DNA of 63,741 nucleotides, filler included, from Klebsormidium nitens (taxonomy: Eukaryota; Plantae; Klebsormidiophyceae): NCBI GenBank assembly GCA_000708835.1. It is 5 parts of 5 records of this genome, joined end to end, with 100 filler letters (N's around TTAATTAATTAA, not from the genome) between each part and the next. Parts side by side here need not be neighbours in the genome. Positions count along the whole stretch, not along the records: positions 1 to 26,970 come from DF237817.1; 4 more parts are not named here. One strand, given 5' to 3'. The position numbers were made by a program, and so were the translations under genes. Shown here one piece after another: positions 1 through 63,741 of the stretch (the stretch's first letter is position 1; each line of letters starts with the position of its first letter). The notes beneath the pieces are model-generated. The model had not been told where the DNA came from. It did no database searches and saw only the letters and a list, made by a program, of their open reading frames with translations.

Positions 1-771
1 TACCTTGCGATCGTTATGTGCGCATGCATGCCTATATCTAGCTAATATTAGGTATAGTATTAAACTAGCTATATACTAAGTGACAGGCGTGTGCACAGTA
101 GCCGCCATATGTGCACATCACGCGGCCGCGGCGGGGCCCGCGTCAGGGCTGAGTCTGTCACAGCCCGGCACAATCCGCGACTCGATCCGTGGTCGCTAGG
201 ATAATCTTCTAAAATCTCCGACATCCTTTTGTATGCCGGGAATTCCCATTGCACGATCGACGATGGCGAATCTTTGGCAGGCAAATTGCGGTGGATCGAA
301 TATTTTAGCTGGCGCAGGCTTCATTGCGCTAAGGACGTCGATGACTACGACGCGTGAGCAGAGATTACGATTGATGTCGCTGTTGTTCCCGAGATGCATG
401 ATCGAGGTGGAACTAGCTGGCTAGCTCTTGCGGCTTCAGAGCATGCAAGGCACAGTCCCTGCCGGCACCTTGAAAACCACATGCATGCCTTTTGTTATCT
501 AACATCGTATTAAACAAATGCAACGCTGTAGCAGCATGCGCCATGCCATGGCTTCCTAAGCCTGTTGGTTCCTTACAAAGAGATACAAAAAGTTGATGCA
601 TGATCAATCGACCGTCCCATTCAAATTGACCCCTAACTTACCATATACTCGTCATGCCAGAAAGCATCTGCAACAAGACCTTACCAATATGATTCGAACA
701 TGGCAGCGCCGGATTGCTAGCTAACTCTTGTCGATCCATCGAGGACACCATGCACAATAGAAACCGTTCTG

Positions 772-3700
772 TCAGAAGAAGTTCAAGGACTGGCTGCTGA
801 AGGGCTGTGCAGACCTGCCGGTATCCGAAATCCCTGCTGCACTCTGTTTAGGTGAGTCGAAGGCTGAACTCTTTTGTCGATTGAGCTCGTCGAGTGGCCT
901 GCGAGCGGGCTCATCACCAAGCGCGTCAAAGCCGAAGCTGTCGAACCTGAGCACCTTCTGGCTCTCAGCAGGACTTGCACTCTCAACATGGTCATACCCG
1001 TCGCTTGCAGCCGTCCCAGGCTGCTGGAAGAAATCGCTGTTCTGGCCGGCCCCTTCCTGCATACTGCCATCCTCCTCCTCCACTGGCACCGCCAGCGGCA
1101 CTCCCGTCTCCATGCTCTCATTCTGCAATGCCTCCTCGGGCGGGGCGGTCTCCTGAGCGCCTGAGGCCAGCGCGCTGAATTCGTCTCCTAGCACACTAGT
1201 GGCTTTTTCTGCGGGATAGGCCAGGTACACGCCCGTGCTCCAGGTGTGCTCCCCTGCCACAAACGGCGGGGCGCCCCCCTCGGTGGCGGGCCGCAGGAAC
1301 ATGGCCGACAGCAGGTACCCCGGGCTGACGGCCACCACGCGTGCATTCAGGGCCGCCAGGCTCTGCTGCGGCGCGACCCCGGTGAGGGCCACACGCAGGC
1401 GGCCAGGCGGAGCCCCGGGGACAACCGCGGGCACAGTCCAACGAAGCTGGCGCTCCTTCTTGACCCACACGCCGCGTGGTGAGAAGTGCAGGGCTTCCGG
1501 GGAGAAGGGCAGGGAAAGGAGGAAGAGCACGTTGGGCAGCGGGGCCAGCAGTGCGGGATTGGCCACATACTGCAGCAGCACGGCCACGCGCCCCCCAGGC
1601 CTGCGCCGCACAGCTAGATGAAGCCGCATGGGGAGAGGGGTAGCGGCGGCAGTCAGCCGGTACTTGGCGAGGACGAGGGGGCTGGGAGGGCCCGCCCCGA
1701 GTGCAGGCGGGATGGTAGCATGGAACACGCCGGGGCCCACTCGCGTAGTGGTTTGCTTGTTGACTGCAACAGTCTTCACCCCTGCCGCCCCATCCAGGCG
1801 GAAAGCCAGCTGCAGCGCCTCCTCGGACGTCGCTGCCATCTTGCGGGGGGGCGCTTGCAGCCGCAGCTCCCCCTGGAGGCCGGCCCTGCGCAGTGCGGCC
1901 CCATGGAACTCGGCGTGCACCGCCTCCGCCACCCACAGCACCGCCGCCCGTGTTGCCGCCCCGCTGCCACTGCTGCCAGCAGCCCCAGCAGGTAGGCCCG
2001 CTACTGTTCCGTTCTCTGTGGCGGGGCCCTTTTGCCTAACTTCTGCCGCAGTCCACTCCCCTCCAATGGCCGGTCCCGTGCTGGCTGCGAGGGCCAGCGC
2101 CAGCGCGTCTCCACTAGCCGCCGCATCGGGCCCAGGAGCGGCGCTTTCTTCGAGAGCCAGCCCGTCAAAACCCCCTCCAAACGCTTCCTCCCCAAAGCCA
2201 GCCACCAGTTGGTCACCCCCAAATGCATCTTCGCCTGCTTCAAAGTCCTGAAAGCCGGCCGCATCCTCCGCCCCAAAGCCTGGCCCGCCTTCCCCCCCGT
2301 CCAAAGTTGCTAGCCCCGCCGAGAGTTCTGCCAGCGCGGCCACACTGTCTGTTGAGCCTACGGCGCGAGTGAAGCCCGCGCTGAAGTCGTCGCCCTTGGC
2401 AGCCGGCAGTGCAAAGGGGTCGCGCGGCTCCTCAGGCGCCGCCTCCGGGCCCGGCGCTGCAGCAGGGGCGTCGTCCTTGCGAGGCGCCACACCCTGCGCT
2501 TCCATGACCGCATCGCCCGCTTGCAGCAGCGCTTCAGGCAGCTCGAATGAGGTGTGGGCCAGCACCTGCAAGGCACGTCAGAAAGACCAAGGAAGCTTCA
2601 TGGCAAGTGGAAAGACATAAGAGGGAACACTTAGTATCAACCTCCAAGCTCGCTCTGCATCTGAAGCCAACAGTGCCAACTAACACCCTAGGACAGCACA
2701 GTAGTCTTGCATTGCTGATGCCACATGGCCACTGCACTGCTGCCCCTGTTGCGCTGGCCTCGTTTGCGAGGGCGTAGGCGCCCACCAGCTGGAACCGCGC
2801 GCCTCACCTGAGCTGTGCTGACCCGCTCCAGCGGGCCTTGCCGAGCGGTGCCCCAAGTGTCGGCACCACGTGCCTGCACCTCTGCCAAGCTGGCAGCCCC
2901 CGCATCTGTGGTGGCATTGCCCCCGGCCGCCACAATTGCTGCTGCAGCGGTGCCGGCATTGCCCAGCGCCGACATGAGGTTGCTCAGCTGGGTGGAGCTG
3001 GCGCCATGCAGGATGGCATCCAGAGCAAGGTACACCTGACAGACCGCAAAAAACAATTATTGAATGAAGGAACCAACATACCACCGCCCGGGCAGACCGT
3101 GTGACTCTCAAATACTACAAGTAGGATGATGCCCCTTCTGGCAACATGCAGGATGGCATCCCAGAACAGTAGAAGCGGGGCAACGCACAAGTAGCGTTCG
3201 ACACCGAACTCCATATGGGATGTAGGCTTGACACACGTCTTCACCTCAGCATACTTGCGGTTGACTTTCTCGGCCGTCACATCCACTCCGCGGCAGGCAG
3301 CCACCAGGATGCTGCAGACAGAGATGGGGCAGGTCAGAACTGACAAAGAAGCTTGATAACAGCAAGCACACGTCGGTCATTGCAAGTCAACAGCTGAAGT
3401 TCTTACACCCCACCTGTGGGGACGCTGCTCCTTCGAGTCACTGTGGCGCAACTCCGAAGAGGTCATGATACAAGAAAATATGCGATAGCGCAGGAGAGTC
3501 TCGTCTCAGGAAAACCACCCCGAGCTGGCCCCCAAGCCTGGCTTGGGATGCTCCCCAGCTGCGTCTGGGGCACATACCTGACTGCCTGGTTGACGGTGCT
3601 GGTGCAGTCAAAAACGTTGTTAGAGCAGTCATCCTGGTCCGCACTGCTGATGCCCAGCACGTACACCGAGTTGACAAGACGGTACACCACGCGGAACCTG

Positions 3701-4505
3701 CAACACCAGCAAACAGTAGGCACCCCATCAAGTCAATGCAGGAAACACACATGCAGACGAACAAGAGACAACCTCCACATGGGAAACAAGCAGAAATTGA
3801 TTATACATGGTACTGTCATCAACTGGGATATGAGAAGGGTGAATGCTGCAACGTCGATATTGAAGGCCGCAGAGAGAGAGAGAGTTGGCAACTGACTTGC
3901 CCAACACTTACTTGCTGTCTTCTCCCACGACCACTTGCCCACTCGATGCTGTGAGCGCATCATCCCCAACGCTGAGTGGAACAAAGTAGCCTCCAGTTAG
4001 AGGCAGGTGCTCATCGGCCAAGTGCAGTGTCAGACACAGGCAAGATCCCCATGGAAGTAGAAAGGTTTCAGCATAATCATGTCAGCAAGTTTCTCTCCAA
4101 TTGCTACCTCTCTCTTGATGCTTCAAAATAGTCTCCTGAGCAGAGCGTTTCTCACATGTCCGTGTTTGCTGAACTTGCTGCAGTGTCAAAGGCTTCTCTA
4201 GTTGCTTGAAAGCTGTAGGACGCCGCAGCGGCACGTGCTGGAGGAAACCACTCTCGCCTGCAACTCCAGAGGGGAACAGGCATTGATGACCTGGGATAGG
4301 GTCAGAGAGGGCGGACGTTGTGCCAATTGCCGTTGATCACCAGAGCATGCAAACAAAAGCAATCTCAGAGGAGGAAACAAGCACCTGACGAAAGATCGAT
4401 AGGGCATTGGTCCGATATCCCAAAGGAAAATGTGTTTGTCACTTACGTTTGCAAGAGGATGTCAGGACCCCGAAGCGGCTGTATTGACAATGCTAAGCAA
4501 GCCAT
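772..4505 (-). CDS. TML: TPLATE complex muniscin-like subunit (N-terminal longin-like domain, DPF/acidic linker, C-terminal mu-homology domain); multi-exon
   Basis: Spliced exons read MACLALSIQPLRGPDILLQT|REWFPPARA (4505-4447, 4257-), GDDALTASSGQVVVGEDSK, FRVVYRLVNSVYVLG, ACRGVDVTAEKVNRKYAE|VYLALDAILHG. These closely match the plant TML N-terminus as I recall it. The large last exon (about 2571-772) has RDPF and FGGGFD motifs and an MHD ending GVYL. Confidence 0.9.
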
Positions 4506-5937
4506 GATCAGCAGGCTTCTTTGGCGCGATCACTATCTTGGGGAGGAATGCAGCTAGTGAATCTAGAATTAGAGCTGCCCAATGGTCAACGAATCTGAAC
4601 TAGAACTCAGTGCGTTCCTGCCTCCAAAGGAACAACCTATTGATGCAGAATTGTTAGCTTAGAATCAATTGTTAGCTTATGGTCCGCTTCCTGCCCCAAT
4701 TAGCCCTAGGGCGCCTAATGGTGTGTAGCAGCTTCCTGCCTCGAGCGCAGGACGTCCTGGCCCAAGCCTGGCCCACCGGGGCGCCTACCGTACTGTAGAT
4801 ACGGTACGCCAACGGTACACTGCAAGAATCCGCTCCATGGAAGTCGAGACAACACCTTGGTCACAAACCGAAATGTGAATGACTCCTCGCAATGTATTTG
4901 GTACACCACAACAAACATTTGTCACGCAAATTCACACCGCTATAGCGCAAAAACTCATTTTCGCCGTTCTTGGTACCGTAGCAGGTAGCTTGTTGGAACC
5001 CTCAAGGCTAAAGAAGTTTTGCGGCCTGAGGCCAGAGGGCGCAGACGCCCAGCCAGAAAACCTACGGCTTGTAACGTCCAGTAGCGAGCAGACCGTATGG
5101 GCCTCCACCGCGGGCGCGTCCACGAAATTTTGCACACGTCTTATATGGCCTGTTGGCTACCATTTCCACCCATTTTCGGGTCGGCGCATCCGGTGGAGCC
5201 CTCAGTGTCAAGGACGAAGTGAACCTATGTCTGAAATTCACAGCTATATAAAATGGAAATTCGGGCATTAAAAAGGACCGGCCGAATGACACCCAATGAT
5301 GGCGGAAACTTGTACTTAAAGAACGTTTTGGGACATTTTGGGACCTAGCCAAGTCGTTTTGACCTTGTGAGCGGTTTGGATATGATGATTCCGCCTGCTT
5401 ACAATTTTGCTCGCGCCAACATTTTGGCTGCCGTCTGCGCCCGAGTCTGCCTGAGGCTGCAGTCTGCTACTCCCGCCAAAACCCTTGCAAGGACTCGCCG
5501 GAGTGCTTGCCATGATCATGATGGCATTGGCATTGTTTTCCAGCTGTAGCTGTGCCAACGGTGGAGTTCGGGTTCCTCCTCCAATGCAATGCCTACCACC
5601 CATGGAAGCTGAAGTCAGGATCGGTTGCTTCTTTCCTCCTCCTCCTTGGATATGTCTCACCCCTTTGATCCAAATTCAACTTGGAGTTCCGACAATTCGC
5701 AAGGTCGTTCTGGGTTGTTTTCTGGTGAGCAGGGTAATGGTCAGGGTCCACGCAAGCATTGCACCTTCGAAAGGTTGATCGATGGTGGCCACCAAGAACA
5801 AGGAGCAGGAATGGTTACAATCTCAGATGATTCAGCGGTTGTTGAGTGCATCGCGATCCGCATCTACTTCGTGGATCACTTTGTGCCGCTGTGGGGAGGT
5901 TGATGGTCACCCACTTGCGTCGTGAGGACAGAAGTAC

Positions 5938-8900
5938 ATGGAATTTGTCAGTGGCGGAATGGACGCCTACCACCAGGCCCTAAAGGCCCTTGCGCTGGCC
6001 CCTCCTCTCAACAAGCCATCTGAGCTTGACCGCATTGAGCCGCTGTTTGGCCAGGGTAGTTCGGGCGGTTCAGGTGTTAGCCGCAGCGATGGGAAGAAGA
6101 GCCGGGCAAGGAAGGGCACAGGACGGGGAAGCAAGAGCAAGAAGCACAAGGGGAAGGCAGGGCCTGGTGCCGAAGCAAGCGTGCAGACATTCTGGGCGCA
6201 GGTGGGAGGCGCTTTCTGAAGTCCTTGAAATTTCGCCTCCACAAATGTTCCTGAAGTGGCCACTTATTAGCAAGCACTGCCCAATGACAGCCTTTTCTAT
6301 CTTTGTAGTAGTGGCGACACGACTGGTCTGGTCTTTGAAAACGGTATTTGCTCATCAGGTGCTGATACATTGGAGTCAGAAGAGAGTCTGTGATACTGAG
6401 CGCCTTGAAACCTGAGAAGGATTAGAGAAGCGGTGTAGAATGCTTTTTCTTCATCTTCCAATTGCAGCACAAGAAACTCTGCCCCTTTTTTGCCACCCAT
6501 CTCAAGCGTGGCAGAGAGCTGCCAGGTGAATCAGTCTCAGCAGATTCTGAGGGCCGTTTATTGCTGCATCATTAGACCTGAAGACACCACGTGGCAAGAT
6601 TTTATATTTTTCTATCCTGTTGGGCAAGGTTGATCAGGTACTGAGCAGGTTTACTTTGAGACGCTTTATGGTTTTGACACAGGTCCAAAAGAAGGGCTTG
6701 CTGATTGTTGTTGTCTCTCAACAGAATTGTTGAAGGTGCTGGTTGAAGGAGCTCGCCCCTTGCTTTATTTGGTGCAGGTTGAGGACTACTTCCGGGACGT
6801 GCGCGATGCTGATGTGCAGCTGTTGGCGCCGCGGCCGCCTTTGGAGCAGGACCCGCAGCTGGCTGTGCCGCGGCTCGGGCGGCCGTATTGGCAGGTGTGG
6901 CAGGAGGAGGACGTAGCCCAGCAGCGCTCCAGCAGTGCCGCCCAGCAGAAACAGTCTGCCACAGTGGCCAAGCAGAAGCTGCTGTCAGCCAGCCCTGTGA
7001 GCAAGGCCAAGAAACGGCCTGCAACCGAGACATCCTCTGCCCCGCTCGTCACCTCAGTGGTAAGGCACAATCAGTCCAGGGAGCCTGTCTCGTGCATCCC
7101 GCCATTGTGGCACAAATGAAGCGCATGCGCCTCACGGAGAAAATATCAGAGCCCTGGGCCAGGCACGAATCAAGCATGCCTACGATGTGCTCTTCAAGAC
7201 ATGCGCTGTCTAGTGTGAGTTGCCTCGTATTGTGCCAGTATCACAATTGCCCAGTTCAAGATATGCCGCTTATCTTGTCCCATTGTATCTTTTCTGCAGC
7301 TGTCACCGTTACTTGACGAGAATGATGAGCCCTGCGATGTCTGCTATGAAGGTGATTCCGATGAGCTGAACGAGATTCTGTTCTGCGATGGCTGCGACGT
7401 TGCGGTGCACCAGAACTGCTATGGGGTGGCCACGGTCCCTCGCGGAGAGGAGCCATGGTTTTGCCTGCGCTGCAGTGCGCCGGACCCGAACGCCCTCTCC
7501 TGTGTGCTGTGCCCGCATAAGAAGGGGGCCATGAAACCGGTGGCTGTCGAGGGGGGTCCCCCTGTGGGCCAGCACGCGCACCTCTTCTGTGCCCAGTGGG
7601 TTCCTGAGACGTACATCCGGGAGGGGGATGGGGCAGTCATGAACGTGGGCGGGGTGCTCAAGGAGCGCTATAAGCTGACATGCGTACTGTGCAAGGTCAA
7701 GCAGGGGGTCTGCATCCAGTGCAGCCACGGTGAGGCACCGCCTCCTGCGATGAGGGGGGCCAGAGCTGCATTCCAGCCCAGGACGGCACAGGCTGTCGCT
7801 GAGTGGTCTCCTTGCTCTTGGACACTGATGTGTGCACCTCCTTTGTTGTCAGATGTAAGCTGCTTAACTGCATGCAGGTCATGAGGGCGTGGCTGTGTTT
7901 GGCAGCAAACACTTCTCATTGCAGTGTCGCATGATTATACAGCTTGATGAGAAGAAAAAGAGAAGGCGATTGCAGTGCCCCGAAGAAAAGTGTCCGTGGT
8001 GGCCTTTTATTTTGTGCTCACAGAGTCATTTAGTCCACTTGTGTCGGCCCTGCAGGTCAGTGTGCTGTGGCGTTTCATCCCCTGTGTGCGCGGGCCAATA
8101 AGCTTCAGATGGAGATTGCAAGCAGGGAGGATTCGGAAGAGGTGTGTCTCAGCCTGGGCTCCACTTGATGAGGCAGGGCAAGCATGGAGCTCCTGGTTGT
8201 CTGATCAATGTAAACAGTGCCCGGCATGCGAACAGCTATTGGCTGTGTAACCTAGCAGTTTTCCAACGTGAGCCGTTTCTGAGCCTGGCAGATGCACACG
8301 AGGTCAAGTTAAGGACTGCCCTCCATGAGAAGTTTCTTTGCTCGGCACTCCGCCTTGTTCCGTCCCACTAGCCACCAGAAAGCATCACCATGCAAGCTCA
8401 AAACCTACTTTCACTGACTCAGATGCGGCCATCCTCTCCTGTAAAAATCCACAAGGGGTAGGTTCAAGCCTTGTATCTCAGAAGCAGGTGCCTTCTGGCT
8501 TTCCTTGTGGGTCTGATAGAGATCTGTATCTGCCTTATCAGAGGAAGCCTTGTCACGCTGTACAGGCGGTACTGTTGAGTGCGCTCTTTTCCTGCCACTC
8601 CTTGTAGTAGTGCACTGCGAGGGCGGCTTGCCCTGATTGCCTCCGCTGGTTGCTACTACGGGCTGCGTTTTGAAAGCTGCGCAATTTTGCTCCTTTTTTC
8701 CAGGTTGAGCTACGCGCTTTTTGTGCCAAGCATTCAAAAGAGCGGCCCGCCCACGTGCTTGACCTGAACCCTCCCCCGGAGCCCCAAGAGGGGCTGCTTC
8801 CCCCGCCAGGAGCGGCCACCAGCGGCCCAGAGACGGACTTGAAGCAACAGGCGGGAGCAGGGCCAGGCAGAGCGCCATTGGGGGAGGCGGCTCAGAGTGG

Positions 8901-11900
8901 CTGGACAACTCGCAAGGATGCGATCCCCCCAGGAGCATTGCTGCCCAGCTTTGACAGTGCGGGGAATGAGGAGGCAGCCGGATTCAGGCCAGCGCAGGAC
9001 TGGGCCTCCACTCCTTCAGCAATTAAGGGCAGACCTCTACAGTTGCGCGGCGGGGCGCCTGAGGGGGACGAGACTGAGGATGAAGGGGACGATGAGGACA
9101 TGGCGGGGCTGCCCAGTCCTGTGGAGGGGGGGCTGGCACGCGAATTGGCAACCGACTCCGAGGCTGAGGACGGGGAGGGCAGCGACGATGATGACGAGTA
9201 CGCAGGGCTTGGTGAGGACCCTGGGGGAGTGGCAGACAGAGGGGCCGCAGCAGAGGCACTGCTGCCGGCGGGACCGCTGAACACATTTGAGCTGTCGGTG
9301 CTGGCCCCCGAGGAGCGGCGATACCTGAGCGCGGCAGAGCAGGCGCAGGTGGACAACCTGCTGGCGTGCCTGGACTCCACGGTGCTCATCGAGCTGGCCA
9401 AGGGGGTCATGGCACAGCTCAACATTACGCAGACGGCGCTGGCGCACATGGCGCAGGTGTCGCAGAGCATCCTCTCCTACTGGCTGCACGGCCGCAACCG
9501 ACCTTCGCAGGAGGCCATCAACGTGAAGATGCGCGCCTTCCTGCGCGGCTATTGCATCGCCACCGAGGTGCCTGCCGAGACTGATGACGACGTCGGCACC
9601 TCGTTCGTGGCAGAGGGGCAGTTGCCGTACTACGATGTGGAGGGATACTACCCTCAGGCGGGTTACGCGGTCCTGGAGCAGGACGGGGTGAACAGCCATG
9701 GGGGAGTGAACGGGGGCCCTGCTGGGGGGGCCTACGAGGGGGTGAGTGAGGGGTCGGAGCTGCTGCACCACCTGGCGGCACGCACTGCCGCTAGCACAGG
9801 GCGCGCGCTACACCACCAGGCTGCACCAGGGGCGGCCTCAGGTCGAGGGGAGGGGGGCCCAACAGGGCCAGAGGAGGACGGGGAGCGCTGGACCTGCAGG
9901 CAGGGAGAGCAGGACAGCAGCAGCAAGGCGGTGGGAGGCGACAGGGAGGAGCAATGGAGGGGGGAGCAGGCAGGAACGGAGCCAGATGGCACGAGTAGCC
10001 GAGCGGGCGCGGCAAGAAAGGCATTGAGAAGCCAGAGGAGGCGGGGAGGGGGGGCAGGTGGCTGGGGTGGAGCAGGGGCCCGACCGGGGGCCGATGCACT
10101 GAGCAGCATACAGCAGAGCGAAGATCATACGGTGGGGCCCATTCTGCAGGAGCATTCGGCATCAATACAGCTGGACCACGAGAGAAACGGAGGCCAGGCT
10201 CAAGAGACGACTGCAGGGCCGAGCTCGGCGCAGCTGCCCCCGGAGAAGCGGCCTGCCGTACCCCCTACCCCGGCCCCTGGACCTCCTGCGGCTGAGGCTG
10301 CTCCGCAGAGTGGGGCGGTGGGCCAGGCCCTCAACGTAACCCCCACCGCTGAGCACGGCATCAGCAGCAGGGTGCGCGGAGCCGCCCGCACCAGTGCTCT
10401 GCGGGCCGCCGCCTCCATGGCTGCGGCAGCAGGGGCAACGGCTGGCCAGGCTGGCCAGCGAGGGGTGTCGGGGCAGAAAAGAGGTGTGCCCCCCCTCGGG
10501 CTGAGCGAGCCGGAGGAGGTGCACGCGTACACACTTGCTTTGGCAGACCCGGGGGGTGCAGGGCGCAAGAGCAATGATGGTGGCAGGGCTCGGGAACCTG
10601 GGGAGCAAGGGGCTGCAGGAAGTGGTGCCGGGCCAGCAAGAGGTGAGGCTGGAAGATACCTTGGAAGGAGAATGTGGGGTCCATACTTCAATGCTGGAAC
10701 CCCACACTGCTTTGCACTCGGCGCCCGCAACTCATATGGTGTTGTACTATTGGGCATCACTCGGTGGCTTTTCCTTGTTTCCGGGAACACAAGTCACGTC
10801 TGCATGTTCGGTATAACGAGCATTCGGTGGTTGTTCGATGGGTCAGTTACAAGCTCAAGTCTTGTAGTGCGTACCATGGAGTTCTACTTGATCTACACGT
10901 GGCAGGGCTAGCTGTCAGCTGCTGGCGCACCGAGTACCAATCGTTTTGGGGGTCAAAGTGAAAGCAGAGTCCATGTTCTCTTTCCATCCGTTCCCTCAGG
11001 AAGCTGCTGCTTGTTTTTAGACGAGGATATCCGCTTCCAGTTCTTCTGTGTGCTCATCGGGCATGGCTGCTGGCCTTGCCCGTCCTTTCCGCTGCTGCAC
11101 CCGTATGCAGGCCCGGCGCTGGGCCAGGCCCTCAGGGCTGTGCTGCCTGGCTCGAGTCTCCCTTTAGAACAGTGGACCCGCTCTGATAGCCTCACACCTC
11201 TGCTGGCCCCCCCTGCAGGCACACCGGGCACGCCCAATGGGGTCAGCCCAATGGGAAATGTGGCGGCGGGCGAGCTGTCAGTGGCGTGGCAGGAGGCGCA
11301 GCTGGCGGCCGCCCGGCCGCTGCTGGGGCAGGCCCCCGAGGACGAGGTGGTGGGCGAGCTGTACGCGCAGCAGGCCGCCCTCTTGGCGCAGCTGGCGGCC
11401 AACGGCGCCCGCGCGGCACGACTGCTGCAGCAGCTGCTCCCGTGGCTGCCGGCGCAGCTGCGTGGTGCGCGCGTACGCGGGGAGCAGGCGCGTCTGGTGG
11501 ACCTGTACCTGGCGGCGGAGAAGGAGGCCAAGAAGCACGACCGCAAGCTCAAGAAGGACAAAGAGGCGGCCGCGCTGCTCGCAGCAGCCACCGCCGCCGC
11601 TGCCGCCTCGCCCCGCAACTCGCACCTGCGCAGGGAGGGCTCATTTGGGGGAACTCCGGGCGGGTCTCCGGGGGCGTGGGAGGCCGGTGCCAGTGCGGCG
11701 GGGCCCACCAGCGGAGGCATGGCAGCACCTCCGCAACAGATGGATCTGGCGCGTGCGGCAGCTGCAGGGGCGGCGGCGATTGCCAGTGGCAAACCGCCCA
11801 AAGCCCCCGGGTCCGGGCCGCGCAGTGGCGGGCCCAGCAAGCCCCGTGTGCGGCAGAAAGGGCTGGGCGGGACAGCAGTGCAGGCAGGGCGGCCGGCTGG

Positions 11901-14376
11901 CCGCGGTCCCGGGGCAGGGGCGGGTGAGAGTGGTGGAGGCGAGCGGAGCTGGCGGGGCAAGCCGGTGCGGCCCACCTTGCCGGACGAGTGGCCGCAGGCA
12001 GCGAGCGGGGAGGCGCTGTGTGCGGTGTGTGGGCAAGGGGAGTCGGCAGCGCCCAACGAGATCGTGTTTTGCGAGCAGTGCGGCGTGGCGGTGCATCAAG
12101 AATGCTACGGCGTGCGCACCATCCCGACGGGCCCCTGGTGGTGCCAGCCGTGCGCATACCAGCGCCAGCACCGCGGCCCTTCTGCTCCCGCCCTCGCGGC
12201 AATCCCGGGTGAGCCCCCGGGACGGGGCCACCCTGGGACGCAGTGCGCCCTGTGCCCTGGCCGGACGGGCGCCATGAAGCGGGCCACGGCAGCAGGCCCG
12301 GACGCGGCGCCGCGCTGGGTGCACGTCTTCTGCGCGCAGTGGATGCCGGGGACGAACCCGGGCAAGGGGGAGGGCGCGCTGGTGGAGGGGCTGGAGACCC
12401 TGGGGGCGGACTGCGCCAGCGCGCGCTGCAGCCTCTGTGGGAGCAAGCTGGGAGCGTGCCTCACGGTGAGAAATGCGGACAGGCTGAGGCCCCTTGCGAT
12501 AGTGCATCTGCGGATTGGGTAGGTTCGCGGAAGGCAGTGCCTTGCCATGCTGGCCGGCTGCGTACTCCAGGAGCGGGTGCCTCACGCTCCCGTTCGTTGT
12601 GTGCAGTGCTCTGCGGCACGCTGCTCCCACAAGTTCCACGCCTCCTGCGCCCGCAACGCCAGCCTGGCCATGACGCTCCAGGTAATGTCCGCCCCCATGC
12701 GGCGCTCGCCTGCCTGGCGCCATTGGCGTGACGCTTGGTGTCCCCTGCTGCTCTTCTCCTCGGGGGTGGCTCCCTTCTGCTGGCCGCAGCACCGTAGTGT
12801 GACGCCGTGTGCCTCGCTGGCCTGTGCAGTCCACTCCCGACGGCCGCCTGCTATACCACCAGTACTGCGAGCAGCACTCAGCGCACGGACAGGCGCCGCC
12901 CGGAAAGGTGGGTCCCCTTTTGGCGGCAGAGCACCCGCACCCCCACTGTTCGCTCTTGCTGCTCGGCGTGTCTCGTGGATGCGTCCGGGCCGGGCTCGGC
13001 CCGCGACCTTGTTGTGTATAGCACGCCAAGAGGCCTTGCTGGTGCAATCAGCTTGTTTATTGCTGTATCGTACGTCCCGCCTGGCGAGATGCATCAGGCC
13101 CACTATCCAATTCCTGCGCCACTCAAGTGTTGAGAATCGTAAACTTCGACGTGTCGAAGGAGACAGAGGGTATGGAAGACCCAACGTGAAGTAGCCGGAG
13201 CTGTGCGGGTCTTGGCTTGCGGTTGCTACTGACGGCCGACTCCGCTGAGAGTGGCATGGAAAATCCGGCGAGTTGCAGCTAGGACTGCCTGCGTCTCCTG
13301 CTTCAGTTTTGTTTCTGGGTTTCTAGGGTTCATCACTAGCTGCTCCTGACATTTCTTGCCTGTTCTGCCTCAGCCGTTGCTGCCTGTGACCGGCCCCTTG
13401 TTTTGCAGGAGCCCGGCCCTGCCGCTGCTCCCGACAAGGAGCAGCAGCTGGCGCAGCTCAAGATCGTCCGGGTACGCCTCCGCCGCTGCCTCTCGCCACT
13501 GCGTGCCCCACCCATGTTGGCGCTGGTCGTGCTGGTGCTGGATCTCCTTTGCCCCGGCTGGTGGGGGCCGTGCCTGCGGTGCCTCTGCCGTTGCTGCTGT
13601 GCATCTAATCAGTGCCTTGGCAGGTTTGTCTTTGACGTCTCTCCGTGCGGTTGTGTGGCAGGTCGAGTTTGAGCGCGTGCGCATGATCTGCGACCGCCTG
13701 ATGCGCCGCGAGAAGCTCAAGGTTAGGCCCCGCCGCCGCCCGCGTGGCCCTCCTTCAGCATGGCAAGAACCCCTTGAGACACGTCACTCTCCGGCGCCTT
13801 GCTCGGCCAGGCCCCTTGCTGCGACTGGTGGTGCGTCTGCGGCGCCGGCTGTGCCTGACACGTGGTGCTGTTTGTGTGTCGCAGCGCGAGCGGGTGCGCA
13901 CACTGCGAGAGCTGGGGTCGGCCCAGCTGGCCGCGGCGGCCCAGGCCGTAGCGGCGGCGGGGGGAGGCGACCCGGAGGACCGCAGCCCGACGGTGCGGCC
14001 GCAGCGGCAGAGGAAGGGCAAGGGGCGAGACGGCGCGAACGAGGGGGAGGGTGAGGGTTCGGCTCTAGGGGAGCCAGGCCCCGGCAGCAGCGGCAGGCCC
14101 ACCGACGAAGCCATGGGGCCGCATATCAGCGGGCCACGCACAAACCTGCACCAGAAGAAGCGGTCAGCCGCAGGAGAAGGGGCACGAGATGCCAAACGGG
14201 CGCGGCTGACTAAGCCGGCGCAGGAGAGGAAGATGGCCTCCCCCGCCAGCAGCCCGCACAGTAGGAAGCAGCATGCAAGCCCCGCGCAGGGGCCCTCCGG
14301 GGCAGACGGGCGGCTGGGCCCAGAGTGGGCCCACCGACAGGATGTTCACAGACAGGACACGCATGCTGGCTTCTAA
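5938..14376 (+). CDS. Double PZP (PHD-Zn knuckle-PHD) finger chromatin protein, BRPF/JADE-like, resembling plant At1g77800-type proteins; about 11 exons
   Basis: FWAQ|VEDYFR junction (6201/6778). PZP1 [31 protein letters not shown]...HLFCAQW...FHPLCAR...VELRAFCAKHS (7300-8740). Conserved APEDEVVGEL and AAATAAAAASPRN segments. PZP2 CAVCGQGESAAPNEIVFCEQCGVAVHQECYG...HVFCAQW...FHASCAR (12000-12900). Coiled coil VEFERVRMICDRLMRREKLK|RE. Start codon tentative. Confidence 0.85.
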
Positions 14377-15695
14377 GGACAGGGGCGGGTGCACATGGGA
14401 CGAGTGCTGGCTTTGTGCCCACGTGCTCTGCGTTTTGCCAAACAAATGCTCGAGGAGCCTGAAGCATATCAGGTGGCTGCATCCCACCTGAACGTGATAC
14501 ATGGATCTTCCGGCTGAGTCGTCTGCGCACAAACGTGTCGGCTCCTGTGTATCAAAGTCGCTCTTTCCTTTATCGAACGGTAGCTTTTTTTGACGTTCTT
14601 CATAAAGTAGGAAGTGTGGATGTGATCGAGAGTCTCCTGGCCGTCATCGAAATGCATGGGTCATGAAGAGAGCTCGAGCACATCAAGTAAAGCAGGAATG
14701 ATTGGATGATTATTTTAATGACATGTTCCTCCCAATTACGTCAGCAGAAGCGGGCATTTTTTATGACTTCCTCGCATGCAATCACAGTTGTGCAATGATG
14801 TTGACCATTTTCTTATTATACTACAAGTTGATTGGTTGATGGATTTTAAGGTCCGTTCGGGAGCCGCATTATAGATCTAATGATTGTTCTTTTATCTAAT
14901 TTAATAACTGTCGCTTTTGATAGAACAAAGTATTCAATTATATCATAAATCTTCCATCAGGCGGCCCTCGCTGTGCGGACGGACGCTGCAGGATATTTGA
15001 TATGCACGAACGGACTCTTTATGATAGCTTAGTGTATAGCTCATACTGACCGGCCCGGATTCGTACGGCCGGCCTCACGTCGCGCAGACTCGCTGACTCA
15101 TGCGGGATCCAGCCTGACCTGCATATGGCTGTGCCAAGCAATTTTGTATGTCGGGGCGCCCCGGCGGCAGCGGCGAGCCTAGGCGGCCCCCTCAGCAGTA
15201 ATACACTATAAGAGCATATCCTGTCTCATGCACCATATCGAAGAGAATCAAACAAGTTGGAGGTTTGAGTTCTGTGTATGCACGTCTCAAAACCTGCAAT
15301 TAGATTACATATGCGCATGAGTCGGGTACTAAGCTGCTTCAATATTGGATGGCATGCTCATTCTGCATTCTAAGTATGGCACTCATACCGTACGCCTGGA
15401 AAGAGCGCAGCTTAAAGATATGATAATTCCATTGCAGATTAAATGCATGAGGCTTGGAAGACGGACTCAGAAACAAGCTTCTAATTGTAATTAGACCAAA
15501 ATTCATTCTTGCTATCTTCAGTGCAGGACTTATAAGCAAGTAGTGGGCCGGATTGTGTAACCGGCTTTGCCAGTCGTATAACAGCCGCCCACTCAGATAA
15601 CATTCGCCAACTTTCGAAAAGTTAAATCAACTCGGTATACGCACTATACTAAATACTAAATGTAGTCAAAACATCATTCCGACGTGCAAAGGCGC

Positions 15696-15764
15696 TCGGA
15701 ACTCCAGTCCACGTAGCCGAGAATAATACTACATCGGAACTCCAGTCCACATAGCCGAGAATAA
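15696..15764. repeat. 38-bp-period tandem duplication
   Basis: tcggaactccagtccac(g/a)tagccgagaataa at 15696 and 15734. Confidence 0.9.
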
Positions 15765-15859
15765 ACTAAACCGCGGGCCCCCGAGTCCAGCTCGACTTCA
15801 TTGAGTGCCAATTCCATGGGCCCAGCCCTGCTTGGGTTTTAGGATTTTTAGCTATAGTT

Positions 15860-16330
15860 TAGATTTGTTTAGTTGATTTAACGTCGGTTCGGAGCTGTGG
15901 TCGGCTAAGTCGACGATTGTCTCTATTTGTATTTCTACATGCACTAAACTCGCTCTTAAAGCAAAGCTTAAGTGTAGATACTTTCCTTTCGCATACTTAT
16001 CCTGCAGATTAAGGAAGGACTTCAGATTCTTCTCTCCTCTCACCTCAAAGATGCAAGGGAAATATTTCCTAAGGTCCGTATACGCTGGGCATTTGTACAG
16101 GAAGTGACATTCGTCCTCTACTTCACCCGTTGCACAAAGAGCACAATACCTCTCTGCTCGAGGTTTTCCCTGCCAGGCTCCGGTTTCTATAGCCAAATTA
16201 TCATTGAGCTCCAAGTCTAAATTTGGCTAGCGCATGGAGAAACATGCTCTATTTGGTCTAAGTAGGGCTCATAGGAGTAGCCTTGCTTCACCTCCTCGAA
16301 GTAAGCTATAGGGGTAAATCAACTGCCAGA
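15860..16330 (-). mobile_element. Decayed 3' end of a non-LTR retrotransposon (LINE ORF2 C-terminal zinc knuckle)
   Basis: Frameshifted ALAKFRLGA / NLAIETGAW...RYCALCATGEVEDECHFLYKCPAYTDLR is the typical LINE ORF2 C-terminal CCHC region. It is followed by an aaatcaactaaacaaatc-type tail. Confidence 0.75.
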
Positions 16331-17285
16331 TGAGAAGACGGTGTGACTTTAGTTCCATATGCATGTTCTTTGGAACTTAACCGTCGACGTCCGTATATGG
16401 CCTGACGAACTCGCATATTGAATCAGGATTGAATCTACGAGTATACCGCCTATGGCTCAAAATGATGGTATTCGTTGTAGTACTATCTGCAGGCCATCAT
16501 TGCGGCATAGCCAGGCCCTGAAGAGCTGTAGCACCCACCACTGTTTGCAGGCCTTTTACTTGAGGGTTGGCGGCCCAGCGGCGCTAGCTAGCTAGACTGG
16601 CCGTCACTTTCAGATACGGCCGGGCATTTGGTAGCCCGGGCCGGGCCACAGACATTACAGTCACTGCGGTAGCCTTGTAGTACGACTATAGCAGAATGTA
16701 CACCCAATGCATCTATCCCCGCACACGCGCGCCTCATGCAGCCTCTTTTCCAACTTTCATGCAAGTCATGTATCACATCAGTCATGCTATGTACATGTTC
16801 GCATACATCAAAGAGAATTGATAAAATGAGCAGCATGCCGCCAGTGGCATGCATGGGCGATTGTCGCTTTGTCGCCATGGGTCCCACAAAACAGTCGAGG
16901 GCCAATCTTACATTTACCACACAAAGTAAATAGTGCAAGTCGTAGATTTGATTCAAACGACGACAAATGGCCTGGCACAGCCGGTGACAGTGTTTACTAA
17001 AGCTAAGATGGGTATTCACTGATTAGTCACACAGCCTAACCGAAAGCTGAACCCCACATGAACGAACTGATAGCCTCTCGCTCCTAGGAATTCGATGCAA
17101 AGTCTTTCAAAGAACTTGAGGCTTTAGCTCGCTCAAGCATGCAAGAGCAAATTGGCTAGTATTCAACACCCTGCTGCAATAAAATAGGCCACTCGGCCCT
17201 TCTGGTACAATCGACTTCCAGCACGTTATTTTGGCCCCCACTGCTGCGGCCAACGTACATGCTTCCGGCCATGTCCGCCTGCGCA

Positions 17286-19959
17286 CTACGCCTCACTCGG
17301 CTCGTAGTTGAGCATCTGCGAGAGCCAGCGCTCGGCGTCTTTGAGCGGCATGCCCTTGCGCGCTGCGTAGTCCGTCACTTGGTCCTGCCCGATTTTGCCC
17401 ACCGCGAAGTACTGGCTGTGCGGGCTCCCGAAGTACAGCCCCGAAACACTGCAACCCACACGTACCGGAATTAGGTACATCCGGCCGGCAACCATGTAAA
17501 AGCAACAGCCGACCAACGCGATGCCAGGGCCTACCACACGCGATTCAGGCGGCCAGTCCCCGACAAGGCGTTACCCCTGGGCCGCTGACCTTGCGTAGAG
17601 GTGAGCTTGGCAAAGGGCGCTCACCTGGCGGCGGGCAGCATGGCCATGGACTCGGTGAGACTGATGCCGGTGGTGTCGGCGGCGGCCATGAGCTTCCACA
17701 TGGTCTCCTTCTCGGTGTGGTCCGGCTGGCTGGGGTACCCCGGCGCAGGCCGGATCCCCGCGTAGCGCACCTTGAGCAGGTCCTCCGTGGAGAGCGCCTC
17801 GTCAGCGGCGTAGCCCCACACGGCCTTGCGCACCTCCGCGTGCAGCACCTCCGCAAACGCCTCGGCGAGGCGGTCCGCGAGCGCCTCTGCCATGATGTAG
17901 CTGTAGTCGTCATTGCGCGCCTTGAAGTCGGCCACCATGGCGTCCAGCCCGAAGCCGGTGCTGACGCAGAACATGCCCACCCAGTCCGCCACGCCGGCGC
18001 TCTTTGGCGCCACGAAGTCGGCCAGCGCCAGGTACGGCTCGTCCGTCTCCTTCTCGCTCTGCTGCCGCAGCGTGTGCAGCCGCGCCGCGACGGTGGTGCG
18101 CGTCTCGTCGGTGTACACCTCGATGTCGTCGCCAACCGCGTTGGCCGGATACAGCCCCACCACGCCGTGCGCGGCCAGCTTCTTGCCCGCCACGATGTCC
18201 GCCAGCATCGCCTGCACCACCGGCGCACGCCGCGCTCGGATCAGCCGAGTGCGCCGCCGCAGTCGAGCGGGCCAACTAAAGCAGAGCACAGCCAAACGAT
18301 TAAACTCTTGCAAAGCACCTCGGCACCGAACCCAGAGGACGCAAAGGAAATCTTTTCGAAAGGCAAACGCATGATGCCTCAGCTTGCAGCCGGACCAGTG
18401 TGTGACGTGAGCAGGCGGGCAGAGGGTATCTGCGTGCTGCCTCACCTGGGCCTCATCGAACAGCTTCTTGGCCTCGGCCCCTACGGTCTCGTCGTTGAAG
18501 ATCTTGGGGTAGCCACGGTTGGGGTAGCGGCCCCGCAGCTGCCACACCTGTCACACAGCCCCCCCTTGTCAATCCTTGGCGCTTGCAAATCGAGGGGCCA
18601 CTTCGGCCGCAAGGGGCTGCTAACTTAGTTTTTTTGCTACACGAGCTGCAGACGCCGTCCAGCATCAGCAGGAGCCTCCGGCGAGCACAAAGGGAAGCTT
18701 CCCTCGCTTCGGGCTGATGCGCTTTGGTATCGCGCGGGTGCTGACCTGGAAGAAGGGGTTCCAGTCGATGGCGTCCAGCAGCTGGTCCAGCGGGAAGTCG
18801 CGGTACACGGTGTTGCCCAGCTTGGCGGGGCGCACCGGCGCGTTGGCGGGCAGCTTCCAGTCGACCGCCAGGCCGGCGTCGCGCGCCTTGGCCAGGGGCA
18901 GGTACTTGCGGTCCTGCAGCCCCGCGTAGTGCTCCTCGCGCAGCTCCCTGCACGGACGCCACCCCGCGCAGCCTCAGCACGCGGGCCAGAAACAGGGGCC
19001 CCTTCCCGTCAAGCTGCTGACACGGCAAGCACTGGCAGGATCGGGGACGCCACTACCGGCGCCGGTCCCTTTTTAGTGTAGATTCCAAAGCCGCCTTGGT
19101 GCCACAAAGAGCGACTTTTGTGGGGGTGGGGTGTGGGCACTGACTTGTAGGTGTCGCGGATGTCTGCCGCGAAGTCGTCCCGCGCGGTGGGGTCCAGCAG
19201 GGACGAGACGACGGGCACGCTGCGGGACGCGTCCAGGACGTGCACCACGCTGCCGGCGTACTGCGGCTCCACCTTGACGGCGGTGTGCATGCGCGACGTC
19301 GTGGCGCCGCCGATCAGGAGCGGGATACGCAGCCCCTCGCGCTCCATCTCCTTGGCCACCGTCACCATCTCGTCCAGCGACGGCGTGATCAAGCCTGCGT
19401 GCACACCAGCAGTCGCCGTCAGCACCAAGACAGGCCGGCGTCAGTGATGCTGCGAGGCTGTGATGACCCTCAGGCTGCGGCTGCGGCCGCGGCTGCGGCC
19501 AGCAGCCCGACAGTGCTCGACGCACGGGCGTGCCTCCCGCTCAGGCAGGTGAGGGAAGTGGGGCAGAGTTGGGGCAGCCGCAGGACGGGCCGTGCGGTGC
19601 TGGGCGCGGGGGCGCGCTCACCGGAGAGGCCGAGGATGTCGGCCTTGTGCTCCTTGCAGGCCGCCAGGATTTTGGCGCAGGGGCACATGACGCCGAGGTC
19701 GACGACCTTGTAGTTGTTGCACCCCAGCACGACGGCCACGATGTTCTTCCCGATGTCGTGCACGTCGCCCTTGACGGTGGCCAGCACCACGGTGCCCGCC
19801 GTGCTGGCCTGCTCCGCCATGTCCGGGTTGGCCAGCAGCGCCGCCGCCTTCTCCTCCTCCATGTACGGAATGAGGTGCGCCACCGCGCGCTTCATCACGC
19901 GCGCGCTCTTGATGACCTGCGGCAAAAACATCTTGCCCGCGCCGAAGAGGTCGCCCACG

Positions 19960-19994
<35 letters not shown>

Positions 19995-22900
19995 GTGCAG
20001 CGGGCGCGCAAAGCGGCCGCCGGAGCGCGCCTCCTCCGTGTCGGCCACCACGTACTGGTCGATGCCCTTGACGAGCGCATGCGACAGCCGCTTCTCCACG
20101 GGCAGGGCGCGCCACTCGTCCTTGTTGCCGCCCACGGCCGCGCCAGCCTTGGGGTCCACCTTGGTCGCAAACTCCAGCATCTGGAACACCAGTACCCCAC
20201 GATCAGAAGGGGAATCGATGTGCAAAACCAGAAAGACAAGCATCTCGCCTTCCAGAGCTCTCCAGAACCAGTGTCCAGCACCCGACGTCCATGTGTGGCT
20301 ATGGGACGACTGAATTTTGATGCTAAAGGTCACCGATGCTCCCATCCAACTTACCTGACTTCGCCGCACATGTGGCAGGAACTTCGAAATAAGCAGCCAA
20401 GTATTCTCCTTGATTCGTTGTAAGAAGAGTCGAGAGATTGTCGTTGGTATTCTAGTACAATCTGCCCTGCTTTATGGCAAAGGCGAGCAGTGGAGGCGCT
20501 CATCAACAGGCGTTCAATTCTGATGGCCGCAAGACGCCAGAACAGCGACACCGGCCATGTTTCAGAGTGAGCGGCGCTTCGCAGTCACCCGCTCGGTAGC
20601 GTCGGGCCGCCTGTTGAGGATGCAGTCCTCGACGTGCGCCAGCAGGTCCTTGTCGATGTCGTCGTAGATGTCGATCTGGCCCGCGTTCACGATGCCCATG
20701 TCCATGCCGGCCTGGATCGCCCAGTACAGGAACGCACTGCACCAGCCGCCACGTGGCGTCAGCAACCCATGACACCAGGAGCGCCATCTCGCCGCCCCAT
20801 TGAGGAGCTTCAGGGAAGCGCAGGGCAGCGATTGCAGGCAGCAGGGGCCAGCATGGCACCTTGCGTCAGCAGGGGCGCCTCGGTAGTTGAGGAGCTGGCC
20901 AGGACGGGAGCCCTGCGTTTACCTGTGGAAGGCACGGCGCACAGGCTCGTTGCCACGGAAGGAGAAGGAGATGTTGGACACGCCGCCGCTGATCTTGGCG
21001 CCAGGGCAGATCTGCTTGATCTTGGTGGTCGCGCGGAAGAAGTCGACGGCGTAGTTGTTGTGCTCCTCCAGGCCGGTGGCGATGGTCAGGATGTTGGGGT
21101 CGAAGATGATGTCCTCCGGATTGAACGCGCACTCCTCCACCAGGATCTTGAACGCGCGCGCGCAGATGCGCACCTGGACACCGCACCACAGACAATGGTT
21201 TAAAGAAGGCAATGAACGACGAGGCCTCTGCTTGTGGTGAACAGCGTAGAATAAGACTTGCGGCACGCTGTCAGGGCATCCTCTGGCACTAATACGTGCA
21301 GCGCCTGCGAGAGCGCTCTGCCGGGGGACGTTGCCCGGTGCGAAGCGTGCGGGGCTGACCTTGTCGTACTCGGTGGCGGCCTGGCCGTCCTCGTCGAAGG
21401 CCATGACCACGACGGCGGCCCCGTGGCGGCGGCAGATCTTGGCGTGGCGCTTGAACTCGTCCTCGCCCACCTTGAGCGATATGGAGTTGACGATGCACTT
21501 GCCCTGGCTGCACTTGAGGCCCGCCTCCACAACGTGAAACTTGCTGCTGTCGATCATGAACGGCACCTTGCTCGCGTCCGGCTCCGAGACGAGCAGGTTC
21601 ACGAAGCGCGTCATGGCGGCCACGGAGTCGAGGAGGCCCTCGTCCATGTTGATGTCGATCACCTGCGCGCCCATCTCCACCTGCTTGATCGCAATCGCCA
21701 GCGCCTTGTCGTAGTCGCCCGCCAGCACCGCCTTCTTGAACACAATGCTGCCCGCCACATTGCACCGCTCTCCAATGTTAATGAACGGGATCGTCTCGGG
21801 CGTGTAGTTGAACGCCTCAAGCCCGCTAATGCGCAGCATGTTGCGCACAGACGGCACAGGGCGCGGCTTCTCCCCAGCAACCTGCACCACACGACACCCG
21901 TGGAAAGTCAGCACAAAGACGAGCACGCACACCAGTTTGCTCCGACCAATCGCTTGTCTTGGTGCGGACAAGAGAGCGGACGGTCCTCTGAGGAGCCAAC
22001 CAACAAGACATGCCTCCCTTCAAAAACGTTGCGGGCAAAGCCAAGCCTGAACAGTCCAACGTTCAGCATTGTTTTGGTGCGCCCAGCTGACCTCCTTCTG
22101 GGCCACAACAGCCACCGACTCTTCCAACCGCAGCATGCCTGAGCCCGCCAGTGTTGCTCACCATGTCGGCAATGGCACGGATGTGGTCAGGCGTCGTGCC
22201 GCAGCAGCCGCCAATGATGTTCACGAGGCCCCCCGTGGCAAAGTCACGCACGTTCTCCACCATCTGCGCAGGCGTCTCGTCGTACCCGCCCATGGCGTTG
22301 GGGAGCCCCGCATTGGGGTAGCAAAGCACGAACGTCTCGGCCAGCTCGCCCAGCGTCTTGATGTACGGCCGCATATCACGCGCCCCCAGCGCACAGTTAA
22401 GCCCCACAGCCACGGGGCGCGCGTGGCTGACGCTCACCCAGAAGGCCTCCCCGGTCTGGCCCGACAGCGTGCGGCCCGACTGGTCCACAATGGTCCCGCT
22501 GATCATAACGGGGACCTCGTAGCCCACCTCATCAAAGAACTCGTCAATTGCATACAAGGCAGCCTGCACACAGCCAGCCGTAAATTATTCGAGTGCCACG
22601 CGAGCGTGCAAGACGCAGTTGTCATGGCAGGCGCTGCCCACCATTGGAAATGCCTCCAAAGTCTGTGCCACAACCTGAACCTGGCAGCCTGAACCTGGCA
22701 ACCCGAACATGGCAACCCCAGTGCTGATGTCTATGCAACAGGCAGTGGCGAGATAAAGGATCAGGCTACCGAACGTGCATCCGTCAAAGTGCTCGCCTCA
22801 GCATGCGGCGTGCGGCGGCGTACCTTGGCGTTGAGGGTGTCGAAGATGGTCTCCACCAGGATGAGGTCCGCGCCCGCCTCCACCAGCGAGCGCACCTGCT

Positions 22901-25227
22901 TCGTGTACGCCTCCACAATCTCGTCAAAGGTGCACGCACGGAACGCCGGGTTCTCCACGCTGGGGGACACCGACAGCGTGCGGTTCGTGGGGCCCACCGC
23001 TCCCGCCACAAAGCGCGGACGAGTCGGATCTGCTGCCTCTGCACGCTCCACAGCGCGTTGCGCAACCTGCCAGAAGCAGCAAGAGCATGGGCTGGAAGGA
23101 TGGCAGGTAAGCAGGGCCTCAACAAACCTATGGGCATGCCCTGTATTTCCAGGGCCATCAATTGTAAAGACCCCAGACATCGACCTGAGCTGCCCTAAGC
23201 AGCAGTGGGTCAACTTGTTTGAAGGACTATTTGATAGATCACGCGCCCACAAGTGCGCCGGCGGCGCCGCTGACTGGCAGGCCGAGGTACCTAGGCACGG
23301 GCGCACACCTTGACAGCCTCGACATTGATGAGCGCCACCTCTTCGTCAGCCTGGAGGTCATAGTCGGCCTGACTGATAGACGTCCCGTTGAACGTGTTGG
23401 TCTCGACAATGTCAGCTCCTGCGGACAGGTACTCGAAGTGGATGCCCTCAATCACGTCGGGCCGTGTAATAACCAGCAGGTCGTTGTCCCCCTTCAGATC
23501 GCAGTGGTGCGCAGCATACCGCTCCCCCCTGCACGCCAAGCCGCAGATGCATCAACAAGCGTGAGCGCAGGCCTCAGGATTGCACACCTGCACGATGCTG
23601 CGTCAAGCACGCCGGCAAGCCGGACCTCAGGAGCTTTTCTCTCAAGGGCCGTGCGCGCTGACCTGTAGTCCTCCTCCTCCAGCTTGTGGCGCTGGATCAT
23701 GGTGCCCATGGCGCCATCAATGACCATAATGCGCTGCCGCATGATGCCGTCCAGCGCAGCAAACAGGTCGCGCCCCACAACCCGCTCGTTGCTCTTGCCG
23801 TCTGCCGTGACCGCCTCGTCGGGGTCCACGCGGGCAGCCCCGTCAACAACGTAGTGGAACGTGCAGCGCCCCTGCGGCAGGACATAGTCCAGGTAGAAGC
23901 AGCCCGTCTCCGAGCGTGACGGCTTGAGTGCCGCGGGCTTGCCCCCCGTGAAGGCCCCCATCACCGCCACACTGCGGCCCCCGTGGCGCCACACAAACTG
24001 GGTCACGCCAGGCTCTGCCAACACAAAGAGCGCTTAGCAGGCACGCAGACAAATGAGAGCGAGAAACAACCAAGGGACCCGCCCAGCAGGCTGATGAGCC
24101 AGATGAGACTGATGAGGATGCTAATACCACCAACAGTCTCATGCAGGCAGGGACACCGCCAATACAAACCTTTGCCAGTACTCGTTGAGTCAGACTCGGC
24201 CTTTATACAGAAAAACGTGAATCATTGAGGCCAATGCAAGCAGCCAGCCGACATCTCATGAACTTGGATTAGGCACTTACTGTCACTTTTGGGACTGGGG
24301 CGCCGTTTGCCGGGGTACTTGATGTCTGCAAGGTGCACACAAACCTGGATATTTAAGTACACAGGGCGCTCGATTCTGCGGTGATATGATCCATGATGTG
24401 ATCCCCTCGTTGTCTGAAGACAGGTTGTCAACACTGCACACATAGATCTATTATGCTGCTCCTCTGGAGGGCCATGATACATGATCTTGCATAGCCGAGT
24501 GGCCGCCCCTGCCCCGTGCCTTTTCTAGCGGCTGCTCACAAGCCTGGTTAGCCGGGCATGCTCTGTGTGGGATCCCTGCCCACCATGGTTACCAGGGCAG
24601 CCTGACACCAGCACGAGTCCCTCTAACCCAGATCTGCCCCTGTTCCTACTGCTAGCCCCCACCATGGGCCCCAATGGCGGGCGCGGTGCTCGCCGCCTGC
24701 GCATCCCCTGCTGGCTCACCTGCTTTGGGGAAGTTCCAGTCCAAGCCATCCTCCACCGCCGCCGCTGCTGCTCCTGCTGCTGCCGCCTCCTTCTCTTGCA
24801 CGTCACCGCTGCTGCCTTTGTCGCCAGCATTGGGTGCTGCTGTTGCTATTGCTGCCGCTGCTGCCCCCTTGCCTCCACTTGCCAATGCCACAGTGGCATC
24901 CCCCTCCGGGGCTGCCCCTTTTGAGGCACCCTGGGTAGATCTGTCTCCTGTTGCATCGGGACCCTTAAGCGCAGGCTTGGCCTGGGCGGACGGCGTGGCC
25001 GGCAGCTCCTGCAGCTGCACGCTCCGGGGTGCGGATCCAGCCCGGGGGGTGTGAAAGCGCGCCGGCAGCAAGAAGAGGCCCGCGAGCGCCAGCAAGGCTG
25101 CGGGGAGCAGGATGGGGAGCAGGAAGAGGGACACAGGCCAGGCAGCCAGCACGACCGCAAGCGAGCTCACCGGCCTCGCCTTCAAAATTGCCACCAGCTT
25201 CTGCAAGGACAAAGCAACCCCCGCCAT
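17286..25227 (-). CDS. METH: Cobalamin-dependent methionine synthase (MetH) with N-terminal extension (hydrophobic hairpin, linker, CBM48-like domain); about 14 exons
   Basis: All MetH modules are present in order. Hcy-binding: [30 protein letters not shown]. Pterin-binding: [39 protein letters not shown]12 cap and binding: [46 protein letters not shown]. AdoMet reactivation: [24 protein letters not shown]. Stop TAG at 17286-17288. The 5'-most exon (25227-24720) is less certain than the core. Confidence 0.95.
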
Positions 25228-26590
25228 GATCGCGAAAAGCAATCTGCAGCACGGCGTGGAGCCCACTGTCCGGGTTGCTAACAAGCCGAAGACACAACCT
25301 CCTGGCAGGGTCTCCCCGCTTGCAATGCAGGCAGAACACCAGCTACAGACCAGCTAGCTTCCAGATTGAGGATCACTAGGGGGAAACCATTTCTTGCAAG
25401 GCTTCCTGCAGCACAAGGCTTCCTGCAGCACAAGGCGCGTGACGTCGACGCAATGGATCGTAGACAACCTTTGTGGGGGGGCGGCCGAGTTCCGGGATAT
25501 GGTACCTGTACGCCGCCCTCCGGGGCCTGAGATACTCTCTAGAATAGTTTCAGTATTAGCTCAAGTTTTAGTAAGAACGAAGCTAACACTAGAACCTAAA
25601 CCCAAATATTCATCCGCTCCGCACCCGTACCCATCCTAACCACCATACTAATAACCTACCCTTCCCAGGTACTAAAACTTGAGCTTACAAAACCTTTTCT
25701 AGAGAACGACTCATCGCCCTGGGAGCCTGGGGCGATCACATCCACACATACCGGTAGCTATTAATATACCGGTATAGGTAGAGATCATTTAAAGTGAGTG
25801 GATCTGCCTTTATTAGGTACGTACCTACGACGGTACCTACGGTACGGTAGTACCAGTGGGAGGGGTATTACAGTACTTATTACGGTATACGGCCAAGGTA
25901 CCCATACGGGTACTGGCAACGGTCGCTTGCACTATTAAAAGCCGTAGCTTGCACGAAGATACACAGCTCCCGGGCACCCATCCTAAAACCCTAACCACAC
26001 AAATTATTCGCTCTGAACCCGCACCCGCACCCATCCTAACCACCAAGCTAACCCTACCGTCCCCCGGGTCCTTATCTTACTATGCAAGCTCAACTTTCCT
26101 TCTCACGCGTCACGCTGAAAATCAACGATATTTCGGCCTCGTGCCGCTAAACGACAAGCTCCCTCATCCACAAAGAGCGTCGGATCAGAAACTCCGCTTA
26201 TCGACTGCCATAAGAGAAGGAAAGTTCATATCTGCACGGTACGATGAGTACTCGGTTTGGACATGCCCGCTACGATGAGTTCACCAATCATTTGCATTGA
26301 TGATACGCGGACAGATCACCTGGATTTATCGATTTAACAATCAATAAACAAATCATAATCCACTCGGAAATCCAGATTGTTCAGTCGTCGATGCTGCTCG
26401 GGGCCTCGGGCAAGCACCATGGACGGATTGGGTCGCCGGATGTAAGTGTACAGATTCTAGGTACCGGGTATCACAAGACTACCCGGTAATTGTCCACCGA
26501 GCATTCAACGGGGCCCCTGGGCCTATACAAAAAGCCTCAATTCACTTTCGGCTTTCCTCGGCCCACATACCCGGTGTCGTAAGTCCCGTA

Positions 26591-26745
26591 CTAGGAGGGG
26601 ACCGCCCGAAGGGCGGTCTCCCTCCTAGCCCAGTCTAGTTAGAGCAAGCCCTCACCCGCAAAAACTTCATGGGCTGGGGTGGCCGGAGGCGACCCCATCC
26701 CCTGCCAAAGGCAGGGATGGGTCGCCGAAGGCGGCCCCCTGGTAG
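26591..26745 (+). mobile_element. Two GC-rich hairpins each followed by CTRR|T; Helitron-like 3' termini (tentative)
   Basis: Hairpin 26591-26628 (17/18-nt arms, GAA loop) followed by CTAG|T at 26635-26639. Hairpin 26688-26726 (AAA loop) followed by CTGG|T at 26739-26743. Confidence 0.4.
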
Positions 26746-27070
26746 TTATATGCATTTCTTGCTTCCTAACTTCCAATGTTGATTGTCAAATCACCATGAT
26801 GTGACAAAAATGTTTTCAAGAACTTATATACAATCCTGGCCTTCGAGCATGCCGCCTACGGTATATGGGTACTGAACTTCTGAATTGGATCTGACAATGT
26901 ACGAAGCAAAGATAGAAAGATGTACCTATGTAGGTCGGAGTCTACGGTATAGCAGTACCTCGTTTGCATANNNNNNNNNNNNNNNNNNNNNNNNNNNNNN
27001 NNNNNNNNNNNNNNTTAATTAATTAANNNNNNNNNNNNNNNNNNNNNNNNNNNNNNNNNNNNNNNNNNNN

Positions 27071-30000
27071 TGACGCCGGACCAGGTCCTGGCGGTCGCCG
27101 CCGCAGTGCCTGACGTCAGCGCTGACGCGGCGGGGACGCCCGACGTGCGGGGCGCGACCCCGGGGGAGCGCCTCGCGGCGGCGAAGCACAAGGTGCTGGT
27201 AACGGTCGGGGCGTTGAAGGAGATGCAAGCGGCGCTGCACAGAAGCGTCCGGGGGGCGCTTGCAGGGGCGGTGGTGTTTTCGCGGGAGCTTCCGCCGAAG
27301 CTCAACTCCGTCATCCAGCCGTTGATGGCATCAGTGCGGTTTGAGGGGGAAGCGAGTCTGCAGTTGCCGGCGAGTAGGGCCATTGCAGAACTGGTGCTCC
27401 TCTGCAGGGGCCGCACGCCCAGCCCCAACGACAAGGTTCTAAAGAATGTGTGCGGGCTCGCGTGCGCGGACCAAGCCGAGACGCCGGTGGTGACGTCAGA
27501 GGAAGGGGAGAACGAAGAGGAGACGGACGGTGTGAAAAAGGGCGAAGGGGAGGGTGGGGAGTTGTTGGAGGGGGCTGTCACGCGGCGGGGGGCTGAAGCG
27601 GTCCTGTCAGATTTGTGCAATCGATTAGGTCCCGCAATTTTCGAGGCGCTTCCCAAGCTATGGGAGTGCATGACCGAGGGCCTGGTTCTAGATGACGCCA
27701 GGCCAACCGACCTCAAACCCGCAGACTCGAAGAGTTTAGAACCTCACTCAATTCCTGCAAAACCCCTGCCAAGCCTGGCCGCTTCCCCCCAGAGTTTGGT
27801 GTCCACTCTGCAAGCAGTACGCTCCCTGGCCCCGTCCCTTCATCCATCTCTCCACGCTACTGCTCTCTTCCCCTTGCTGCCGTCCGTCTTCGCGTGCGCC
27901 CGGCACAGCCACGTGGCAGTGCGGCTGGTCGCCGGCCGCTGCATCGCGACCCTCGCAGAAGCGGCGACCGAGTTGGTAATGCTCTCCGTTCTGAGCACGT
28001 TAACACCGATGCTGGGAGACGCGCAGAGCGCCGGAGCGCGGAGGGGCGCCGCCGGGGCGATCGCGGCGCTCGTCAACCGACTCGAGCCGAACATTTTGGT
28101 CCCGTATTGTCCGCTTCTAGTTGTGCCACTCCTGGGGCGAATGGCAGACCCGGACGAGCGAGTTCGGCGGAGCGTAACGCACAGCTTTGCAGCGCTGGTG
28201 CCGTTACTCCCCCTGGCACGGGGCGCGCCGCCGCCGCGCGGGCTCGACGGGACGGTGTTGAAAACCGCCGAGGACGCCCGGTTCCTGGAGCAGCTCCTCG
28301 ACAGCCGGCACACCGAGGACTACCGGTTGCCTATTCACATCAACGGAACGCTCCGGCGGTACCAGCAGGAGGGTGTGAACTGGCTCGCCTTTTTGAAGCG
28401 CTTCAAACTGCACGGGGTGCTCTGCGACGACATGGGACTCGGGAAGACCCTCCAGGCGACCGCGATCGTCGCGGCCGCGGCCGCGGAGCGCGCGGCCGCG
28501 CGCGCGCGCATGCCCGCGCCTGACAACGCGCCGCTCCCGAGCCTCGTGGTCTGCCCGCCCACTCTAGTTGGCCACTGGGCGTTCGAGATCGAAAAGTTCG
28601 TGGGCGAGAAAGTGCTCTCGCCGCTGCAGTACCAGGGCTCGCCGGCCGAGCGCGCGCGCGCGCGCGCGCTCTTCCCGCGCCACAGCGTCGTGGTCATGAG
28701 CTACGACTCGCTGCGGAAGGACGTGGAGGAACTAGAGGGGGTCGCGTGGCTGTACGTCATCCTGGACGAGGGCCACGTCATCAAGAACGCGAAGTCGAAG
28801 ATCGCGGAGGCGGCGAAGCGGGTGCGCGCGGAGCACCGGTTGATCCTGAGCGGGACGCCGATCCAGAACAACGTGCTCGAGCTGTGGTCGCTCTTCGACT
28901 TTCTGATGCCCGGGTTCCTGGGCACCGAGCGGGAGTTCAACGCGAAATACGGGAAGCCGCTCGCCGCGGCGCGGAATCCGAAGTGCACGCCGAAACAGGC
29001 GGAGGCGGGGGTTCTGGCACTCGAGGCGCTGCATAAGCAGGTGAGGTCGCTTGACTAATAAACTGCAGAAAAACGGTTTGAGTCGCGGAAAAGGAGAAGA
29101 GCCGTTGTGAAGGAACCCTGTTACAGCGAAGAATGGCTCTCAAGCTTCCTGCTCGTTAACGTCAACTAAGCAAAGTTATGAGACCCTTCTACCAAACGAA
29201 GGTGCAATAGCCATAGAACACTTTGGTTGGGGGCCATTGCAGACATTGACAAGTCGTGGGTTCAGAGCCGCTGGCGCTTCGCTGTCTGTTTTCTGAGAAT
29301 TGTACTCGGAGACCTAGTATCGGATGTTCAGGTGTATCTCAATATGAACGGAGATGCGGGTTCAGAAGCAAAGCTGACGATCATGAATCTAGTGACTGAG
29401 ACGCGGTTGAGGTCTGGAAGAACTTCTCTGTCGCTTCTTATGCGATGCGGTCTGGCAAGGTCATTCAATTCTGATCCCTGAGACCTGTCCTACACTACCT
29501 GTCCTACACTGCAGCGCCAAGCAGGAGGCCTTATTCCTGGCCAAGCCTCAGGGCTTTACACCTCACACCCTTACTTGGGCGGTAGAAGTCCATCTGAAAT
29601 CCATTATTGTTCCAACCCTTGTGAACTTCGATTCTCATTTTTCCGTCAGGGATTGTGCCACTTGTTCTCCCTGCCAGGTGATGCCTTTCCTGCTGCGGCG
29701 CACCAAGGAGGAAGGTTTAACGGACTGATCCTCAACATCTAATTTCCTTCGGCAAATAGAGTCTCTTCTAGAATGAAGGCATTGGCATCCGGGCAGTTAA
29801 ACCGTGTAACTCGTTTCTCGAGCCCAGATGATGCTCATGCCAAGATAATGCCATTCCTGCTGTGGCGCACCAAGGAGGGAGTCCCGATGGTTTGCTTTCT
29901 AATATCACACCTTTCCTTGGCAAATGGAGTCTCTTTTCAGTTCAATCCATGTTAACTCGCGTCAGACTCGTTTTCCCTGCTCAGGTGATGCCTTTCCTGC

Positions 30001-33000
30001 TGCGGAGGACCAAGGAGGAAGTCCTCACGGACCTTCCCCCCAAGATCATCCAGGACCGTATAGTCGATCTGAGCCCCCTCCAAGTCAAGCTCTACGAGGA
30101 CTTCTCCCGCAGTGACGTCAGGCATGAGGTCAGCAGCCTCGTGCAGGGCGCCGACGCGGTCACGGCGGTCCCGGAGCAGGCGTCGACACACGTGTTCCAG
30201 GCGCTACAGGTGGGGGCGGTGTAAATCGGCGACGGTGTGAAAAGGCGACGGTGTGAAAATGCCAAAAGCTTGACGAGACTGCTTGTGTGCGATGACGGTT
30301 GTTTTGAAGGGCGATTGGTTGGGTCAGCGGCGCTGTGAAAAGGCGGACGTGTGGGACGTTGCGAAAGAGGCATAAACTTAGCACTGGTTTACTCGTGCCT
30401 CCGCTCTTTTCACAGTGTAAGGATTTTTGTCACAGCGAGATGCTCTTGGCTTCATGTCTGCCTGCGCAGAGTGGCTAAAAATTCAATGATCTACCCCTCA
30501 CCAGGTCTCAGGTCACCTAATTCTGCAAGCGAATGTCTTCCGACTTTGTGCATTGAACTCGATCCTAGACATGAAATCCGCGCTAGAAATCCGAATTTAC
30601 AAGTACTCAACCCAGATGTTTACCCCTCATTTCCGCTCCTTTCCTCACAGTACCTACGGAAGCTGTGCAGCCACCCGCTCCTAGTTGCTGGCGACGCACC
30701 CGAGCGCGTGGCGGCCGCGCAGGCGGAGCTCCCGAGCACGAGCGGCCGGGGGGGCCTTCACAGCCTGGAGCACTCCCCCAAGCTGGTCGCCCTCAAGGAG
30801 ATCCTGGACGAGTGCGGGGTCGGGTCGGAAGGGGAAGAGGCCGGGGGGCAGCACCGAGTGCTCATCTTTGCCCAATTGAAGGTGAGAGGGGGCTAGCAGC
30901 GAGCGGTTATTCGAGAATGTGGGCGGGGGCTCGGTTGGTGGTTCACTCCTTTTCAAACGTCCGCTTGTGCTGCAAGGTCGCTTTGAGTGAGTCAATGGGA
31001 GCTGAACTTATGCCGCAATAAAGGAGTCGGAGAAGGGAGAACAAGGTAATACAAGGAGCTTGCCGACGGGGGAGTGCGAAATTGGGAGGGAAGCTGACTT
31101 GTGCATCATGAGAGAAAATTGCGACCTGAAGGGACGTCAAATCCCGCAACCTTCTGAGCTGCCGCGGGATGCGGCTGGACACTTTTGACGTCGTCAACCC
31201 GGACCATAGAATGCCAGCAATTACCACTCACCTTACCCGGGGCCTTTCTCGCACGTACAAGCCATACAGCAAGCTTCTTAAATGGGCCTAGTCTCAAATT
31301 GCCAAATGGCCGCGTCCTTGCTTGCAGAGCGAAGTTTACTCGACCTAGGGTCTTTCCACTTTCCGAGCGGAACAAAGCGGAGCGTAGCGGAACTGGAATA
31401 AGTGGCTTTTGGACTTTTTAATGAAGGACCTGTGTGCTGCCCCACATGCCGTGCTTCTCGTACCTGCGCGTCTCAGGAACCGGAACTGAACGGAACTGGT
31501 TTTCCGTTTCCGCAGGGCTTTTCAGATCATTCAGAGGACCTGTTTGCGCCGCACTTGGCGTCTCATACCTGCCCCTCACCAACAAATTGAACAGGTTTAG
31601 AACCGCATGCGATTGGAATCCCTGGACTTGAGCAGATTTGGAACTGAACGGAACCGGAATCCGTCTTTGCAGGGCTTCCTGGACATCATCGAGAAGGACC
31701 TGTTTGCGACGCACATGCCGGGCGTCTCGTACCTGCGCCTGGACGGCGGCGTCGAGGCGTCGAAGCGCTTCGACGTCGTGCGCCAGTTCAACGCGGACCC
31801 GACCATCGACGTCCTGTTGCTCACCACGCACGGTGAGCGCACGCGCGCGCCAGGGTTTGGAGGTTTTAGAGGGCTCGCGCTTGAGGGATGCGCTTGTGAC
31901 TTGGCCGATCCTGCGGCAGACTCTGGGAGGCCTCCTTTGTGTTCGTTTGTCCGCTGCAAGGGCGAGCCAGCGATTGCGTGGTCCTCTGCTCGAAGAGAAT
32001 GGAGATGGCAGTGGGCGACCTCTCTGTACACGAAATAGCCGTTCTCACGAAGTTGTTCAGTCGTCCATACCATTTTGGAGTAGTTTCCGTACATTGGCCT
32101 GGGCGTTGCCGACAGCTTTTCAATGCCCCAATGATTGGTGTTGCAACCTACTCGTTGACAGCCAAAAGGCTGAAACGCTGCACGTGCTCACCATTTTCTT
32201 TCCATAAAGTCCCCGGAGCTCAACCTTGGATCACCCGTTTGCAGTCGGTGGCCTGGGCTTGAATCTGACGTCAGCCGATACAGTGGTTTTCGTCGAGCAC
32301 GACTGGAACCCCATGAGAGACCTGCAGGTGAGCTTCCCTTCTCGCTCCGTCCGCCTCCGCCGGTTCCGCTCTTGTTTACGCTTCCCGCTTTCAAACCTGT
32401 TTAGAACCGGGCTTTCCGTCATGCTCTGAGCCTTAGCTAACAAGTTGGCAACATCAGTGGACTGAGATGGTCATTCTCAACGAAACTTGTTGATTACAAT
32501 GGTCTCATTCTTTGCCTTCGGTTATGCTTTTGCCTTAGCCGCGACGAAAGCTAATACCCACTACATGCCTCGTTGTTCATAGGAGCCATTTAGCCGGCCC
32601 AGATCCAGTCTCTTCTGAAACACAAGAACCGACCGACACGACGACTATTTAAGGTCATCGCTAATTGCGTCCTGTCCACGCGACGTCGAAAAGTAAAAGA
32701 CATGAACTTCCGCCCGGTGCTTTCCCCCAGGCTATGGACCGGGGCACCGGTTGGTCTTAGACACTACTTGAGCAAGCCTCTCCTCACAAAGCGAGAATCG
32801 CAAAGCCCCAATGAAATCTCCACACGAACAACAGACACGCATTTTCCACCTGGTTGTTTCCCCCAGGCGATGGACCGGGCGCACCGGTTGGTTGTAGACT
32901 CTCCGCTAATGTAGCCTTTCCTTGCAACGTCGAGAAGCTCAAGACCCCGTTACGACATGAATCTCAGACACAAATACTCCGCCCGGTGCTTTCTCCCAGG

Positions 33001-34070
33001 CGATGGACCGGGCGCACCGGCTGGGCCAGCAGCGCGTGGTGAACGTGTACCGGCTGATCACCCGGGGCACGCTCGAGGAAAAAATCATGGGCCTGCAGCG
33101 CTTCAAGCTGAGCATCGCCAACACCGTCGTTTCAGCGGAGAACGCGAGCCTGGATACCATGAACACCGGGCAGCTACTGGACCTCTTCAGCGTCAGCAAG
33201 GGAGCGCAACAGGTGGGGGCCAGCAACCGTTCCGTCGTTCCTGTTCCGTTCGTTTCCGATCCGTTCGGTTTCGTCGTTGGAGAGTTCACGTATGGTTTGA
33301 GCGGCTCGGAGCGCTTTATCCAAAATTATGTGTCTCCGCAGGCTGGGGTTCGTCTCGGGGTTCGGTTCGACTTGCGTCCAGCAGAGATTGGGGGCTTCCG
33401 CTCGCTGCTTCTTTGGAGCGTCGAGAAGAGGCCAGGTTTTCGTTGTTAAGCAAGGATTAAGATTGATTCTATCCGTTCAGCTCAGCGGCAACTGCGTACT
33501 GCCAAATCTGCACGAAAACACTCTTTCCCTGGCTGCACCCTGCTTGGTTGTGTACTTTCTGCTTCTTCCTGTTTGCTCCTATTCTGTCTTTCCAATTGTT
33601 TCGTGCCGTCGTAAGGAGACCTGAAAACTCTACTACAGTGGCCAAAGCGCGAGGCACCGCTTCAACTTCACCTTACTGGTGTTGTGGCAGAGAACCTTGA
33701 TACTCTTGTGCTTGCCATCTTGCAATCTATCGTCAACGAGGCACTACTCAAAGTACGCGTCTTCTGAGCAGTACGCTTAGGTTCAACGAACTTTTGGAAC
33801 AATTTCGAGTCAATCATTCGGCGTCGAAGGATCGAATTCATCTCTCATAACACTCCATGCCTGACACGTGCCAATAATCGAGTTTTGCAGCCTTCGGCCG
33901 GGCCGCTATCCGACGACGCGGCCGCTGCTGCCGCGGTGGAGGGCGGGGGAGTTCCCGCCAAGGGCAAGGGCCTCAAGGCCATGCTGGGCACGCTCGAGGA
34001 GCTGTGGGACGAGTCACAGTACAGCGAGGAGTACGACTTAAGCAACTTCCTCACAAAGCTGAAGAAGTAA
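27071..34070 (+). CDS. BTAF1: TATA-binding-protein-associated factor BTAF1/MOT1 (SNF2 ATPase), 5'-partial; exons <27071-29040, 29985-30209, 30651-30881, 31673-31832, 32245-32327, 33000-33212, 33891-34070
   Basis: HEAT-repeat region (LNSVIQPLMASVR, LVVPLLGRMAD) followed by helicase motifs GVLCDDMGLGKTLQ, DEGH, LSGTPIQNN, HRVLIFAQ, YLRLDG, LLTTHVGGLGLNLTSAD and HDWNPMRDLQAMDRAHRLGQ. Ends with the MOT1-type tail LWDESQYSEEYDL. The N-terminus is lost in the gap. Confidence 0.95.
29660..29990 (+). repeat. Intronic tandem copies of 3' splice site plus exon start (copies at 29678 and 29845; real exon at 29985)
   Basis: cag|gtgatgcctttcctgctgcggcgcaccaaggaggaag, aag|ataatgccattcctgctgtggcgcaccaaggagggag, then the real cag|gtgatgcctttcctgctgcggaggaccaaggaggaag. 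Confidence 0.9.
31385..31680 (+). repeat. Intronic tandem copies of 3' splice site plus exon start (copies at about 31404 and 31516; real exon at 31673)
   Basis: Repeated ggaac(t/c)gaacggaac...cag|ggctt...gaggacctgtttgcg...ctc(g/a)tacctgc units. Confidence 0.85.
32700..33010 (+). repeat. Intronic tandem copies of 3' splice site plus exon start (copies at 32731 and 32867; real exon at 33000)
   Basis: cccag|gc(t/g)atggaccggg(g/cg)caccgg occurs three times with 136 and 133 bp spacing. Confidence 0.9.
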
Positions 34071-34967
34071 CCACATGCTTGTTGTTCGGCCAAATTGTCA
34101 CTAATATTGCGTCAAATATATTCAATATTTTGGAGTGGCAAGCTCCTCGCTCCTCTCAGAGTCTTCCTCCAGTAAATTGTTGGATCGTGCAATCTAAGCT
34201 CCCAAGTCATTTATAGGACTTGCGCTTCAAGCTAACGTACAGCGGTGGCACCGGGTACAATATAGAGATGGTCCGCTGGCACCCGGCAGCTCACGTCATG
34301 CTAGTAATGATTACGCATGAGCATACGGTGCCCCAGTATACATATTTCAGGCTGGCGGCCGCAGCGGCACTGACATGCCACATGGACTCCGGGACTTCCG
34401 GAGACTCAACTTATCGTTTAGGTAATTCTAGGTATATGGTACCGCGACGGAATTATATCCATTTTTGCATGCCGGTGTCAGGCCTGTGCCAGAGCCCATC
34501 GCATGCCACGATTGAGGCCCAACATATATGCGCTGTAAGGCATGCATAATGAATGATTATCATGAATCAGAGTTTTTAAAAAATACCTGACATTTATCCA
34601 GCTACTGTCACTCTATGTTTTTGATAGATACGAATTAGCCAAATGTCTGCAGAGCGCGCAAGAAATTGAATTACTAGGAACCACATATCCATCATATATG
34701 CTGAGCGCTTTACATGTGCTCTGCAAAGCGCAACCATGCGGCAATGCAAATCCTGACAGCTGCATGCTGTGGCAAGCTTCCTTGTGCGATACAAGCAACA
34801 GGGAAGTGTAAGTAGCCGGCCATCCGCCTAACCTTGATCAGTCGTCGATGCGCATTCACATTGAATGCAACCTGAGTTTGCCTTGTTGGTCATCCTGTAA
34901 GTACCGGACATGAGTCAAGTGGAAAGCGGAGGAAGAACTTCCAAAGCTGGCAACTCTTGTGTCTCCC

Positions 34968-37695
34968 TCATATGGCCGCAGCTGACAACGACGCCTTATA
35001 CTTCCGCACAAGTCCCCCCTGCGCCGCAACCCATAAGTCCCGCCCCATCTTACCCGCCATCGTCATGGTGGCATCAAACCCCAGGCACCCGCGGCTCACC
35101 GTCTTCCCCGATGCCACGTCATACAGACTGATCGCCTGGGATCCTTCCCCAGGCGACGCGAGATACCTCCCCGCCCCTAGAAATGACGGTCGGTAAATGC
35201 TCTTCGACCGCGCTAGCGTCGGTCCGAGGTGCCCCACGAATGTGAACAGGGGCTGCTGCGTGGCGCGGATGTCGTGCAGGCAGATCCCCCGGTCGTGGCT
35301 CGCTGACATCAGCAGGTGCTCGTTGGTCGGGTGCCACTGCACGACGTTGATCGCGGAGTTGTGCGCGTTCTCGATGCAGAGCGAGCCGGGGTCTGCCAGG
35401 CGGAGGTCGGAGACGGCGACGCTGCAGTCCGCGCTGCCGTCTGCCAGGTGGTGAGAGTCCCTGAAACATTGGGACAGGGGCTGAGGAGAAAGAGAGGAGA
35501 CGTTGTACAGGATTCTAAGAGTTGCTTGATTATATTGTTATGAAATGCATTAGACACCAGGTCCTTGTCGGACTCAGAATGACCTTATTGAGACTGCAGG
35601 CCGATCAGGGAATTGATAAGTCATCTTTACCGCACCTTCGGTCGGTGTTGACCGGAGTCGGTGTTGGCCGTTCACCAAAAGGATTGCTTGCCTGCATCTT
35701 GGCTGGCTATCAAGCCGAGCTTTGCTGTCTCGACAATCAGAATATCTGGAACGGCATCTGTGACGCAGACAAGGGACGTACTGTTGCTCAAAGTTGGAAT
35801 GGAAAAGAATGGATCAAGCGGGTGCCCAAACTCTTTGTTCGATAGAACTTTCCTCTTCTCCTCTGCTTGGCGTTGTAATTTGTACAAAAGCGAAGCCTTC
35901 ATTCACCTGAAGTGAATCGCCCTGACTGCTGCAGAGTGATGCCCACTGAGGACTGTCACCGGCTCGAGGCCTGCTTCCGTCACCACTGTGATGCCCACCG
36001 TCTTGTCCTTTGACGCGGTGGCTATTTTGCCACCCAGTTCGTGCATCCCAAAGATGCCGTTGTTGTGGATGCTGGAGGTCTCGGCCACGATGCGGGGAGT
36101 TCCAGTGGAGTTTGAGGTCTGCAGAAGCGATAGAAATCTGATTTTGAAGCTCTTTTGCAGAGAAGAACACGATTCAGATATATAGGTGAGGGTTTCCATG
36201 GAGCATCGGCCCTCAGATTCTTGAGGCAAGGACTCTGAGCAGAATAGGATCAGACATTGTTGTGACGTGAAAATGCATAATTCCTTCATATGGAAACCCT
36301 CAACTTCTTGCAAGAAAATGCTGAGCAATCAGCAATGAAGCAACTCAGAAACTCGTTTTAGAGCGAATCATTTCATTTTTCGCTCCCCTCAAAACAGCAG
36401 ATATTCTCAGATGCAGTCTCAAAAGCGCCACAGCTCTAGTGTTTTAAGACCTCTCTCACCTTGTCAATGTCCCAAAGCACCACGCTCCGATCATTGCTGC
36501 TCGTCAGCAGGAGAGTGGCCCCCTCCTGCTGCTGCCGCGTCAGGAACTGCACCGCTGAGATCCACCCGTTCCCTCCCTTCCACGCCAAAAGCGGTTCCTC
36601 TGCTGCCCCATGCGCAGTCTCCATGTCACCATCTCCCCGTGTATCAACCCTTGCACAGTCACTTGCCGCCAGCTCAGCGGCTTCTCTTAGACCAAACACA
36701 GCCAAGCGACCGGCGTGCCCCCCTGCCGCCAGTAACCTTCCTCCGCAACCCTCTCTCGCAACTAACGCATAGACTCTGGTCATTAAAGGGTCACAGTAAC
36801 TAACACCTGTTGGCTGGAGAGAATCAAACGCTTGAACCCCCAAGTCACTGCATTTTTCAGTAGCCCCTTCCCACTGCGTTCTGCACGTGTACTTTCTTAC
36901 GCTCGAATCGTCGTAGTGTAGCGGTTCCAACTCTTCTTCCGGCTCAACCCTTGGTGCCGTCGGCGATGACATCACCAGACCCGAATCGCTATCCGCCACC
37001 AACCCCCGTGCCCGCGTGCTTCTCCGGACGGGCATCTGCACCGGAGGGGCCACTTTTCTTGCCTGCTTCACTTTTGCCCCAGTCTGCGCCTTCTTTGACG
37101 CAAGAAAGTTGGACTCAATCCCTAGAGATGCCAGGAACTCCTCGTTTTTTCGGATCTTTTCGGCTCTGTGGCGCTCCAAGTCCGTTTCAAGCTCCTGGGA
37201 CGGCCCTGGCACCACGACCCGCTTTCGTTTGGCGCCCTGAATGCTGAGCTCCTTTGCCTCCGCCGCTTTCTGTTTTTCAGGCACTTTATTGGGGTCCATC
37301 TCATGAGGAATCTTTTCTTGGCAATGATTCAATCCATGACCAAGCTCCATGGCTAGAGGCAGGGCCGGAGCACCGCTGATCTGGACATCAACCTGATGCC
37401 AATTTGCTGGTGCAACCTCACCAGCGTCATTTTCTATGCGCAGTCTACCATGAAGTTGGATCTCCTCACAGCCTGGACTACATGTATCTTTTTGAAAGGG
37501 AGCTTGAGTCTCAGTGCTTGGCTGCTTGTCACAGAGAGTGGGAGGTTGCTTGCTGCAGTCGTGTCCAGAGCCCTTCTTCTCTGCTTCTGGCATGGATTTT
37601 AGTGTTGCAGGCATGCAACTCTTCTGCGCCGTCATTGCTTTTCCCTGCCCTTTGAAGAAGGAGAGCAAGGACGTCTGCTGCGCGCGGAAGCTCAT
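34968..37695 (-). CDS. WD40-repeat protein with N-terminal PIP box and a CMR1/WDR76-like basic motif; 3 exons
   Basis: Starts MSFRAQQTSLLSFF. LERHRAEKIRKNEEFLASLGI and PVRRSTRARG resemble the CMR1/WDR76 N-terminus. WD repeats include LLTSSNDRSVVLWDI, IATASKDKTV, AHNSAINVVQWHP...SASHDRGICLHDIR and ISLYDV. Confidence 0.75.
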
Positions 37696-39477
37696 TGTCG
37701 TTCCGGAGCACAATTGGCGAAACTGCGCAGGATGAATAAGGCCAAGTTTCGAGATCTCAGTAGCCCATGTTGCAGTAGCAAAAGGTACTGATCAAGAGCA
37801 GAACGCCCTGGACCCTGGGCTGAGGAATTTCAATTACCTATAGCGCCAGCAGAAGGCGCAGATGACGAAGGTCATTTCGGAACGTAAATCACTGATCGAA
37901 GGCCGCACGACGAGTTTGAAATTTGAGCAAGTCCTCTACCGGCTACTACGGGTCCATGTGGAAGCGAGGCACCAGCGCTCCCAGTGGAAGTGAGAAGTTC
38001 TGAAAGCCCGGAGAGGAGCACGCGACCGCGCGCTGGGGGCAAGTCTTGGTGAATTTAGGGTTAGGGTGGGTCCAGACTCAGTCAGCGGTCCTCTCTGCTG
38101 AGTGAATTCCGGTGCACAGACTGCAGTGGATCTTGAACCTGCGCTTCTATTAAGTCTTATATCTTGATATGATCTCTATATGAATGATCTCTTGACCGCG
38201 GTTACCCAACATCTTATACCAATGGCGATGGTACAGCTGCCAGTGGCGAAAGCAGTGGCGCCGCAGGTCTTCCGTAAAGGTGTAAAGGCAGCACTAGTGG
38301 TGGCCGGCCGCACATAGAATTTGCATGTCAACCGTTACAGGCCAGCAAACGCAGCTAAAGCAACATTCGACGTCCTTATGTCGTCATCCCTGCTCAATCA
38401 GCTGATCGAGGATTATGTGACGGTGACTAATTTATGTCACATTTTCATGGCCAGATGTCAGATCAGTTTCGTGGCCGATCTACTTATGTCAGACGTAACA
38501 TTGCATGGCCCTACTGCATACAAGTGGAATCGCTGAGATTCAACGCCGTGAAGCATATATGCATGTGTCATGCTTTCGCCTCAAATGATTGCTCAGAGCT
38601 CCAAGCGCGTATCTACCCTGCTATACATCTGCTTCGACTGGTACCAGTCTCACTTCATGGTAGTTGCCTGATGTTGATAGCCTGGTTTGACTGCTCAATT
38701 CTCGTTGACTGCCAACTTCAAACCTGCTTCGTTTGCTTTCCCTTTCAAAGACGGTTCCCATGACCTTCGAGAATACATTTTCAGCATGTCGCGATCGATC
38801 TGATGAACGCCCAATGAGACGAGGCAGGAGCTAGGAGCTGGCGGCAAGCTGGAGCATTCGAAGCGACAATCTTAGGCGCTCGTCAAAAGTCGGAGCTTTC
38901 CTGTTCCTCGTGCCGAAGTCCACCATCAACTTCGAAGGGAAGGAAGCTGAGGAGCATGTCGCATGCCAACACAAGAAAGTAAACGTGACAAGGAACGCTG
39001 CTCGACGATGTAGCTCTCTGGCTCGAGGACTCTGCAGAAATTATCCCTGCAGAATCAACTGGTGGGAACAAGAAGGCTGCATTGTCCTCGCCTGCACGAA
39101 GCTTTCCAAATTCGTGCTGGATATTCAACGGACGAAGGGTGCGAATGAAGCAGTAATCAATTCTGCGGAATTAGGAATCTTGTCCTGCGAACCTGCTGAG
39201 CGGTACTTCTGGTAGAGCAGACGCACAGGTTCGATGTACGTAGTGAGATAGTCATTCCTGGCTTTGTGGCACTCCTGATGTCGGCAGCACTTCTGGGCAA
39301 TGGTCTGCCCAGGACTCAAACATACATCACCAAGACAATCTAGGCGTCATTCCTGAAAAGGATGTCAATCCTTTGAAAAGTGCTAATAGCATATACCATC
39401 GGCAAAGCATTCCATTGTTATTCGAACTTTGTTTATTCAGGAAAACAATGTTTCATCCAAGAATATACAGAGGTGGG

Positions 39478-42254
39478 ATGGCTAATGAGAGCGCAGCACA
39501 AGATGATGATAACCTGAAAAAGAAGCGTGGTGGAAGGTGAAGCTTTACTTTTTTCTCCAATTAGATTCAGTAGAATGCATTGAGGCAGGAACTTCCTTAC
39601 GTGCTGCATTTTCCATATCTGGCCATTGACGTATCCTGATAAAGCATACATGCGCCTGTGCTGCAGACTTACGAACCGTGAAAGTCCAACTTAATTATTT
39701 TGCAGGAAGCATAAAGGAAGTAGCCTGCGCAGAGCACTTCAGACCCCCGAGGTGAGGTCCATCTTAAGCGCCAGGTCTTTATCGGTGCCCTTGCTACTGT
39801 TCTGAATACCGACTCTGCCAAAACGACGTCTCTCCTGGTGAATTGCACTGCTATTTTGCAGATCATGGCTGAAAAAGAAACTAATGCTGCATTGAAATGA
39901 TCCTGCAGGAGCTCGTGGCTGAGCTGCTCGTTCCACCTACTCCAGGAGAAGACCCCAACTCAGACATCAGAGAAAACAGTCTCCGCTGCTTAGCTTCTTG
40001 TTTAACAGAGGTACATATTGGGCCTTGATGATCCAAGTTTTGTCCCAAGATAAGCACCTACAGTTCCATGAATCCACTAAACGTTCTTATTCTTTGGTGT
40101 CGAGTATGATTGGGAGGAGATTGTTGCTTTTAGTGCCATTGGTACGCTTGACCAGGAATGAGAGGAGTAGATTGCCGGTCTTTCTTATCTTCTCCTTCGC
40201 CTCGATCTAATTGCAGCACGGGCAAGAACCCCCCGACCTGGCCAAACTGCTGTGGTATTCGTGTGGTGTTGCAGCAGTTCTTCTGCAGGTCAGATCAAGC
40301 TCAACGTTTGGACAATTTTTTTGATCTTATACATTCCTGCGTAATGAATGAATGAGTGATATAAGTGCACGAGTGACGCGCTTAATTTGTTCAGATCCTC
40401 GAGCATACCTATTCAAGCTGACTCCAGTATTCGTGGTTTCTGCAGGAAGTTGTGTCAGTCTATGGAAAGATCTACTCCGAAGATATGTCGGTCAGAGCTG
40501 CCAAGCGCGTTTCCAACGTCCTGACTTTGATGCAGGTACATGTAGAACCTAGAATTTAAGCAACCTTGTCTGGACAATTCTATAGAACCAGTTCTTCGAC
40601 GATTCCTTTTTCCAGTAAACAAATGGCGAGTCCCAATGTTTCAGCAAATGCATGAGCCACATTAAACGACCAGCCTATCCTTGTTGAGCCCTTGAGACGT
40701 TGTATGTTGCAGTGCATCGCATCCGACCCAGAGACCAGGCCACCCTTCCTGAAGGCACAACTCCCCCTCTGGGTGTTTCCGTTGATAGACACGACTGAGG
40801 AGTCAGAGGTTTACGAATACATGCGGTCAGCAGGACTGGCTTTGCTCGGACGACTTTGTCAAGTAAGCTGTCGAACATCACCTCTGATTCCGAGGTATCT
40901 AGACGTACCTTCTCTGGTTCTAGTCATTCGAGTCCTCGTCTTTTAAAGAACTAGCCAGCTTTCGGCGAACCATTTGCAGTTTTCATCTTGAAACTGAATG
41001 ACTCTCCGATAATTTTTCCTGTGCAGGTGAATGAAGCTTGGATTCTAAAGTGGCTTCTGGAAAACCAAGCCGTCGAAACCTGTATAGCTGCAATGGCTGC
41101 CGGCAACCAGATGTCCAAGGCCGTAAGTCGACTGGTTCTTAAAAAGCTTGAGAATTGTGTTCGCGATAGATTGTTGTATCGAAGCTGGATATCACTTTCG
41201 CCGTTCTTTGCTGAGAACGTACAGTGTGTCCTGACACTTAGAATGTATCTTGCGTACAGATATGACCATCGCTGCAGACACTCGCTTACGAAGTTTTACG
41301 CCCGATTCGTACAACCCTGTAAACGCAATGCATGTTTTTTCCACAGATGGCGACATACATTGTTGCAACACTGACGTCTCAGCTCAATCCAACGGGTATC
41401 CAGTATTTATGTTCGCGGGACGAGAAGCTTCATGCTGCACTTCTTACCCAGCTGGCTAGTATGGTGAGCAATAGGACTCGACATAGGACTCGACAGTTCT
41501 CCGATCAGGCAAATCTTCTTGTACGAGACCTCTTCTGGACCAAGACATTCGGACCCGCATAGATCATTTGTTGGTTTGCCTCAACATCGGTCAACGCATC
41601 GACACGCCATGGCCGTTGCTTCTTTTGTCACGGACCTCGAGAACGATCCTTTTTTCATCGTACGTATCTTCACTCATTGCTCCTATGCAGATCAAGATCG
41701 TCGGTTGTGATCCACAGCCTTCTCCGCGCTTTCTGAGGAACATCCTGCAATGCTACTTGCACATCTGCAGTGACTCAAGGTAAGTTTTAGCGCTAAGGTG
41801 ACTAGTGTGGACCAGCGGTGGGGCTCGATTGTGTGAACCACGAATGCTTGTACTGGCTACGACCAAGGAAGCACTGATCTGGTTGGCACGATCGCCATTC
41901 TTCCTTGCAGGGGACTGTACTGGACACTCTACATGCTTCCTCGTGAGCTGCACAGCGGCGCATTGGACAAGATTTCTCAGGTGAGCAAGTCAAATCTTGG
42001 AGAATATAAAGCAACGTCCTGGCTTGTGCTCTTGAAAGCGCTTTTTTAGCTGGCTGTTTCGACTAGCCAATTTGGTAAAAATTCGTGAACAGATATGTGT
42101 TGTTCTGCAGGCGAACCCAACTATTGAGCAACTCCTGCATAAATTGCTGACGCTACTTGGCATCAGGGCGTCCACTTCACGCCCTGTCTTGACAGAACTG
42201 AATCGTAACGTAAGAAGTCCTGCTCAAGTATTTATGACGACCAAGAAATATTAG
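39478..42254 (+). CDS. Divergent CNOT9/Rcd1 (CCR4-NOT subunit 9)-like armadillo-repeat protein; about 11 short exons, start tentative
   Basis: Successive exons follow the CNOT9 order: RENSLRCL, PDLAKLLWYSCGVAAVLLQ|EVVSVY...KRVSNVLTLMQ|CIASDPETRPPFLKAQLPLWVFPLI...YEYMRSAGLALLG, GNQMSKA|MATYIV, PSPRFLRNILQCYLHI. One early junction phase could not be resolved by eye. Confidence 0.8.
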
Positions 42255-43402
42255 TATTCTAGTCGATTACTGGACCGACAAGTCTGGACTTCGAGGCTCC
42301 ATTCAAAACCACAAGTCTTCGTTTTATACAATTTGTCAGGACCCACTTTAAATTGCACAGGTAATATATTTAACATCACGCTGACCTTGTAAGTGGCTTT
42401 CCGTAGAGCGATGATAGCTTGAAGACCGAGAATAGTATTGGATTGTCTTTAGGGCGACCGTAGCTTACCTATTTGAATTTTGCTAAAGGCGCCCTTAAGG
42501 ATGCTACCTCTGCAAGGCTAGTAAAACCAAGGTTTGAGATCTTTTAAACAGGCTGAACGTTGCTACGAAGCTCACTGGTCCTGATAAGGCCGGCCCGCTC
42601 ATGGAAGTGACATTGATATCCTTTTTGGAAAGAGAGAAAGCAGGGCAGCTCGCATCGACTCTGTACGCCGAGATTGGCTACATTGAACAATCTTAAGTAC
42701 CAAAGCGAGGCGCTATGGGTGCTGCGCTCGGTTTCTTTTTGAGCCCAAATGTGGCCTGTCCAAATTCAGGATTTCGAGTCTGATTCTTCAACCAGATGCA
42801 AGCCATCATGAATTAATCGAAAGCCCGTACGGATGACAGAAAACATGATCCCAGAAGGCGTCAGCCTCCGAAGAAGTCATGTTGTGTAAACCCGCGGGTG
42901 TCCCGCAATACAAGGCAGCAGACTGTAACTAATGGATCCATCTTCTCGAACATCGCACGAGTTAAGTGGCCGCTTCTTCATGAGGAGGCAACTAGCAACA
43001 TGTCCCTCAATCTCATAATGTTGACTTGATATATCCAAGCAAACCACAATCTTCTGTGGACTCTGTGATCCCTGAAAAATGGGACCATTGCAAGATACGG
43101 GACTTCTGTTTCATTACCTTGAATGTTATTCCTGCCTTCAGTCTTAGGCCACTGTTACTTATACAACCGCGTATTTGATGCTTCCTCCTTTGACTTTCTA
43201 TCTTTTCTGCCTTCGGCATGACCCCGTGATTTCTTTCTCTTATGGCTTTGAACGAGCGGAACAGTTCCCTTACGCTTTCATCATGTAAAGAGAGCTTCTC
43301 CACTGGAGTTTCCTTTGCCTCGACTCTCCCACGACCCCGCACATAACCGCCTTGGCCTAGATGGCCTGCTTTCATACGCACGACCTACCGAGACGCAGAA
43401 CA

Positions 43403-43813
43403 TCAATCTGTGAGCATCATCCAGGTGGAGACCAGTGAGGCCACCAAAAAGCTGACCATTAATGTGACCGCCACCTCCTCGAAGCTCCCCGCTTCCCACT
43501 GGTACTTTCGCAGAGGCACATGCACTGCGGCGTCCAGCGGGCCCAGAAGCAGGCTCACACACCCGCCGCCAAGCGCGCACCAAGGCGCGCGCGCACTCGC
43601 TTTGACGTTTTCCTTGTTGATTGCAACCACGTAGCCAATAAGGAGAGTGAGGACCATCATCATCGTTAAAAATAGGTCCCGAGCAACGCACCAGTAAAAG
43701 TGACGGGACATCTCAAAGAGATTGCTGACGAGAGAAAATACGTGTAAGATAAGATGGATGCACAGACGATCGGCTTCAAGGCTCTGCTTTTCGCCGGAAG
43801 ACAAGGAAGGCAT
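43403..43813 (-). CDS. Small hypothetical membrane protein (about 3 hydrophobic segments); boundaries uncertain
   Basis: ORF with LFLTMMMVLTLLIGYVVAI, WCALGGGCVSLLLG and VAVTLMVSFLVASLVSTWMML. No family recognised. Confidence 0.35.
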   Translation of the reverse strand: MPSLSSGEKQSLEADRLCIHLILHVFSLVSNLFEMSRHFYWCVARDLFLTMMMVLTLLIGYVVAINKENVKASARAPWCALGGGCVSLLLGPLDAAVHVPLRKYQWEAGSFEEVAVTLMVSFLVASLVSTWMMLTD

Positions 43814-45300
43814 GCTACCGCTGCTCTGCGGCCTTTCTCGTAGTGACGAGGAGGGCTCTTCCTGCTTTCATTCTACAACGAGCGACCGTCTGAGGCTCTT
43901 TGATGTAAACTTCACTCCGACTTAACGAGCCTGAGTCTCGTGGCCGTAGTGCTTGACGTGAGAACTTCAAGAGTAAGTAGGTAGGCTCGAGCGCCCCGGG
44001 CAGTCTCGAAACGTTCAGTCCAATTGAAGCTGAGAAAACCTTAGCTGGTTACCTGACGGTGCTCTCACCGAGGCCAGCTCTCGAGCTCTTCAACATTGTC
44101 GTCCGCAGCAAGCAAGTCGGACGGGTTGGTCGAGAAGCCAATTGAGTTTCGAGATTTAAAACGATCAGACTGGTTGAAGGTAAGCCCGAACGACATCGAT
44201 CACAGCTACACAGCAAGGCCAAGCTCTTATCAATGATACATGAACCTCCTCACTAGCGGATTGTTGAGGATGGTCGCATAAGCTCTACCAAAGAAGTGAC
44301 CACGCGCAAGCCCACCAACGTGGACCCGACAATATCAACATAAGGGCAGAGTTCAGTTCCGCCCTCCGCGGCCGCCTGACTGCATATAGGTTGTGTCTGG
44401 TATCTTTAAGCTTATATTGGATTGGGGCGGCGAGCTCCAATTCTCGAGCTCGGGGTTTGCGAATTTGCATGAATTGTAGACGAGGACTCCATGATAAAGT
44501 AGGTAGTAAAATTCATCTAGGACAACCGTCGAAGGGTTACTTATAAATCCTGGTTGTCCATTGTGCGAGTCGATCCACCCGATGTGGTACGTAAGTGGCT
44601 CTATTGGCGCACCATACTTATATGATGCGCGGCTGCATGTTCGATCCTCAATATATTGGATTAGGAGCCCGGCCGGCCGCCGTGCACTGCATATATGAGC
44701 CACCAATGCGCTGTCGATAAGCTTGGTCGGAGCACATCCACATGCAGGCTGGCAGGCACCAAAGCGCAGCCCGCAAAAGATACATGGCCGGGCGCGCCCA
44801 TGCGCCCGCGGTGCGGAGTTCTGGGGTCGGCTAGCAATCGCAATGCAGAGCCGCTCATACGCATATATATCAATGACTTGATAAAGTTCGTTCCCAAGCT
44901 GCAGGAGTCATCCAGCTCAACTCACTAAGAATCAATTTAATAGCGCATGCGCATGACCAATAGATACACTCAAGGTCCATGGCAGTGCACGCCAAAGTAG
45001 CATACACGCGCAAGAACATGCTCAGTAACGAACTTCGAAGAGCCCATCTCATGCGGTTGCCAGTGCGCATCACAAGCCAACAGTTGCCCAGCATAATCGA
45101 GTCGGCATCGAATCGAAGACAAGACGCCAACAGAGTAACATACACGTCCTTGTTCGATCCCAGGGGCGGTTTTGCGACTTTTGACTCGAGAGACGCTCGT
45201 ATGTACAGAAGCTTCCAGAGTTCACTTGACTTATTCCAGACTTATTCCAGCAGGAGTTCCGAGTCCGTCCATGAGACTCGAGGCACCTCAAACCCCAACC

Positions 45301-45831
45301 TTACGACGATTTCAGCAGCTCCAAGTCTTTCCGCGCCTGCTCCGCCACGCTCGCTTTCGCGGCCGCCCCGTGACTCACCGGCTTCGCCATCCCCCGCACG
45401 ATCGGCATCCCGTCGGTGTCGTTATCCACCTGAAATGCGCGCCAGCTCCGGTCCTTCACCCGCGACGCTTTCCGCTTCATCTTGTAGTCCGGCTTCGCGT
45501 TCGCCCGGTTCCGGTGCCGCTGGCTCCCCGCCGCTGACGTCACCCCCGTGATGCTGCTCAAGACGTCGAAGTCGTCGCCCCCCCCGCGGCTGGAAGCCAC
45601 GCCCCGCCCACCCCCAGCCGCACCCGGCTGCTTACCCCCCTCGGCCTTACTGCTGGACCCCGCGACGGTTTCAGCCCCCCGGTTGGACGACTCTCCTCGT
45701 GGGGGGGCCGCTTCACCCTCCTCTTGCTCTTTGTCTACCCCCCCAGCTTCGAAAGTATCCTCTTCGGCTTCCGACTCCATCTCATACTCGCTGCTCTCTT
45801 CCCCCTCCTCCGCATCGAACCGCTCGCTTCC
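45301..45831 (-). CDS. 3' fragment of an acidic/basic low-complexity hypothetical protein, open into a gap
   Basis: The frame stays open from the gap edge (GSERFDAEEGEESSEYEMESEAEED...) to a stop at 45301, with GC-rich codon usage. Confidence 0.35.
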   Translation of the reverse strand, partial: GSERFDAEEGEESSEYEMESEAEEDTFEAGGVDKEQEEGEAAPPRGESSNRGAETVAGSSSKAEGGKQPGAAGGGRGVASSRGGGDDFDVLSSITGVTSAAGSQRHRNRANAKPDYKMKRKASRVKDRSWRAFQVDNDTDGMPIVRGMAKPVSHGAAAKASVAEQARKDLELLKSS

Positions 45832-45931
45832 NNNNNNNNNNNNNNNNNNNNNNNNNNNNNNNNNNNNNNNNNNNNTTAATTAATTAANNNNNNNNNNNNN
45901 NNNNNNNNNNNNNNNNNNNNNNNNNNNNNNN

Positions 45932-48900
45932 GGAAGCGATAAGCTTGATTTTGCAAGTGTGTCCGCCACTTTGTTGCATTCCTGATGACGTTCTGCATTG
46001 GTTAGAGGGATAGCAGAATTGCGAGTGGAGGGTCTAGCATCGCGTTCATGCGCTTTAACATGTTCTATGATTGTCGAACCAGTGCGTAGAGAGATGACTT
46101 GTAAGATACGTAAGAGAAGAGAGCGGTCTGTGATGTGGTGCAACTCGTAGCTTTTAGGTGGAGAAGTTAAAAAACGGTTGATTTGGTCGACGAGTGGAGC
46201 TCGATCGCAGTAGATGGAAAGGTTTGTGTCAAGTCGCGTTACCATTAATGCCGCAAGTACGCCGTAAGCTTCAGCGCGAGCAATGGTTTGATGACCAGGA
46301 ATGCGGGAGACCATGTTCAAGGTAGGGTTTTCTGGAAAGTATATGCCAAAACCAGCGCGAGTGTTGTCTTTTGTTGCGCTACCGTCAGGATAAGCTTTTG
46401 TGATATTTAAAGAATATTTGCAATATTGGCCCCAGAAACTGAGAGTTTCGGAGGTGTCAGGACAAGCGTAGAGAGCGTTTGAGCGTAAAACGCGTTCAAG
46501 ATGTAGGTGGAGTAACACGCGAAGAGCTTTGCGTTGCCGAACGCTAGCACCCGGCAGCGAAAAAGAAGGGTGGAGGATGCGCGTCGAAGCATATTGAGTG
46601 AGAATTTGTGTAGTGGTTCGGGGCGCTCGATGGCGAAGACGAAGCCAAGGTGGGGAGGCAGTGGGAGAGATAGGGGGATCAAAATGTGGAGAAAGATCAG
46701 CCAGAGTGGTGATGTGTGCGGCACAAAGATTGTGAAACAGCCGAGTGATGTGAAGCCGAGTGATGCCGACCGATGCGAGATTGTCTAAATGTTCGTATGC
46801 TAAAGGCGCAAGGGTATTTGAAATTGCTTGGCTATAAATGTCCACTGTAGTGTCAAAAGTAATGAGGAGTGCCATATCAAGAGTGCGAAGATGGTCGGCA
46901 ACGCCTGCAAAAATAGGGCTGAAACGAGAGGCAGTCCAGGAAGTGCTTTGAAGTCCTTGATAGGAAAAGGGTGAAATTCCGTGGCAGGTCGTGTGTTTCA
47001 GATGTGTGTACGAAATCTGCGAAGTTAAACGACAAGGCAAATCGACTGCTTGGAGGCAGTTTTGAAGGAACTCTGCGCGAATACATTTTTGAAGGTTATG
47101 GATATTATACATCCCTTGGCTAATTAGCAGGTCCGTTGCGGTCGATCGTGCAAGATGAGCTAGGCGTTTGACCACCTTTACACAGCTAGTCGCAAAGCGG
47201 TCGAGATATGTTTTGGGGAACTGTATGAGGTACATTCGATAACGAAGCTTGGAGATAAGATCCGAATTGACATAGGTAATGGCTTCCTTTACACTCATGT
47301 GTGTTTTCCCGTAAAATGCGGTGCAAGCTTCTTCCAGTTTTTGAGCCATAACCTCGTATTGATAATGGAAATCGAGATGCATGTTAATAAAGTATCCAAG
47401 ATATTTGTATGACTTCCGCCCGTGGTAGGTAGGTATGTCGCCCCAACGACTTGTAGCCGTCGGAGGCCGGTATAAGGGATTTTCAGTGCGATATTGATAC
47501 GCGCATTTGAGTGGGTTAAGCGCCATGCCGTAATAGGTGAGAAAGCGATCGAGCATGTGGAGGATACGTTGGGCTTCGTCATGTGAGTTTCCAATGAGAG
47601 CCATATCATCGGCGTAACCGTTGACTGGGATGTTGATGGTGAGCATTGGGGAAGTTGGAGAGGCGCTCTGCATGCTGTAGCCAAGATTTTCGGATTGGAG
47701 CCAGTGGAAATACATATTGAGCACAAGGCAGAAAAGAGTGGGGCTCAAACAGTCACCTTCATGGACACCATTGGCTTTTGCTTGTGCAGATGAATAGCCG
47801 GTAGGACCTTTAGCTATACAGGTGAAATCCGTTTGAGTGTCGACAATGAGCGCTAAAAAGCTATTGCCCAAACCCAGAGCGGAGAGTGCATCCGTAAATG
47901 CCTGATACGGCACGCTAGGAAACGCGCCCTTGATATCTGTGTAGATGATGTGCAAAGGTTTTTTGTGAAGCTTAGCATCTGCAATAATATTCATGACGAC
48001 GGCGGCCTTATGTGCCGAATGTATGCCCTTACGGTTGGCACCTTGGTTGGCGTTTAGCCCCGCTTGCTCATGTAAAATGGATTGAAGTCGGCCGTTGAGG
48101 GTGCCAGTGATGAGTTTGAAGAGACAACTTAGAAGACTTATGCCACGATAGTTGCCGTACTGGAGAGGGTCGCCCGCTTTGTGTATAAAAGTAAGCATAG
48201 CCGATTTCATTGATGATGGAATTTCGCGTTGTGCTAAGAGAATATTGAGAAAGCGATGGAGTATAGCAATAAGATCTAAAGAAGCCGTGGTAGAATGAAA
48301 ACACATGTGCTTCAAGATGTTATATTGAACCCCGTCAATACCAGGGGAAGATTGACCCGTGTGTGTAAGGAAATGGCGGATCTCTATGATGGTCAGGGGA
48401 GCCATTAATGCAGTTTCGAGAGGGCCAACAGAGTTGCGCGCAGTATTCCAGAGAACTGGATCGAGCCACGGGGGAAGATCTGGTTCGGTGGAGTTGAGGG
48501 GCATTGTATTGGGCCGAGTGGCAGTGGCTGATGTGCCCCAGGTTTCGTTGACCGCAGCCCCAGTGAGCAGACGCGCCGGGTCCGTGGGGTCTTTCATGAT
48601 GCAAGGAAGTGGTGAACCAAATGTTTTGCCTCCGAGGTGATGTCGACGGCGGATGGTTGAGTTCAAGGGGCTGCTGGAAATAAGAGCTTGATCGTGCTGC
48701 TTTTTCTGTTGTTTGCTGAGGTATAGTTCATGATCATATGTCTTTTTCCAATGGATATAAAAATCGTGAATTAGTTGGCGGTGAGAGGTAAGCTCTGAGA
48801 GGGTCCAAGTGGCAAGCTGCGTTGAAAACGGACAGTTGTCAATTGTGGAAAGGGCGTCACGGATATGTGGGTTTGTATAGAATTGTGTGCGGGTAAAGCG

Positions 48901-49090
48901 CGCATTGCGTCGGGCGGGCTTGGTGAGGCGGTTGGCGCCTCGCACTTTGGCGGCGTGGAGATCGGCCAATGAAAGTTTATAATGTTGGATCCAGCAAAGA
49001 ACTTGTTGTGCTTGCCCGGCGCTGTGTGTTTTGTAAATGCGGTGGCGCCCAACTGTGGAGCCTGTGGCGTATATTGTAGAGGGTATTTCC
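45932..49090 (-). mobile_element. Non-LTR retrotransposon ORF: reverse transcriptase plus C-terminal RNase H, open across the whole contig
   Basis: RT motifs SPGIDG, NYRGISLLS, DIKGAFPSV, GVHEGDCLSP, GYADDMALI and YKYLG. RNase H motifs YPDGSA, ARAEAYG, IYCDR, HVKAH and NKVAD. No stop in more than 1000 codons. AT-richer than host exons and flanked by gaps. Confidence 0.95.
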
Positions 49091-49190
49091 NNNNNNNNNN
49101 NNNNNNNNNNNNNNNNNNNNNNNNNNNNNNNNNNTTAATTAATTAANNNNNNNNNNNNNNNNNNNNNNNNNNNNNNNNNNNNNNNNNNNN

Positions 49191-49889
49191 GGAAAAAGCG
49201 GGTCATTGGAGGAGGAGGAGGCGGACGACGGGGAAGGGGACGACGGGGAAGGGTTGGAAGACTACGAGTCCGAGGATGACGCCGGGTCGGTGGATTTGGA
49301 AGCGGACGACGACGAGATGGTGCCGCGCTTCCTCAACGAAAAGGAGGGCCGGGACACGTACGGTCCCGCGCCAGTGCGGGGGCTGGGAGACATGGGGCGG
49401 GGCTTCTGGCAGGACTTCGAGATTCCGGACGAGTTGGTCATGCTCCAGACCAACTACGATCCGGAGCTGGCGGAAAAGTTCCTCGCCCGGAACAACCTCT
49501 GGAAGGCCTCCATGGTGTCCCGAATCCTGCCCGTCACCGTCCAGTTCAACACCCCTGCCGAGGAGGTGTTCTTCTCCGAGGCGGTCATCCGGACGGCCTT
49601 CCCTGGCTTGCAGGACCACGGTCGGTCGCTGCACATGCAGGCGTTGCAGGTCGCCAATGGTGCCCCAATAGAGGCGACCGATCACGGCACGAGCGAGCAG
49701 CTGGCCCGGATCGCGTGGCGGCGGCGGGAGGAGAGGGAGACCTCGGAAGCCGACGACGGCTTAATGCTGACAGAGGCTGAACGGGAGTGGAAACGGAAGC
49801 GGCTCGAGGACCAGGCCTTGTTGGGGGAGCGCGCGGAGCATGAGATTGCGGCGGCCGCCATCGATTACAAGCGGCAGAATAGGGGGTAG
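49191..49889 (+). CDS. 3' part of a hypothetical protein (acidic N-part, globular core, helical tail), open into a gap
   Basis: Open from the gap edge to TAG at 49889, with strong GC3 bias. No family recognised. Confidence 0.5.
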   Translation, partial: GKSGSLEEEEADDGEGDDGEGLEDYESEDDAGSVDLEADDDEMVPRFLNEKEGRDTYGPAPVRGLGDMGRGFWQDFEIPDELVMLQTNYDPELAEKFLARNNLWKASMVSRILPVTVQFNTPAEEVFFSEAVIRTAFPGLQDHGRSLHMQALQVANGAPIEATDHGTSEQLARIAWRRREERETSEADDGLMLTEAEREWKRKRLEDQALLGERAEHEIAAAAIDYKRQNRG

Positions 49890-50369
49890 AGTCGTTGTTT
49901 CAGTAGGTGTTTGATTGGTACACAGTCGGGTTTGAGTGTGTTTAGGTTAGGCGCCTGATGTCCAAGAGTCGCTTAGAGGACGCGGATTAGTAAATGGCGC
50001 GGTAGGCTGTAAATGATGTTCTGCAGAACACAATATTGACTGTATGTGATTTTTTTGCTTTTAGGGTTTTGCAGACTTGCGTGATGCTTATAAGGATCGT
50101 ACAAGACACAGTTTGTGCCTTCGCAATGGACCGCCAGTGCTTCGAAGCTGATAATGTGTCCACGAATGCAGTAGAAATAAGAGTCCCCTTTTCTTTGCAC
50201 GCCGATGATCAGCGCGCGCTCCATCATCATGTTTCAAAGTAGTTTGGTATTTCGATTGAAGAGAACATCGGCCTCTATGATCATGGCATAGTTGGCACAT
50301 TTGTAAACTACGCGTCCCTGGTTATGTATGTTAACAATTCTTATGATTAATTGGTACATTTGATGGAAG

Positions 50370-50990
50370 CATGTGCGGAACCTATTACATGATATCACGA
50401 AAAGTCCTCTATCCGTGGTTATGATAATATATATTATTTAGATGTACCGTATGCACGTAGTGCATGGAGCCTCGGATTGAGCGTGCATCGTAGATTACTT
50501 GTATTCAAAATATATGAAGCATACTCCACTCCGAGACAGTGCGGCGCACGCATGCCACAACGTATACGACTTATTGGCAGAAGTAACGCGGCCAAGTGAT
50601 TTAGCTTTTTCCAAACTTAGGATATCAATCCGATCGACGGAGTCAAGTACCGGCTGCTTAATTTCTATATCATGATCGGATGTGTGGAACCAATCACATC
50701 ATGAAAGTTCTTTGTCCGTACTTATAACAATATTATTCATGAATACATAGTATATGTACATAAAGCTGTTTGAGCATGCATCAAAGAATTATAATGTGAT
50801 ATCACCGTAATATTTTTAAAACATACTACTCAACTCCAAATCGCGGCCTATGCATGCCACAACAGATAGTATGACTCCTATTTGACATTGGCAGTAATAC
50901 GAAGTAAGTTAAGACTTTCAAACAACTTGGCATATTAATAAACGGATGTACGCCGTCTACATACTAGTACTACCGGCTGCTAAACGAATT
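50370..50990. repeat. Degenerate tandem duplication of about 300 bp, AT-rich
   Basis: Shared anchors recur in the same order: gtg(c/t)ggaacc.at.acat, catact..act, gcatgccacaac, ttggcag, taccggctgct. Confidence 0.55.
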
Positions 50991-51217
50991 AAATAACTCG
51001 ACTGGTCAGTGGTAACGTTGTACGTGTTTAGCGCTATTTCCATAGTAGTATTAGTACCGTCAAGCATGTTATGCATGGTTCATCGGATCACTACGCCAGC
51101 ATTCAATTGTAATCGTACGCCGCAAAGAAGTTGATGCGGATCATCACGCCACTGGCATTACAGCGCAACTTTCGAGCATGGTACAATTTAATAGAGTCAT
51201 TGTTTGATTGTTCACAT

Positions 51218-54200
51218 CTATCTAAAATAGAGGTTTCTGTACACTAGACGTTTGTTATGCGTGAATGTGTGCTTGGGAACCATCATTTCTACCGACTTGA
51301 TGCTACTAATGGAGAGAACCTGGCAATAAGGCGTGCCTTCTGGTCGCCCCGGCATCCGAGCCCACTCCAATTGCGGACACTTTGTAGCATCCAAGAAACC
51401 AACCTCGTTATACCATCGCACGAACACCAGCTCGTGCGGCACCTTGGTAGGTACCCTTCGCCTTAAAGCATTATCCCACACGGTCTTCCGCTCGAACGCT
51501 CTGAAAAACATATGGGCCTTCCCGTACCACGTGTGCGTAACCGGGTCGTCCGGAGAGTCGGACGCAAAGGCTAAGTCGCTAAGGACCACGCTCCCGTGGA
51601 AGTCGGCGCTCGCTCTCGCCTGCTGAAGCCGGTCTCGGCCTCCAACATGCGGAACCACGTAGCACGAGTTGACCACCTCAATCTGCAAACGGGAGCGGGT
51701 TTTAGGGCCACTTTTCACAAACAATAGCGTAGCAGTCTGGGCAGCGTGCCAAAGATAAAGCCGTCATCAAAGCATTGCTAGCAACAGGGAAACCACGATA
51801 TTGCATGTTGTTCCGAGTCCGTTGAGCGACTGCACTCTGCTCACCCGGTCAGCGAGTTTGTCGTCGAGGTAACCCATAAGGTCCAAACCGCGAAGCTGGG
51901 CCGGCGGCATTTGCGCCTCCCCGGTGAAGTACAGAGCGAGAGCTGTGGGGAGCTCCGACAGAAGGGGGATGCTGCGCATCCACTGGAGGAGAAGGCGGCG
52001 TTGCTCCCAGCCTGCAAATGTGTACAAAGTTCAACGGTCGTAAGTAAAAGATCTTGTAAGAGTGATACGGCGTTGAGACATCGCGCACAGTTTCCAGAAA
52101 CAAGCAGCACTGCGGCAGTTCGGATATGATCCGGAGCTTTCCTTGCGCACGATATAACAAGACACAGACAGATGGCTTCTTTTGTAATCTACGCGCGTGG
52201 CTTCTCGGTACGATCTCGAGCATGCAGCTTGAAGGTACTCCGGACTCTATTGTAGGTAGTAAGAGTCGAGCCAGAACTCACCTCGAACGAGGAGGTCATT
52301 CGCTCGGTCAGGCGAAACCAACAGGTTTGGGATGAAGATTGTGAACAGCTCGGTCTTGTTCAACCGGTTCTCTCCACCGGTCGAGTTGGCATCCAGCGCA
52401 GCAAGAGCAGCTGAGTCGTACACATCCCGCCTCTGCAACTCCGTCAGCTCCGCCCGCTGGGCCTCGACGGACTCTATTGCGAGGGTGTTGTTCCAACTGC
52501 GGCTCCAAACAAAGCACCACGTTTTTAGAAATGAATGAAAGACGATGCTTTCAACCCTATAAGCGCCGCTCAAAGCGATAGCTCATCGGTAGGCAGCCCG
52601 AAATGAACCGCTTCACACAAGAAGGCCGCGGAAGATGCAGGAAAAGGCTAACTGCAGCTAAAGTTCTTACCTCTTGTGGAGCGCGTTCGAGATGTCCTTC
52701 CCATTCATCTCCTTCCACCACTTCTTCACCCAGTGATGCCTCCGTTCCCCCCTCTCCGTAGAAAACCACCTAGGCGAGCCGCAACGCCTGATGAAGTCCG
52801 TGAACTTGGACGTCTCGTGCATCTTCCGGAAGCACCAACGGGATGCTTGGTACCCCGCGATGGGTTTGCACTTTGCCTCAAACACCGCCAGCAGGGCGTC
52901 CGACTTGTCGAGAGAGTCGTCGTCGTGATCACCGTCCGGTGTCCAGAACGTGTGCCTAACCCATTCGCACAAGGCGACCGCCCACTCCGCAAGAACGTCC
53001 TTGCTGCGAATCTTACAGATTCCGACCACCATTAGGGGGAGAACCTGCAGGATGGCTTTCCACTCGTACGCCGGCGTGTTGCAGGGCTTGGTGAAGAAGT
53101 CCTTCTTGGAGGGGAGACGCAGGCCGCTTGGCCGGAATTTCAGGTACACCTGCACAAATAGAACCGCGCGGAATGAGGACAAGCAACTAGGAGAGGCAGG
53201 TTCGATAACAAAAAGCAACATCGGTTTGCTCGGGAAACGGCATGTCGGGAGCAGGTCGGGCATTGCGTCAGAATGTTTACAATACGAAACACACCTGATG
53301 CAATCGCACGTCCATCAGACTCATGAAGGCGGGTTCGCCCATCGGCAAGGCCCTCCCGACCGCCCCAAGGATCCCGATGAAGTGGTGGCCGAGGATGCCA
53401 CCGAAGATGGTATGAAGATCGTCAGGGGCCATCTTGCTGTAGACGTTGTTCCAGAAGCGGTCCGAGTAGTTCCAGTCCCAAAACCACGGCTGCATACAGA
53501 TGCGAGGAGCTGTTCACAAGCTTTCCGAAACATCTCACAAAGGCGCATTGTTGGAAAGGATGTGACGGCCGCAGCTTGTTCCAAGACGGAGCACTATGTC
53601 AACTGACCCCCCAGATTTCCTAAACAACCAGACAGACCGATGTTTTTGAAAGGGTGCGTCGCTCAGGTTGATCCTCACCTCCGAAAAGTGGATGCCATGC
53701 TCCTTGTTGAGCTCCACAATCCTTGCATGGGGCGCCCTCTCGTCGCGCTTCCGCTGCATCTGTTGGACGACCCCCCACATGTCGTCCTCTAACCGCGCGT
53801 CGTACGCACCTTGGTTCGCCCGAGTCACCAAGTGCATTTCGGTTATTGGGACCAGGCAGGAGTCGCAAGAGTTGGACCTGACCCCCGAGATCGATGAAGC
53901 CTCGCCGAGATCTTTGGAGATCACGTAGATGAAAGGAACAGCGTTGTGCTGTGCGCCGTTAGGATCCGTCACCTGAAACCCCTTGTAGGATGCTTTCCGA
54001 GTGCTTTCGAAGACAATGCTCATGGACCAGTTCATAAAGAACCGGCAGGTCTCCTTCAACCCCTCTGATCGGGGTTTGTAGCCAGGGCCGGGCCAGTCAG
54101 CGTCACCTCGAACGCTGGGCAGCAGGGCGACCAGCTGCATGCCGCTCTTCTGGTTGTACACCTCCCAAGAGAAGTTGCCCAGCGATATGTACATGGGGTA

Positions 54201-55727
54201 CGCCGACACTCGCCCGAGACCGTCCAAGGTGGTCTTGTCTAAGTAGACGATGATTGGGACGATGATGTGCTTGCCAACAAATGTGGGATCGTTGTCCACC
54301 TGAAGAAGAGGAAAAGGCAAACTGCATCAGGGTGGATGACAAGCACGCGAGGTAGGAGACTGCAAAGTCGACTCTAGATAAAGGAAGCACAATCAAATGT
54401 GTCACCTTGCATCCTAGTAACACGTCCCTTCGAGTCAACGGGCTCTATTCATCTGCTCTCACAAGAATGCAAAGGGACAATGAATGTCCCTTGCCTCATT
54501 TTGAGCGTCGTTCCAAAACGTTCCGGTACTCGGATGATTGTACTCCCGGATGATGATAACCTTCCCGTTCGCTCCCCGCCTGATCTCCTTGATTTTCACC
54601 TGCAGTGCACCGATGTTTCTTTTGCACGGATCATTCAAATTTCAAGCCACTAGAAACAGATGATGGCAAGAAGCTCTCACCCAAACCTACCGTACTCACG
54701 GGCGTACTCATTTGCCTCCCTCGGCTGCAAAGTGTAAATCAAGTATGCTAATTCAGAACCTGCTTGGGTCCCGCGCATCACACCCATATGAATCTGAGGG
54801 CCCACCTGCGGCTCGAGAACAAACCCCTTCTTGTTGTTCACGTCGGCGAACATCCTGCGGATGAGATCGAGTGCCGGGATGTAGGACAAGAGGATTGGTT
54901 CAGGGTCCTTGCCTGCCCTCTGCAAGTTGACAATCTTGGAGCCCTGCACGACAAACGCGAGCGTGAACAATCGACGTCACCACCTGTAGTGCGGAAATGT
55001 TCCAAACAATTGCCGTATACTACTTGCCCCGTGACATGCTCCGACTCCTCTACTTGCCGCTCGATTTCCCATTCTTAGCGTCTCAGGAAGGTCTTTGAAA
55101 TGGTGCACGCGCTCTGCTTTACTTAGAAGCGGGTTCACTTCACCTCACGAAGGGAGCAAACCCTTAGCCCCGCTCAATAGTTTGCGTCAGATGATTAACT
55201 CACATCACCAACGGCAGCTTTCATGATTGTCAGCTCCATATCACGGTGGGACTTCCACTTTGCCAAGCACTCCTCCAAGCGGTAGCGGTCGTCCTTCATG
55301 AGCTTCAACCACTCGTTCCTTGCCCGGTTAGGCAGCTTGGTACCTCCCGCACCAGCGGAATTCATCCAGAGGACCGTCTCCATCGCAGAGTCAAAGGGTG
55401 GCCCTGAGCTCCCGCCGCCACTATCTAGCTCGTCACTGTCCTCGTGAGCTGGCAGCTGCCCCTCAACATCATCCTCGATGATGAGATCAGCATTATCATC
55501 GTAGAAAGGACCTTCTGGTGGGTCAACATTGTTATCGTCAAACTCTACAACGGGCACAACAGGCTCCACTCGGCCCCCTGCTCTTTCGATGGCAGCCTTC
55601 ATTGATCTCACCACTCGGCATGCTGTTGATTGCTGATGGTGCCAATGCAGGTTAATCTGTGTATCAAACTTGGTGTTACAATGTACACAGGGGATGCCTT
55701 CTCCGTCTTTTCCAGCTGTTGATGCCA
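51218..55727 (-). mobile_element. Plavaka-type (CMC/EnSpm-related) DDE DNA transposase gene, 9 exons, apparently intact
   Basis: N-terminal CxxC...H zinc finger, REYNHPSTGTFWNDAQ, IIVYLDKTT...AYPMYISLGN, SKDLGEA...CDSC, PWFW...PDDLHT, FRKMHE...FIRRCGSPRWFSTERGERRH, and a C-terminal ELVFVRWY domain. These match Plavaka transposase motifs as I recall them. Splice phases are consistent across all exons. Confidence 0.8.
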
Positions 55728-56255
55728 TCACTAAGCAGAGGAATAAACAAAGAACTATCATTTTAAGCTACAAGCGGTTGACTACATACTGCCCTATATA
55801 GTTGGCAGCTCTGTTAAGCATATCCCAAAGATTCCCAGACATGAACTCTGCACATTCTTTCTGATCTGAAGCGCAACTGTAATTTGGGATGGACTGAATG
55901 GAGCTAAGCGCCATTCCGGATAAGGATAGCACTACATTCAGATGGCTTCAACAAGATTGCCGTTAATCTGCCGGAGCTGGTGATAGTACTAGTACTTTAA
56001 TAATAGTAGAGCCTAGCCCAAGCTGGAGAATGAGGGCAATGGCAATCAACGTCTTATAGCGCCAAGGTAACGTTTGAAGGCACTGTAGCGCTGCTCCTTT
56101 GAAGGCAGCGGGACAACCTAATTAATCAGAGATGTAGGAGGTAGCCTGTCACATCAGACATTCTAGTTGCTTAGCGCGAGTTAGCCAGCTAGGTGTTACT
56201 CTGTGATTATAGGGAATTCCGCGCCCTTCTTATCGACGGTCTGTGATCGTAGATG

Positions 56256-56383
56256 CAACATCGGACGGTGAATATTTTGAAAGATTCGAATTTTCGGACA
56301 TCGACGAAATTCCACCGTCCGATGTTGAGATCTAATTCGATCAACGGTTCACGCTCAAGGCACGGCCGAAATTCAAATTTCGG
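56256..56383. promoter_or_regulatory. Inverted repeats inside the divergent spacer of the transposase / partner gene pair
   Basis: Perfect 15-bp IR caacatcggacggtg (56256-56270) / caccgtccgatgttg (56313-56327). Palindrome ccgaaatt-ca-aatttcgg (56366-56383). The function is inferred. Confidence 0.4.
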
Positions 56384-56586
56384 TCTGGAGCCGGTGTCGT
56401 GACTCACTTACTGAGTCTGGCCTAGGCTACCCAAGTCTACAGTAGAGTGACAGGTAGCTCACAAAAAGTAGACTCTTAAGAGAAGGAAGAAGGGTGCCTC
56501 TCAAGTGCGCAGCGCAAGGTGTGTTTCCCCTAACATCCCATCCACAAGCAGCAGTAGTATAGTGCCGCAGCACCAAGGAGGCAAGT

Positions 56587-59403
56587 ATGGTGCATAGAGG
56601 GGCTGCCAACGCCAATGTTCTGAAGGCGGTGCCACCCAATCTTGGTGGGCCCCAAGCAAATCGGATTTGGAAAGTTGAGCAGGCAGCCAAGGCCAAGGAG
56701 GCACAAAAAAAGAGAAAGGAATATGAGGCGGAGGCGGCAGCTGAGGAGGAGCGCCATATAGCAAAGAAGAGCAAGCAACCTGCCGACAGCAAGAAAAAGG
56801 CCACTACTAGTAACCTGTCCAAAGCACAAGGTTACAAACCAAGGTCTCAAGCAATACCCCCTGAGGAAGTAGATGAGAACAATGCCTATGGCTATGGGGC
56901 TGCTGGAAACGAGGATGAGATTCCCGAGCTACAACCTGATGCAATGCCTTATGCCAATGATGAGGACAAGGTACCTGCACAGGAGGACGAGTCATCTGAC
57001 GATGACGGGGGAGAAGAAGGACATGGCGATGATGGAGGAGAAGATGGAGGCAGCGAGGAGGAGGAAGAGCGGTTGGCTCGTATTCCGAGGCGTGCTCCAA
57101 GGTTGCCTCCACCCCAGATCCCCCAAACAGGTGGTCGTTCATCTGAGGCAGCAAGCAACCGCATGGCACTTGCTCTCCGTAAGTTGTGCTACCTTACAGC
57201 TGATTTCCCAGCACTGAGCTTGTTCTGCAAGAATTGGAAATGATGCATTGAAGCCTGTACTTGTTTGCTGTCAATATCAAAGCTGCAGTCATCCTCATAT
57301 CCAAATGTTGCTTTGTCATTTGGATATTTGAAATTGTGCGTTGAAGGAACAGCTGTTAGATTGGATTGGATAAGAATTCTGAGGAGGCGCATCTGGTGTA
57401 CAATCCATGTTGCCGGGACTATCCCTTTCAATGAGGCACAAACTAGGTTAATTGTTTGTTTCCAACACAGTGTTTTGGCAAGAGAGTGACATGCTCTTAG
57501 CTTGCTTCAGGGAAGGACAGCTCAGAAGCTGGAGGTGGTGCCGGACGTGCCATTGTGATTGGCGGGGATGTTGACGAGCAATATTTGTTGCAACCGGGCA
57601 GAGGAGAGGAAACGGTGAGCATGGAAAAAGGGGAACCTGCTGTGGAATGCAAACCTCGCAAAGTTGAGCTTGTTCTTAGCCAACCACATGGCTAGACCTA
57701 GTGCTCTATGCATCATCTTTGCTCTTGGCAACCGTTTGCTCATGGCTACCTGCTTGTTCTTACGTGCATCGGTTTGCTCATGGCTAACTGCCTACTCTTG
57801 CCTCTGGGCAAGTTGTTCTTGGCTCCGCTTGCTTTTGCTGCTCTGGTTGCTCTTGGCTAGGATTGTTTCATACAAGGATTCGGGTTGGCCAATGAAAGCG
57901 CCCTTACGTTTTCTGCAGACCCCCGAGAGGGCGCTTGCCAAAGTGGCCCTGATCAGCTGGGCGGTGGGATGCGACCCTTACCCCAAGCCGGAGGACCTGT
58001 TGTACTACCGCGCCGTCATGGAGGGGATGGAGCGTTGTGAGGTGGACGGGGTGAAGAACGATCCGAAGGAGTTCTTTGGGGCAGCCACGTACGCCTACCT
58101 GTTGCATTGGCACACCAAGAGAATGTCCAGTGCCAGGGCGGAATACTCTGGCGTCAAGAACATTCGGGGTGTCTTCAACGCAACCCATCACTTCACTCCA
58201 GACAAGTGCAGGACAGACGAGGCGTTGGAGGAGCTGCTGGCCAAAGGGCGAGAGCTCGTGAAAGGTGAGCGATCAAAAGCTTCTGATCGCTACAGGTGTC
58301 AGCTGCTGATCTGCACTCGATATCCAAATGCACTGTTGCATCTGTTACTGTGGAAATGCTGCGTTGAAGTGTCCTTGTAGAACTTCTAGCCGCGAAGCGA
58401 CAGCCTCTCAACGAATGACGTTTGCTTCTTGCAGACGGCGCGTGGCATACCGACGGCGACGGCAACCCGTTCTCCTCTGACGTGTTCGTCAATATCGCCA
58501 ACGACGTCTGGTCGGGCGACGGACAGTGCCGTATGACCTGCAAGCAGCTGGCCTGGACCTGTCTCGTGGTAAGTCGTACATTTGGAGAACCCTTCAAAGC
58601 TCTTGGCAGAACTTTGGAATGTGAAAGTAAGCTCAAGTGCGGATGCCCAAAAGATCCTCAACTTCAGCCGAAGTAGCACGTCACATGGTCGACTGCTGTA
58701 TTTCGCGACTGGCAAGCTTGATGCTTGTAGAGCACAGTTCCATCAAGCATCTCGTATCGTGGACAGCACCTGACNNNNNNNNNNNNNNNNNNNNNNNNNN
58801 NNNNNNNNNNNNNNNNNNNNNNNNNNNNNNNNNNNNNNNNNNNNNNNNNNNNNNNNNNNNNNNNNNNNNNNNNNNNNNNNNNNNNNNNNNNNNNNNNNNN
58901 NNNNNNNNNNNNNNNNNNNNNNNNNNNNNNNNNNNNNNNNNNNNNNNNNNNNNNNNNNNNNNNNNNNNNNNNNNNNNNNNNNNNNNNNNNNNNNNNNNNN
59001 NNNNNNNNNNNNNAGAGCACAGTTCCATCAAGCATCTCGTATCGTGGACAGCACCTGACACTTGTTCCATCCAACTGCTATTTAGGTACAAACCCATCTG
59101 CTGAACAAGAAGCTGTCGCTGGACCGCGACGTCAACGCACGAGCGATGGACAAGCAGGCCGCGGAGGTGATGGCGATCTTGAAGAAGGCGAAGGCCGACA
59201 AGAAGAAGTTGGCCCTGAAGATAAGGCCAGTGGACAAGGCGGTGGATCTAGCTGCCGCAACGATAGCGTATCTGGAGAGTGGCGGGGGTAAGAAGAAGAG
59301 CAAGAAGAAAGGGTCCCCGAAAAATCTTGAGAGGGATGTAGATGTCTGGGAAGACATGGAAAAGATGAACGAGGAAGAAGAAGAGCAGGCGCCTGCAGCT
59401 TGA
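56587..59403 (+). CDS. Five-exon hypothetical protein head-to-head with the transposase (probable element accessory gene); exons 56587-57178, 57511-~57615, 57919-58264, ~58435-58568, 59087-59403
   Basis: All four introns are GT-AG with matching phases. The protein has a charged/acidic disordered N-half, a globular core (TPERALAKVALISWAVG...NPFSSDVFVNIANDVWS...LAWTCLVVQTHLL) and a Lys-rich tail. Confidence 0.7.
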
Positions 59404-61857
59404 CGCACAACCTTAGGGTATAATAATTCAGGGTTTTGTAAACCCTAAAACTAGTCTCAGCCAGCGGGTGAGAGCATTGTTGAACTTGTGGACCAAGAAT
59501 CACGTTCCACCAATCCTGTCAAGCTTAATGCAATGTAGGCGCACATCATATTCTGATTTTATGGACACAAATGCTATGTTGCATACCATCCAGTCATCCG
59601 ACGCATCATATCCAATATGACCATGAAACGAGTGCGTTTTGGAAATGCCGCGGCGTGGAGAACCGCCGGGCACGGTGCCGCCCGTACTGCCTGCCAGATG
59701 CCGTTCGGCACGCCGGACATTCGTATGCGACGTGCCGCGCGTCGGCCGCGCTGGTACATGCTAATTATGCCGTGGTGCCGGTTGCTGCGCCGCGCTACTA
59801 CACGCTGATGAGGTCACACCGCCGGCATACAGCCGGACCGCTTGCCGCGTGTTTTCACGCGCGGATCCACGCAGGCACCACACGTATGCCGGACGAGTGC
59901 TGACCAGCGTGCCGGGCGCGTGCAAACGGCGTCGCCGGAGGATTGCCGACAATCTTAAGCAGTGCGCCACCCAATATGTCCGGCCGCCGCACAGTATGCC
60001 GGGGCTTTTTATCGGCAGACCAGCGGCACGCTCCGGCTGCGTTCCCACGATTATAATCAACCCCTGCTTCTCCGGTGCCGACAGCTGNNNNNNNNNNNNN
60101 NNNNNNNNNNNNNNNNNNNNNNNNNNNNNNNTTAATTAATTAANNNNNNNNNNNNNNNNNNNNNNNNNNNNNNNNNNNNNNNNNNNNAAGGCAAGAGAGC
60201 AACAATTTTTCTGAGAGGCGCTCTTGCTGAAGGTGAACCTAAGTTGGGCTGAAAAGCTGGGCATGGATTCCGCACATGTCTAGCAGACGGGCAGCGTTGA
60301 AACCCGTCCAACCGTCACAGAAATGCTTCCAGAGCAGCCAGAGCCGCAAGATCTCGGCCTTCGTACTTGCCAGGACAGGGTATCATCCAAATGAGCCATT
60401 GGTGAAAGTCTCCATGTTGGCGAAGCTAATGCGATTTCTGTCGATGTCTTGGTGGTTGCAGGTACTGTACCCTCCGACCTTGTACATTTGGACGGACTAG
60501 CTAGTCAGACTGTAGTTAGCCAAGGTAGTTAAAGTTGGTAATAGTTGGTTACCATAGATTTGCCAGCAGAATGCTAGATTCGGCTAGTGATGACAATCAT
60601 GGTTAGTGTACCTGACAGGTAGTTTGTAATCGATTTCGGGCTTGTCTGCAGTACATTATCAATCAATCAGTTTTGATTTCATCTACACTCTTTTCAGATA
60701 CATATGACCTCGTCCCCAGAAATCCTGTTGAAAATTTGGTCGACTTGCAATCCAGATACATGATCTTGTCCCCAGAGTGATGTTGGAGATGCCAGACTTG
60801 CAATCCATGCAACGATTGCTAGCATAAGAGATCATGCGATACCTACCAATTGCAATTACAATCGTAAATAGCTGCATGAATCAGGATCAGTGATCCAATG
60901 TGAACAATTGTCAATACACATCAATTGCAATTGCAATATCAAATATAGCTGCCTGAATCATGATTCCCTGATCCAATGTGATCACTTATGAATAATGTGG
61001 CCTAGGCGCTGTAATATGGCAGCTACACATCCAGTCGTTACCATGCAGACAAGACTGTTACCATTCACAGCCTTGTCATTACTGTGCTGTACTGCACTGT
61101 TACCATTCGGAACGAATTTGAACCGAGCAGATTCGTCACGGTGGTCGATTTTAGAATTGCGATCACTTCTAAAACCGGTCGCGCGAGTCGGAGTGCCCGG
61201 GGAAGTCCGATGAAATTCGCGAATTCCGAGTTTTGTCGCGCGCCGGACGCCGCAAGTTTTCGTTACGGACAGCGTCCGGGCTGGTTGTGCTTGCCAGAAC
61301 AGATGCAGATCATTCGACAGATACAATATTAAACTACTGATTCACAACTCGGATCATTGCCGCACTGCACACTGGCCGCACTAAATGGATGAAACGTGCC
61401 TCATGACCTGCTGCCGTGTAACAGTATACCTGTTCAACAAAACAAGATTGGCTGACATTCATCCGGATGTTGAATTAATTGGATGCGGGACATGCAAATC
61501 CCTAGCATAATCTCACATAGTTTATTGCAGACCGTACATATATGTAGCTTGTCGATCAGTGTTATCATCTTGGTATCGCCCTAGCAAGCATCGATACACC
61601 GGAACGGCATGGCATACATGGCATGGCAGAAAATTGTTTGCCATGCGATCGTAGTTGAGAAACCGTAACGTGGTCGTAAAACAGAGCTGAGTCAGTAAAC
61701 ACGCCTTAAAAAAGAATCAATTGGCACGGACAAGCCGCTGAGCAGAACTTGTAGACTGTCAGAATCAGATTCAAGTGGAGGTAAGGGCCGGCCCGGCGGC
61801 GCACAAATGGCAAGCGATTCGTAGCCATTTTCTTTTCTGCGCGCTTTGAAGAACCCT

Positions 61858-62375
61858 CTAACCGGTCGTGTTAGTCGGGGTTGAGACTAAACCCCTAGGA
61901 ATGAAAGACACGTCGTACGGCAGATAGTAGTACACTTCGAAGACGCCACCAACCTCGTCGTGATACATCACGCCTGCATCCCAAACGACTAGTCTCATTA
62001 GCTCCATGTGAAAAGAGTGTTTTGATTCAAAAGGTGCCCAACGCCGAAACGTCCCCAACATACCGTCAAGGAGTATTAAATCCAGGTTGAGATACAGGGC
62101 TCCAAATTGAAGCTAGCCTATTCCTTGGCCTTCATTAGGAATCCCACAATTTTGCAAAATCTTCAGTAAATAAGGTGGAAATGCCTACCTTGAGACCCGA
62201 AGTATTTGCCGGCGCCCCCGGTGATGGTGAGCGTCTCCTGGAAGATGGTGTCGCCCGCCCGGGACGAAGCAATCATCTGACACGTGATGACGTCAGCTTC
62301 GATGGAGTTGGGCGTGGTGACGGGGCCGATCAGGCCGGCGTCGAACGCGAAGATGGAGTAGCAGATGTAGACGGA
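61858..62375 (-). CDS. Last two exons (62375-62189, ~61974-61858) of an allene-oxide-cyclase/dirigent-like beta-barrel protein; 5' exons not resolved
   Basis: Spliced SVYICYSIFAF...ITCQ...TLTITGGAGKYFGSQ|GVMYHDEVGGVFEVYYYL aligns by eye with the AOC/dirigent signature (LAITGG.G.F.GA.G.V). The phase-1 junction is consistent. Confidence 0.55.
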
Positions 62376-63060
62376 CTGAGGCACACGGCAAAAGAGGTCG
62401 TTAGCAGCGGAGAAACACTCCCAGACAAACGCGCTGGCAATAGGACTATTCGTGCGAATAAAGTGGTTCACCTAGTAAAGTTTGTGCAAATCGACTATGA
62501 AAAGACGGAGTGGCAGAGTAGACGGACTGAGGCACACAGCAAAAGAGGTCGTTAGCAGCGAAGAAACACTCCCAGACAAACGCGCTGGCAATAGGACTAT
62601 TCGTGCGAGTAAAGTGGTTCACCTAGTAAAGTTTGTGCAGATCGACTATGAAAAGACGGAGTGGCAGAGTAGACGGACTGAGGCACACAGCAAAAGAGGT
62701 CGTCAGCAGCCCGTCAGCAGCATGCAAGGACAGTAACTCTAGACAAACTCGCTGGCAACACGATCGATACATCTATCCATCTTGACAATTGTTGTCATCT
62801 ACAAGATTTCGTGCGGAACGATTTTGAAAAGATGAAATAGCAAATGCAAACGGACTCCGTGAGGCATGCACCGCAAACGAGGCAGTTGGCAGCGGAGAAA
62901 CATTCCGAGATAAACTCGCTGGCAATAGGATTATTCGTGCTGGTGAGAGCGGTTCTCCTAGCAACGTTTGTGCAGATCGACTTTGAAAAGACGGAGTAGC
63001 AGATGTAGACGGACTGAGGCACACAGCAGAAGAAGCCGTCAGTAGCAGGGACAGATCTTT
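62350..63060 (-). repeat. 151-bp tandem array containing branch point, 3' splice site and exon start (AG ends at 62376, 62527, 62678, ~62856, 63014)
   Basis: The unit gctaacgacctcttttg.cgtgtgcctcag|tccgtctac recurs with exact 151-bp period for three copies, then degenerates. Confidence 0.9.
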
Positions 63061-63741
63061 ATCCAAACTTGCTTGCAATCAAGTCAAGGATTCCGTTCGT
63101 TCTGGTGAATGATGGCGTTGTCGTGCACAGGAGTCATTGTCCCAGATCAGCGGTTTCAGGAAGGTGATCGGGAATGGTGTCGTTGGTTCGTAAAATGGAT
63201 TCGGGAGCTCGCACAGGATGTGCAGGTCCCGCAGAGTGTCTCACTACGAAAAATCTCGTGCTGGGGACCTCAAGGTTCCATGGAGTATCTCTTTAGAACA
63301 ATTTGTATGACGTAGTCACGGCGCGTTGGTTGAGAAAAATGGATGTGACAGGACTATAGTCCCCAGATGGTTTACATATTTCAAGGAATAGTTCTTTCGT
63401 CACTCCTGATCTTCCACGATTGCAGAATACTAGCACCATCTTGTCATTGCCGCTGCGGCGCTGATGGCGTCAACATCGACGTGCTGCTGACATCTGTGTT
63501 TGACAGGACGTTCGAAGTTGAGGAAACAGAGCTCCACACTTGACTGTGATCTAGATGTGCAGCCCACAACCTGGACGTTTGCAGCCCTCAACTTATGGCC
63601 GTAAAAGCGGTTGGTATAAATGTTAATCTAGCTGGCCACTCGGCTGAAAGGAGCGATTCTCAGCCGTTAGGAGCGACATACACAGCCAATCAGAGCAGCA
63701 GAATTCTGTAGACGTCAACATTGTAACGATTACGACTGGTT

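Follow-up and report, generated by a model that had tools for sequence, protein, structure and literature searches.

A methionine synthase of Klebsormidium nitens with an N-terminal extension comprising a predicted membrane anchor and a CBM48 domain lacking canonical glucan-binding residues

The cobalamin-dependent methionine synthase (METH) gene of Klebsormidium nitens encodes a protein in which a hydrophobic, predicted membrane-anchoring segment, a linker and a CBM48 domain precede the MetH enzyme. This architecture is real, expressed and conserved, and very little doubt attaches to it. The locus lies on scaffold DF237817.1 of assembly GCA_000708835.1, which supplies positions 1 to 26,970 of the window, the whole 63,741-nucleotide stretch of DNA that was analysed; another protein encoded nearby clusters with GAQ91847.1 of K. 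nitens. The gene runs on the minus strand, and exon coordinates are given on the plus strand. The gene model contains 15 exons, with a CDS from 25227 to 17286 encoding 1,517 residues, and comprises the following features:

25228 to 25547, minus strand: 5' UTR of exon 1, with contig ends at 25489-25547, a 4-codon uORF and a stop codon at 25354-25356
24720 to 25227, minus strand: coding part of exon 1, residues 1-169, with the ATG at 25225-25227 (spliced contigs, ORF)
25063 to 25170, minus strand: hydrophobic segment of 36 residues (residues ~20-55), a predicted membrane anchor by hydropathy
24751 to 25062, minus strand: Ala/Gly/Ser/Pro-rich linker by composition, residues ~56-159
24721 to 24750, minus strand: conserved 10-residue motif at the end of exon 1 (alignments)
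24281 to 24325, minus strand: exon 2, a 45-nt mini-exon encoding 15 aa (contigs)
23663 to 24014, minus strand: exon 3, CBM48 followed by the MetH N-terminus (GT-AG borders from spliced contigs, Pfam)
23776 to 24009, minus strand: CBM48 beta-sandwich, residues ~187-264 (Pfam, AlphaFold2, Foldseek, alignments)
23309 to 23528, minus strand: exon 4, S-methyl_trans (contigs, Pfam)
22824 to 23066, minus strand: exon 5, S-methyl_trans (contigs, Pfam)
22162 to 22563, minus strand: exon 6, end of S-methyl_trans with GLNCALG and GGCCGT (contigs, Pfam, motifs)
21360 to 21881, minus strand: exon 7, Pterin_bind, with a read-supported 5' border and a predicted 3' border
17286 to 21173, minus strand: block of exons 8-15, from Pfam on coding blocks, with the stop codon at 17286-17288
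20923 to 21173, 20589 to 20736, 19622 to 20180 and 19145 to 19394, minus strand: exons 8-11, with predicted introns
18746 to 18947, 18446 to 18547, 17625 to 18211 and 17286 to 17448, minus strand: exons 12-15, with predicted introns

The 5' half of this model is supported by transcript data. Approximately half of the sampled words in 22000-24600 were present in the best public runs, which matches the expectation for exon-only RNA. Contigs from four runs belonging to four studies were aligned over 21500-26970, and the six intervals that they omit all begin with GT and end with AG on the minus strand. Exons 1 to 7 are joined by these spliced contigs, one of which, 5,134 nt long, covers all seven; the joints on either side of exon 2 (24014/24281 and 24325/24720) are present in all four runs. 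Coverage of the introns was confined to low-depth contigs (depth 2-5), as expected for pre-mRNA. Across 24014-23529, where the initial annotation had proposed a transcript check, spliced contigs connect the CBM48 exon to the downstream MetH exons. Because they also reach upstream exons, 23663-24014 is the third exon in a longer transcript. The two further coding exons ahead of it (24720-25227, coding part, and 24281-24325) contribute the start codon, the hydrophobic segment and the linker. For exons 8-15, the introns were placed from GT-AG borders, reading frame and MetH continuity and not from reads.

A single long ORF starts at ATG 25227 in the spliced transcript. This is the first AUG of the frame and stands in the context ATCATGG, with an in-frame stop codon upstream at 25354-25356; the leader of ~320 nt contains only one uORF, of four codons. 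The contigs would also be compatible with a shorter isoform that has its start downstream of this ATG.

Exon 3 contains the junction between the two protein families. On the minus strand, 23663-24014 forms one open exon in which CBM48 and the start of MetH share a frame with no stop codon between them. Its translation matched the Pfam family AMPK1_CBM (PF16561) over residues 5-76 with an E-value of 4.6e-11 and 43.2 bits, compared to a curated cut-off of 26.8 bits, and residues 97-115 aligned to positions 1-20 of the S-methyl_trans profile. A spacer of ~10 residues separates the last CBM strand from the N-terminal helix of MetH. An in-frame CBM48-MetH fusion within this exon had been described earlier from the DNA alone, and since Pfam matches both parts, no stop intervenes and the spacer is so short, both its coordinates and its reading were correct. 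The single-exon translation likewise stood except for its first residue: the codon straddles the exon 2/3 junction and so reads K, not E. The fusion had also been argued not to be a splicing artefact, and that view holds: the junction lies inside one exon, and contigs of four studies cross every exon junction over which they were aligned.

Downstream of the extension, the gene product is, as judged from its sequence, a complete cobalamin-dependent methionine synthase. Pfam analysis of the exon blocks identified all five MetH modules in order (PF02574, PF00809, PF02607, PF02310 and PF02965). Positions 1-283 of the S-methyl_trans profile are covered across exons 3-6, and exons 8-15 encode the remainder of Pterin_bind, B12-binding_2, B12-binding (DVHDIG) and Met_synt_B12. 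In the spliced model, GLNCALG is found at residue 510, GGCCGT at 574 and DVHDIG at 1036. We take the cysteines of the first two motifs to be zinc ligands and DxHxxG to be the cobalamin-ligand motif, the roles established for E. coli MetH. The MetH core is of ordinary length (~1,250 residues) and is preceded by ~265 extra N-terminal residues.

The CBM48 domain was modelled with AlphaFold2 using a 41-sequence alignment, which gave an all-beta domain with a pLDDT of 93.8; an earlier run on six sequences (pLDDT 53.5) was discarded in favour of this alignment. A Foldseek search of the PDB returned Sip2 of yeast SNF1 and the CBMs of AMPK beta1 and beta2 as the best matches (2qlv, 1z0m and 4yee), with TM scores of 0.78-0.86, an rmsd of ~2 A and a probability of 1.00, while SEX4 ranked lower. 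By sequence, the best solved relatives were the AMPK beta1 CBMs, Sip2 and LSF1. The clusters returned by a feature-based search of the ESM Atlas with exon 3 were all generic CBM48 clusters from bacteria and fungi. The CBM48 identity claimed initially was thus upheld by the Pfam and structure checks, as AMPK-beta type by HMM and by fold.

The residues that contact sugar in this family have largely been replaced. In the cyclodextrin complex, the contact residues are W100, K126, W133 and N150 (PMC4032982), and glycogen binding by the AMPK beta1 CBM is abolished by W100G or K126Q and weakened by W133L (PMC6274970). HMMER alignment to 1Z0M, 1Z0N and 4YEF placed W100, K126 and W133 of rat beta1 at G209, H238 and A245 of the K. 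nitens protein. The N150 equivalent is retained as N260, together with the VDG..DP core. The other CBM48 domains of the 41-sequence alignment have W, K and W as their consensus in these three columns. Among the fused copies compared, which come from relatives of Klebsormidium, from Closterium and from two metagenome fragments, none has an aromatic residue at either tryptophan position where it can be aligned. The fused copies also share a motif specific to them, A(L/M)KPS....G.FY(L/I)D...PQG. The domain is a CBM48 family member by HMM and predicted fold, but its carbohydrate site does not carry the expected residues. The initially suggested link to carbohydrate stores is unlikely because W100, K126 and W133 are replaced by G, H and A and no aromatic residue is found at the tryptophan positions of the fused copies. 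With the canonical glucan-binding residues gone, the extension is better read as serving in tethering or docking.

When exon 3 was used as the query of an exhaustive search that relied on no profile, few proteins were returned that span both the CBM and the start of MetH: two JGI metagenome fragments (79% identity) and CAI5937700.1 of Closterium sp. NIES-64 (54%). All three N-terminal exons are present in the relatives L002 and L003, in which exon 3 is 79% and the anchor ~75% identical and the mini-exon is conserved. The three-exon N-terminus is arranged alike in L007, a Logan contig of 93% identity, again with a conserved mini-exon. In Closterium sp. NIES-64, an intron splits the CBM, and the last CBM strands and the start of MetH lie in one exon that also contains the MetH segment that follows; as deposited, this locus is annotated as two models of 249 aa and 677 aa. 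The CBM48-MetH junction also falls within one exon in L004, an AT-rich metagenome contig (36% GC), while L005/L006 provide a further CBM copy on a contig that ends at the junction. The search for the same architecture elsewhere, recommended in the initial annotation, was productive in close relatives, in Closterium and in L004. Scanning metagenome contigs with the junction alignment returned no match. Two long multi-CBM48 matches, P0005 and P0036, were considered as fusions and rejected, being an amylase and a TPR protein. Because the fusion is shared by the distant lineages Klebsormidiophyceae and Zygnematophyceae, it is old within the streptophyte algae.

Ahead of the CBM, the hydrophobic stretch of ~35 residues is flanked by K/R on both sides and contains internal prolines, with AAWP in its centre. 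Its Kyte-Doolittle maximum is 2.57 over 19 residues and 2.43 over 32, and its ORF ranks first by hydropathy among the 121 ATG-ORFs of the window. Neither a Pfam search of exon 1 (no family) nor an ESM Atlas search with the anchor (no match) identified a relative. The linker that follows differs in length and sequence among relatives, with indels and a repeat expansion in L002, and the 10-residue motif that terminates exon 1 is identical in L002, L007, P0189 and P0190.

The extension shows the signature of a translated and constrained protein. Between the window and L002, dN/dS was 0.08 over 58 anchor codons (28 synonymous-only and 14 non-synonymous codon differences) and 0.30 over 84 CBM codons; against L007, the value for the anchor was 0.12. 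For the intron that follows exon 3, no similarity was seen. In the comparison with L007, sequence just upstream of the ATG has diverged freely and identity rises abruptly to 93% once the ATG is reached, and conservation starts at the ATG in both L007 and L002. By these codon comparisons the anchor and the CBM are under purifying selection, which, together with the diverged intron and the step in identity at the ATG, argues for a functional extension whose translation starts at AUG 25227. The anchor is long and hydrophobic enough for membrane insertion (hydropathy 2.57) and is conserved (dN/dS 0.08-0.12), and as a prediction it is equally compatible with a single span, a hairpin or an insertion of the lipid-droplet type. 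The earlier suggestion that the extension might direct the enzyme to a specific location gains support from this predicted N-terminal anchor.

Conservation of the anchor was confirmed only in Klebsormidium-like relatives. Hydrophobic reading frames were also observed elsewhere. A same-strand ATG-ORF immediately precedes the first coding exon of MetH in Closterium (L001, 9847-10038), where it ranks 2 of 65 by hydropathy, and in the alga L009 (9720-10001), where it ranks 1 of 112. Both contain a central W(R/P). The start of MetH in L009 is 75% identical to that of K. nitens, and no CBM48 was found within 10 kb upstream of it. BLASTP of the K. nitens anchor against the two hydrophobic ORFs gave no significant similarity. 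If these candidate first exons are real, membrane anchoring of algal METH may be more widespread than CBM48, as the hydrophobic ORFs adjoin MetH upstream in both Closterium and L009.

The reading that we somewhat favour, at slightly better than even chances when taken as a whole, is that the first ~265 residues constitute a lineage-specific targeting and docking extension. Its parts would follow in the order of a basic-flanked hydrophobic segment, a fast-evolving linker of ~100 residues with its terminal motif, a basic mini-exon and CBM48. The hydrophobic segment, as predicted from hydropathy, would enter a membrane in the form of a signal anchor or a hairpin, either of which fits because basic residues stand on both flanks and prolines inside. 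The catalytic part would stay on the cytosolic face of the membrane; the partners of MetH work in the cytosol (PMC11439496). The degenerate CBM48 would no longer bind alpha-glucan via the classical site and would serve as a protein-docking or spacer module, by analogy with the AMPK-beta CBM, which docks on the kinase lobe. Methionine synthesis might thus take place at a specific membrane or partner instead of being coupled to starch.

Two alternatives assign the domain a function closer to that of its relatives, and both appear improbable. A working starch- or glycogen-binding CBM48 could bring MetH to glucan stores or let glucan regulate it. The genuine AMPK-beta-type fold, the retained N260 and VDG..DP core and the purifying selection on the domain would all suit such a function, and other CBMs bind glycans via non-canonical sites. 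Starch in the green lineage is plastidial, and the N-terminus appears to resemble a membrane anchor, not a transit peptide. The substitutions weigh against glucan binding as well: three of the contact residues are G, H and A, the tryptophan positions are never aromatic in alignable fused copies, and in AMPK beta1 either W100G or K126Q alone is sufficient to abolish binding (PMC6274970). A similarly low probability is given to a CBM48 derived from AMPK-beta or SnRK1-beta that recruits or answers SnRK1 and so ties methionine and SAM synthesis to energy signalling. The closest solved folds, Sip2 and the AMPK-beta CBMs, contact the kinase domain, which speaks for this proposal. The layout of anchor, disordered region and CBM also, by an analogy that we assume here, resembles the N-terminal half of AMPK-beta. 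Against it, the AMPK-beta C-terminal interaction domain is missing, since MetH directly follows the CBM, and the position equivalent to S108 is not conserved among the fused copies.

The remaining alternatives concern whether the extension is part of the protein at all. Translation could start at an internal Met near the start of MetH, leaving the upstream ORF as a relic or regulatory leader, and in-frame Met codons do occur in a 15-residue stretch just ahead of the MetH core. This is very improbable given the dN/dS values of 0.08-0.30 over anchor and CBM beside a freely diverging linker and introns, the retention of the CBM48-MetH junction in both Klebsormidium and Closterium, and a first AUG in good context with nothing but the 4-codon uORF ahead of it. 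An assembly or gene model that wrongly joins two neighbouring genes can practically be dismissed. The two models annotated at the Closterium locus would speak for such an error, but in K. nitens both parts lie in one exon and spliced contigs of four studies cross every junction, and the arrangement is repeated in the independent assemblies L001, L002, L003, L004 and L007.

A literature search returned no paper combining CBM48/PF16561 with methionine synthase/PF02574, and the initial description of the architecture as undescribed agrees with the literature searched. A phylogenomic survey that covers METH in over 1,600 data sets from plants and algae names no Pfam domains beyond the five standard ones (PMC11439496). 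The fusion would be classed, from its domains, as a variant of a known enzyme. The accompanying statement on the loss of MetH from land plants no longer holds, since METH is retained in hornworts (PMC11439496).

METH is usually regarded as a soluble, cytosolic enzyme of five modules, and these five alone are scored when B12 use is surveyed in algae and early plants. The N-terminal module described here, whose anchor is conserved among Klebsormidium and relatives and whose CBM48 is shared as far as Closterium, implies that methionine and SAM synthesis may be spatially organised or partner-docked in the lineage from which land plants arose. It offers a handle on where B12-dependent one-carbon metabolism occurs in these cells and a possible marker for tracing the history of METH into hornworts. 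It also provides a natural CBM48 that carries G at the W100 position, the laboratory substitution that abolishes glycogen binding, yet is kept under selection. A tentative extension of these results, which we consider possible but less than likely, is that METH of the streptophyte ancestor, and perhaps that of hornworts, was tethered to membrane by the anchor, with a sugar-blind CBM48 as docking domain at a defined organelle surface, or that the module couples the enzyme to SnRK1 signalling. Such a site may lie beside the machinery for B12 export and loading or beside homocysteine export.

The enzyme part of K. nitens METH closely follows known systems. E. coli MetH and human MTR have five modules in identical order and share the zinc-ligand and DxHxxG motifs, but lack the ~265-residue N-terminal extension with its hydrophobic anchor and CBM48. 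The extension is most similar to the CBMs (PF16561) of AMPK beta, Sip2 and SnRK1 beta, with which it shares the fold, the F.W..GG..V.V.G.F and VDG...DP patterns and an N-terminal placement behind a disordered region. It differs from AMPK beta in that no C-terminal alpha/gamma-binding domain is present and an enzyme follows the CBM; S-methyl_trans succeeds the CBM directly, and Pfam identified no other family in the exon blocks. LSF1, SEX4 and the PTST family resemble K. nitens METH in joining CBM48 to another functional part, and LSF1 and SEX4 are weaker matches to its CBM48 by sequence or fold. These proteins are plastidial and starch-associated. K. nitens METH is unlike them in that its N-terminus is not transit-peptide-like and its binding tryptophans are missing.

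In one public RNA run (X8, organism B), the MetH transcript contig departs from the window at 25341 (site 25341–25344), just past a minus-strand AG, and continues for at least 255 unlike letters that match nothing in the window. This divergence reflects either an alternative 5′ exon located off the scaffold or a chimeric contig. The six read-supported introns of the gene (window 21882–24719) range from 134 to 394 nt in length, and all six terminate in GCAG at their 3′ ends.

Window positions 1–26970 correspond to K. nitens scaffold DF237817.1 (GCA_000708835.1), an assignment made via the adjacent protein GAQ91847.1. Two genes and one short open frame were identified beyond the MetH 3′ end:

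772–4505, minus strand: neighbouring gene for a muniscin-type mu-homology-domain protein of 809 aa (GAQ91847.1)
5938–14376, plus strand: neighbouring gene for a PHD-finger protein of 1,671 aa
15855–16226, minus strand: open frame of 124 aa containing a Cys/His-rich stretch

The large exon of the PHD-finger gene also displayed a weak match to HTH_3. The interval separating this gene from the MetH 3′ end (15000–17000), in which the 124-aa frame lies, is low in GC (46–49%). No Pfam match was obtained for the frame, and the low-GC stretch containing it may represent the degraded remains of a mobile element.

The METH locus of Closterium sp. NIES-64 (L001, 10001–15690) is annotated as two models of 249 aa and 677 aa. 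The 249-aa model, CAI5937700.1, contains the CBM and the MetH start and is apparently mis-spliced. Strongly hydrophobic ATG-initiated frames were observed upstream of MetH in this locus and in L009, an algal contig encoding MetH without CBM48:

L001 9847–10038, plus strand: hydrophobic frame directly 5′ of the first MetH coding exon
L009 9720–10001, plus strand: hydrophobic frame directly 5′ of the first MetH coding exon

By hydropathy, the upstream frame ranked second of 65 in L001 and first of 112 in L009. Both are candidate MetH first exons only, their splicing to MetH being putative, and no sequence similarity was found between either frame and the predicted N-terminal membrane anchor of the K. 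nitens protein.

Within L009 (10001–15118), the S-methyl_trans and Pterin_bind half of MetH is present in two tandem copies of identical sequence. This arrangement may reflect a true duplication, or it may have arisen artificially during assembly. The N-terminal half is also doubled, similarly to L009, in the Aureococcus protein P0021.
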